Below, one piece after another: positions 1 through 44,015 of a stretch of 44,015 nucleotides of DNA. This DNA is from Thermoplasmatota archaeon (GTDB taxonomy: Archaea > Thermoplasmatota > Penumbrarchaeia > Penumbrarchaeales > Penumbrarchaeaceae). Within the stretch, counting starts at the first letter, position 1. The number at the start of each line of letters is the position of its first letter. The DNA is taken from contig JBLIRI010000002.1 in the NCBI GenBank assembly GCA_049472235.1, positions 1 to 44,015 on the forward strand, in the 5' to 3' direction. Under the pieces are notes generated by a model. That model was not told the origin of the DNA. It saw nothing but the letters and a program-made list of their open reading frames with translations, and did no database searches. The position numbers were made by a program, and so were the translations under genes.

Positions 1-1328
1 AGGAGCTCCCCTGTCTTCTCATCGAGAAGCCCTTTGTCCCCCCTTGTCTCCACGTTCAATCTGATCAGGGGCTCCGTGTTCGAGGACCTGAGATTGAACC
101 TGAACATATCGTACTCTATCGAGACCCCGTCGGTATGGTCGATATTGGTCGCTTCCGGCGAGTACCGCTCCTCGATGGTCGAGATCACGGCCCTCTGGTC
201 TTCGACCCTTCTGTTGATCTCCCCGCTTACGGGATACCTTCTCATCCTCTCTCCGATCAACTCCGAGAGGTTCTTTCCCGTCTCCAACATGTGCTCGAGG
301 ACTATCAGCCACGGGATCATGCCGGTGTCGCAGTAATGGAAATCCCTGAAATAGTGATGAGCGGACATCTCTCCGCCGTAGACAGCATCCTCTTTCCTCA
401 TCCGGTCCTTGATGAAGGCATGCCCTGTCTTGTTCATGACAGGCACTCCCCCCATCTCGTTGACGATCTCTATGGTGTTCCAGGTCAATCTCGGATCGTG
501 TATGATCCGCCCGCCTTTCTCCCTCTCGAGCATCTTCCGGGCAAGCAGGCCGACGATGTAATACCCCTCGGTGAACCCGCCTTTCTCGTCGAAAAGAAAA
601 CACCTGTCGTAATCGCCGTCCCAGGCCACCCCCAATCCGGCATCCGTACTGGCGACCCTTTCCGAGATCGGCCCCCTCATCTCTGGCAGTATGGGGTTCG
701 GAACCCCTGCCGGAAAGGTCCCGTCAGGCTGGTGGTGCAGCCTGTCAAGGACCAATCCCGTTTCTTCTGCAACCAGGTCGAGGGCGGGACCGGCGCAGCC
801 GTGTCCAGGGTCGGTCACGACCTTGAAACCTTCAAGCGACCCGCGATCCTTCAGAAACGAGAGCACCTTCTCGATGTAGGCTTCCCATATGTCGACCTCT
901 CTAACCGCCCCCTTGGAACCGTTCTTCTTCAGTCCTCCCTTCTCCACCATGTCCTTGATGGTATGGAGCCCGTTGTCCTGCGAAATCGGGACCGATCCCC
1001 TCTTCACGAGCTTCATCCCGTTGTAGCCCTTTGGATTGTGGGATGCTGTTATCATGATCCCGCCGTCGGCTTCCAGATGCGGGGTGGCAAAATAGACCAC
1101 TTCCGTCCCGCATAGACCGATATCCAGTACGTCCGCCCCTCCGTCGGAGAGACCCTCTGCAAGCACCCCGGAAAGCATGACCGAGGACGGTCTGATATCC
1201 CTTCCCAGAACCACCTTCCTGGTCCCGAAAAGCTCACAGTAAGCGAGACCGATGTCGTAGACCATCTCCTCGGTGATCTCCTCCCCCACCTTTCCCCTTA
1301 TATCGTATGCCAGGAACGGAGACCCCAT
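1..1328 (-). CDS. phosphomannomutase/phosphoglucomutase (alpha-D-phosphohexomutase family); the 3' end runs off the left edge
   Basis: Own translation of the minus strand from ATG (complement 1326-1328) gives MGSPFLAYDIRGKVGEE... It contains the active-site loop ITASHNPKGYNG and the C-terminal motif RSSNTEPLIRLNVE. The frame stays open to position 1, so it is absent from the ORF track. The + ORF 135..1115 is its antisense shadow. Confidence 0.85.
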   Translation of the reverse strand, partial: MGSPFLAYDIRGKVGEEITEEMVYDIGLAYCELFGTRKVVLGRDIRPSSVMLSGVLAEGLSDGGADVLDIGLCGTEVVYFATPHLEADGGIMITASHNPKGYNGMKLVKRGSVPISQDNGLHTIKDMVEKGGLKKNGSKGAVREVDIWEAYIEKVLSFLKDRGSLEGFKVVTDPGHGCAGPALDLVAEETGLVLDRLHHQPDGTFPAGVPNPILPEMRGPISERVASTDAGLGVAWDGDYDRCFLFDEKGGFTEGYYIVGLLARKMLEREKGGRIIHDPRLTWNTIEIVNEMGGVPVMNKTGHAFIKDRMRKEDAVYGGEMSAHHYFRDFHYCDTGMIPWLIVLEHMLETGKNLSELIGERMRRYPVSGEINRRVEDQRAVISTIEERYSPEATNIDHTDGVSIEYDMFRFNLRSSNTEPLIRLNVETRGDKGLLDEKTGEL

Positions 1329-1344
1329 CTCAGACCACCTTCGC

Positions 1345-2292
1345 TCAGGCCCCCTGGGGCTTTACGACCGCTACCCGTGAGAGGATGTCCTCGGTGACCT
1401 TCGCGGAGGATATCCCTTCGAGCTCGCTGTCCAACGACAATGTCAGCCTGTGAGGGATCATCTTCCTCACCACCTTCTTGACGTCATCCGGGATCACGTA
1501 GTTCCTGCCCGAAAGGACCGCTGCAGCCTTGGAAGCATACAGGATCTGCTCACCCGCCCTTGGACTGGCTCCCAGTACGATCTGCTCATCCATTCTTGTC
1601 TCCCTCACCAGGTCCCTGATGTATGTCAGTATTGTCGCATCCGCCCGGCAGGCATAGGTCTCTTTCACCAATGAGTTGTAGATATCCTCGTTAAGGGGTC
1701 TGTGGTTCTGCTTCCTCCATTCCATGTTCTTCATCTGAAGGAGCTTCAGCTCCTTTTCCATCGGGAGATAGTCCATTATCCCCTTGATCATGAACCGATC
1801 CAGCTGGGCTTCTGGAAGGGTGTAGACGCCCTCATGTTCGACCGGGTTGATGGTCGCCATCACCAGGAATGGCTCCTGGAGCTTGAAAGTGGTCCCCTCG
1901 ACCGTGACCTGCTTCTCCTCCATGGCTTCCAGAAGGGCGGATTGTGTTTTGGTCGGGGCCCTGTTGATCTCGTCCGCAAGGATGACGTTCGCAAATATCG
2001 GTCCCTTCCTGAACTGGAACTCCTGCTCCTTCTGGTTGTAGAAGTAATGTCCGGTGATATCGGCCGGTAGCAGGTCCTGGGTGAACTGGATCCTCTTGAA
2101 GGAGAGCCCCACCACGTCCGAGAGGGTCTTGGCGAGGGTTGTCTTCGAGATCCCCGGCACCCCTTCCAGAAGAATGTGCCCCCCTGCAGAGAGACAGATC
2201 AGGAAGTCCTCTATGATGTCCTCGTAGCCAATGATGACCTTGGCAGTCTCATCCCTTACCTTGGTGTATAGCAACTGCGAAGCCGTGCTCAT
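1345..2292 (-). CDS. MoxR-family AAA+ ATPase
   Basis: 315 aa. Walker A GVPGISKT, Walker B ILADEINRA, and the typical MoxR length and C-terminal helical lid. ATGA overlap with the upstream gene. Confidence 0.85.
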   Translation of the reverse strand: MSTASQLLYTKVRDETAKVIIGYEDIIEDFLICLSAGGHILLEGVPGISKTTLAKTLSDVVGLSFKRIQFTQDLLPADITGHYFYNQKEQEFQFRKGPIFANVILADEINRAPTKTQSALLEAMEEKQVTVEGTTFKLQEPFLVMATINPVEHEGVYTLPEAQLDRFMIKGIMDYLPMEKELKLLQMKNMEWRKQNHRPLNEDIYNSLVKETYACRADATILTYIRDLVRETRMDEQIVLGASPRAGEQILYASKAAAVLSGRNYVIPDDVKKVVRKMIPHRLTLSLDSELEGISSAKVTEDILSRVAVVKPQGA

Positions 2293-3491
2293 GAAGCTCC
2301 CTCGATATCCTTTACCAGTCTTTCCAGCACCCTTCGGTCCCAGTCCGGATGCCTCTCCATGACCGCCTCCAACGGGTGCCTCCGCTCACCTGACACAATC
2401 TCCTTCTCCGATAGAAGCCTGTCGATGAGCCTGCGAAGCGACACAAGGACCTTCCGGGGGTATGATGTGTTTAGTATCATGAAAATAGCGGAGATGACGA
2501 CCAGGACCCCGACCTTCTGATAAGGTTCCATGGCAGCCACGAACGAGTTGGTGAACTGGACAGGGTTCGTGAGGTCCCTGTGGGATTCGTCCACGATGAT
2601 GCTGTCCCTTTCCTTTGAGATGAAATCGATCAGGTTGCGGACGAAGATCCCGTTGTCCATCTCGCCGCGCATCTGGTTGATCAGAAGGCTGGGCTCGGAG
2701 AGGACCATTAAGGTCCCGCGCCCGTATTTTTCGATCGTGAGGACCGGGAACGGCCCCTGCGGCTCCCCCGTGTTCCATACCTCATTGCCGTCCATGCTCA
2801 GCCAGGAGGTCCTGGACGAGTTGAACACGGATACGGCCCTGTCGGAGGGTACGACCGTTGACGGCAGGTTCATCAGGAGCATGGAGAGGTTCCTCGTTAT
2901 CTCGTGGCCCGAGAACTCCGTCGTCACCGAGAACTTGCTGCTCTTCATGAATGACAGGTCGAGAAGGGTCCTCCCCGAGATCCGGGTCGTCGTGTTTAAA
3001 AACGAGAGCAGCTCGTTCCCCGTACCGACATCATCCGCGAGGAGGATCAGACCTCCATCCATCAGAAAACCATCTGCGAACTCTCCCTCTTCCCTCGAGA
3101 ACGACCCGTCGGGGCCGATCATCAGCAGTGCCGACCTGGACGGTCTGAGGTCCCCCTCAAGCTCGGAAAAGGAGTTGTGGACGACCCTCTCGCTGGAGGA
3201 GGCCGACAGATCAATGGTAGGTATGAAGGACCCGGTCGAGTAGGTGTCCTTCCCTATCTCCGAGCATCCGTTCCAGCCGGTGTTGTAGATGGAGAAATCC
3301 GCGTCGGAGGAGAGGACGGGCACCATTACCGAGAACATCAGGAGGACCAGACCTGCACCCATTACCAGTAGGTACCTGTATGCGGTCCTGACCTGCTCTA
3401 TCATTCCGGCACCAGACCCACCAGCGTTCATTCCTTCATTGCCGAAGGGAAGCTGGCTTTCCTTGTAACGTGTGAGATTATAGCCCGACAT
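2289..3491 (-). CDS. membrane protein, DUF4350-like (MoxR-associated)
   Basis: 400 aa. N-terminal TM (LLVMGAGLVLLMFSVMVPVL), a large extracytoplasmic domain, a second TM (VGVLVVISAIFMIL) and a short helical tail. Translationally coupled to MoxR. The family assignment is from memory of haloarchaeal MoxR loci. Confidence 0.5.
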   Translation of the reverse strand: MSGYNLTRYKESQLPFGNEGMNAGGSGAGMIEQVRTAYRYLLVMGAGLVLLMFSVMVPVLSSDADFSIYNTGWNGCSEIGKDTYSTGSFIPTIDLSASSSERVVHNSFSELEGDLRPSRSALLMIGPDGSFSREEGEFADGFLMDGGLILLADDVGTGNELLSFLNTTTRISGRTLLDLSFMKSSKFSVTTEFSGHEITRNLSMLLMNLPSTVVPSDRAVSVFNSSRTSWLSMDGNEVWNTGEPQGPFPVLTIEKYGRGTLMVLSEPSLLINQMRGEMDNGIFVRNLIDFISKERDSIIVDESHRDLTNPVQFTNSFVAAMEPYQKVGVLVVISAIFMILNTSYPRKVLVSLRRLIDRLLSEKEIVSGERRHPLEAVMERHPDWDRRVLERLVKDIEGAS

Positions 3492-3536
3492 AAAGGTTTC
3501 GACACGTTTATCTACAGCAAGGGCATAGTTGGGCCG

Positions 3537-4328
3537 ATGGACAAGAGAGAGGTCCTGCTGAGGGTTGGAGGCGCCGTCCTTGCCTTTTCAGGACTCGCCC
3601 TGGTCCTGGTATCCGGAAAGATCGTTGCTTTCGCGGGCATCGGCCTTTCCGACAGGGCTGCGGATTTCGTATTGAGGGCAGGGTTCGGAACCTTCCTGAT
3701 AGGCATCCTCATGCTCTTTCTCTTCTCCTTCAGGACCGTTCCCAAGGAGCTGGTGGATCCCCTGCTGTCCGGTCAGAACAGGAACCTTGGGAGGGTCCTC
3801 GGTTCCCTGGAGCTCAAGGGTAACGGTATATACATCCCGGCCGGGGGAAGGCTGAAGGATGAAAGGGTCTACATTCCTGCGGAGGAGCGCCCCCTTCCGC
3901 TTCCGAAACTGGTTTCCGAGCAGGTCCTGATAGTCGGGACCACGGGGTCGTCCATGGGGGTTTCCATGCTCCCGCCGGGGACGGGATTGGTCGATCGTAT
4001 AGAGCAGGATTCGGGAAAGAGGTTCACCGAGGAGAACCTGGCGGACCTGAACGAGGCTCTTGAACGCCTGTCGAAGGGGACCGGTCTTATCGGATCGATC
4101 TCCGCCAGGACCAAAGGGGATGATATCTCCATAGAGATAAAACATTCAAGGTTCAAAGACATCTGCGAAGAAGCTTGGAATGAGGATGAAAGGATGCATT
4201 CGATGATAGGATGTCCCGGATGCTCGGCCGTGCTTTGCGCTGCGGCCAGGACCTCGAGGTCGCCTTTGCGGATCGCATCGGTTGAGCACAAGGACGGCAA
4301 AGTGGCCTACCGCCTGGAGAGGTGGTGA
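3537..4328 (+). CDS. hypothetical membrane protein (2 N-terminal TM segments plus a soluble domain with a CPGC motif)
   Basis: 263 aa ORF with an ATG start. Coding-like composition. TATA-like GTTTATCT lies about 28 nt upstream. No family recognised. Confidence 0.55.
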   Translation: MDKREVLLRVGGAVLAFSGLALVLVSGKIVAFAGIGLSDRAADFVLRAGFGTFLIGILMLFLFSFRTVPKELVDPLLSGQNRNLGRVLGSLELKGNGIYIPAGGRLKDERVYIPAEERPLPLPKLVSEQVLIVGTTGSSMGVSMLPPGTGLVDRIEQDSGKRFTEENLADLNEALERLSKGTGLIGSISARTKGDDISIEIKHSRFKDICEEAWNEDERMHSMIGCPGCSAVLCAAARTSRSPLRIASVEHKDGKVAYRLERW

Positions 4329-4330
4329 GC

Positions 4331-4576
4331 ATGCGTCCGGAATCCAGGCTTGTCCTTGCGCTTGCGGTATGGACCTCGATATGTCTCATCTTCGTTGAGT
4401 CCCTGGAGGTCTTCTTCGTCCTTATCCTCCTGGGCATACTCGTTCTGAGAGAGCTGACGGATGCCTACACCTCAAAGCCCCTCAAGGACCGGGTGAACTT
4501 CTTCATTTACACCTTCCTTTTCATCTTCACCTTTATCGTCATCAGGAAGGTGTATTTCATACTCCAGGGTGCCTGA
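4331..4576 (+). CDS. small hypothetical membrane protein (2-3 TM)
   Basis: ATG at 4331, directly after the TGA of the upstream gene. The track ORF starts at GTG 4322. Strongly hydrophobic. Confidence 0.45.
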   Translation: MRPESRLVLALAVWTSICLIFVESLEVFFVLILLGILVLRELTDAYTSKPLKDRVNFFIYTFLFIFTFIVIRKVYFILQGA

Positions 4577-4744
4577 GACCCCTGTATCCGGAAATATCAC
4601 AGAATTATCACACGATTGTTGACCAGTGATTGTGTCACGGTGATAATGGAATGGAAAGGTTTTTTATACATCCTGCGAATAGGCCGACGTCCGAGAGTAT
4701 CATTTATCTAGATACAAGGACGTCCTCGCAAAGGAGAAGTTGCA

Positions 4745-6700
4745 ATGGATGGGAAACTAAGGGAGAAGCTGATCGTCGGGATCGCCGCGGTCCTGTTCTT
4801 CGCCGCCTTCGGAGCGGTTGCATATCTTGACAGGCCCCACGGCACGGTAGGTCACGATTTCGGTCAGGACGATTTCACGGTTGTCATGGAGAGGAACCAG
4901 GGGCACCTTGCCCTTCCCGAGTTCCCCTCGGACCTTCTGATCTTCGGGGCGGGCCAGGAGGCTAGCCTCGATTTCACGGTCACCAACAACGACCAGGATA
5001 ACGATATCGACACAGTTTACATAACCATCCCAGGCGGAGAGGTTTTGAACGCCACAACCGAGTGGTTCGATCCCCTTTTCACACATGAATGGGACTTTTC
5101 AAAGACAAGCGAGGATGTTGCGAAGGTCTATGCAAGGGATGACCTGCCCGGCAGGGTATTCGGAGGCTCTGCTCAGTACGACGTTGCGGGCAATATCGAT
5201 GATGCCCTGGACCATAACGAGAACCTTGGTATCAGCGAAGGGATCACGATAACGCTTGATTTCAACGCCCCGACGACCCCGGGTGTGAAGATGGATGAAG
5301 AGGCCATCAACCTTGAGGTGACGGACGAGCAGAACGAGACCGTCGGTCCTGCCCAAAAATATTCCGTCCTTCCATTCCCATACCCGTATCTGGTCATCGA
5401 TGCGGATTTCGAATTCTACCTTTTCGAACTGACAGGCGCGAATGCCGAGCTTGATATCGAATACGGAGGTTCGATGCTCTTCGGTTCGGGAACAAGGGCT
5501 TCCAACTTCAAAACCTCGGATCACGGTTTCAGGTATCTCTCCTCGGGCGGGTCGACCGTCGCGGTCATAGAGGCACCCGATAATACCACGATCGTGAACC
5601 CCGTCATCAAAGCAAAGACCGATGGCGGGGGACAGTACACCATTGACATGATCAGATATGTCACTAGCACCATCGATCCCGGGCAACCAAGTAACAGCTG
5701 GGTTACCACAAGGAGTTCACAGATAGGTTATTCCGGACAACTGCCTCCAACAGCCGGCGACATAGTGGATCTTGATATCGACGGTGACGGGCTCTTCACC
5801 GATAACGATGGCGACATCGACGGCGACGGAATTCCCAACGACCAGGATACCGACCCTTACGATTCAGGGGTCACGAACCACCATCCTGTGATCCATGATA
5901 TCTCACCCTCGGCTACAAGGATCCCAAAGAACAAGGACCTTGAACTCACAGTGACAGCTTCCGATGCAGATAGCGACACTCTTGCCTATTCCTGGTCTGT
6001 CACCCCGAACACAGGATGGACAGGGAGCACCCCTTCCGTGATCGTCGACCTGAGCGATTTCGAACCCGGCACCTATGTCTTTACCGTTGTCGTTACCGAT
6101 GGTGAAGGCGGCACGGACCAGTCGCAGATCACCATCGAGGTGACCGAGAGCGAGGGGGTCGACGGACCGCCGGTATGGATGATCATTCTGATAATCGTCG
6201 TGATACTCGCGATCGTGGGCGCTGTGGTGTTCTATGTCATGCGCGGTGGTGAAGGAGAGGAGGAGATCCCCGAGGAACTTGCCCCGCAGCCCCCCGAGGA
6301 ATTCGTCGAGGGGCCCGTGGAAGCACCAATGATGCTTGAGGAGGCCCCGTCCATTGCCGAGGAGTACGAGGAGGACCTGGAGGACGAGTTCGATGAGGAT
6401 TTAATGGACGAACTCGAGGAGGGGCCGGTGACCGCGGTATCGAGGGACGCCCTTGGACTCCCTGATGAGTCCGAGATGCAGGAGGTCCAGGACCTCGAGC
6501 TTCTCATAGACGAGATGGAGAGGACCGAGGAGGAGATCGGCGACGTCTGCCCCGAGTGCAGCGCTCCGCTCGGACCCTACGATTCGAGGTGCGGCAACTG
6601 CGGAGCGGAGTTCGAGCTCGCGCTCGAATGTCCGAACTGCGGTGCTGTGATCGAAGAGGACGCCGCGTCCTGCCCGAGCTGCAATGTGAGCTTCCAGTAG
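4745..6700 (+). CDS. large surface protein: signal-anchor, beta-sandwich region, TSP3-type Ca-binding Asp repeats, PKD-like domain, TM, acidic cytoplasmic tail with a double zinc ribbon
   Basis: 651 aa with AGGAG 9 nt upstream of the ATG. Motifs: DLDIDGDGLFTDNDGDIDGDGIPNDQDTDPYD; PKD-like DADSDTLAYSWSV...GTYVFTVVVTDGEGG; TM VWMIILIIVVILAIVGAVVFYV; C-terminal CPEC..CGNC..CPNC..CPSC. Ends in TAG followed by a hairpin. Confidence 0.8.
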   Translation: MDGKLREKLIVGIAAVLFFAAFGAVAYLDRPHGTVGHDFGQDDFTVVMERNQGHLALPEFPSDLLIFGAGQEASLDFTVTNNDQDNDIDTVYITIPGGEVLNATTEWFDPLFTHEWDFSKTSEDVAKVYARDDLPGRVFGGSAQYDVAGNIDDALDHNENLGISEGITITLDFNAPTTPGVKMDEEAINLEVTDEQNETVGPAQKYSVLPFPYPYLVIDADFEFYLFELTGANAELDIEYGGSMLFGSGTRASNFKTSDHGFRYLSSGGSTVAVIEAPDNTTIVNPVIKAKTDGGGQYTIDMIRYVTSTIDPGQPSNSWVTTRSSQIGYSGQLPPTAGDIVDLDIDGDGLFTDNDGDIDGDGIPNDQDTDPYDSGVTNHHPVIHDISPSATRIPKNKDLELTVTASDADSDTLAYSWSVTPNTGWTGSTPSVIVDLSDFEPGTYVFTVVVTDGEGGTDQSQITIEVTESEGVDGPPVWMIILIIVVILAIVGAVVFYVMRGGEGEEEIPEELAPQPPEEFVEGPVEAPMMLEEAPSIAEEYEEDLEDEFDEDLMDELEEGPVTAVSRDALGLPDESEMQEVQDLELLIDEMERTEEEIGDVCPECSAPLGPYDSRCGNCGAEFELALECPNCGAVIEEDAASCPSCNVSFQ

Positions 6701-6719
6701 ACAGAAAAATGGGAAAGTA

Positions 6720-6750
6720 GAAGGAGGCCTTACGGCCTCCTTTTCTTTAT
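6720..6750. terminator. shared hairpin plus T-tract between convergent genes
   Basis: AAGGAGGCC-TTAC-GGCCTCCTT (9 bp stem, 6721-6742) followed by TTTCTTTATTT. It lies between the stop at 6700 (+) and the stop at 6752 (-). Confidence 0.5.
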
Positions 6751-6751
6751 T

Positions 6752-7897
6752 TCATTTTATCTTCTTCAATCTGTATGTCCTGTATCCGGTCAGGACCTTG
6801 TGGCTGCCTGCACTGCGGATCTCCATGTCCAGTGAGTGGTCGCCCGTATCCACCCTGAGGGCATCGGTCATGTCAAGCTTCTGGGGGACGGAGACGATGA
6901 TGATGTTGCGGATCCCGATCCTCCTGATTATCTCCGGGCTGACCTGCAGGTTCCCCCTCCCCAGGAAGAAACCCTGCCCTCCGATGGGAGAGACAACAAG
7001 ATAGACCGCCGTCCCCTTTGGCAGGTCATCGAGGATGGAGAACAGCTTCTTCTCGCTGCAGTCCCTTCCTATCTGATCGGCGCCCCTCACGACATCGACC
7101 CCCAGAAGGGTCTTATCGATCCCGATCCTTTCCCCTATGGTTGAAAGTGTCCCCCCGGGCCCCAGTATGAAGACGGACCCGGGCTCCTCCTCCAGCCTTT
7201 CGGCAATGTCATCCGCGATCTCCTCGAGGAATGTGGAGACCTCCTGTTCGGCAACCATGAACTTCCCGGTCTGGATGAAGGCTGGCTCGTAAAGGGTGGT
7301 GGCGATCCCGTACAATCTGATGTTCCAATCGCCCTCCCTGTACCTCTCCTCGTCGAGGTCCATGACCTCGCCCTCTCCGGTCGTCATCTCTCCCCGGATG
7401 AAGAACTCCAGGAGTTCTCCGGCGGTAAGGGGGTCGATCGCGAACACGCCGGAATGCATCTTCACTCCCGAGGGGATGCCGAAGATGGGGCTCCCGTCGG
7501 CCGCTTCGAAGACATCCCTTGCCGTCCCGTCCCCCCCGCAGAAGACTATCAGCTCGGCCCCCTCCTCCACCGCCCTTCGTGCAAATTCCTTCGTATCCTC
7601 CGCCGTCGTCCGCTCACCCGGGGTGTGGACCCTCTTGACGCTCCAGAGGTCCACATCGAGCGAGACGAGTTCCGCCTCACCCATGTCTCCCCCGGCGGTA
7701 AGCCACAATATCTCCTCCTTGAGGCGGTGGCGAACGAAGGCTTCCCTGAGCCTTGACAGGGCTTCCAGGGCCCTCTCGGGTGCCCTGGGTTCCGCCCCCA
7801 TCGATATCGCTTCGTCAACGACCCCGTCGGTTCCTTTGAGTCCGACCCTGCCCCCCATCCCGGCTATGGGATTGACAACGAAACCGAGCTTTTTCAT
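6752..7897 (-). CDS. ATP-NAD kinase family protein (COG3199-type)
   Basis: 381 aa. N-terminal LGFVVNPIAGMGGRVGLKGTDG and the GGDGT motif (FCGGDGTARD), typical of the archaeal NAD-kinase-like family. Confidence 0.7.
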   Translation of the reverse strand: MKKLGFVVNPIAGMGGRVGLKGTDGVVDEAISMGAEPRAPERALEALSRLREAFVRHRLKEEILWLTAGGDMGEAELVSLDVDLWSVKRVHTPGERTTAEDTKEFARRAVEEGAELIVFCGGDGTARDVFEAADGSPIFGIPSGVKMHSGVFAIDPLTAGELLEFFIRGEMTTGEGEVMDLDEERYREGDWNIRLYGIATTLYEPAFIQTGKFMVAEQEVSTFLEEIADDIAERLEEEPGSVFILGPGGTLSTIGERIGIDKTLLGVDVVRGADQIGRDCSEKKLFSILDDLPKGTAVYLVVSPIGGQGFFLGRGNLQVSPEIIRRIGIRNIIIVSVPQKLDMTDALRVDTGDHSLDMEIRSAGSHKVLTGYRTYRLKKIK

Positions 7898-7991
7898 CGG
7901 TCCCTCCGAAAAGCGGAACGCTCCTTAAACCCATCGATGCCTAGACCCTCCGCCCAAAAGCGTTAATATCATCTGCATCGATTTCATCTGC

Positions 7992-10172
7992 ATGCATCTC
8001 ACGGGGAAGGGGTTCCATACATTTCTCGCAGTATCGCTGTTCCTGGTTCCCATTCTTGCCCCGGTGTTCTCTTCGAGCCCCCCGTCAAGAAGAACGGACG
8101 CCCCCTCCCTTCGGGAGGGTACATACCTTGAATGGTCCTACAGCGAATGGAGCCCGGACGGGACATCGAGCAGGACCGGGGTCCAGACCGCAAGCGTTGC
8201 GACGGGTACATGGAACTCCATGGACATCTTCAAGATCTCCGGGACCATCACGGGGGAGTTCGCGACTCCCGACGGCTCCGGGGACGAATCCGGGACCTAT
8301 ATGGCCTATTACCGCCAGGACGATCTGGCGCTGGTCAGGTCGATGAGGGAGCTGACCAGGGTCGTGGACGGTTCCGGAGTATCCGGAACCAACAGCTCCA
8401 CAACTGATCTCGATCTCCCCTACTTCCGATGGGTGAAGTTCCCCCTGAAGGCCAATGCCCCCCAGACATCGTGGACCGATGAAGTAAGGTCCATCACCTC
8501 CTGGACCCTGACATCCGGGGGGTCAACGATCGATTCGGGAACCTCGGACGAGACCTACGTTCACTGGCGCCACTGCTCCGATGAGACGACCCTGAGGATC
8601 GGCAGTACGGTCCATGATGTCCACGTCGTCGACGAGCAGAAGGAAACCGTGGATATGGACAGGGTCCTTAATTCGACCCTTTACTATTCCGATGCGATCG
8701 GGTGGTGGGTGAAGTGGGAGACCTACGCTCCACACGACATGGACAACGTTCTCGTCCAGGAACTGGTCCTCAAAACCGCGGGGGATAACAGCCCCCCTGT
8801 CGCTTCGGATATCCCCGACATCACCATCGACGAGGACGAGGTCTATTCCGGTCTGGACCCGAACCTGTACTTCAACGATCCGGACGGGGATACGCTGGAC
8901 TTCTCCGCCAGCGGCACCGGTGAACTTGAGGTTGACATAGACGGCGATGATGTGGTGATAGTGCCCCCCCCCAACGAACACGGCACCTTCCGCTTCAACC
9001 TGTCCGCGACCGACAGGCAGCACGATCCGGTCAGCTCCGAGGTCGCCGTTATCGTCAGGCCGGTCGACGATCCTCCGGAGCTAAGCCAGGGAATGGTCGA
9101 ACCGGACCAGGGGGACGTGGATACCGAATTTGATTTCACCGTTAACGTCCGGGATATCGAGGGAGACATCCCTGCGATCGTGTATGTCTACGTGGATGGT
9201 TCAAGATACGCCATGTCCGTTGATTCCGGGGACCTGTTCTCTGGAGCTGTGTATATCTGGTCGGGGACGCTCGAGGAAGGCACCCATTCATATCATTTCG
9301 AGGCCGGGGACCAGAGGTTTCCGGCAACGGGAGACCTGAACGGCCCATCCGTCTCCAGTCCAGGGGACCCTGTCATATACAGTCCGTCACTGGACCTCGA
9401 GGAGGGGAACACCGACACGCTGTTCACTTTCACCATCCACTGGAAGGACCCCCGGGGAAGGATGCCAGATGAAATGTACCTTTTCGTGGATGACGGCGAG
9501 GAGATGGTCGAGGGCATGACCACGGAGGATACGGATCCGGCCTCCGGGGTTGAGTTCAGGGTATCGACCTTGTTGACCTCAGGATCCCACAGCTACTACT
9601 TCAAAGCGGAGATCGATGGCTCCACCCTGCGGTATCCGAGGAACGGGGAGCTGATGGGGCCCGACGTCTACGACCCGGAGATAATCCTCGAGGGCTACGT
9701 CCCGGAGGGCCCCTATGAAGGGGATGATGTGACATTCTTCGTCCATTTCCGGTACGGTCTTGGGAGAAGCCCCGAGGTCCAGAAGGTCGTGGTGGACGGG
9801 GAGGAGTTAATCCTGGATATCGAGAGCGGGGACCCCATAGACGGCATGAACCTGACAAGGACAATGAAGCTGGAAAAGGGGACCCACAGGTACAATTTCG
9901 AGATCGAGGTCGACGGACGGGAGATCGTGACCTCCGAGCGGACCCTGAGGGTGAATCCCAAGGAGCAGGTGGATGATGATGACATCAACATCGATCCCGA
10001 CAAGGGATCGGGACCCGGGACATTCGTCCTGATAGTGATCATCGTTCTCCTAGTGATCCTCGGCATAGCCGCTTTCTTCATCATCAGATACAGGCCGCCT
10101 AAGAAGCCCCCGGAAGAGTTCGAGGCCGACGGGTCCTCGGAGGGGAACGTAGGGAACGTCAGGGGGCTTTGA
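7992..10172 (+). CDS. large surface protein: signal peptide, cadherin-like module, three tandem ~100-aa beta-sandwich repeats, C-terminal TM anchor
   Basis: 726 aa. Motifs: DIPDITIDEDEVYSGLDPNLYFNDPDGDTLDFSASG; VDDPPEL; repeats ending GTHSYHFEAGD / GSHSYYFKAEIDG / GTHRYNFEIEVDG; TM FVLIVIIVLLVILGIAAFFII. Confidence 0.8.
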   Translation: MHLTGKGFHTFLAVSLFLVPILAPVFSSSPPSRRTDAPSLREGTYLEWSYSEWSPDGTSSRTGVQTASVATGTWNSMDIFKISGTITGEFATPDGSGDESGTYMAYYRQDDLALVRSMRELTRVVDGSGVSGTNSSTTDLDLPYFRWVKFPLKANAPQTSWTDEVRSITSWTLTSGGSTIDSGTSDETYVHWRHCSDETTLRIGSTVHDVHVVDEQKETVDMDRVLNSTLYYSDAIGWWVKWETYAPHDMDNVLVQELVLKTAGDNSPPVASDIPDITIDEDEVYSGLDPNLYFNDPDGDTLDFSASGTGELEVDIDGDDVVIVPPPNEHGTFRFNLSATDRQHDPVSSEVAVIVRPVDDPPELSQGMVEPDQGDVDTEFDFTVNVRDIEGDIPAIVYVYVDGSRYAMSVDSGDLFSGAVYIWSGTLEEGTHSYHFEAGDQRFPATGDLNGPSVSSPGDPVIYSPSLDLEEGNTDTLFTFTIHWKDPRGRMPDEMYLFVDDGEEMVEGMTTEDTDPASGVEFRVSTLLTSGSHSYYFKAEIDGSTLRYPRNGELMGPDVYDPEIILEGYVPEGPYEGDDVTFFVHFRYGLGRSPEVQKVVVDGEELILDIESGDPIDGMNLTRTMKLEKGTHRYNFEIEVDGREIVTSERTLRVNPKEQVDDDDINIDPDKGSGPGTFVLIVIIVLLVILGIAAFFIIRYRPPKKPPEEFEADGSSEGNVGNVRGL

Positions 10173-10857
10173 CGCATTCCGCCCAGTGGTTCCTGCCGTC
10201 GAAAAAGCTCCGCAGGAGGGTCCATCCGGTCATCGAGAGCTCCTCTTCAAGCTCCCCAGGTCCGAATAGATGGTAGAACCTCATGCCCTCCGCTCCCTTT
10301 TTCCATGGTACGAAGAAGTCCCCCGGAAGCGGGCCGTCATGTTTCCCGGGCTCCCTCCGTCCCTCGATCCTCGAGAGATGGTCCTTCCGGAACCTCTCCT
10401 GGTCCCACGTCCATACCGAGACCTGAAGGAATCCTCCCTCGGCCGTGACCCGGTATGCCTCCTCGAGGGCTCTTGTCCTTGCTTTCCGGTCGGGCAGATG
10501 GTGGAGAGCAGCGATCATCAGGCAAAGGTCGAGGACCTCATCGCCCAGGGGGAGTTCCTCCAGGTCCCCCTCCATAAGGACGGCGTTCTCGATGTGCCCG
10601 GACCTTTCAAGGGAGCTTCTTGCCATCTGGAGCTGCCCCGGAGAACTGTCGATACCTGTCACCCTGCAACCAAGCCCTGCTGCCTCCACCAGCGCCCTGC
10701 CCGTTCCGCAGCCGAGGTCGCCCACCCTGCAGGGGGCATGCTCCTTGATGATGTCCCGTGTGGGGGGCCAAACCCTGTCCCTCGTCACTGCGAAATGAGG
10801 GGCGATCCGGTCGTAGGTCTTTCGGACCCCTTCCTTGATCTCATCGGTTCCGGTCAC
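10159..10857 (-). CDS. class I SAM-dependent methyltransferase (Methyltransf_11-like; possibly Trm9-like)
   Basis: 232 aa with a GTG start. Motif I VGDLGCGTGR and post-I GIDSSPGQL. The C-terminal FFVPWKK...RFYHLFGPGELEEEL resembles the Trm9/ALKBH8 methyltransferase domain (inference). Confidence 0.7.
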   Translation of the reverse strand: MTGTDEIKEGVRKTYDRIAPHFAVTRDRVWPPTRDIIKEHAPCRVGDLGCGTGRALVEAAGLGCRVTGIDSSPGQLQMARSSLERSGHIENAVLMEGDLEELPLGDEVLDLCLMIAALHHLPDRKARTRALEEAYRVTAEGGFLQVSVWTWDQERFRKDHLSRIEGRREPGKHDGPLPGDFFVPWKKGAEGMRFYHLFGPGELEEELSMTGWTLLRSFFDGRNHWAECVKAP

Positions 10858-10868
10858 AAGCCTCGCCT

Positions 10869-11987
10869 TCAGATCCTGGATGCTATCGCCCTGGCCATCT
10901 CCATCGTGGAGTTCGTGCCGCCGAGGTCCTTGGTCCTCACCGCTCCTTCCTTGACGACCTCCGCCACAGCCCTCTCGATGACCGCTCCCATTTCCGTTTC
11001 ACCGAGGTGGTCCAGCATCAGTTTCGATGCCAGTATCATCGCTATCGGGTTCACCACGCCCTGCCCCGCATATTTCGGCGCGGAGCCGTGGGTAGGTTCG
11101 AAGACCGCATAATCGTCCCCTATGTTGGCGGCGGCTGCGAACCCGAGACCCCCCACGAGCCCCCCTCCGAGGTCGGAGAGGATGTCCCCGAACAGGTTGG
11201 AAGCCACAATGACCTGGTACTTTTCAGGGTCCTTAACAAGCCACATCGCCATGGCATCTATGTTCGCCTCGTCCATGGGGACGTCCGGATACTCGGCGGC
11301 CATCTCTCTCGCGACCTTCGTCATCAGGCCCGAGGTCTCCCTGAGGACATTGGGTTTTTCCGCAAGGGTCAGCCTCGTCCTCTTGAACTTCCTGGCGTAT
11401 TCGAACCCGGACCTGACTATCCTCCGGGCCCCTCTTCTGGATATGACCCTGAGGGATACCGCCACGTCTTCCGGGGGGAACTCCTGGAACGGGCCCCATT
11501 TCTTGTGATGTTTGAGAAAGGTCTCCCTGACCTCGTCGGGAACGGGCCACCATTCTATCCCGGCGTAGAGGCCTTCGGTGTTCTCCCTGAAGACCACAAG
11601 GTCGATGCCGTCCTTGACGTTCAGGGGATTACCAGTATACGACCTGCAGGGGCGCATATTGGTGTGGAGCTGGAAGAGCTGCCTCATTCCAACTATGGGG
11701 GAGAAATAGACGTATCCCCTGTCCCTGAGGGATGGGTCGAGCTCCTTCGCGGCTTCGTCCTTGGGCTTTGAGGTGATGGCCCCGAACAGGGCGCAGTCGG
11801 TGTTCCGGAGAAGCTCTATAGTTCTGTCCGGGAGGGCGTTCCCCTCGCTCTTCCAGAACTCCCAGCCGATGTCCCCGGGCCTGTAATCCGCCTTGAAACC
11901 GACGGTATCCAGGACGAGCTTGGCAGCTTCCACGACCTCGACACCCACGCCGTCCCCCGGCATTTCCGCGATCCTGTATCTTGTCAT
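10869..11987 (-). CDS. isocitrate/isopropylmalate dehydrogenase family protein
   Basis: 372 aa. Motifs: MPGDGVGVEV, VVFRENTEGLYAG, HGSAPKYAGQGVVNPIAMILA. Substrate cannot be assigned by eye. Confidence 0.8.
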   Translation of the reverse strand: MTRYRIAEMPGDGVGVEVVEAAKLVLDTVGFKADYRPGDIGWEFWKSEGNALPDRTIELLRNTDCALFGAITSKPKDEAAKELDPSLRDRGYVYFSPIVGMRQLFQLHTNMRPCRSYTGNPLNVKDGIDLVVFRENTEGLYAGIEWWPVPDEVRETFLKHHKKWGPFQEFPPEDVAVSLRVISRRGARRIVRSGFEYARKFKRTRLTLAEKPNVLRETSGLMTKVAREMAAEYPDVPMDEANIDAMAMWLVKDPEKYQVIVASNLFGDILSDLGGGLVGGLGFAAAANIGDDYAVFEPTHGSAPKYAGQGVVNPIAMILASKLMLDHLGETEMGAVIERAVAEVVKEGAVRTKDLGGTNSTMEMARAIASRI

Positions 11988-12095
11988 GATGTTCCCTCGC
12001 CGGTGCCAATATCGGCTAGGCCATATATCTATGGTTCGAAAGAAGGTCGGGTCCTCCCGCCGAGGATATTCATATATTTCTCACCTGACAGGTCC

Positions 12096-13661
12096 TTACT
12101 TCCTAAGGACGACCTTGAGCTTCCTCAGGACCTCTTCTTGGTCCATCGTGGACAGGAAGAAACCGAGTCTCGGGCCCCTGTCCCTTCCAAGCAGTATCCG
12201 GTAGAAGGCCTTGAAAGTGGTCCCCGGCTCGATGCCCCTTGACCTCGATCCCTCGTATATCGCGTTATGGATGTTCTCCCCGTCCCAGGGGATAGCCTGG
12301 AAATCCTGATACATGGCCTCGAGAGCGGCCTTCATCTCGCTATCGAGCTTCTCGATCTCCTCGAGGGGAGGCTCATCATAGAGCTGGAACCTGACCCCCT
12401 CCGGAGCGAACCGCTCCAGCCAGAAATCGACGCATGCCTTTCTATGGACCAATCTTTCCAGCGATGCTCCCGACATCTCCTCGATACCCTCCGAGCGCTT
12501 GATCATATCCACCATCTGGTCGATGTCCGACGCAAGCTGGGTTAGCGTTACAAGGTGTCGGTACGGAACGTTGACGAGATGCTCCATATCCTTCCTGTCC
12601 CCGGCCCCCCTCACCATGGAGAGCATGTAGGTCCTCTTCATATCGTCCGGGTCGTCAGCGCTCTCATCCTTGTAGAAGTTCTCCTCGTATCGGTCGAACT
12701 CGTCCACGAGGTTGAGGATCCCCAGACCGGGGTCCATGTCGATGTGCCTTGACGGCTGGTTCCTTGCTATGAGGAACCTGAGCACCTCCGGCGGGGTCAT
12801 CCTGAGCATATCCACACCGCTTACAACGACCCCGCTCGACGAGGACATTGCCCCTTTCCCCTTGAGCTGTATCCATTCATAGACCACCGGTATCGGCGGC
12901 TCCCTTCCGAAGATCCTTCGGATGATCTCCGATGAGGTATCGTAGGAGCCTCCGGAAGCGGCATGGTCCTTTCCAAAAGGTTCGCAGGTGACCCCGAGCC
13001 AGTACCATCTTGCCGGCCAGTCCAGCCTCCAGGGGAGCTTGCCGTCATCGGTCCTGGTGTCCGCCCTGCCCTCATGACCGCATCTGCACCTGAAAAGAAC
13101 GTACGGTGCAGACCATTCGTATGCCTGTGTGGAGCTGATCCTCCCGCAGGAAGGGCATTTCGGATTGTAGGGGAACCAATCTGAGGGAAGGTCCCTGCCG
13201 GAAACCCTGTTCAGTATCTCCCTTGCCTCTTCCCTCTTATCGAGGAGAATGGCGATGGCCTCGGCATATCTGCCTTCCCTGTAGGACTCGCTGGAGGGAA
13301 GGACGACCGGTTCGATGCCGAGCTCCTCCACGGACTCGAGGAACGGCTCCAGAAAATGTTGGGCATAGGTCTTTCCGTCGCCTCCCGGGGACGGGATCTC
13401 CGAAAGGGGCTTGCCGATATGTTCGGAGTATTCCCCGGGGAGGAAAGGATAGACCTTCCTGAGGGGGTCGAAATCATCCGCAAGATAATAGAGGGTCGAA
13501 TCCACCCCGATCTCCCGGGAGGCATGATGCACGAGCTCACCGGTGAGTATCTCCCTCATGTTCCCCACGTGGATATGGCCGGAAGGGGTGATACCAGTGG
13601 CGATTCTGTGGGGCCCCCCCGAATCCTTCAGCCTTTCAGCTATTACATCAGCCCAGTGCAT
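12096..13661 (-). CDS. lysK: lysine--tRNA ligase, class I
   Basis: 521 aa. N-terminal MHWAD, HIGH-type PSGHIHVGN, KMSKS-type GAMSSSSG, and the overall archaeal class I LysRS layout. Confidence 0.9.
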   Translation of the reverse strand: MHWADVIAERLKDSGGPHRIATGITPSGHIHVGNMREILTGELVHHASREIGVDSTLYYLADDFDPLRKVYPFLPGEYSEHIGKPLSEIPSPGGDGKTYAQHFLEPFLESVEELGIEPVVLPSSESYREGRYAEAIAILLDKREEAREILNRVSGRDLPSDWFPYNPKCPSCGRISSTQAYEWSAPYVLFRCRCGHEGRADTRTDDGKLPWRLDWPARWYWLGVTCEPFGKDHAASGGSYDTSSEIIRRIFGREPPIPVVYEWIQLKGKGAMSSSSGVVVSGVDMLRMTPPEVLRFLIARNQPSRHIDMDPGLGILNLVDEFDRYEENFYKDESADDPDDMKRTYMLSMVRGAGDRKDMEHLVNVPYRHLVTLTQLASDIDQMVDMIKRSEGIEEMSGASLERLVHRKACVDFWLERFAPEGVRFQLYDEPPLEEIEKLDSEMKAALEAMYQDFQAIPWDGENIHNAIYEGSRSRGIEPGTTFKAFYRILLGRDRGPRLGFFLSTMDQEEVLRKLKVVLRK

Positions 13662-13682
13662 TCCATCACCAAGGGAACTGCC

Positions 13683-14282
13683 TCAAACGACATGCGTCCT
13701 TATCAGAGCCCTCACGGGAACTCCGTCGATCTGGTCGAAGTTCTGTTTGTTGACGATAGACAGGCAGAGGGCGGGTTCTCCCTGGTTGGCCTTGAGGAAC
13801 TCGATGGCGTTCTTCATGGTGGACCCGGTCGAGAGAACATCATCGACTATCACCACCCTCTTGTCCCTTACACCGGCGAAATTTGAGAGTATCGAACCAA
13901 CAGCCTCTCCCGGCTCCTCGCCACGTTTTGGCCTGAAAAGGACCAGTTCGACGTCCATCTCGTTGGCGATGGTGGTTGCCAGGGGTATGCCGTTTATGGC
14001 GACACCCATTATCGCATCGATGTCCATATCGTGCTTGGCGCACTCCTCGAGAATGATATCAGAGAAGATCCTGGCCATATGCGTGAGCCTGGAAGAATAT
14101 ACACCCATTGACCTCCATCCGATGTAGATGTCCGCAGGTGGTTTCTCCGTTCCCTCGCCCCGTGAGAGCAGCCATCCTACGGTCTCCTCCGACAGGTGAA
14201 GCTCCTTTGCGATGTCTTCTCTAGATAGTCCCTTCTCCCGGAGTTCCAGCACCTGTTTGATCATCTTCTCCGTGGTTGGCAT
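13683..14282 (-). CDS. gfcR: HTH plus phosphoribosyltransferase regulator (orotate PRTase-like, GfcR family)
   Basis: N-terminal HTH (LSREDIAKELHLSEETVGWLL) and the PRPP-binding loop VVIVDDVLSTGST. ATG at 14282; an alternative GTG lies at 14291. Confidence 0.7.
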   Translation of the reverse strand: MPTTEKMIKQVLELREKGLSREDIAKELHLSEETVGWLLSRGEGTEKPPADIYIGWRSMGVYSSRLTHMARIFSDIILEECAKHDMDIDAIMGVAINGIPLATTIANEMDVELVLFRPKRGEEPGEAVGSILSNFAGVRDKRVVIVDDVLSTGSTMKNAIEFLKANQGEPALCLSIVNKQNFDQIDGVPVRALIRTHVV

Positions 14283-14310
14283 CCGGTTCACCTCTTTGAT
14301 TTGTCCGTGG

Positions 14311-14340
14311 ATGAAGTAACTTCATTATATATTTTTCATA
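14311..14340 (-). promoter_or_regulatory. TATA-like box plus 7-1-7 palindrome upstream of the gfcR-like gene
   Basis: ATGAAGT-A-ACTTCAT (14311-14325) lies next to AAAATATATAAT on the minus strand (14324-14336), 35-50 nt upstream of the start. Confidence 0.35.
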
Positions 14341-14429
14341 GTACGCGGGAGAGCGGGAATATATGGTCGTATACCGCGGGCCCCTGCTCCAAGGACCCGG
14401 TCCGTCGTCCATCCGGTCCCGAAATGGGC

Positions 14430-14918
14430 TCATTCTGTGCCCTGATATTCTGCCTCGGTCCTGGCGAGTTTGATCTCGTCCATTATTTCGACGATCTCCG
14501 AAGGGTTCAGCCTGAGCCTTCTCTCGGATATTCCGGTCTTGATGAGCACCTTCCAGACCTTGAAGGTCTTGAGCTTCTCGAAGGGTATCTCGAGATTGTA
14601 GATCTTACCAACCTTCTCCCCGTCGGAATCGAAAACGGTGTGCTTCTTGAGCTCGTCGAAGGGATATCTCTCCCTCATGGGGTGCTTCGGCGCTTCCAGG
14701 GTTTTGAACTCGTCGTTCACGATGACGATCTTGTCCCCCTCGTCGAACTTGACGACATCCTCGACCCTGATCATGAACTCCTTCTTGAGGGTCCCGGGTG
14801 ATATCTCGAAGCCGACGATCATCCACTTGTTGAGGTCGATGTATATGTCCTTGATCTTTCCGACGTGGTTCCCCACCGAATTGACCACCTTGTAATCCTC
14901 TATCAGCTTTGCAAGCAA
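14430..14918 (-). CDS. tandem double PRC-barrel domain protein
   Basis: 162 aa. TTG start preceded by AGGAGG at 7 nt. Two PRC-barrel-like units: VVNSVGNHVGKIKDIYIDLNKWMIVGFEI... and VFDSDGEKVGKIYNLEIPFEKLKTFKVWKVLIK... Confidence 0.7.
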   Translation of the reverse strand: MLAKLIEDYKVVNSVGNHVGKIKDIYIDLNKWMIVGFEISPGTLKKEFMIRVEDVVKFDEGDKIVIVNDEFKTLEAPKHPMRERYPFDELKKHTVFDSDGEKVGKIYNLEIPFEKLKTFKVWKVLIKTGISERRLRLNPSEIVEIMDEIKLARTEAEYQGTE

Positions 14919-14929
14919 GGGGATCCCTC

Positions 14930-15277
14930 CTATTTCTTCTTCGATGCGGTCTGGACCTGGGCCATCTCCTTCTCCATGGCCGATATATGGGCGTCCGCGT
15001 CTATCATGTATTCCTTCATCCCCGAGATCCTGGACGTGAGGCTTGTATACCTCATCTCGTATGATTCGATGTCCAGACCCGTGAGGATGCCGTATTCCTG
15101 GATGTAGGCGTCCATGTTCTGGTCAAGGTATTTTTCGATCCTTCCATCCAGGAGCTTCCTCCTGTATTTGGGAGCTTCCTCGACCTCCCCCTCCTCTTCC
15201 TCCTTTCTCCTGAAGAGGGACCTGAACCATTCCGAGAAACCCTTCTTTTGATGTTCTTCCTCGACGTATTCCGCCAT
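14930..15277 (-). CDS. coiled-coil protein, paralog 3 of a tandem trio
   Basis: ATG at 15277 with GAGGAGGTGA upstream. Acidic N-terminus followed by the block IEKYLDQNMDAYIQEYGILTGLDIESY and a long helix. TAG stop. Confidence 0.6.
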   Translation of the reverse strand: MAEYVEEEHQKKGFSEWFRSLFRRKEEEEGEVEEAPKYRRKLLDGRIEKYLDQNMDAYIQEYGILTGLDIESYEMRYTSLTSRISGMKEYMIDADAHISAMEKEMAQVQTASKKK

Positions 15278-15289
15278 CAAGTCACCTCC

Positions 15290-15622
15290 TCAGAATCCCT
15301 CCATGTCCTTCATCTTGGTCTCGAGGGCCGTCATCCTCTTGTCAAGGGTCACTCTCTTCTTTTCAAGGCCGTCGATGTCACTCCCAACCTTTCCGAGCCT
15401 CTTGAGCATATCCTTCTTGAAATCCTTCACCTTATCCCTTGTGAGGAAGTCCCACTCGCCCATTATCCCCCGGAAGTTCTCGTCGAAGTAGAGTTCGATG
15501 TGGGAAGGCCCCTTCTTGCTTTTCCTTGAGAGCTGGAAATACCAGATAAGGGCAAGTATGAAGGCGAGAACCAATATGCCGATGGTCAGCACAAATCCGA
15601 AAGTAGTCCAATCCCAACCCAT
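15290..15622 (-). CDS. membrane-anchored coiled-coil protein, paralog 2 of the trio
   Basis: ATG at 15622 with GAGGTGAT upstream (alternative GTG at 15631). One TM (FGFVLTIGILVLAFILALIWYF), then IELYFDENFRGIMGEWDFLTRDKVKDF and a K/E/M-rich helix. Confidence 0.6.
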   Translation of the reverse strand: MGWDWTTFGFVLTIGILVLAFILALIWYFQLSRKSKKGPSHIELYFDENFRGIMGEWDFLTRDKVKDFKKDMLKRLGKVGSDIDGLEKKRVTLDKRMTALETKMKDMEGF

Positions 15623-15632
15623 TCCAATCACC

Positions 15633-15905
15633 TCACTTCACTCCGTACTTCATCTTGAGCCGATCGAGCCTTGCCCGGCCGGACCTCAGTCTCTCATCGA
15701 AGTTCTTTTTCCATCTTTCCATCTCGTCCATTCTGGACTCGAAGCCCTCGAACTCCTTGTCAAGATCGGCGACATCGTTGCGGTCCGCGATCTTGTATTC
15801 GTCCATCAACATGGGGAGCCTTTCGCTCAGGTACTGGTCCAACTTCCTGTTGATGGATAAGGGGTGGGTCACCGAGATGGCCTGCAAGCTCTGTCCGATT
15901 CCCAT
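15633..15905 (-). CDS. coiled-coil protein, paralog 1 of the trio
   Basis: 90 aa. ATG with AGGTGA upstream. Block LDQYLSERLPMLMDEYKIADRNDVADL followed by a helix. Confidence 0.6.
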   Translation of the reverse strand: MGIGQSLQAISVTHPLSINRKLDQYLSERLPMLMDEYKIADRNDVADLDKEFEGFESRMDEMERWKKNFDERLRSGRARLDRLKMKYGVK

Positions 15906-16316
15906 TCAATCACCTTTTTCCTCTTGATCCTCATTCTTCTTCCTGAACCGGGAGGCGAATTTTTTCCAGGTATCCTTCAGCTCGTCCTTAAGCTTGTGGA
16001 AAGGTTCGATATCAACCGTATCCCCTTCGTCCACATCGAGGTCCTCCATATCACCCTGCCGGAGGATGATGACGTTCTTTGGTGCTAACCTGTCCGATAC
16101 GAGGCGAACGACCTTGTCCTTCTTCCCGTACCTGACAACGACCATGTGTGATCCGTCATCCTCGAACATATCCATATGAGATGTATGGAGTCTCGCGATC
16201 CCCGCATCCACGGATGATATCCTGCTTTTTTTAACGGGCAAACTTATGATGACATCCTCATCCCTTTCTTTTTCCAAACTTTCGCCCCCCCAAGCCTGTT
16301 CTCGAATCGTATCCAA
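15906..16316 (-). CDS. cradle-loop barrel protein (AbrB / Cdc48-N double-psi-barrel-like) with a K/E-rich tail
   Basis: 136 aa ORF. Two barrel half-repeats by eye: GIARLHTSHMDMFEDDGSHMVVV and VIILRQGDMEDLDVDEGDTVDIEPF. The only start is TTG, with no SD. The start is uncertain; see the frameshift finding. Confidence 0.5.
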   Translation of the reverse strand: MDTIREQAWGGESLEKERDEDVIISLPVKKSRISSVDAGIARLHTSHMDMFEDDGSHMVVVRYGKKDKVVRLVSDRLAPKNVIILRQGDMEDLDVDEGDTVDIEPFHKLKDELKDTWKKFASRFRKKNEDQEEKGD

Positions 16317-16414
16317 CCGTTATTAAGATTTGCCCGTATCATGAAGGTCATCTGGTCCCGGTCCAGTTCGGGTTTAAAAAGGGAACCCCCACCCTCGCTG
16401 TCCAATACCCTCAT
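16244..16414 (-). CDS. possible leaderless small ORF (56 aa) overlapping the barrel gene in another frame
   Basis: ATG at 16414 lies about 28 nt downstream of TATA-like TTATAAAC on the minus strand. No recognisable domain. It may be the true 5' part of a frameshifted gene. Confidence 0.25.
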   Translation of the reverse strand: MRVLDSEGGGSLFKPELDRDQMTFMIRANLNNGWIRFENRLGGAKVWKKKGMRMSS

Positions 16415-16438
16415 AATGCTCAGGCGTTTACTCAAAAT

Positions 16439-16449
16439 GTTTATAATGG
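16439..16449. promoter_or_regulatory. shared A/T-rich TATA-like element in a divergent intergenic region
   Basis: GTTTATAATGG lies about 55 nt upstream of ATG 16502 (+) and about 28 nt upstream of ATG 16414 (-). Confidence 0.35.
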
Positions 16450-16501
16450 AAGGGTCATTTTGAGGGTCGTATCCAGTCCTTTTCGGGTCGAGGTGTTCTG
16501 C

Positions 16502-19096
16502 ATGGTCAGGTCAACGCACGCCAGGTTCCTGCAAGGCTTATCGATATCCCTGCTGATCGTCATCTCCGGCTTGGTCATCGTTTCGTTGGACGATGCCCCT
16601 GTCCTTGCGGCCGATCCGGTCAGGGGAGTGGGGCCGATCGTCAACAGGTCGGTGGTGGAGATAACCCTCTACGAGGACTTCGGCGAGTTCTCCGGTCAGT
16701 ATTTCTTCGGCACCGGCAGAGGGTCACTTGATATCTTCTACGACCCCAATTACAACTGGAAGGAAGGGGAGATCGAATACCCCCACAAAGCCTTCGAGGT
16801 CGCCTATCCCTGGGGGTACGACAAATCGACAACCCCGATTGAGGTCAAGTTCGTCACCTCCCATTACGATACGAACTTTGCCACCGCCACCGTAACCTGC
16901 CAGAACCCCGATTTCAACTCCTACATCTACGGTCAGGACCATTTCAAGATCAAAGTGACCGCCTGGAACTCAACGGGCAGTTCTACGGCAGAGCTCTGGT
17001 TCGAGGTCCTCAACGTCAACGACCCCCCGACCCAGATCTCCGAGAAGGATTTCTTCTCCATTGCAATGAACGAGGATTCCTATTATGATGGGATCAACAA
17101 GGACAACGACCAGCTTGATGATATATTCGGGGACAAGCGTGATCCGGACGACACCCTGATCTACACCTATGAACCCATGAACGCCCTTGCGAGCCCCGAG
17201 AACATATCCATAGACCTCGATCCGGACGGTTCGTCGATCATATTCACCCCCGTTCCGGACTGGGCCTGCCCCTACGTTCCGACCCAGGATAGATTGAAGG
17301 GGAAGAACTACAGACCTGGCGGGGACAAGACATGGTCGGATTTCTTCGCCCACTTCCGTTTCAACTGCTCCGACCTGGAAGGCGCCTACGTACTCGGCGA
17401 TCTCTATGTCTACGTCGGACCTGTCAACGATGTTCCCGTAATGGACCTCCCCGACGATCACTATGTCAACGAGGACACGAAGGCTGTCATCCAATTCACT
17501 GCCACTGATGTGGACCCCGATTACGAGCAGGTCCTCAGGTTCGGGACAAATGTCACCACGATAGTGTTCGACAGGTCGGGGGTCCAGCTGGAGTTCACGG
17601 AAGGGTATCTGTTCGATTCGAAGACGGGGAAGCTCGAGTTCTTCACCGACAACAAGCTCGTGGGAGACTACCCGGTTGCGGTATGGGTCAACGACAGACC
17701 CTCCGAGGAGCTTGGGACGAAGGGAGACTATCCCGTCACCCCGTACAGGATCTATTCGAACTTGACCCTCCATATAGTCAACAAGAACGATCCTCCAACC
17801 GCCAGGATGGACTCGCCATCGGATACATTCACCTACAACACCACCTGGCCCGTGGAGTTCAACGCGACCAGGAGCGCCGATCCCGACCTGATCCATGGCC
17901 AGGAACTGACCTATAGATGGTACGTGAACGGCGAGCCCGTCGGTGAAGGCATGGTGATCGAGCACCTTTTCACCAAGGAAGGAGAGTACAAGGTAGCCCT
18001 GAACGTTACCGATGGAGAGTTCTTCTCGAAGGTGAACAGGACGATCAAGGTGATAAAGACCAGGATACTTGGCGAGATCTTCGAGGGCAAGGAGATAGAT
18101 CAAACATACAACGACAATGTCTCCGACCCCCTGGTCCTTCACAGGAGCCAGGAGGAGATGTTCATGGAGTTCGACTCGAAGGAATCCATAGACATCCGGA
18201 CGGTTGAAGGATACAGGGACCCCGGCAACGAGAGATTGTACAGGATCCGCATCAATTTCGGGGAGAAGATGGAATATCTTTTCACACAGGAGAGACAGCA
18301 GGAACCCATCCTGGATGTATACTTCCTTAAACCGGACTTCATCGAGGACAGGGTTGCTCCCAAGGATTCGGATATTCCCACCTACAACTTCCCTGTTCCC
18401 ACGTCCAACTACCGTTACAACAAGATGCAGTTCGACCTGAGGCAGGTTTCGGTGATATACTATCCTCTCGTGGACAAGGTACCCGCGATCCGCAAGCTCG
18501 ATACCGACATGGGGGTCGAGATCACGCTGACCGTCGCGGAACTGGATGAGATGAACGTCAATCCGGATTTCATCCTTTACGTGACGGCAAGCATGAAAAC
18601 CACGGTCACCAAGTCCACGGGCCAGGTCACGATAATCAAGTCCTGGGACTCGGGCGGTTTCGGAGCGATGGTGCCCCAGGTCGATGCCGGGACGACCGGA
18701 GACAATGGAGGTTCCCAGAAGGGATTGAGTCCCATCGTCATAGTGATACCCTCGGTGATCCTCCTCGTGATCATACTGGCGGTCGTTGTCCTGCTGATAT
18801 TCTTCTTCCTTGGCAAGAAAGAGAAGAAGGAGGGGCCGGAACAGCTCTATGTCCCGCCACAGGACTTCTCGGTGGAAGATATGGTGTTCGGAGGCCCTCA
18901 GGCCATGACCGCTGAACAATTGTACGGAGCGCCTCAACCTCAAGGTCAGGCCCTCCCCCAGACACCGCCGCCCGAGGGACTTCCTCCTGCCCAGCCTCAG
19001 ACCATGGTCCAGCCGGTCCAGGCTCCGCAGCAGGTCCCGGCTCCACCTCAGGACGCCCCCCAGGGGCCTCCCCCCCAGGTACAGCTCCCACAGTGA
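16502..19096 (+). CDS. large surface protein: signal-anchor, cadherin-like and PKD domains, C-terminal TM, Pro/Gln-rich cytoplasmic tail
   Basis: Start chosen at ATG 16502 (MVRSTHARFLQGLSISLLIVISGLVIV); the track ORF begins at 16460. Motifs: VLNVNDPPT, IVNKNDPPTA, PKD-like YRWYVNGEP...GEYKVALNVTDGEF. TM IVIVIPSVILLVIILAVVVLLIFFF. Tail QPQGQALPQTPPPEGLPPAQPQ... Confidence 0.8.
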   Translation: MVRSTHARFLQGLSISLLIVISGLVIVSLDDAPVLAADPVRGVGPIVNRSVVEITLYEDFGEFSGQYFFGTGRGSLDIFYDPNYNWKEGEIEYPHKAFEVAYPWGYDKSTTPIEVKFVTSHYDTNFATATVTCQNPDFNSYIYGQDHFKIKVTAWNSTGSSTAELWFEVLNVNDPPTQISEKDFFSIAMNEDSYYDGINKDNDQLDDIFGDKRDPDDTLIYTYEPMNALASPENISIDLDPDGSSIIFTPVPDWACPYVPTQDRLKGKNYRPGGDKTWSDFFAHFRFNCSDLEGAYVLGDLYVYVGPVNDVPVMDLPDDHYVNEDTKAVIQFTATDVDPDYEQVLRFGTNVTTIVFDRSGVQLEFTEGYLFDSKTGKLEFFTDNKLVGDYPVAVWVNDRPSEELGTKGDYPVTPYRIYSNLTLHIVNKNDPPTARMDSPSDTFTYNTTWPVEFNATRSADPDLIHGQELTYRWYVNGEPVGEGMVIEHLFTKEGEYKVALNVTDGEFFSKVNRTIKVIKTRILGEIFEGKEIDQTYNDNVSDPLVLHRSQEEMFMEFDSKESIDIRTVEGYRDPGNERLYRIRINFGEKMEYLFTQERQQEPILDVYFLKPDFIEDRVAPKDSDIPTYNFPVPTSNYRYNKMQFDLRQVSVIYYPLVDKVPAIRKLDTDMGVEITLTVAELDEMNVNPDFILYVTASMKTTVTKSTGQVTIIKSWDSGGFGAMVPQVDAGTTGDNGGSQKGLSPIVIVIPSVILLVIILAVVVLLIFFFLGKKEKKEGPEQLYVPPQDFSVEDMVFGGPQAMTAEQLYGAPQPQGQALPQTPPPEGLPPAQPQTMVQPVQAPQQVPAPPQDAPQGPPPQVQLPQ

Positions 19097-19132
19097 GAAG
19101 GACATCCTGCTTTTCGCGATGTTCGAAGGTCC

Positions 19133-19603
19133 CTACTGCTGGTAGATCGTGACCTTCTTCATCTGCACCGGGCTGATGGGTCGATCGTTGGCCCCCTTGG
19201 GGACCGCCTGGATCTTGTCTGCAACTTCCTGCCCCTGCACAATGAACCCGAAAACACTGTGATGGTTGTCAAGCCATGGAGTTCCGCCGTTCTTGGTCAC
19301 GATGAAGAACTGGGACCCGCCGGTGTTCGGGCCGGCGTTCGCCATGGACAGCGCTCCCTTGGAATGTCTGAGCTGCGGGTGGAATTCGTCCTTAATATTG
19401 TATCCGGGACCGCCGGTTCCCGTTCCCTTGGGGCAGCCCCCCTGTATCATGAAGTCGGGGATGACCCTGTGAAAGATCAACCCGTTGTAGAATCCGGAGC
19501 TTGCCAGTTTGATGAAGTTCTGAGTCGTTATCGGGGCCTTGTCCGTTTCAAGCCTTACCACCATATCGCCGTAGTTCGTCTCGATCTTCGCATACGTGGT
19601 CAT
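19133..19603 (-). CDS. ppiB: peptidyl-prolyl cis-trans isomerase, cyclophilin type
   Basis: 156 aa. Motifs: [44 protein letters not shown] stop. Confidence 0.9.
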
Positions 19604-19657
19604 ATCGTCACCTTGGCCGGGTATGGGAAAGAAGGTATTAAAATGGAACCATGACCC

Positions 19658-20851
19658 TCACATCAGGTCCCCGAGTTCCTTGATAACCGCTGGATATTTC
19701 GATGCAAGGGCCTTGAGCAGCTCCTCCGTGGAGATATCCTTGAGGTCGTATTCCGAGATGGCGGATATCACCTTGTCAAGCGTTTCATCTGAGACCTCGA
19801 GAAGCTTCTCCTTAGCAAGGTAGTTCCGGGCCATCTCCATCTCCAACCTGTCCCTCCACCTTCTCTCGTAAGGCTCCAGGGAGGCCTTCGAGGTGTCCCC
19901 CTTTTCAAGCGCCTCGCAGATCGTCCTCCCGGCCTGGAGGGCAGCATAGCATCCATTGTAGACGCCTCCTCCGGTGAGCGGATCTATCATTCTCGCGGCA
20001 TCCCCGACGATGACAAGATGGTCGGCGACAGTTTCTTCCAATGGCAGCGAGACCGAGACCCCCCCTCCGTTTATCTCGGTTATCTTCCCCTTCGAGAACC
20101 TGGGATCACGGGCTATGAACTCGTCAAGATACCTCCTGGCATCTGCGATCCCATAAAGCATGCTGCCGTTCACTCCGAGACCGACATTCGCCGTATCGGG
20201 TCCCTTCGGGAAGCACCAGATGTAGCCCCCGGGAACATATTTCCTGCCCAGAAAGAACTCGGTGTACCTTTCGCTGGTCTCCACCCCGACCATCTCGTAC
20301 TGCAAACATGTATCGATATCCTTCAGCTCGAGACCGGTATCTATCCCGGCCCACCTCGCCACCAGCGATTCGAACCCGTCCGCAGCCACGACGACCCTGG
20401 CCTTGACCTCGATGGTCTCAGAAAGCAGTTTCACCACCACGGAGACGCCATCCCCGACATTCTCGTAAGATACGGCCTCGGCCCTTACCCATACCTCGGC
20501 TCCGGACCTTGCGGCCATTGCCGCAAGCTCCTGGTCGAACTTCTCCCTGTGGATAACGAAACCTACCTCTGGACCTGCGATATCGGGACCAAGAGTGAGA
20601 ACATGCCCCCCCGGTGATATGATCCTGGCCCCGTCCATTTCCGATGAAACGAACGATGGATGCGGCTCCAGACCCACGAGCTTCAGAAGATCCTTGGATA
20701 TGCCCTCGCCGCACCTGACGGGAACCCCTATCTCCGGCCTCTTTTCGATCATCAGGACCTTCCAGCCGCCGCGGGCGACCTCTCTGGCGGCGATGCTCCC
20801 GGCCGGGCCACCTCCGATGACGAGGCAGTCGACCTCGAGGGTTTCAGGCAT
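19658..20851 (-). CDS. geranylgeranyl reductase family FAD-dependent oxidoreductase (digeranylgeranylglycerophospholipid reductase-like)
   Basis: 397 aa. Motifs: DCLVIGGGPAGSIAAREVARGG, RCGEG, and the C-terminal GDAARMIDPLTGGG. Confidence 0.85.
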   Translation of the reverse strand: MPETLEVDCLVIGGGPAGSIAAREVARGGWKVLMIEKRPEIGVPVRCGEGISKDLLKLVGLEPHPSFVSSEMDGARIISPGGHVLTLGPDIAGPEVGFVIHREKFDQELAAMAARSGAEVWVRAEAVSYENVGDGVSVVVKLLSETIEVKARVVVAADGFESLVARWAGIDTGLELKDIDTCLQYEMVGVETSERYTEFFLGRKYVPGGYIWCFPKGPDTANVGLGVNGSMLYGIADARRYLDEFIARDPRFSKGKITEINGGGVSVSLPLEETVADHLVIVGDAARMIDPLTGGGVYNGCYAALQAGRTICEALEKGDTSKASLEPYERRWRDRLEMEMARNYLAKEKLLEVSDETLDKVISAISEYDLKDISTEELLKALASKYPAVIKELGDLM

Positions 20852-21038
20852 CGGGACCCTCCCCTTTGCTCAAAGCACCGACAGGACATATCTTTATACA
20901 GCGTCCGCATCCCGTGCAGACCTCCTCCATGATAAATATCCTGTTGTTTGAAAACCTCAGGGCCCCTGCAGGGCAGCTTCCCACACAGGCAACGCATCTG
21001 ATGCAAACGAGCTCATCCCATTCAGGAATGGTGGACAT
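20844..21038 (-). CDS. 2x[4Fe-4S] ferredoxin
   Basis: Motifs CIRCVACVGSCP and CTGCGRCIKICP. ATG at 21038 (track GTG 21053). 8-nt overlap with the GGR start. Confidence 0.8.
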   Translation of the reverse strand: MSTIPEWDELVCIRCVACVGSCPAGALRFSNNRIFIMEEVCTGCGRCIKICPVGALSKGEGPDA

Positions 21039-21085
21039 CGGAGACCGTAACACCGGTTGGTGTTAAATTGTTTTTCAATCCGATC

Positions 21086-21232
21086 TCAGGGTTGACCGAT
21101 GCCGTAAATGGCCCTTATCGGCAAAATCGCATCCCATTTTGACCGGCATGCCGGACAGAAGTTCATGTATCCTTCCCTTGTGCCAATGCAAAAATGGACC
21201 ACGAAACCGGAATTACAGTTGGGACATCTCAT
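21086..21232 (-). CDS. 48-aa zinc-ribbon mini-protein (below the ORF-track cutoff)
   Basis: Own translation: MRCPNCNSGFVVHFCIGTREGYMNFCPACRSKWDAILPIRAIYGIGQP*. CxxC...CxxC. A/T-rich TATA-like TTTTTATTAAATA on the minus strand lies about 30 nt upstream. Confidence 0.4.
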   Translation of the reverse strand: MRCPNCNSGFVVHFCIGTREGYMNFCPACRSKWDAILPIRAIYGIGQP

Positions 21233-21330
21233 GTCATTTGTAACAATTTCATTGTTTACTATTTAATAAAAATTCCCAAATTATCGTCTACCGATAATAA
21301 TAGTCCGATGGGTCGATAATGGTCGCTGGG

Positions 21331-21564
21331 TCATCCCTCTTCATAGACGAGCTCACGCAGCTTGATCATGTTGTCGATCCCCTTCACGATGTACTCGAAC
21401 TCCATGGGGCATTTTATGCACTGTCCGGAGAGCTCGGCCTTCTGCTTTATATGGTCCTCGTTGAACTTGTAGACCTTCAAGGCTCCCTCCGCCTGGCACA
21501 GAGGGCATTTCATGTTGATTTTCAGCTGCATGGTATCCCTTCCTTTTTGCAAAGGTATGGTCAT
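21331..21564 (-). CDS. small Cys-containing hypothetical protein
   Basis: 77 aa with CPLC ... C..C. Composition is more protein-like than the overlapping + ORF 21319..21633. Confidence 0.4.
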   Translation of the reverse strand: MTIPLQKGRDTMQLKINMKCPLCQAEGALKVYKFNEDHIKQKAELSGQCIKCPMEFEYIVKGIDNMIKLRELVYEEG

Positions 21565-21687
21565 GTTCTTATTATTCCTTTACCGATGAGGAACTCTCCC
21601 TTTCAAACCTGCTCTGCCCCGAACGTTGCATAAACAAACAATAAATAGACCACTTCCATAAGGAACCTCTTACAAGGGAGTGTTATC

Positions 21688-22017
21688 ATGGACTGGCCGG
21701 ATAGACCCGTGGAACTGTCGGACTCCACAATTGATGAATTCACAAAGAGCTACACCGTTGCGGTGGTCGATTTCTGGGGCCCCTCCTGCGCCCCGTGCAA
21801 GATGATGGCACCTGTACTGGAGCAGCTTGCATCGGAGATGAAGGGCCAGGTCGCCTTCGGAAAGATGGACGTCACCAAGAACATGAAGACATCCATGGCC
21901 ATGGGAATAAGGTCCATCCCGACCTTTGCTTTCTACAGGGACGGAAAGGTGGTCAAGTCCAAGATGGGTTTCATTCCAAAGGGCAGGATGATAACCGAGA
22001 TCAGGGAGATCCTCTGA
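21688..22017 (+). CDS. trxA: thioredoxin
   Basis: 109 aa. Motifs: VVDFWGPSCAPCKMMAP, IRSIPTFAFYRDG. TATA-like AATAAATAG lies about 40 nt upstream. Confidence 0.85.
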   Translation: MDWPDRPVELSDSTIDEFTKSYTVAVVDFWGPSCAPCKMMAPVLEQLASEMKGQVAFGKMDVTKNMKTSMAMGIRSIPTFAFYRDGKVVKSKMGFIPKGRMITEIREIL

Positions 22018-22037
22018 ATCACCCTCGGGGTGTTCCG

Positions 22038-22847
22038 ATGGGATCGATACCGGAGTCGGAATGGAAGGACCCCCTCGAGGTCTGCATCGTTCAACCGAGA
22101 CTATCACTGGGGGACATCGACGAGAACCTCTCGAGCGCTTCCTCTCTTATAAATATGGCCTCGGGAGAAGGGCCGATGGACATTGTCGTCCTCCCGGAGG
22201 TCTTTGCCACCGGATTCCCTTACGACCTCCTTCCCGAGCTCTCGAAAAGGGCACCTGAAATGATCTCTTTCATGGGTGACGTCGCCAGGGAGCATTCCAC
22301 TGCCGTGATGTTCACATTGGTGGTCAACGACAGGGGCCGGTTCTACAATCGGTTCACGGCCCTGGACCGCGGCGGCAGGACGATCGCCGCCTACGACAAG
22401 ACCCACCTTTTCTCAAGAGCGGGGGAGGACGAGTTCTTCACCCCGGGCAGGACCCTGACGGAATTCACCCTCAAGGGAGCGAGGATCGCTCCTCTCATCT
22501 GTTATGAGGTGAGATTTCCCGAACTGGCAAGGAAACACATTCTCAACGGTGTGGACATCCTCATCTATCCCGCTCAATGGCCCGCGTTCCGGATATTCCA
22601 GTGGGAGACATTGTTAACAGCAAGGGCTATCGAGAACCAGTGCTACGTCATAGGGGTCGGCGGGATAGGAGACCACGGCCCGACAGCGATGGGAGGTCAT
22701 TCGAAGGTCATCGCTCCCTTCGGCGACGTCCTGTGCAGTATCGATGACCGAAGCGGATATTCAAGGACGAGGATCGATCCGGAAAGGATAAGGGATATGA
22801 GAAAGAGGATCCCGGTCCTTGTTGAAAGGAGGCCTGAACTATACTAA
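22038..22847 (+). CDS. carbon-nitrogen hydrolase (nitrilase superfamily, omega-amidase-like)
   Basis: Start moved to ATG 22038, because track ORF 21795 overlaps trxA. E-K-C triad contexts: VVLPEVF, AYDKTHLF, APLICYEVRFPE. Confidence 0.8.
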   Translation: MGSIPESEWKDPLEVCIVQPRLSLGDIDENLSSASSLINMASGEGPMDIVVLPEVFATGFPYDLLPELSKRAPEMISFMGDVAREHSTAVMFTLVVNDRGRFYNRFTALDRGGRTIAAYDKTHLFSRAGEDEFFTPGRTLTEFTLKGARIAPLICYEVRFPELARKHILNGVDILIYPAQWPAFRIFQWETLLTARAIENQCYVIGVGGIGDHGPTAMGGHSKVIAPFGDVLCSIDDRSGYSRTRIDPERIRDMRKRIPVLVERRPELY

Positions 22848-22863
22848 GGGGGGGGGAACGGGT

Positions 22864-23139
22864 TCAGGCCTCCCTTATGCATTTGAACCGCATAGGAAGC
22901 TGGATGCCGCAACTTAGACATTTTCCGACCACCAGGGTACCGAACCGGAGATCTCCGGACACGGGCTTCCCGTCCCTCTGGTTAGTCACCACATTGTTGA
23001 AGATCGTGACGTGCCTCGAACCGCACCGGGGGCATCTGTCCTGTTCGTAGGATGTGTAGAAACTCTCCATGGAGAACTTGTCGGAATACGGTAGGCCGCC
23101 ATGGATGTGGATCTGCCCGTTGCCCCGGTATTTTTCCAT
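22864..23139 (-). CDS. hypothetical zinc-ribbon protein
   Basis: 91 aa with CPRC ... CLSC. Last gene downstream of the KaiC-like trio. Confidence 0.45.
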   Translation of the reverse strand: MEKYRGNGQIHIHGGLPYSDKFSMESFYTSYEQDRCPRCGSRHVTIFNNVVTNQRDGKPVSGDLRFGTLVVGKCLSCGIQLPMRFKCIREA

Positions 23140-23215
23140 ACAACGAAAGAGCGGTACAATTAAGATATAAGCTTATCCTTTTATTTGGTACCGCTGTAGA
23201 ATAATCAGCCCCCCT

Positions 23216-23962
23216 CTAGTCCACGGAAAGGGCGGTCGGAATCTCCTTGACGGCCGATATCTGCCATTCCTCGGGGGGGTCCCCGGAACCCTTGACATGA
23301 ACGAAGCTGAGGGTCCTGAACCATGCTTCCCCCCTCTTATCCGCCCTGACCTCGATCACCGCATCGAAGAGCGTCTGTTCGAGGTCCCGGAAAACATCGT
23401 ATTCCAGCGGGCATCCGACCATGACGAGTCCCTGATTCTCCCTTGTTGACCTTTTCAGAATCCTCAATCTATCGACGATCTCCTCAAAGGAGGTTTCCTC
23501 GACCATATCGACGAGGGAATCGATCACCATCCTGAATGGCAGGACCTGTTTCGAGGATATCTCGGATAGTATCGAGAGGACCTTCTTGTGCGGATCTTGG
23601 GCTGCGGGTCTGTCGATCGAGTTTGATGAGATCTCGAGAAGGTCGGTGACCATGATCCCCTCGTTTATGAACCTGTCCCTCTTGACCACATCCGACAGCC
23701 TGAGGTCGATGACCGGGAGGAGGGAGATGAGTTCGGGTGTCCTTTCTATCCCGAGATCGAGCAGTTCCTCCATCAGCTCGCCTTCCGTCTGATGGGTGGA
23801 AACGAATATCGAGCTGGTGCCCTGAGGGACGTTCTCGAACATCTGCTTGAGAAGGAGGTCCCCGCCGCTGCCCTTGCCGGACTTGAACAATATCAGCTTC
23901 GAAAGGCCCACCTTGGAGATGATCCTTTTGGATACATCCTCGTTCCCGACCATTAGCCTCAT
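23216..23962 (-). CDS. KaiC/RecA-like paralog 3, degenerate P-loop
   Basis: 248 aa. Motifs: LILFKSGKGSGGDLL (no GK[ST]), Walker-B-like RMVIDSLVDM, and the C-terminal FVHVKGSG typical of KaiC-like folds. ATGA overlap with the upstream gene. Confidence 0.55.
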   Translation of the reverse strand: MRLMVGNEDVSKRIISKVGLSKLILFKSGKGSGGDLLLKQMFENVPQGTSSIFVSTHQTEGELMEELLDLGIERTPELISLLPVIDLRLSDVVKRDRFINEGIMVTDLLEISSNSIDRPAAQDPHKKVLSILSEISSKQVLPFRMVIDSLVDMVEETSFEEIVDRLRILKRSTRENQGLVMVGCPLEYDVFRDLEQTLFDAVIEVRADKRGEAWFRTLSFVHVKGSGDPPEEWQISAVKEIPTALSVD

Positions 23963-24540
23963 TTCTGGTCACCTCCCGGTATGAGCTGCAGGGTGTGATC
24001 TATCATGTTGGAGAGCTGGTCGGAGACCCTGGACCCTCCCGGTCTCTCCTGATCGAACAGGATTACCAGGCATTGCTCCTCCAGCATCCTGTTCAGGAGG
24101 AAGTGGAAGAATTCGCTTATCTGTCCCTCGGTGTAATACCTCTTCAGGTGCGTCAGGGAATCCAGGACCAGGAAGGTATACTCTCCGTTGGCGCTCCTGA
24201 AGTTCCTCTCCACCTCCATGAGGATGGACTCCAGGCTCACAGGCGTGGACAGGAAGGCGAAATCGTCGGCTACCGGAAGCTTGGAACCCATGGACAGGGA
24301 GATGGTATCGATGACCCTGAGACTCTTTTTTGGAAGCTTGGTCAGGGATATTCTCCTCGATAGTGCGTTCGCAGACCATTGGGTGGATATGAGCACCCCC
24401 TTTCTACCCATTTTCTTGGTGAGTCTCTCTATCAATTCGGTAAAGGTCTTGATGAACGCTTCCCCTGAGGAGGAGATCATGATCTGCGCCCCGGGTCTCA
24501 GGCTGCCATCCGGGACGGACTTGACCTTCTCGACCACCAT
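23959..24540 (-). CDS. KaiC/RecA-like paralog 2, P-loop lost
   Basis: 193 aa. GAQIMISSSGEAF sits where Walker A is expected. Walker-B-like FLVLDSLTHL. The start ATG directly abuts the TAG stop of the upstream gene. Confidence 0.5.
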   Translation of the reverse strand: MVVEKVKSVPDGSLRPGAQIMISSSGEAFIKTFTELIERLTKKMGRKGVLISTQWSANALSRRISLTKLPKKSLRVIDTISLSMGSKLPVADDFAFLSTPVSLESILMEVERNFRSANGEYTFLVLDSLTHLKRYYTEGQISEFFHFLLNRMLEEQCLVILFDQERPGGSRVSDQLSNMIDHTLQLIPGGDQK

Positions 24541-25275
24541 CTATCTCACCTCCAGAGGTTTGATCCGCGGTACAAGGAAGACACCGTCCTTGGAGATCTC
24601 GATGACATAGGTGTTCTTGGCATGCGAGCTTCCCTTCCAACGCTCTATTGTCATGGTGTTCAACATGATGGGGGGCTCCTCCTCTTTCTTGAAACCCAGG
24701 ATGATGTTGAAATTGTAGGGCTCCAGGCATCTGAGGTCCATTTGATGGATCGGGAGGTTCGTGTCCAGGGCTATGAATGTCGAGACGCCCAGTTCGATGA
24801 GCTTCCCCTTCAGTCTCTGAATGAAGAACACCTTGTTCCATTCCTCGAGAAGATGCAGGATCGGGTTGATGGGGTCGATGACCAGCCTTTTCGCATCGAG
24901 ATGCTGCAGGACCTGTATCAGAAGGTCGAAGAGCAGGTCCACGTCATCGGGGCCGGCGTTCTCCATATCGAGACCGACCAGTGCCATCAGGTCCTGGATG
25001 TTGAAGATCGAGATATATCCGTCCTTCAGCCAGTTCGATTGATAGGTCCTGAACGATGACATATGCGAGGATATCCGGCCGGGCGGCTCGTTCGTGATGA
25101 TGCAAACGTTCTTGTTCATATCAGCGCCCTGGAAGAGAAAATGATAGAGCATGGAGCTCTTTCCTGACCCGGCTGGCCCGTGGAAAATACCCAGAGACCC
25201 GGGAATGACCCTTCCCAGGGTTATGTTGTCAAGTTGGTCCACACCGAAACAGCTCTCCCCATCCTTTCCTTCCAT
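24541..25275 (-). CDS. KaiC/RecA-superfamily ATPase (COG0467-like), intact Walker A
   Basis: 244 aa. Motifs: GPAGSGKSS, Walker B KRLVIDPINPI, C-terminal IERWKGSSHAKNTYVIEISKDGVFLVP. TATA-like TTAAATAA lies about 25 nt upstream. Confidence 0.7.
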   Translation of the reverse strand: MEGKDGESCFGVDQLDNITLGRVIPGSLGIFHGPAGSGKSSMLYHFLFQGADMNKNVCIITNEPPGRISSHMSSFRTYQSNWLKDGYISIFNIQDLMALVGLDMENAGPDDVDLLFDLLIQVLQHLDAKRLVIDPINPILHLLEEWNKVFFIQRLKGKLIELGVSTFIALDTNLPIHQMDLRCLEPYNFNIILGFKKEEEPPIMLNTMTIERWKGSSHAKNTYVIEISKDGVFLVPRIKPLEVR

Positions 25276-25396
25276 GAAAGTTGATGTTCGAATGGTTATT
25301 TAACATCTATCAAGTGGTTTTACACCTATCATAATATCAGTGACGGATGGGGGGATCGAGATAGCGAACCATCGATCTTTCAACCGGAAAGCTTCA

Positions 25397-27793
25397 CTAT
25401 GACAGGGCGGTGCCGTTCCTCTCGAGTTGCGCTTCGACCGAGGTCTTTCTGTTCAGAGCCTCCTGATCGTCCGGATTGAACCTAAGCACCCTCTTGTAGC
25501 ATTCAAGGGCCTTCAGGGGCTCGTTCTGAAGTCTGAACACCTCTGCTTTGACCATCCATACCCTTTCGCTCTTGGGGTCCACCTGAAGAGCGGAGGTAAG
25601 GGTCCTCTGGGCATTATCCAGGTCCTTCATCGAGATATAGGTCTCCGAAAGGTCGAGGTGGACGTTGATGTTGCATGGATCGACCGCAACCGCCTTGTTG
25701 AAATATTCCATCGCACCTTTCAGGTCCCCCTTACCCTTCATGCCATGGGCCATGGATGCCAGTACCTCAACATCCTCCGGCTCCAGGGAAAGGGCCTTTT
25801 TGAAGCATTTGAGTCCGTCATCCACAAGTTTGTAGACCTCAAGTAGTATCCTTCCCTTCTCGTGCCATGCAAGATGGTTCGAATCGTCCAGGCTTGTGGC
25901 CTGGTCCAGGCACTTAAGGCCTTCCTGGTGTTTTTCAAATCCCCTGGAGAGCACCATGCCTTTGTTGTACCATCCGTCCGAGGACCTGTTATCGAGCTTT
26001 GTTACCATGTCGAAACAGTCCAGGGCCTCCTTCGGGTCATAGAGGGAGTCGAAATAGACCATCCCCAGTTCCATCCATAGTTCAGGGTCCTTGTCGTTCC
26101 TTTTCAGGGCAGCTTTCAACAATATGACAGCATCGTTTGCCCGGTCCAGGTGCTCAGCGAGTATGCTTGCCTTGGAGATGATGGTCTTCTTGTTCTTCGG
26201 GTCTGCCTTTATGGATTCATTCATCAGCTCGAGAGCTCTGTCGGGGTCGTTGTCTATCTTCAAAGCCCCAAGTCCGCGTACGTACAGGGCCACGGGATCA
26301 TTGCCCCTGGTCTCCAGCAGCCTGTCTGCAAGTTCGACGGCCCGCTTGAACTTCTTGCGGTGCCGAAGGAGGAGGTCGATGGTCTTATGGAGGACCTCGG
26401 GCGAGTCAGGATTGGAACCTATTGCGTTCTCAAGGAATTCCAGGGATGAGTTGAAATCCTTGTCGACCTTCTCCGCGATCTCGCTCTTGAACATCCATCC
26501 GTGAACGTGGGTGGGATCGGCCTCCACCACCTTGTCGAAATATTTCTTGGCCTTTGCAACGTCATTCAATTTCTTGTAGGAGATCAGCCCCATCCTGAAG
26601 GACCCCACCACATGGTTCGGATTTATCCTCAGGAGGGACCGGTAGGACAGGATCGATTCATCCATCCTGCCAAGCCTCTGCTCGAGGATCTGGGCCTTGT
26701 TGAACCATGCCTCCTCGTTGTAAGGGTCCTGAGAAAGGGCATACTCGAGACATTTCAATCCATCCTCCTCCCTCCCCTTGGTCTTGCCCATTATGATGCC
26801 CTTCTTGATCCAGACAGGATAGTACTGCGGATCGATATCAGTGGCCTGGTCGTATGAATAGAGCGCTTCCTCGAGATCGTTGAGCTCGTGGTGACACATA
26901 CCTTGGTATGCCCAGGCATCACGGTTTTCCTCGTTCTGATCGAGGATCCTGTCAAAGCAGAGGAGGGCCTTTTCGAAGTTCCCCGCTCCGAAGAGGACCT
27001 TCCCTTTCTCCAGAAGAAGGTCTGGATTATCCCCGTCAAGGGTCAAACCCTCCTCGATATAGAAAAGAGCGGTTTCGGTGTTCTCCTCCTGAACGGCATC
27101 CCTTGCCCTCACGAGAAGTTCCTTTATGATCTTCTTGATCTCGTCGAGATGAGGCTCCGGTCTGTCCTTTCCCAGGGGTTCGATGATCTCCCCGATGGAT
27201 ATCATCTCATTTAGCTCGGGACCCGCGGTCGACCCTTCGGTCGTCTCGCAGGCCTTTCGCGCTTCCTCCCTTTCCTTGATGCGGACCATGTAATCCGTGA
27301 TATCCTTCGAGGCCGCGGGGGTGGAGGAGTTCCAGAGTTCGTTAAGGTCCTCGAGGATGGTATCCACCATGTCCTTGCCCATGATGAGCTGCCCGTAGAC
27401 TATGTCGTTCAGAAGCTGGTCCGAGGAGAGGTCCCCGGTCGCGATCATGGCCTTCTTACCATCAAGGACCATTGATGTCATTGAAAGGTTCCGGAGGAAC
27501 CTGATCTCTATCTTGGACCTTGGTTCGTTCAGAAGAAGGGCAAGTATTCGGAGCACCTCGGGGTCAATGCCCTTTATCATGAAGTCGGATTCCGAGAGGC
27601 GCAGTATGAACCTGATGTGCAGCTTCCTTTGCGACCTTGCGATGAGGATGGACTGGACCTTCCTGAGTATGTCCAGGTCCATGGTCGGCGTTGCGATGAC
27701 CGCTTCCTTTTCGACCTCCATGAAATGCCAGAGGAATATATTTTTCCAGGGACTCTGGAAGAAGAATTGATTGAAATCCTCGTCCGGGCTCAT
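25397..27793 (-). CDS. N-terminal PLD-like domain (HKD residues absent) fused to a long TPR array
   Basis: 798 aa. Residues ~25-160 follow the PLDc_2 pattern but read NLSMTSMVLDGKKAMIATGDLS where HxK(x)4D(x)6GSxN is expected. Residues ~240-790 are repeated W/Y..G....G....A...Y..AL..DP TPR units. Confidence 0.65.
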   Translation of the reverse strand: MSPDEDFNQFFFQSPWKNIFLWHFMEVEKEAVIATPTMDLDILRKVQSILIARSQRKLHIRFILRLSESDFMIKGIDPEVLRILALLLNEPRSKIEIRFLRNLSMTSMVLDGKKAMIATGDLSSDQLLNDIVYGQLIMGKDMVDTILEDLNELWNSSTPAASKDITDYMVRIKEREEARKACETTEGSTAGPELNEMISIGEIIEPLGKDRPEPHLDEIKKIIKELLVRARDAVQEENTETALFYIEEGLTLDGDNPDLLLEKGKVLFGAGNFEKALLCFDRILDQNEENRDAWAYQGMCHHELNDLEEALYSYDQATDIDPQYYPVWIKKGIIMGKTKGREEDGLKCLEYALSQDPYNEEAWFNKAQILEQRLGRMDESILSYRSLLRINPNHVVGSFRMGLISYKKLNDVAKAKKYFDKVVEADPTHVHGWMFKSEIAEKVDKDFNSSLEFLENAIGSNPDSPEVLHKTIDLLLRHRKKFKRAVELADRLLETRGNDPVALYVRGLGALKIDNDPDRALELMNESIKADPKNKKTIISKASILAEHLDRANDAVILLKAALKRNDKDPELWMELGMVYFDSLYDPKEALDCFDMVTKLDNRSSDGWYNKGMVLSRGFEKHQEGLKCLDQATSLDDSNHLAWHEKGRILLEVYKLVDDGLKCFKKALSLEPEDVEVLASMAHGMKGKGDLKGAMEYFNKAVAVDPCNINVHLDLSETYISMKDLDNAQRTLTSALQVDPKSERVWMVKAEVFRLQNEPLKALECYKRVLRFNPDDQEALNRKTSVEAQLERNGTALS

Positions 27794-27868
27794 CTGCCGA
27801 CCGCCTTTCCCTGCATTGGACCTCCTGGAAAAAGGTCGAGGATGTACTTTACCTTGTTCCCCCTCTTA

Positions 27869-28510
27869 TCAACCTTTGAGAGAAAGGCCTGTGGGGTCCT
27901 TGCTCAGTTTCCCGGATACGCCCTTCATCCTTTCATATTCAATTATCGCAAGGACCCTTCCGAATTTCCGGGAGATCTCCCTGATCCTGCGGGCCATTCT
28001 TCCCTCCCTTTCGAGCTCGAGCCTCTGAAAACCCCTGTAGCGGTTGATGGTCCTGTCCCATTCCAGCACGAAATCCTCCGGATTATCCGATCGGAACTTC
28101 CTCTTATTTATGCTCTTTATCCGCAGGGACTGCCTGATAAGGGTCATTCCGCCGACCGATCTGGTGTAGATGTCCGAATAGGAGATATCATCGAAATCAA
28201 GGGATCTGATGGGGAGCCCTTCTTCCTTTGATATATTGTACGCCTCCACCAGGGAAGGCGGGGGTATCTGGACCTCACCGAACCTGGATATTTCCCTCGC
28301 ATAGATCTTTTCAGTGGTGGACAGGTAGGTGTTCTCCACCTTTCCGTTGACAACGGCCTTCAGTCCCTTCATCTCTTCCCTGCCGATATGGAGGCAGATG
28401 ACATCCGGACCGAAATCCTCGAAGGCCGATCGAACGACCTCCTTTTCTGAAACAAGACCCTTTAAGGTTCCGAGCAAAAGGACCCTGCTCTTCCCCAGTT
28501 CGATGAGCAT
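27869..28510 (-). CDS. TraB/GumN-family-like protein (divergent)
   Basis: Start moved to ATG 28510, because track start 28633 overlaps the upstream gene by about 95 nt. LLLGTLKGLVSEKEVV..PDVICLHIGREE parallels the TraB GTAHVS...PD.V.VEL pattern. C-terminal LELEREGRMARRI...RVLAIIEYERMKGV. Confidence 0.45.
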   Translation of the reverse strand: MLIELGKSRVLLLGTLKGLVSEKEVVRSAFEDFGPDVICLHIGREEMKGLKAVVNGKVENTYLSTTEKIYAREISRFGEVQIPPPSLVEAYNISKEEGLPIRSLDFDDISYSDIYTRSVGGMTLIRQSLRIKSINKRKFRSDNPEDFVLEWDRTINRYRGFQRLELEREGRMARRIREISRKFGRVLAIIEYERMKGVSGKLSKDPTGLSLKG

Positions 28511-28538
28511 GGTCCTTTTAACATCCAGCGTCAAGGTT

Positions 28539-30980
28539 TCAGCGTCTCCGTGGGGGCGGTCTGCGGGGTCTCCGCATATCCTTCGTGCTTCTGGGGCCCG
28601 GGCGGGCTCTTCTGATATCCTGCTCCGCTTCAACCTCCTTCACCCTTGCCCCCCTCATCTGGAGAAAGAAGAGGTATGCCGCCACGATCAGACCCATGAT
28701 GAACAATGTGGCCAGAATGATGATCCATATCGAACTTGATGACGGTTCGTCATCCTTCGATCTGAGGGAGTCGAGGGGGTAATGATCGTCCCGATCGTTA
28801 ACGCCGTCGCCGTCAGTATCCCATGACAGGGGGTCCGTCTCGGTGGGATCGACCCTGCCGTTCGCGTTCTGGTCCTCGAATCCGTCCTTCAGGAAATCGT
28901 CATCGGAATCGGGGTCCAGCGGGTCCGTGGAGTTCCCGTCGCTGGTATCGATCTCTATGCCATCCAGCAGGCCGTCCCCATCCGTATCCGGATCCAGAGG
29001 GTCTGTCTCACCCTGGTCCACAATTCCGTTGCCGTTCACGTCCTCCTCGATGTCCGGAATGCCGTCCTCGTCGGAATCGTTCATCCTGGGGTCAAGGACC
29101 ATTATGGTCCTGATCTCGGGAAGAGAGATATGCGTTCCATCGAAGGCGTGAACGGAGAGTGTATGAAGGCCGCCCGAAAGGTTTCCCACCTGAACAGTAA
29201 GCTTGAAATGCCCTCCCGAGATAGAATCGAATTCGTCAAAGGTCCGATAGTAGCCCTCGTCGAACCTTACCCTGACCCTGTGGATGCCCAGGTCGTCGGA
29301 AATGTCGCCTTCGATCTCCACCGATCCGGTCACCTTCGTGCCGTTGACAGGGCCGGTCAGGGATATGGACGGCCCCTCGTTCGGAGGGAACATGAGAACC
29401 TCAACCTCCTTCAGGGGTTCTTCGATATCGTAGGAGGTCACCTCGTACCCGTCCTTCTGTGCGATCATATTGATGGGAAGATAGGAGTAGATGCCGGTCG
29501 AATCCCTTTCGTAGATCGTCATGGTGATGTCCCTGGAGGAGCCATCCGGGCCGGTGTAGGATGATCCGATCCATCGCCCATCCACATCCCTCAGGTCGAC
29601 CTGCACTCCCGCCACGGGGCTCCTATCGGGATGTTCGAGCGTGGTCACATCGAGTGTTATCTGGTATATGATCTGGGATGGATCATCCAGCAGCTCGACA
29701 TCGGATGGGGGGACGGTATCGATCATCACGATGATGGACCCTTCATCCAGGACCAATTTGGGGTTAAATATCGAACCAAGGGTGCTGTTCCCCACCGCGA
29801 TGCCGGACGATACCGAGTGTATATGTGCGTAGCCCGATCCTGTGAATGTGCAGCCCTCGAATTTGCCGGAGGAGCCGTCCGAATATATCGAGGAGAAAAC
29901 GATCTCTCCGGTTCCGGCGCCGTTATTATTGAAGACGGTGCCTCCGACCCAGAATTTGGTGCCCACCAGATGCAGCCCGCTCTCACCGGAGGTCGTCAGA
30001 TCCGAGTTCAGTATACTGATGTCGGCATCTGACGTCTGGATCCCGTCGGTGAAGATGTTGCTCATCTGGATCCCGTCAATATCCAGGACAGTCTGCGACA
30101 GGGCGGCTATTCCGACGTTCGCGCCCTCGATCCTCCCGTCTGAGATCGAGATGGTGGAGTTCAAAGAAAGCAGCTGATGGGATGTAGCTGCTTCTTCGGA
30201 AGATAGTAGGATATCTTCGATGACGAGGTTTGAATCCACTGCGTTGAATCCGATATTGCTGGATTCCATGATCTCCGATCCTGAGATCCTCCCATCGGAG
30301 CGGTAGGTCCGGATCCCGGTCCCGCAGTCATCGATCGCGATATCCACTAGGCGGGAGGACTCCACCTTCAGCAGATGAATTCCGTAATAGGTGGAATTCG
30401 AGATCCTGATCCTCTCAGCCAGAAGATATTTGCCGGTTCCCATGGGGCCTTTGATATCCATGCCGTTCCTTGAGCAGTTCAATATGGAGGAATCGGATAT
30501 TCTCAGGTCGGATGAGTGGGACCTGATCCCGATCTCCGCCTCCTCGATCGTGGCATTCTTGATGATAGAGGATGCGGAGGGATCTCCTTCCATCAGGTTG
30601 ATGCCGCCCCATGCCTCGCCTTTGACGTACGGTCCCATATACACAATATCATCATGATCCCCACTTATCAGAGGGGCGCCTGTAAGATTGAGATAGACGT
30701 TCTCATCGAAGAGGACCCTGGTTCCGGGCCCCATGTACAATGGTTTCGAAGCCGGTATGTCCAGGTTCGCAACAACGTGATAAGTGTCCCCCTCCTTGAT
30801 GATCCTTGAGGGGTAGAGTCCCATCATGGATTCCATGGAATAGAATCCTTGTGGTGTTTCGGCCTGGACCCCTGTCTGGACGAATAGGGTTAACCCTGCC
30901 ATCATGAGGGACATCGTAACGGCAGCCGCAAATACCGCCGACCGTTTCGATAGGGGTGTGAATACCCTCTCGGTTAGCAT
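28539..30980 (-). CDS. large surface protein: signal peptide, right-handed parallel beta-helix (PbH1) repeats, Ig-like domains, TSP3-type Ca-binding repeats, TM, basic tail
   Basis: 813 aa. Repeated I.IS.S.I..N...GI units. Motifs: DSDEDGIPDIEEDVNGNGIVDQGETDPLDPDTDGDGLLDG...DPDSDDD...WDTDGDGVNDRDD. TM IWIIILATLFIMGLIVAAYLFFL. Confidence 0.8.
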   Translation of the reverse strand: MLTERVFTPLSKRSAVFAAAVTMSLMMAGLTLFVQTGVQAETPQGFYSMESMMGLYPSRIIKEGDTYHVVANLDIPASKPLYMGPGTRVLFDENVYLNLTGAPLISGDHDDIVYMGPYVKGEAWGGINLMEGDPSASSIIKNATIEEAEIGIRSHSSDLRISDSSILNCSRNGMDIKGPMGTGKYLLAERIRISNSTYYGIHLLKVESSRLVDIAIDDCGTGIRTYRSDGRISGSEIMESSNIGFNAVDSNLVIEDILLSSEEAATSHQLLSLNSTISISDGRIEGANVGIAALSQTVLDIDGIQMSNIFTDGIQTSDADISILNSDLTTSGESGLHLVGTKFWVGGTVFNNNGAGTGEIVFSSIYSDGSSGKFEGCTFTGSGYAHIHSVSSGIAVGNSTLGSIFNPKLVLDEGSIIVMIDTVPPSDVELLDDPSQIIYQITLDVTTLEHPDRSPVAGVQVDLRDVDGRWIGSSYTGPDGSSRDITMTIYERDSTGIYSYLPINMIAQKDGYEVTSYDIEEPLKEVEVLMFPPNEGPSISLTGPVNGTKVTGSVEIEGDISDDLGIHRVRVRFDEGYYRTFDEFDSISGGHFKLTVQVGNLSGGLHTLSVHAFDGTHISLPEIRTIMVLDPRMNDSDEDGIPDIEEDVNGNGIVDQGETDPLDPDTDGDGLLDGIEIDTSDGNSTDPLDPDSDDDFLKDGFEDQNANGRVDPTETDPLSWDTDGDGVNDRDDHYPLDSLRSKDDEPSSSSIWIIILATLFIMGLIVAAYLFFLQMRGARVKEVEAEQDIRRARPGPRSTKDMRRPRRPPPRRR

Positions 30981-31120
30981 GAAGGTGATTTTATCTTCTT
31001 ATTAAACTAGTTTGTCCAACGTTGATGAAACACTCCCGCACCAATATGAAGGATTTATTTACCATATTCCCATTAGGCCCAATCGAGCATTCCGAGGTTT
31101 ATCGATATGCTAATGGTGAT

Positions 31121-32785
31121 ATGATGGACAAGATAGTCGAGTGTGTTCCCAATTTCAGTGAAGGCAGGGATATGGCGGTCATCGAAGCCATAGCTTCCGC
31201 CGTGAGAAGCGTGAAGGGCGTAAAACTCCTGAACGTGGACCCAGGGGCCGATTTCAATAGAACGGTGTTCACCTTCGTGGGGGGTCCGGAGGAGGTCCTT
31301 GAAGCCGCATTTCAGGCTGCAAGGATAGGAACCCGCCTCATCGATATGACGAAACATAAGGGGGAGCATGCCAGGATGGGAGCGCTTGACGTGTGCCCTT
31401 TCATTCCCATCAAGGGTGTGACGATGGATGATTGCACCGAACTGGCCAAGAGGTTCGGGGCAAGAGTTTGGGAAGATCTGAGCATCCCGGTATTCCTTTA
31501 TGCAAATTCGGCCAGGAGGGATGACAGGATCAGCCTCCCTACGATCAGGAAGGGGGAGTACGAAGCGCTCGAGGAGAAGTTCAAGGACCCGGATTTCAGG
31601 CCGGACTTCGGCGACCCTGTGTTCATCCCTAAAAGCGGGGCCTCGGTCACCGGCGCAAGACAGATCCTGATCGCCTACAACGCCAATCTGAACACAGCTG
31701 ACAAGTCCGTAGCATCAGCCATATCCGGAAATATCAGGGAAAGCGGCGTTCTCAAGAAGGATGAGAACGGAGAGAAGGTCATCGGTCCGGATGGCAAGCC
31801 GGAAAGGATCCCTGGCCGCTTCAAAGGGGTACAGGCAGGCGGTATGATGTACAATGAGGATATCGCCCAGGTATCCATGAACCTTCTTGATTTCGAGGAG
31901 GTGAACCTCCATCATGTTTTCGATGCCTGCAGGGAGGAAGCAAGGAAACTCGGAGCTGACGTGACCGGCTCCGAGATCGTGGGGCTTGTCCCCAGGGGTG
32001 CTTTGGTAAAGGCCGGTGTACACTACGGAAGGAAACTGGGGAAGGACCTTTCGAACGAGGAAGACCTTCTGGACCTTGCCGTTACCGAACTTGGATTGAA
32101 CCAGCTCTACGAATTCAAACCCGATGAAAAGGTGATCGAATACATGGTCCAGGAATCCGGACCGCTGGCCTCGATGACGTTGAAGGGATTCCTCGGGGAA
32201 TTGTCCTCGGATTCACCTGCACCCGGAGGTGGCAGCGTTGCCGCCCTTTCCGGCTCCCTCGGGGCCGCCCTCATGGAAATGGTCTGCAATCTAACAGTGG
32301 GCAAGAAGAAGTACGAGGAGGTATGGGGCGAGATGAAGGGAAGGATAAAGGAGTTCTCTTCCCTGAGAGCCCGGCTTCTGGAACTCGTCGACGAGGATGC
32401 AAACGCTTTCAATGACGTCATGGCAGCCTTCAAGCTTCCCAAGGATACGGATGAGGAAAAAGCTGAAAGGTCGAATGCGATACAGACCGGATACAAGAAG
32501 GCGATCGCCACACCACTCGAGACAGCCGAGGTCTGTCTCAAGGTCCTTGAGATCGGAGTGTCCGTTGCTCGGAAGGGCAACAAGAACTCGATATCCGATG
32601 TAGGGGTCGGCGCGGACATGGCCGGAACCGGTCTCGACGGCGCGATCATGAACATCAAGATAAACCTCGGATCGATCAAGGACGAGGACTACGTGGCGGA
32701 CATGGATGCCAGGATCGTGTCGATGATCGCCAGGAAAGAGGAGCTCATCTCCTCCATAAGGAGGATCGTGAAAGAGGATCTTTGA
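31121..32785 (+). CDS. ftcD: bifunctional glutamate formimidoyltransferase / formimidoyltetrahydrofolate cyclodeaminase
   Basis: N-terminal MMDKIVECVPNFSEGRD and a C-terminal cyclodeaminase-like helical domain (PAPGGGSVAALSGSLGAALMEMV). Start moved from track TTG 31022 to ATG 31121. Confidence 0.85.
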   Translation: MMDKIVECVPNFSEGRDMAVIEAIASAVRSVKGVKLLNVDPGADFNRTVFTFVGGPEEVLEAAFQAARIGTRLIDMTKHKGEHARMGALDVCPFIPIKGVTMDDCTELAKRFGARVWEDLSIPVFLYANSARRDDRISLPTIRKGEYEALEEKFKDPDFRPDFGDPVFIPKSGASVTGARQILIAYNANLNTADKSVASAISGNIRESGVLKKDENGEKVIGPDGKPERIPGRFKGVQAGGMMYNEDIAQVSMNLLDFEEVNLHHVFDACREEARKLGADVTGSEIVGLVPRGALVKAGVHYGRKLGKDLSNEEDLLDLAVTELGLNQLYEFKPDEKVIEYMVQESGPLASMTLKGFLGELSSDSPAPGGGSVAALSGSLGAALMEMVCNLTVGKKKYEEVWGEMKGRIKEFSSLRARLLELVDEDANAFNDVMAAFKLPKDTDEEKAERSNAIQTGYKKAIATPLETAEVCLKVLEIGVSVARKGNKNSISDVGVGADMAGTGLDGAIMNIKINLGSIKDEDYVADMDARIVSMIARKEELISSIRRIVKEDL

Positions 32786-32790
32786 GGTGC

Positions 32791-33078
32791 ATGGCTATGG
32801 GGAAGATCGACAAGTTGACAAAGGATATCGAGAATTTGAAGCTGGATATCGAGAAGTTCGAGGCAAAGCTCCAGGAGGCCAGGGAATACCACAAGAAAGG
32901 CCGCATAGACAAGGACGGGTGGTCCAAGGCCAGACACAAATATCAGGAAAAGATCAGAATCGCCCAGATCTCCATAAGGAGAAAGGAGAAGGCCCGGCTG
33001 CACTTCGAGAAGGAAGAGAAGGAGAGAAAGGAAGGCAAGGACAAGAAGGATGATAAGGCCAAGAAGAGCAAGAAATGA
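32791..33078 (+). CDS. K/E-rich coiled-coil small protein
   Basis: 95 aa. ATG lies 6 nt after the ftcD stop, with GAGGT upstream. The overlapping minus ORF 32689..33390 looks non-coding. Confidence 0.45.
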   Translation: MAMGKIDKLTKDIENLKLDIEKFEAKLQEAREYHKKGRIDKDGWSKARHKYQEKIRIAQISIRRKEKARLHFEKEEKERKEGKDKKDDKAKKSKK

Positions 33079-33097
33079 TCCTGGGCCGGGAGTCCCC

Positions 33098-33727
33098 ATG
33101 CAATCACTGGAAGATGTCCTTGGAGCGTCCGAACGGAACTTCATGGTCATCGCCCACAGGGCCAGGTCCGATGGCTCGATAAACCTGAACGATCTATGCG
33201 GCGCTTCGGGCAGGTGGGACGGAGTGGCGAGGGCCATCACTTCGGCACTCTTTCTCTCGCACGATATGCGGAGGGACACTTCGATACACATTCTGCTTCT
33301 GGGTCCCGAGGACCCGCCGAAGCTCCTGTCGGTGAACGGTGAGAGCGTCAGATATCTGAACCCGGACGAGAGGGCGAGTTCAGCCCTCATGCGAAAATGC
33401 CTCGCTCATGAGCTTTCTGATGTTCCAGGTTCGATCATTCACCCCTCACCGGGGATCCGGATCACCAGAACCGGCCTTGACCAGGTACTTGGAAGCTTCC
33501 CAGGCAGGGTCTTTGTCATGGATGAATCGGGATCGGAGATGGACGAAAAGGTCATTGCCGATCTCAAGGGTTCACCCGTTCTATTCGTTCTGTCGGACGA
33601 CCAGGACCTCACCGGGGATGAATCAAGGACAATCAATGAAAAGGCCCTGTCAAGTTTGAAGGTGGGGGAGAAGGTGCTTCACTCGCACATGGTCATCTCG
33701 ATCGTCCATTTTCTTCTGGACAGATAA
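33098..33727 (+). CDS. trmY: tRNA (pseudouridine54-N1)-methyltransferase (SPOUT, DUF358)
   Basis: Motifs: LNDLCGASGRWDGVARAITSALFLSHDMRRD ... RYLNPDERASSALMRK, matching the TrmY signature from memory. ATG at 33098. Confidence 0.8.
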   Translation: MQSLEDVLGASERNFMVIAHRARSDGSINLNDLCGASGRWDGVARAITSALFLSHDMRRDTSIHILLLGPEDPPKLLSVNGESVRYLNPDERASSALMRKCLAHELSDVPGSIIHPSPGIRITRTGLDQVLGSFPGRVFVMDESGSEMDEKVIADLKGSPVLFVLSDDQDLTGDESRTINEKALSSLKVGEKVLHSHMVISIVHFLLDR

Positions 33728-33792
33728 CATTACACGGACTAGGAGGTTCATATATCCGATATCTTTTTGAACTCAGACCTTTTTCCAAAGCC

Positions 33793-36700
33793 ATGGGATG
33801 GCGAGCCAAAAGCGTCCTCACATGCTTGGTCCTGATGCTTCTCATAGGCATTCCAGTGATCGGAACCGCTGACGGGACCGAGGAGGAACAACAGGTCCAG
33901 GGTGCCCCCCCATCAAGAAGCCTTGTAACGATCCCCAAGGAGCATCTCAGGATAATCTCCGGAGGGATCTCGCAGTGGGGCCCCTACTGTCTCGGGATCG
34001 TCAACAGAACGACCTCCATCGAGCTGAAATTGAAGAACACGGCTGACGCTCCATTTACGGGAATACAGGTGGACCTGACCTTGTACTGGTACGATGCTCA
34101 CAAGGGCTTTTCCTTCGATAAGGGCCGGATCATGTACAAGGACCAGACAATGGTTTCCATCTTGCCGGGGGACGGGACCCTTTCGGAGCTGATCAGGTTC
34201 AAATGGGTTCCGAAATTTGCCGGCGCCTATGTCATGAACATCACCATAAAACTGCCAGGGGACCCGCGGCCCTACACCAACAGGACGTTGATCGCCGGTC
34301 TCCAGTATACCCTGGACCAGAGATCGATAACAGATGGCCTATGGGTGGGGACAGATTTCTGGAATGGGTCCTCTATGGATGGTTGGACATCTGAATCGGA
34401 CCAGGGTGAGGAAGGGATGGAATGGCATATCAGCGATCATGCCCTGGCCAGAGGCTATGAGACGCTGCATACGCCTGAAACGGCATACTGGGTCGGGAAC
34501 GATTCTTCGGGATCATCTCCCCGGACGGGAACATATTCCCTGATCTCGCCCCCAATGGACCTGACCGGGTTCAATCCCGATTCCTGGGACAGTTTCCTGG
34601 GAACGAGCAGACCACAGATATATTTCCTGTACAAGTTCAGGGGCAATATCACCAAGGAGGGAATATCCGGCGGCGGCGGGATATACCATTTCATAAGGTC
34701 CCGCAGCAATGGTGAATGGGAGCCCTGGGAGCCCCTTTTGGACCCGAAGGGTGAATGGATCAATCTCACGGGAAATACCACCAATGTCATCTGGGACCTG
34801 TCAAAGAGACCCTTTCTCCAGGGAGACCTGGAATTCATCGGCATCGATCTCGGGGAATACCAGGGAAGGACCGTCCAGATCAAGTTCGAGTATCATCCTT
34901 CCGGATATCCGGAACCGGGCTATGTGATCGATGACCTGCTCCTGATAGGCAAAGAGACGGTCGACATCGAACCGTTCTACATCGAATCCTTCACCGATGA
35001 GGTTCTCAGGTCCGACCCGGGTGAACCTCTGGGATTTGACCTGAAAGTCGTATCCAAGCTCAAGACCACCGATGATGAGGTCTCGATCCGGGTGGAGGCC
35101 ATCGAGGGTTCGGACTTCATCGACCTGTTCCGTGATGTGGTCATCGAGCCAGGGATACTGTCGCTCCCCAGGTCCTCGACAACTCCATCGACGATCTCGA
35201 TCACACTCATGCTTCCCCCATCATCCCCTTCGGGAGAGGGTTGGCTGAAGGTCAGGATATTCGGAAGCGGCACCATCAAGGAGGTTTCCTTCCGATTCAT
35301 CGTGAATTCCAGAAGGTCTCTGGACCTCTCGGTCGAGGGAAGGACATCCACCACACTTGAACCCGGAGTTCCCGAGAACCTCCAGGTCTCTGTCCACAAT
35401 GAGGGGAATGTGGAAGAGTACGTTCATCTGACCTTCATTACCGGTACCGATCTTGCAGCGGAAGGCAAGATGGGGTCCTTCTCGCTTGTGCCGGACGAGA
35501 TCATGACCACCTCGATCGCCATATCAGTTCCTCTGGATTCTCTGGCAGGAGAGAAATCCGGCTACATAGTTGTCTCGAGGTCCGCCCTCCCGGCAAATGC
35601 TATCGACATTATCGAGGAGGAGCCCAATCCGGGGTGGTCATTCATCAGGCTCGATCATTTCGTGGGACATGTGTTTGACCTCGAGTTCATCGATCCTTCT
35701 CCGGCCGCCATCTATTATGAGATCGAGAATCCTCCAAAGAACGGCACCTTGGAGGTCCCATTTCACCTGATCCTGGCTAATAAGGGTAATTCCAGGGATG
35801 TGCCGATCTTCTTCAGCCCTGGTTGGACGGACAGGGACGACATAGCACTTGTTCTGCCGGAGAATGAATCGATCGATCCGGGCTCCACCAAATTCGTGAA
35901 CATCACCGTGAAGGTAACATTCCCCGTACCCGACGGGATATATCAGTTCAATGTTCAGGCAACCTCTTCGGGAAGCGAGGAAATCAAGACCGAAATGATC
36001 ACCCTTACACTCTCCATCGGCGGAGCCCCGGTCTCAAGCGGCATTTACCTCGTAAATGGCTCTCTGGAACTTCAACCGGCAAGGGCAGTGCTTGGCCAGG
36101 ATGTGGTAATATCCTTCACCGTGCGGTCCTTTGGATTCCTGGAGGATGATAGCTTCACCTCTCTGATACAGCTCAATAATCTGGAGATCAACCAACCGTA
36201 TCTGATATCCCGTTATCAAGACAAGGTATGCCAGCTGACCTGGAGGTTCGATCAGCCCGGGAGTGTCCGGCTTAGGATAAGTCTTCCGGATTGGAAAGAC
36301 CCTCCACCCGGGGCCGTCGAACTGGTATCCTCTCTGGAAAGGTATATTGACGTTGGTTTTATCGACCTTAACATCACGAAGGTCCAGCTCATTAAGGAGA
36401 ATGGGGATGAGGCCCAGGGTGAGGTTCGACCGGGCGTTCACGAGTTCTCGGTGAACCTGAGCAATAACGGGAATGCGACTGCGGACATTTTCGCACTTTC
36501 GCTGACGGTGGAGGACATGTCAACGGGAACGTGGTTGAACCTCACACTTAACGTGACCGACCTTGGACCAGGAGAGATCAGGAACCTGACATTCAAGAAC
36601 ATCTTGCTCCAGCAGGAAAGGGTCTACTTCTTCACGATAGCCGTTGATAATAATGGAAGATGGGAGGATATGGACCTCACCAATGACCAGAAGGAGCAAG

Positions 36701-36831
36701 AGGTGGAAGTGGGGACGGTTCCTCCCGAACTGCCCGCGTGGAGGAACGACCTATGGTTGGTGGTGGGCTTCATGATCACCCTCATCCTGACAGTGGGGCT
36801 TCTTCTTTACATGCTCAGGAAGAAGTTGTGA
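33793..36831 (+). CDS. very large surface protein: signal-anchor, MAM/choice-of-anchor-J-like jelly-roll, multiple CARDB-like beta-sandwich domains, C-terminal TM
   Basis: 1012 aa. GWTSES...WHISD...YSLISPPMDL...VQIKFEYH...GYVIDDLLLIG is jelly-roll-like. CARDB-like VSVHNEGNVEEYVHLTF and FSVNLSNNGNATADIF...LGPGEIRNLTF. TM LWLVVGFMITLILTVGLLLYML. Confidence 0.75.
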   Translation: MGWRAKSVLTCLVLMLLIGIPVIGTADGTEEEQQVQGAPPSRSLVTIPKEHLRIISGGISQWGPYCLGIVNRTTSIELKLKNTADAPFTGIQVDLTLYWYDAHKGFSFDKGRIMYKDQTMVSILPGDGTLSELIRFKWVPKFAGAYVMNITIKLPGDPRPYTNRTLIAGLQYTLDQRSITDGLWVGTDFWNGSSMDGWTSESDQGEEGMEWHISDHALARGYETLHTPETAYWVGNDSSGSSPRTGTYSLISPPMDLTGFNPDSWDSFLGTSRPQIYFLYKFRGNITKEGISGGGGIYHFIRSRSNGEWEPWEPLLDPKGEWINLTGNTTNVIWDLSKRPFLQGDLEFIGIDLGEYQGRTVQIKFEYHPSGYPEPGYVIDDLLLIGKETVDIEPFYIESFTDEVLRSDPGEPLGFDLKVVSKLKTTDDEVSIRVEAIEGSDFIDLFRDVVIEPGILSLPRSSTTPSTISITLMLPPSSPSGEGWLKVRIFGSGTIKEVSFRFIVNSRRSLDLSVEGRTSTTLEPGVPENLQVSVHNEGNVEEYVHLTFITGTDLAAEGKMGSFSLVPDEIMTTSIAISVPLDSLAGEKSGYIVVSRSALPANAIDIIEEEPNPGWSFIRLDHFVGHVFDLEFIDPSPAAIYYEIENPPKNGTLEVPFHLILANKGNSRDVPIFFSPGWTDRDDIALVLPENESIDPGSTKFVNITVKVTFPVPDGIYQFNVQATSSGSEEIKTEMITLTLSIGGAPVSSGIYLVNGSLELQPARAVLGQDVVISFTVRSFGFLEDDSFTSLIQLNNLEINQPYLISRYQDKVCQLTWRFDQPGSVRLRISLPDWKDPPPGAVELVSSLERYIDVGFIDLNITKVQLIKENGDEAQGEVRPGVHEFSVNLSNNGNATADIFALSLTVEDMSTGTWLNLTLNVTDLGPGEIRNLTFKNILLQQERVYFFTIAVDNNGRWEDMDLTNDQKEQEVEVGTVPPELPAWRNDLWLVVGFMITLILTVGLLLYMLRKKL

Positions 36832-36937
36832 AGGCTACCCGGCGGACAGCCGCTCATCATTTCCCGACCCGGGCCCCGTCTCTTGTAAAAATTCATATAC
36901 TGGGTGGCATTTCGAGGTCTCTCTGATATCTGCCAAA

Positions 36938-36949
36938 CATATATATACC
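36938..36949 (+). promoter_or_regulatory. TATA-like box upstream of the str cluster
   Basis: CATATATATACC lies about 45-55 nt upstream of the uS12 ATG. Confidence 0.35.
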
Positions 36950-36993
36950 AGGTTCAAGTAACCCCCGCAGGTATCCAACAGGAGTGTTCCCAT

Positions 36994-37422
36994 ATGGCAA
37001 AGGGACTGTTTACGGCTAGAAAGTTGAGAAAGGACGCCCAGAAGAAACGGTGGAACGACCGCTATTACAAAAGGCGCGTCCTGAAGCTCAAGGAGAGATC
37101 GGACCCCCTTCAGGGCAGCGCCCAGGCAAGAGGTATAGTCCTAGAGAAGGTCGGAGTGGAGGCCAAGCAGCCCAACTCTGCCATCAGGAAATGCGTCAAG
37201 ATCCAGCTGATCAAGAACGGAAGGCAGATAACTGCTTTCGCCCCCGGCAACGGAGCGATCAACTTCATAGACGAGCACGATGAGGTTATGGTCGAGGGTA
37301 TCGGCGGTCGTCTGGGCCGTTCCTACGGTGACATTCCCGGGGTCAGATACAAGGTGATCAAGGTCAACAGCGTTTCCCTCGATGAGATGGTAAGAGGAAG
37401 GAAGGAGAAACCTGTCCGCTGA
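36994..37422 (+). CDS. rps12: 30S ribosomal protein uS12
   Basis: 142 aa. Motifs: [44 protein letters not shown]. Start moved from track 36904 to ATG 36994. Confidence 0.95.
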
Positions 37423-37436
37423 ATGGAGGATTCAAA

Positions 37437-38420
37437 ATGGCCCCGAAGAAGAAGGAAGAGGTCTCTGAAGAAACTGCCCAGGCAGTCGAGGAGAAGCAGG
37501 AAGAGACCGAGGTCAAGGTCGAGGAAACACCGAAGAAGAAGACCTCGAGAAAGACCAAGAAGGAAGAGATAAAGGAACAACCGGTCAAGGAAGAGGAGCC
37601 CCCGGCGGAAAGCGAGATGCAGGAAGCCGAGCAGGAAGCAAAGGAAGAGGCCAAGACCGAAGATATTCCCCAGGAGCCGGAAAAGGTCGAGGCCGGGGAA
37701 CCCGAGGAGGTCTCGGAGGATGTGGAGGAGGCTCCCAAAGAGGATATCGATGAAGCCCCGGCCGAAGAGGTCCCTGAGGAGCCGTCGGAGGAAGAGGGCT
37801 CGAAGGAGCCTGCAAAGAAGAGGTCTACCAAGAAGTCAAAGGAGGAAGGCCCATTCCCGGAGGACCTGGTTTTCGGAAGGTACAATTCCAAGGAGGTCGT
37901 GGTGGAGGACCCGAGCCTGAAGGCCTTCATCAACCTCGATCCGTCCTATGTTCCCCATTCAAGTGCCAGGCATGCCAACAAACCTTTTCACAAGCACAAG
38001 ATATCGATCGTTGAGAGGCTCATCAACAACATGATGCGGACCGAGAAGTATACCGGAAAGAAGACGAAGAGCTACAAGGCGGTGCTTGATGCCTTCCAGC
38101 TGATAGAGAAAAGGACCAAGGAGAACCCGGTCCAGGTTCTCGTCAGGGCCATCGAGAACTGCGCTCCCAGGGAAGAGGTTACAAGGCTCAAGTTCGGCGG
38201 GATCTCCGTTCCGAAGGCCGTCGATACCGCCCCCACAAGAAGGCTGGACATAGCCCTCCGCAACATCTCGATCGGCACGGTGAAAGCATCCCACAAGAAC
38301 AAGAAATCCATATCCGAGTGCCTGGCCGCGGAGCTGATAGCCGCCTCAAAGGGGGATATCCAGAGCTTTGCGGTCTCCAAGAGGGACGAGGTCGAGAGGG
38401 TAGCGAAATCGGCCCATTGA
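37437..38420 (+). CDS. rps7: 30S ribosomal protein uS7 with a ~140-aa KE/P-rich N-terminal extension
   Basis: 327 aa with GGAGGA 7 nt upstream. The canonical archaeal uS7 core starts near LVFGRYNSKEVVVEDPSLKAFINL and ends FAVSKRDEVERVAKSAH. No alternative start lies near the core. Confidence 0.9.
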   Translation: MAPKKKEEVSEETAQAVEEKQEETEVKVEETPKKKTSRKTKKEEIKEQPVKEEEPPAESEMQEAEQEAKEEAKTEDIPQEPEKVEAGEPEEVSEDVEEAPKEDIDEAPAEEVPEEPSEEEGSKEPAKKRSTKKSKEEGPFPEDLVFGRYNSKEVVVEDPSLKAFINLDPSYVPHSSARHANKPFHKHKISIVERLINNMMRTEKYTGKKTKSYKAVLDAFQLIEKRTKENPVQVLVRAIENCAPREEVTRLKFGGISVPKAVDTAPTRRLDIALRNISIGTVKASHKNKKSISECLAAELIAASKGDIQSFAVSKRDEVERVAKSAH

Positions 38421-38470
38421 TGCAGATGAAGAGAACATGATGCCATAAAATAGCCCCAGAGTTGGTGAGT

Positions 38471-40672
38471 ATGGGAAGAAGAGAAGATAATATCAGAGAA
38501 GCCCAGAAGATCATGGACAAGCCCACGTTCATCAGGAACATCGGAATCGTGGCGCATATTGATCACGGCAAGACAACACTTTCCGACAACCTGATCGCAG
38601 GCGCCGGGATGATGTCGGAAGAACTTGCCGGAAAGCAGCTTCTTCTGGACTTCGATGAGCAGGAGCAGGCGAGGGGTATCACGATCAATGCGGCGAACGC
38701 ATCCATGGTCCACCAGTACTAGGGTGAGAACCACCTGATCAATCTCATCGATACCCCGGGCCTCGTCGATTTCGGCGGTGATGTCACAAGGGCGATGAGG
38801 GCCGTCGACGGATGTGTCATTGTGACCTGCGCCGTCGAGGGTGTCATGCCCCAGACCGAAACAGTGATAAGGCAGGCACTTAAGGAGAAGGTCAAACCGG
38901 TACTCTTCATCAACAAGGTGGACCGTCTGATAAACGAACTCAAGGTTACCCCGGAGGAGATGCAGAAGAGGTTCGTCAAGATAATCAAGCACGTCAACGA
39001 CCTCGTGACGAAGATGGTCCCGCCCGAGTTCAGGGGAAAATGGTTCATGACCCCCGAGAACGGAACCGTAGCCTTCGGGTCAGCCTATCATAACTGGGCG
39101 ATCTCGGTGCCCTACATGCAGAAGCAGGGAGTGACCTTCAAGGACATCTACGATTATCTGAACCAGGGAAGGCAGAAGGAACTTGCCAAGAAAGCTCCGC
39201 TCCATCAGGTGCTTCTTGATATGATAATCAAGCATCTTCCGAATCCCTTTGATGCTCAGAAGTACAGGATCCCCCACATATGGCACGGGGACGAAGGGTC
39301 CGACATCGGAAAGGCCATGGTGAGCTGTTCTCCGAGGTCCGAACCTGTGTTGATGGTCACCAAGATCATCATCGATCCGCATGCCGGAGAGATCGCCTCG
39401 GGAAGACTTTTTGCTGGCTCCATCGAGAGGGGCCAGGAACTCTATGTGAGCGGTATGCCCGGAGTGGCAAGGGCCCAGGCGGTCTCGGTAGCGGTCGGTC
39501 CGGACAGGATCACGGTGGATAAGGCCATAGCGGGAAATATCGTCATGGTCTCTGGTCTGAAGTCGGCCATTGCCGGTTCGACCGTTTCAGGATTGCAGGA
39601 GATCGATGCCTTCGAAAAGATAGTGCATGTCTCGGAACCCGTGGTCACCGTGGCGGTGGAGGCAAAGCATATGAAGGACCTCCCCAAGCTCGTGGAGGTT
39701 CTCAGGATGGTCGCAAAGGCGGATCCTTCACTGAAGGTGGAGATAAACCAGGAGACCGGGGAGCACCTTCTCTCGGGTATGGGCGAACTTCACCTCGAGA
39801 TCACCGAATACAGGATACAGAAGGAGCAGGGGATCGAGATCAAGACCTCCCCGCCCATTGTTGTTTACAGGGAAACGATCCTCAAGAGGTCCGAGAGGGA
39901 GTTCGAGGGAAAGTCTCCGAACAAGCACAACAGGTTCTATTTCAGAGTGGAGCCCCTGCCCGAGGCAGTGGTCAACGCGATCAGGTCCGGAGAGGTGGCT
40001 TCCGACGAGAGGATCAAGGACGCCAAGGCCATGGCCAAGCAGCTTGAAGGTCTCGGCATGGACAAGGATGACGTCAAGCATGTCTACTGGATATGCGGCT
40101 CCAACATCTTCCTCAACTGTACCAAAGGTATCCAGTACCTCCACGAGACCAGGGAGCTTCTAATAGACGCTTTCAAGGAGGCCATGACCAAGGGACCAAG
40201 GGCGTGGGAACCCTGCATGGGTGTATGCGTCAAGCTGATGGATGCCAAACTTCACGAGGACACTATCCACAGAGGTCCGGGTCAGGTCATACCGGCCGGA
40301 AGGTCCGGCATATACGGTGCCATGGTGGAGGCATCCACCACCCTTCTGGAGCCGAAGCAGAAGCTCTTCGTTTCGGTACCCAACGAGCTCATGGGCGGCG
40401 TCAACCGTGAACTGAACTCGAGAAGGTGCACCATCGAGGATATGCCAATGGAAGGCGACCAGGTCACAATAATTGCCGCGGCTCCGGTTTCGGAGCTCTT
40501 CGGCTTTGCCGGTGCGATAAGGGGAGCCACCCAGGGAAGGGCCCTCTGGACGACCGAATTCCTGGGCTTCAGCCCGATACCAAGGGAGCTTCTGGATAAT
40601 GCCACAAGGGAGATCAGAACAAGGAAAGGTCTGAAACCGGATCCGCCCACCGCTGATTACTATGCGGCCTGA
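38471..40672 (+). CDS. fusA: elongation factor 2 (aEF-2), interrupted by an in-frame TAG at 38720-38722; formally a pseudogene under the standard code
   Basis: [36 protein letters not shown] ... [48 protein letters not shown] ... NKVDR ... [11 protein letters not shown] (diphthamide His). Track ORFs 38462..38722 and 38795..40672 are in the same frame. Confidence 0.9.
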
Positions 40673-40746
40673 ACATAGTACAATGAACATCAAACGTTAA
40701 ATATGAGGAGTAAATAAGGGAACAATCCGAGTAGGAGGGAATATCA

Positions 40747-42024
40747 ATGGCAGCAGAAAAACCCCATATGAACCTCGTATTCATCGGTCACGTCGACCAT
40801 GGTAAGTCAACCTCCGTGGGGAGGATCCTACTGGATACGGGGCATGTAGAGAAACATCTGATAGAAAAGTACAGGAAGCAGGCTGACGAGAAGGGAAAGG
40901 CGACCTTTGAGTTCGCTTGGGTCATGGACAGTTTGAAGGAAGAGAGGGAGCGCGGTGTGACCATCGACGTTTCCCACAAGCGGTTCGACACCGACAAGTT
41001 CTACTTCACCGTCATAGACGCACCTGGCCACAGGGATTTCGTCAAGAACATGATCACCGGAACATCCCAGGCCGATGCCGCGGTTCTCGTGGTTGCGGCC
41101 CCGGAGGGTGTCATGGCCCAGACAAAGGAACACGTCTTCCTTGCAAAGACCCTTGGAGTGAACCAGATCATCATAAACGTGAACAAGATGGACGCCACCA
41201 AGCCTGAATACAGCCAGGAAAGGTTCAATCAGGTCAAGGAGGACGTCGGCAAGCTCCTCAGGATGGTCGGATACAAGGACGATATGGTCCAGTTCGTCCC
41301 GAGCTCGGCATTCCTCGGCGACAACGTCGTGACCAAGAGCGGTAAGATGAGCTGGTGGTCCGGACCGACACTCCTGCAGTGTCTTGACAACCTTCAGATC
41401 CCACAGAAGCCCACCGAGCTTCCCCTCAGGCTACCGGTCCAGGACGTCTATACCATCACCGGTATCGGGACCGTCCCTGTGGGCAGGGTCGAGACTGGTA
41501 TCCTCAAGGTTGGGGACACTGTCGTGTTCTCCCCTTCGGGAGCCGGCGGCGAGGTCAAGACCATCGAGATGCATCACGAGACAATGCCCAAGGCGGAGCC
41601 CGGCGACAACGTGGGCTTCAACGTCAGGGGCGTCGGAAAGAACGATATCAGGAGAGGAGATGTCTGCGGGACCTCGGCCTCCAAGCCGACCGTGGCCAAG
41701 GCATTCACCGCCCAGATAGCAGTTCTCCAGCACCCGTCCGTGATAGCGGTCGGATACACTCCGGTGTTCCACCTTCACACCGCCCAGGTGGCCTGCACCT
41801 TCGAGGAGATCCTTAAGAAGCTGGACCCCAAGACCGGCCAGGTCAAGGAGGAGAACCCGCAGTTCCTGAAGACGGGCGACATCGCCTTCGTCAAGATCAC
41901 GCCGACAAAGCCACTGGTCATCGAGACTGCCAAGGAATACCCACAGCTCGGAAGGTTCGCCATCCGCGATATGGGGACCACCGTCGCTGCAGGCATGTGC
42001 CTTGACATCGAGAAGAAGGAGTAA
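40747..42024 (+). CDS. tuf: elongation factor 1-alpha (aEF-1A)
   Basis: 425 aa. Motifs: [27 protein letters not shown] lies upstream. Confidence 0.95.
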
Positions 42025-42051
42025 GCCTTAAACTGATGATGGAATGGAGGA

Positions 42052-42369
42052 ATGGGATTGGTAGCAAAGGCCAGGATATCGTTGACGGGAACGGACGCAA
42101 AATCCCTTGACGGCGTCTGCAGTCAGATAAAACAGATCTCTGAAAGGACCGGAGTGAACCTCTCCGGGCCGATCCCGCTCCCCACAAAAAGGCTTGTGGT
42201 GCCCTGCAGGAAGTCCCCGGACGGCGAAGGTTCCGAGACCTGGGACCGCTGGGAGATGAGGGTCCACAAGAGGCTGATATATCTCGATGCCGACGATCGG
42301 GCGCTTAGGTCCCTTATGAGGATCAAGGTCCCCGATGATGTCAACATCGAGATCGTACTGAGAAGCTGA
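42052..42369 (+). CDS. rps10: 30S ribosomal protein uS10
   Basis: 105 aa. Motifs: [40 protein letters not shown]. Confidence 0.95.
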
Positions 42370-42381
42370 GACCCTCCTACT

Positions 42382-42420
42382 CGAGCCGCTTGGCTTCTCT
42401 TTTTTTCATTTTATCTTTTT
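42382..42420 (+). terminator. short hairpin plus oligo-T tracts after the str cluster
   Basis: AGCC-GCTT-GGCT followed by a T7 run (42400-42406) and a T5 run (42416-42420). Archaeal termination is typically at oligo-T. Confidence 0.4.
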
Positions 42421-42482
42421 CCAGATAGTGTATGGTCTATACGGAAAGAGTTTTACCGATCAATATTTCGGTTTGGGAGGTA

Positions 42483-43223
42483 TCATATGACCTCTCCGCA
42501 GAATGTGCAGAACTGATGGTCCTTGATGTTCATCCTCCCGCAGTGGGGGCACCTGATCTTGTGTTTGTCCTTCTTCTTCAGAAGCTCCCCCACCATATCC
42601 TGTTCTTCGACCTCTTCAAGCTCCTCCACCTCATCAACCTCTTCCAGCTCTTCGAGGTCCTCGATGTCTCCCTCTCCTTCCTCATCCTCCCAGGTATGCC
42701 CCTTTAGAGCCCATTTCTTGACCTCCTTGAGACCGGTCATCCCCGCGGGAGGGAGGGCTATGAGCACCTTCATCCCCCTCCTTGTCAACCCTTTGTGTAT
42801 GTAGACCCCTTCCTCCCGGTCCACGATCCCCTTCAGCTCTCCCCTGGCGATCATGTTCTCGAGGACCTGTGTGATCTGCTCGGTGTCGCAGACCCCCACC
42901 CTTGCCAGGTATTGAAGGGGGATCCTTTCGTTGTACTTCACCTTGGAATGGTAGAGGAAGAAGATCATCTTGTATCTCAGGTCCTTCCATCGCATGTCCA
43001 TGGTCCAGAATGCGACCATGAGGATGGAGAACAGGAGGGCGATGAACCCGACGAACATGATGAGCGCCCAGCCCATGGGATCTTCCATGAAGAAATCCGA
43101 GACCTCCTCGAGAAAAGGCGCTCCGAAAAAGCCAAGCATGAAAAAGGTCAGAAAGACGAGGAACTGGACCAGGAATACTCCTGCAAGGATGTTGGTGATG
43201 ATCCTGAATGGACGTCCGATCAA
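42483..43223 (-). CDS. membrane-anchored winged-helix-like protein with an acidic linker and a C-terminal zinc ribbon
   Basis: 246 aa with a TTG start (uncertain). 2-3 N-terminal TMs. wHTH-like LQYLARVGVCDTEQITQVLENMIARGELKGIVD. Acidic EDEEGEGDIEDLEELEEVDEVEELEEVEE. CPHC...CTFC. Confidence 0.55.
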   Translation of the reverse strand: MIGRPFRIITNILAGVFLVQFLVFLTFFMLGFFGAPFLEEVSDFFMEDPMGWALIMFVGFIALLFSILMVAFWTMDMRWKDLRYKMIFFLYHSKVKYNERIPLQYLARVGVCDTEQITQVLENMIARGELKGIVDREEGVYIHKGLTRRGMKVLIALPPAGMTGLKEVKKWALKGHTWEDEEGEGDIEDLEELEEVDEVEELEEVEEQDMVGELLKKKDKHKIRCPHCGRMNIKDHQFCTFCGEVI

Positions 43224-43449
43224 ATCTATCGCTCGAGTATCATGCTTATTGTTTATTATTTCTATCGTTATATGAGAAAAAACCCAATCAATGCTCCGCT
43301 CCTCTGCAGTTGATAACTGAGGCCACCATATCGATAGGAAAGTGTTAGCCTCAGACTTCGCAAAATCGGATTATGGGATGATCATTTTGCGATTTTGCTT
43401 GGTTTTTACCTTTTCGATTGGAGATTAAATTTCTGAAAAGGTAAAAATA

Positions 43450-43465
43450 GGCGCAGAGGAGGGGA
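43450..43465 (-). repeat. partial copy A of the tRNA-Ser 3' end
   Basis: GGCGCAGAGGAGGGGA, identical to copy B over 16 nt. It corresponds to the acceptor/T-stem 3' strand of the tRNA with one mismatch. Confidence 0.6.
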
Positions 43466-43685
43466 CGTTGAAATAAGTCAAATAATTGACGATTATTCTT
43501 TTTTCAATGTCTTTGGAAAATCAAAGATTTTCCAGACCTGGATGTTAAAATGATAAGTTGTTTATTTCTTAAACATCCAGATCCAGATAAATATGCTTTA
43601 ATTGGAATAAAATTCATATTTATCGTTTGTAATTAATTTCGCGCGCCAATTTCTGTGCCCAATTTAAAATTGACGAAAAGAAATT

Positions 43686-43706
43686 GGCGCAGAGGAGGGG
43701 ATTCGA
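43686..43706 (-). repeat. partial copy B of the tRNA-Ser 3' end (T-loop to acceptor, followed by CCA)
   Basis: The reverse complement, TCGAATCCCCTCCTCTGCGCC(A), matches the tRNA 3' end TCGAATCCCCCCCTCTGCG with one mismatch. Confidence 0.65.
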
Positions 43707-43844
43707 CATTTCAAAATCGGAGATTTTTCATGTCTTGAAACATCGGTGGGGGCCGTGATATGTTTCAAGATCTAGGCAAATTCTTTCAGAATTTCCCTGA
43801 CCTGCAAACCCTCGGATAAGGCAACCTCGGGTTTCCAGGACCAA

Positions 43845-43860
43845 GGTTCGAATCCCCCCC
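43845..43860 (+). repeat. inverted 16-nt copy of the tRNA-Ser T-arm/acceptor segment
   Basis: GGTTCGAATCCCCCCC on the + strand is the exact reverse complement of 43916-43931 inside the tRNA gene. It lacks a complete T stem, so it is not a tRNA. Confidence 0.6.
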
Positions 43861-43909
43861 GCGAATATTACATTTCAAAATTAAAATTGGTCAGGACCAA
43901 TGAAATGAG

Positions 43910-43995
43910 CGCAGAGGGGGGGATTCGAACCCCCGAGGGCTTGCGCCCACCGGATTTCAAGTCCGGCGCCGTGGGCCGTGCTTGACTACCTCTGC
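43910..43995 (-). tRNA. tRNA-Ser (anticodon UGA), type II with a long variable arm
   Basis: Hand-folded. Acceptor GCAGAGG/CCTCTGC. Anticodon arm CCGGA-CTTGAAA-TCCGG. Variable arm GGGC-GCAA-GCCC. T arm GGGGG-TTCGAAT-CCCCC. Discriminator G. No encoded CCA. Confidence 0.85.
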
Positions 43996-44015
43996 GGATT
44001 TTGGCGGTTGTCGGT

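Follow-up and report, generated by a model that had tools for sequence, protein, structure and literature searches.

An in-frame TAG and a nearby switch-II substitution in an archaeal EF-2 gene: probably a local sequence error, with no support for stop-codon recoding

Results

The EF-2 Gene and Its Operon

The window analysed here, a stretch of 44,015 nt of archaeal DNA taken at its full length, carries on its forward strand the gene order S12-S7-EF2-EF1a-S10 of the archaeal str cluster, and the EF-2 gene thus occupies its canonical operon position, as the initial annotation had stated. Upstream lie the intact genes of ribosomal protein S12 (36904..37422, +) and of ribosomal protein S7 (37437..38420, +), the latter with an E/K-rich N-terminal extension. 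Downstream are an intact EF-1alpha gene (40747..42024, +), which shows no deviation at 176 near-invariant columns, and the gene of ribosomal protein S10 (42052..42369, +), the product of which is identical in several related metagenome-assembled genomes (MAGs).

The aEF-2 gene itself (38471..40672, +) runs from the ATG at 38471 to the TGA at 40672 over 733 codons, and its translation is interrupted by a single internal stop, the TAG at codon 84 (38720..38722, +) that had drawn attention to the locus. The open reading frames on either side of the TAG (38462..38722 and 38795..40672) share one frame, and the proposal that they together make up a complete aEF-2 was borne out, since the gene is collinear with the 733-aa orthologues without any indel and reaches 95% protein identity with a Thermoplasmatota MAG. 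The homology spans the full length, covering the G domain and domains II-V; the 95% identical orthologue (P0001) contains the domains PF00009, PF22042, PF03144, PF14492, PF03764 and PF00679, and residues 1-223 of the aEF-2 match the Pyrococcus horikoshii aEF-2 (5h7k/5h7j) with E=1e-104. The G1/P-loop AHIDHGKT (38552..38575, +) is intact, as are the two features already reported downstream of the TAG, namely the G4 motif NKVD (38912..38923, +) and the 11-residue loop of domain IV that carries the diphthamide His (40253..40285, +).

The further statement that everything downstream of the TAG is intact does not hold. At codon 98 (38762..38764, +), 14 codons past the TAG, CTC (Leu) replaces the switch-II His of the G3 motif DTPGHVDF, so that this segment reads DTPG-L-VDF where the orthologues have DTPG-H-VDF. 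The DxxGH signature, whose His serves ribosome-activated GTP hydrolysis, is therefore lost (DTPGL), while His is found in all 132 distinct orthologous sequences, encoded by CAC or CAT. The base responsible is the T at 38763, which is an A in all relatives and which makes a local imperfect hairpin more stable by 4 kcal/mol.

Compared with the relatives, both lesions are A-to-T transversions (AAG/AAA to TAG and CAC/CAT to CTC). They are 43 nt apart (38720 to 38763), within one read length, and both states are absent from all relatives. The EF-2 gene as written is a defective copy of a normal gene, combining a nonsense codon with the loss of the switch-II His. Further broken genes were not seen in the 44-kb window; an apparent overlap at 28539-28633 consists of two separate genes, and the window contains 0 N. 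The remainder of the 44 kb being clean, a generally error-prone assembly was ruled out, an observation that counts against a sequencing fault at this locus.

Comparison with Orthologues

We compared the gene with 169 orthologous loci, including those of the Methanosarcinales and Methanomassiliicoccales. Both of these groups use pyrrolysine (Pyl), and the Methanomassiliicoccales are related Thermoplasmatota. The site of codon 84 is spanned by 164 of the loci, representing 132 distinct N-terminal sequences. Conservation of the TAG in the orthologues of sister genomes had been proposed as a check, and this proved negative: in-frame stops are absent from the whole of EF-2 at all 169 loci, and no stop occurs at codon 84 among the 164 spanning loci and their 132 distinct sequences.

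The TAG was said to stand where archaeal EF-2 normally has Glu or Asp. These are indeed the two most frequent residues among the 132 distinct sequences (E 54, D 25), but the column is variable (K 23, N 12, G 8, Q 7, R 2, H 1), of a surface type, and nearly all relatives at or above about 88% protein identity have Lys there, in the motif YKGENH and encoded by AAG or AAA. The clade members examined at a protein identity of at least 88% share one 16-residue segment in all but three cases. Since the closest relatives encode Lys by AAG or AAA, the parent codon was AAG/AAA, and not GAG, from which the TAG had been noted to differ by one nucleotide. From the variability of the column, any amino acid at codon 84 would be tolerated.

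The closest match is JBLIRH010000002.1, with 95% protein and 87% DNA identity; that the closest available comparison sequence is only 87% identical in DNA is a point against an error. The nearest sequences are those of uncultured Thermoplasmatota MAGs assembled from hot springs, Zodletone and cold seeps. Identity falls to about 85% for a MAG that bears the label EX4484-6 (Ca. Penumbrarchaeia, PMC12220078) and to about 67% for the Methanomassiliicoccales.

The same species was not recovered elsewhere. Exact-protein look-ups with EF-1a, the 625-aa EF-2 ORF and a 1012-aa surface protein gave no match, nor did a search of metagenome contigs for the exact 66-nt pattern with N at both lesion sites, and the top identity in a protein-guided scan of metagenome contigs was 91%. 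The S10 protein is identical on 21 contigs, all of them from other species with at most 87% DNA identity, and every member of the nearest 90% clusters is at most 95% identical. Each of the best 80 genomes matched yielded one EF-2 locus, in a scan in which loci were picked via peptide words and the best 80 retained, so that a divergent paralogue would escape it.

Constraint on the EF-2 Gene

The rest of the EF-2 gene is under strong purifying selection and is not decaying. Comparison with the nearest relative gives dS 0.84 and dN 0.023 (dN/dS 0.027), and the differences are evenly distributed over the gene without a local excess. The scattered lesions of a relaxed pseudogene are absent, as there is no indel and no further deviant near-invariant column. 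Across seven genes (S12, S7, EF-2, EF-1a, S10, the 1012-aa surface protein and a 246-aa protein), H98L is the lone deviation among ~660 near-invariant columns. An alignment of 120 EF-2 sequences likewise gave one departure from fully invariant columns, H98L, and the count of deviations is not an outlier. Synonymous divergence from the locus L001 is uniform over EF-2, which rules out a chimeric junction.

By a rough estimate, the chance of two anomalies within 15 codons of the ~2990 tested is roughly 1%, and the chance of two hits falling so close inside EF-2 alone is, by position, about 4%, again as a rough estimate. The clustering of the TAG and H98L thus points to one shared local cause.

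Clusters of this kind occur in other assemblies of EF-2. Among 260 distinct public sequences, two others (about 1%) have clustered radical singletons at invariant EF-2 columns. One, at the locus L170 (CDLKOV010000361.1), reads GHDDY for GHVDF, that is V99D and F101Y, both T-to-A changes, which lie 3 and 9 nt from the second lesion of the EF-2 studied here (codon 98). The other, P0016, combines M437K, L440R and H441Q. The near-coincidence of the L170 changes with codon 98 hints that the GC-rich switch-II segment may be a systematic trouble spot.

TAG as a Stop Codon in the Window

TAG is an ordinary stop in the window. The 33 likely genes end in TGA (23), TAG (7) or TAA (3), which gives TAG a share of 21%, and the seven TAG stops of other genes lie at 1113, 6698, 14930, 19133, 23216, 24541 and 25397; the initial annotation had listed all of these except 1113, and its six positions were confirmed. 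We sorted the cases into the categories defined by Kivenson et al. (bioRxiv 10.1101/2024.09.30.615893). Two are of the Category-4 type, with a large overlap on read-through. The cyclophilin gene (19133..19603, -) has a complete PF00160 domain followed by TAG, and its read-through would run ~720 codons antisense to the PKD-domain gene 16460..19096, in agreement with the earlier figure of about 700. The gene of a PKD/zinc-ribbon protein (4745..6700, +) is terminated by a TAG, read-through of which would extend 84 nt into the convergent NAD kinase gene. The other five comprise short read-through extensions, a TAG and a TGA in tandem, two complete KaiC-like domains that abut in frame, and longer extensions free of homology.

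The census of stops and the read-through overlaps rule out a global reassignment of TAG, as had been concluded before, and the window lacks the Code 34 pattern of a TAG that is rare or absent as a stop and free of large-overlap read-through. Two candidates for recoded genes were rejected: the in-frame TAG fusion 16970..19603(-) is the cyclophilin gene plus the antisense of the PKD gene, and 23959..25275(-) consists of two separate complete KaiC-like domains, the TAG being followed by an ATG.

Discussion

A Local Consensus Error as the Preferred Explanation

We infer that the two lesions are probably a local consensus or assembly error in EF-2 and not a real allele. Two unique, disabling changes of the same type within one read length, in a constrained gene and with no other broken gene around it, make a local consensus fault the simplest explanation. 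The locus would then be an ordinary, single str-operon aEF-2 gene, which as written would give no working factor. A short assembled stretch, of at most one read length, would carry either wrong bases or a non-viable minority variant, and the living population would keep AAG (Lys84) and CAC (His98), with no recoding. The change A-to-T counts against an error, as it is not known to be a classic signature of any platform.

A Possible Recent Null Allele

A genuine, very recent loss-of-function allele (K84amber with H98L), with translation relying on another intact copy of EF-2, is a less likely but serious alternative. Shelter could come from a second gene elsewhere, from further copies of the chromosome in a polyploid cell, or from other cells of the population. 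Both lesions are disabling in a gene that is otherwise intact, as would be expected just after inactivation, and since dN/dS is 0.027 and there is no other deviant site, any inactivation must be extremely recent. The initial annotation had offered a consensus error and a recent inactivation among its options, and both fit and are favoured, the latter with this restriction on its age.

The two lesions could also be causally linked. The E. coli EF-G variant His91Ala, in which GTP hydrolysis is abolished and translocation is up to 30-fold slower, remains locked on the ribosome, and its expression is dominant-lethal (PMC4718068). If a factor without the His is dominant-negative, an upstream amber codon could be selected as a silencer, and the nonsense codon would relieve the toxicity of H98L. 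The stronger hairpin formed with T at 38763 (by 4 kcal/mol) would also be in keeping with a templated quasi-palindrome mutation. On the other hand, EF-2 is essential, and one locus was found in each of the best 80 genomes, although a divergent paralogue would have been missed; the gene occupies its usual place in the operon, and an allele that is lethal would not be expected to attain consensus frequency. Ordinary decay is moreover unlikely to place two independent hits within 43 nt and leave the rest of the 2.2 kb unchanged (~4% by position, a rough estimate). A diversity-generating retroelement, with its adenine-specific mutagenesis, was rejected as a source, as 36000-44015 contains no template repeat of the region and none of the annotated genes encodes a reverse transcriptase.

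Site-Specific Recoding as an Improbable Alternative

Although the TAG is present in the sequence, it is no evidence of recoding, and site-specific recoding, which had been put forward as the first option, is not supported. A UAG at codon 84 decoded site-specifically, as pyrrolysine via pylT/pylS elsewhere or by a suppressor or near-cognate tRNA, would give a full-length EF-2; we consider this very improbable. The TAG does replace a Lys codon (AAG) at a variable, substitution-tolerant column, in a gene that is full length otherwise, and a neutral Lys-to-Pyl replacement would also be expected to alter a Lys codon in this way, from AAG to TAG. The Methanomassiliicoccales, as related Thermoplasmatota, are known users of Pyl. 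The TAG usage of the window does not decide the matter, as recent acquirers of a Pyl cassette can retain a high frequency of TAG stops, so that a TAG share of 21%, taken alone, is compatible with Pyl machinery in other parts of the genome (bioRxiv 10.1101/2024.09.30.615893). Sharing of the TAG among orthologues is not required either, since most Pyl sites outside the methyltransferases are singletons.

The product, by contrast, speaks against recoding. The His after DxxG is present in all translational GTPases, and other substitutions at this His of EF-G impair GTPase activity and Pi release (PMC4532990). Extended from EF-G to aEF-2 through this conservation, the effect of H98L would be an EF-2 that, on read-through, is inactive and, by analogy with EF-G H91A, toxic. 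A functional read-through product is thus not plausible. If the H98L product is GTPase-dead as the EF-G analogy suggests, recoding would explain nothing, and with the switch-II His missing, selection would favour termination at the TAG over read-through.

The context adds to this. The TAG is shared by none of the 169 orthologous loci, and TAG terminates 7 of 33 genes in the window, at least two of them with Category-4-type overlaps. The 44-kb window contains a single tRNA (Ser-TGA), no tRNA(CUA) and no pyl-like gene. In the 120 nt from the TAG onward there is no PYLIS-like stem-loop (MFE -39.8, compared with -40.7 +/- 3.5 for shuffles, z = 0.24); such an element is optional for Pyl decoding and known for some methyltransferase genes only. 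Pyrrolysine is not mentioned in the paper on the related class EX4484-6 (Ca. Penumbrarchaeia, PMC12220078).

In a variant of the recoding idea, the TAG would be decoded, by pyrrolysine or an amber suppressor, at the former Lys codon of a single essential EF-2, and H98L would be a separate base-call error, in a non-methanogenic Thermoplasmatota lineage related to EX4484-6. This is slightly more improbable still. If true, a universal translation factor would contain Pyl or a dual-meaning UAG in a lineage beyond the groups known to use Pyl; any decoding of the TAG would make this factor, universal and essential, an unusual instance of a recoded stop codon, from a lineage in which recoding is not known.

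A split or re-initiated EF-2, in which an 83-residue N-terminal piece and a C-terminal piece are made separately and cooperate, has the two same-frame ORFs covering the protein in its favour but is hardly credible, as no ATG, GTG or TTG lies in frame from the TAG to the ATG at 38795, the second piece would lack residues 85-108 with the whole G3 motif, and no relative is split; translational bypassing was ruled out, since it would delete the G3 motif.

Implications and Comparison with Known Systems

With a local consensus error as the preferred explanation, this EF-2 needs a flag, or a correction based on mapped reads, before it serves as a phylogenetic marker or in work on the genetic code. 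Wherever a conserved gene contains an internal TAG, the sequence right around it should be considered as well before recoding is proposed, and metagenome-assembled EF-2 genes carry clustered singletons at invariant sites at about the 1% level. The two other clusters, L170 and P0016, resemble the present one in having two or three radical, unique changes a few codons apart, and L170 also in its A:T transversions. Unlike in the EF-2 studied here, they create no stop.

Like known archaeal aEF-2, for example that of P. horikoshii (PDB 5h7j/5h7k), the gene has the same operon position, the G1 and G4 motifs and the diphthamide loop, over 733 codons. It differs from known aEF-2 in that codon 84 is a stop and that the residue corresponding to His101 of the P. 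horikoshii chain is Leu. With the Category 1 internal TAGs of Pyl-decoding archaea (Genetic Code 34, bioRxiv 10.1101/2024.09.30.615893) it shares an in-frame TAG with flanking homology, a Thermoplasmatota genome and Lys in the relatives. Unlike in those cases, TAG is common here as a genuine stop, read-through would create large overlaps, and the window holds no Pyl machinery; the EF-2 TAG is also a singleton, and its product would be without the switch-II His. It is the loss of this residue, directly after DxxG, that the gene has in common with the GTPase-dead EF-G mutants of the H91A/H92A type (Cunha et al. 2013, PMC4718068; Koripella et al. 2015, PMC4532990). Those mutants are engineered and bacterial, whereas H98L comes from an environmental archaeal sequence, in which it lies behind a stop, so that the protein would normally not be made.

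A second change in the switch-II motif of EF-2

The elongation factor 2 (EF-2) gene carries, besides the in-frame TAG, a second disabling change, in which the switch-II His of the G3 motif DTPGHVDF is replaced by Leu (CTC, positions 38762-38764), 14 codons 3′ of the TAG. The initial annotation had described the gene as intact downstream of the TAG, but this replacement had gone unreported. The T at 38763, where relatives have A, completes an imperfect inverted repeat, GCCTCGTC ... GGCGATGAGGGC (38759-38806), and the local folding energy is -26.3 kcal/mol with this T, compared to -22.3 kcal/mol without it. This fits a templated (quasi-palindrome) change, although it could be a coincidence.

Other features of the window

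An internal TAG is only mimicked in the array of three tandem KaiC/RecA-like ORFs (23216-25275, minus strand; PF06745, DUF7090 and DUF7504), where the first ORF stops at a TAG directly abutted by the ATG of the next, in the same frame, but all three encode separate, complete domains.

Ribosomal protein S7 (37437-38420) is extended at its N-terminus by about 140 residues that are rich in Glu, Lys and Pro. Since the S7 gene calls at the relatives' loci (L081-L088) range from 173 to 421 aa, this extension seems to be clade-wide and of variable length.

In the AT-rich spacer adjoining tRNA-Ser(TGA) (43909-43995, minus strand; whole region 43330-43995), part of the 3′ end of the tRNA recurs twice in direct orientation, at 43441-43470 and at 43677-43706. 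The spacer also has a T-arm-like GGTTCGAATCCCCCCC (43845-43860, plus strand), which was not called by ARAGORN or Rfam. This region resembles the remains of att sites left by integrated elements, or of tRNA genes that have decayed.

The window also holds an intact class I lysyl-tRNA synthetase gene (12096-13661, minus strand; PF01921) and an unusually dense set of genes (4745-6700, 7992-10172, 16460-19096, 28539-30980 and 33793-36831) whose very large products are secreted or surface proteins containing PKD, Big and cadherin-like domains, several with C-terminal membrane anchors or zinc ribbons. For 33793-36831, however, the orthologues gave only weak CARDB matches.

Clustered changes in other metagenomic EF-2 genes

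Clustered singleton changes at invariant columns were also found in two other public metagenomic EF-2 sequences. In L170 (nts 1209-1268; CDLKOV010000361.1, GCA_975904065.1), a pair of T-to-A changes has turned GHVDF into GHDDY, at distances of 3 and 9 nt from the position of the window's second lesion, and P0016 carries clustered M437K/L440R/H441Q. These clusters suggest that the GC-rich switch-II segment of EF-2 may be a systematic error hotspot.

Follow-up and report, generated by a model that had tools for sequence, protein, structure and literature searches.

A leucine at the switch-II histidine position of an archaeal elongation factor 2, close to an in-frame TAG, is probably a local sequence error

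The loss of the catalytic histidine of switch II has been described in bacterial EF-G. In Escherichia coli, the H91A substitution renders EF-G unable to hydrolyse GTP, slows translocation by a factor of up to 30 and traps the protein on the ribosome (Cunha et al., 2013, PMC4718068), and the other substitutions of this residue, in a study of H91A, H91R, H91E and H91Q, impair hydrolysis or phosphate release (PMC4532990). Moreover, bacteria have EF-G paralogs, of the EFG II or EF-G2 type and related subfamilies, in which the catalytic histidine is naturally lacking (Margus, Remm and Tenson, 2011, PMC3150367). Local assembly errors that lack read support are, for their part, a documented property of metagenome-assembled genomes (Chen et al., 2020, PMC7111523).

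The archaeal gene described here lies in a window (the whole stretch of DNA analysed, 44,015 nt) corresponding to contig 17 of a 1.93-Mb Thermoplasmatota bin of 104 contigs and 65% completeness. It encodes archaeal elongation factor 2 (EF-2) and extends over 38471..40672 on the forward strand, with 733 codons followed by a TGA stop and, in the translation, a TAG inside the frame at codon 84. A Shine-Dalgarno-like GGTGA box is found immediately 5' of the ATG at 38471. Against the aEF-2 equivalog model TIGR00490, the product gives a full-length match (residues 4-723) of 1115 bits, the cut-off being 738. The G1/P-loop AHIDHGKTT (38552..38578), the RGITI of switch I (G2; 38672..38686) and the G4 motif NKVD (38912..38923) are all intact on the forward strand. 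The same is true of His600 (40268..40270, forward strand), located in a stretch of 11 residues at the tip of domain IV, which we take, from established knowledge of a/eEF-2, to be the diphthamide-acceptor position. From a genomic perspective, the gene is embedded in the str-operon order uS12-uS7-EF-2-EF-1alpha-uS10, all on the forward strand: uS12 (36904-37422) and uS7 (37437-38420), both recognized by Pfam (PF00164 and PF00177 for the pair), stand upstream, with uS7 adjoining EF-2, while EF-1alpha (40747-42024) adjoins it downstream and is followed by uS10 (42052-42369). No other EF-2 occurs in the 65%-complete assembly, and we take this copy for the canonical aEF-2 of the str operon and the only one of the organism.

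Some features of the neighbourhood can be recorded in passing. The uS7 gene has 327 codons and its Pfam S7 domain begins only at residue 171, which indicates a long N-terminal extension; of the relatives' loci compared, only three gave a full-length match to it. Directly 5' of uS12 there is an ORF of 1012 aa (33793-36831) with only a weak match to a CARDB domain, presumably a surface protein. The genes rpoB, rpoA' and rpoA'' sit on another contig of the bin (C29) and not upstream of uS12.

Within this otherwise ordinary gene, three codons depart from the relatives. The first is CTC (Leu98) at 38762..38764, forward strand, in DTPGLVDF, at the position of the catalytic histidine of switch II (G3), where all relatives carry CAC or CAT. 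The second is the in-frame TAG of codon 84 (38720..38722, forward strand), which corresponds mostly to AAG or AAA (Lys) in relatives of the same genus, in a column that is variable. The third is GTG (Val27) at 38549..38551, forward strand, just before the P-loop, where the 29 relatives have alanine without exception, making A27V a singleton. The G3 of this EF-2 is thus DTPGL instead of DxPGH, so that the motif set of a translational GTPase is incomplete, and its frame is interrupted, as opposed to the uninterrupted EF-2 frames of all relatives. An earlier reading of the DNA letters (hereafter the sequence-only reading) had reported the leucine codon, its distance of one nucleotide from CAC, its position 14 codons downstream of the TAG and the DAPGHRDF of the EF-1alpha encoded in the same window; each of these observations stands, bases and translation being in agreement and codons 98 and 84 being counted in the frame from the ATG at 38471. 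Both TAG84 and CTC98 can be derived from the relatives' codons by a single A-to-T change, the two changes being 43 nt apart. The same reading placed both of them at the most constrained spots of the gene, which holds for the histidine, whose column is invariant, and not for codon 84, whose column contains K, E, Q, N, G, H and Y among the relatives, with a stop in none of them.

In an alignment of 30 sequences, the only departures of the window from columns invariant elsewhere are A27V and H98L, to which TAG84 is added. Val27, TAG84 and Leu98 are all confined to codons 27-98, that is, to 215 nt (38549-38764), and the remaining 635 codons show none. In the RpoA' of the same bin, 888 codons contain no such singleton. 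EF-1alpha has two, A76S (40972-40974) and I89V (41011-41013), in columns that are invariant in 23 relatives; both are conservative, fall close to switch I and switch II of the G domain and may be either real lineage-specific changes or further base errors.

The comparison of orthologs proposed in the sequence-only reading goes against a variant EF-2, since the sister genomes have CAC or CAT: His98 is found in 29 of 29 relatives, including those as close as 95% amino-acid identity, within the same genus. In a wider set, 235 of 240 database sequences or fragments of archaeal EF-2 with the motif have histidine; three more are without the motif, and the only other non-His cases are a fragment that stops at the motif and a sequence that no longer resembles EF-2 beyond it. 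A single EF-2 locus was found in 38 of 40 related genomes, including all 15 that are at least 90% complete, and the two EF-2 matches of one relative (G021) represent a single gene split between two contigs. Neither an internal stop nor an EF-2 paralog was found in the 38 relatives with an EF-2 match. The search for an additional canonical EF-2 was likewise negative in the 65%-complete assembly, with one locus per relative. Furthermore, the gene shares 87% nucleotide and 95% amino-acid identity with that of the nearest species, and dN/dS between the two is 0.026 for a dS of 0.85, a pair of normal orthologs giving 0.019. The dN/dS check suggested in the sequence-only reading thus shows no relaxation of selection: EF-2 has been under full purifying selection, which implies that the defects are either evolutionarily instantaneous or not biological at all. 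An N-terminal part acquired as a chimera from another species was also considered and discarded, as the sliding-window identity is flat along the gene and the nearest relative never switches.

Independent evidence on the local sequence comes from public runs. Those containing it are marine-sediment, mangrove and other sediment metagenomes; only assembled contigs (Logan) were aligned to the region. The two runs in which it is best represented, X1 and X3, are two samples of one study and may not be those from which the bin was assembled. The only near-identical contigs over the stretch, in these two runs, cover 38458-38773 (depth 4.5) and 38520-38770 (depth 2.4). In both, codon 27 is GCC (Ala) and codon 84, with A at 38720, is AAG (Lys), and a T at 38720 occurs in no contig of X1 or X3. 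Each of them has seven differences from the window, six of which are listed in a table that omits differences near contig ends. The unlisted seventh must for this reason fall in about 38748-38770, an interval of 23 nt that contains 38763, and it may be the difference at this very base, which is inferred from the contigs and not read in them. Five of the differences are clustered in a patch of 16 nt (38545-38560), four of them synonymous, the patch including GCC (Ala27) in the contigs versus GTG (Val) in the window. This patch encodes an ultra-conserved motif of 14 residues common to many community members, and its origin may lie in strain variation or in a chimeric route taken through the assembly graph. 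Because the X1 and X3 contigs differ at four synonymous sites too, they could belong to a sister strain instead of being the bin's own.

Over the rest of the gene, contigs identical to the window are present at a depth of about 2.4-5 and others differ from it by 2-6%, which points to a low-coverage organism coexisting with close strains. Neither ORF piece (625 aa and 83 aa) has its exact product on record in public assemblies, the best match to short N-terminal EF-2 fragments of the same strain in a protein collection had only 89% identity, and the local sequence, with N at both sites, had no match among JGI metagenome contigs in either of two scans.

Taken together, three one-off defects within 215 nt of an otherwise conserved essential gene, in a low-coverage bin, are most likely a local sequence error, and we regard Leu98 as the probable outcome of an error in the consensus or in the assembly. 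A localized sequence error was one of the options offered by the sequence-only reading, and it is the one favoured by the 215-nt cluster, by purifying selection and by contigs that are canonical at two of the three sites. As for the mechanism, the organism is present at only about 2-5x depth in the samples that contain it, amid near-identical strains and many other organisms sharing the ultra-conserved motifs of the G domain, and the assembler would most likely have put this stretch together from a single read, or a handful at most, of poor quality or minority origin. In that case both A-to-T changes, separated by 43 nt, would probably derive from the same read or read pair, and the living population would encode Lys84 and His98 like all relatives.

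How frequently the same change is encountered was estimated by scanning about 185,000 genomes, one per species, for I-D-T-P-G-L(CTN)-V-D-F, which gave 40 loci. Three of these (L097, L098 and L108) are not EF-G, LepA or EF-2 genes. Ten are canonical EF-G or LepA genes with a lone leucine, encoded by CTC in nine cases and by CTT in one, in every case one A-to-T step from histidine; where full-length, they pass the cut-off of TIGR00484 (EF-G) or TIGR01393 (LepA). All ten (L076, L077, L082, L085, L086, L091, L102, L105, L107 and L110) come from metagenome bins and none from an isolate, and in at least two of them the site is no more than 60 nt away from the end of a contig. A recurrent artefact of assembly or sequencing at the GGN-CAC-GTN motif could be responsible. 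Given that the same lone defect is sporadic in the essential or near-universal translational GTPases of bins, meeting one is to be expected when very many windows are inspected. About 25 further loci are EF-G-like paralogs with IDTPGLVDF, a divergent G domain, HSL in switch I and a leucine mostly encoded by CTG. These are GTDB species representatives (L074, L079-L081, L083, L084, L087-L090, L092-L096, L099-L101, L103, L104, L106, L109 and L111-L113), mostly from Phycisphaerales and other Planctomycetota, with some from Chlorobiaceae, Myxococcota/Bradymonadia, Fermentibacteria/Aegiribacteria and a gammaproteobacterium; the NCBIfam models that fit them best, PRK13351 and PRK12740, are named 'elongation factor G', and they may belong to the EFG II or spdEFG subfamilies of Margus et al. 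(2011). The leucine is conserved in these EF-G-like paralogs and can thus be a stable natural state there.

Other genes broken by a single stop were sought throughout the bin on the basis of coding potential, which yielded 39 candidate junctions. The check covered all 16 with TAG and 22 of the 23 with TGA, the remaining one being inside the window; the Pfam scan covered 14 TAG junctions besides that of EF-2 and the 22 TGA junctions, and a TAG junction between two KaiC-like genes of the window was taken, without a scan, as the boundary of adjacent genes. Only three junctions, including that of EF-2, are true interruptions, and all three are TAG; among the candidates checked, no gene is interrupted by TGA or TAA. 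One of the other two is a gene for a MarC-family membrane protein (L042; C85:1485-2402, reverse strand), with TAG at C85:1803-1805, a position of conserved Lys at which the six relatives compared carry Lys, encoded by AAG in five of them, or Arg. The other encodes an Ig-like surface protein of 915 aa (L038; C42:11749-14499, reverse strand), with TAG at C42:12283-12285 and CAG (Gln) in a 92%-identical ortholog. No clustered differences surround either TAG. With the codon usage of this genome, 56% of random nonsense substitutions would produce TAG, so that three of three (p about 0.17) is unremarkable and compatible with random substitutions. The two additional genes, interrupted at a Lys and a Gln site, leave room for a TAG-specific process, and three interruptions are too few to tell such a process from chance. 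An apparent in-frame TGA in the RpoA' of three relatives was dismissed, as it belongs to the preceding gene, whose stop codon falls at the margin of the match.

The explanation that comes next in order is that of a real and very recent loss-of-function allele, carried by a minority lineage of this slow-growing sediment archaeon or by the DNA of dead cells, whose haplotype was picked by the assembler. In fact, near-identical strains do coexist in the samples, with contigs at 100% identity or differing by 2-6%, the mostly synonymous patch at 38545-38560 resembles real strain variation more than read error, and two further genes of the bin have in-frame TAGs. These observations speak for such an allele. 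Against it, EF-2 is essential, and it is single-copy in the assembly and in every relative searched, so that a cell with such an allele could not grow. By analogy with EF-G, a sole EF-2 with Leu98 and a stop at codon 84 would be unable to support growth: the equivalent His-to-Ala change of EF-G blocks GTP hydrolysis (PMC4718068). In addition, two disabling hits 43 nt apart, with nothing else in 2.2 kb, would be very unlikely as neutral decay. For these reasons, a real dead allele is regarded as rather unlikely.

A functional variant, as considered in the sequence-only reading, would require that TAG84 be read through, by pyrrolysine (Pyl) or a suppressor tRNA, and that the product act as a slow, non-hydrolysing translocase or as a regulatory ribosome-binding factor. 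The position of TAG84 fits such a view to some extent, since it replaces Lys in a variable loop and would suit a Lys derivative; a second in-frame TAG of the bin, in the MarC-family gene, is also at a conserved Lys, the rest of the EF-2 protein is intact and bacterial EF-G paralogs with a natural leucine at the exact position exist. Against it, the third in-frame TAG replaces Gln and not Lys, and, of 1452 long ORFs, 294 (about 20%) terminate in TAG, which is thus an ordinary stop here. The best PylS match in this genome reaches 34.7 bits with a cut-off of 178, PylD was not found in the 65%-complete bin and none of the 17 tRNAs detected in it has a CUA anticodon, although the incompleteness of the bin means that absence of the pyl machinery is not proven. 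Among 36 relatives of the same class no PylS exceeds the cut-off, and the sole true match comes from another family of the phylum. The features of a Pyl gene are also missing, as no EF-2 ortholog has an in-frame TAG and TAG is not depleted as a stop. A pyrrolysine reading of this TAG is therefore set aside on the PylS and PylD searches, the tRNA scan and the stop-codon usage.

As regards Leu98, neither it nor TAG84 is shared by any relative, even at 95% identity, which indicates no evolutionary persistence, and its codon CTC is one step from CAC, as against the CTG that prevails in natural Leu paralogs. The idea of a non-hydrolysing or regulatory EF-2 is consequently unsupported, the change being a singleton among 29 relatives within a 215-nt cluster, with canonical contigs, no paralog and no sign of TAG recoding, and we judge it very unlikely. 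Its boldest form, in which both T alleles are real and on one haplotype of a living sediment archaeon, whose only EF-2 would be produced by reading through TAG and would work without the catalytic histidine, appears to us extremely improbable. If true, it would mean an archaeon with a GTPase-impaired translocase, or with a factor parking ribosomes under extreme energy limitation; it would challenge the indispensability of ribosome-stimulated GTP hydrolysis by the translocase and imply stop-codon suppression in a lineage without known machinery, and the two further in-frame TAGs would hint at genome-wide amber suppression. A decaying spare copy, with the canonical EF-2 paralog hidden in the unassembled 35% of the genome, is conceivable only because the bin is 65% complete, and it is most improbable for a gene within the conserved uS12-uS7-EF-2-EF-1alpha-uS10 operon, with a single EF-2 locus in 38 of 38 relatives with a match (15 of 15 at 90% completeness or more) and a dN/dS without relaxation.

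If Leu98 and TAG84 are a local sequence error, as we favour, some practical consequences follow. This species-representative bin would have base-level defects in at least three genes, and annotation pipelines would split its EF-2 entry into two ORFs or mark it as a pseudogene. TAG84 should not be counted as evidence of recoding and, in view of the ten other bins with a lone change of the CAC-to-CTC type, the loss of a catalytic residue in a single bin needs read-level confirmation first.

The comparison with the known systems can be summarized as follows. With respect to the aEF-2 family (TIGR00490), the gene has the model match, G1, G2 and G4, the diphthamide histidine, the operon position and the 95% identity to the nearest species, and it differs in having PGL where the family has PGH and TAG at codon 84, neither change being found in any relative. 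The H91 mutants of E. coli EF-G are altered at the same switch-II position, with a residue that is unable to position the hydrolytic water, and by analogy with them the Leu98 protein, if made, would be expected to bind GTP, to hydrolyse it poorly or not at all, to translocate slowly and to stay on the ribosome; unlike the window gene, they are engineered bacterial proteins studied in vitro. The His-less EF-G paralogs have in common with it the sequence IDTPGLVDF, natural in about 25 species representatives. However, they are second copies beside a canonical EF-G, whereas the window gene is the sole copy (in a 65%-complete assembly); their G domain is divergent throughout and their change is conserved across clades, whereas the leucine of the window is found in 0 of 29 relatives; and their leucine codon is mostly CTG and not, as in the window, a CTC one base from histidine. 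The EF-G2 models score the gene far below their cut-offs (NF009377, 209 bits with a cut-off of 890; NF058620, 186 with a cut-off of 1000). As for the local assembly errors of metagenome-assembled genomes, in those cases the read support is absent, whereas here the base at 38763 can be deduced from the contigs only indirectly; what the locus shares with them is a short stretch of consensus that departs from an independent assembly of the same samples, a low coverage and a motif common to the members of the community.
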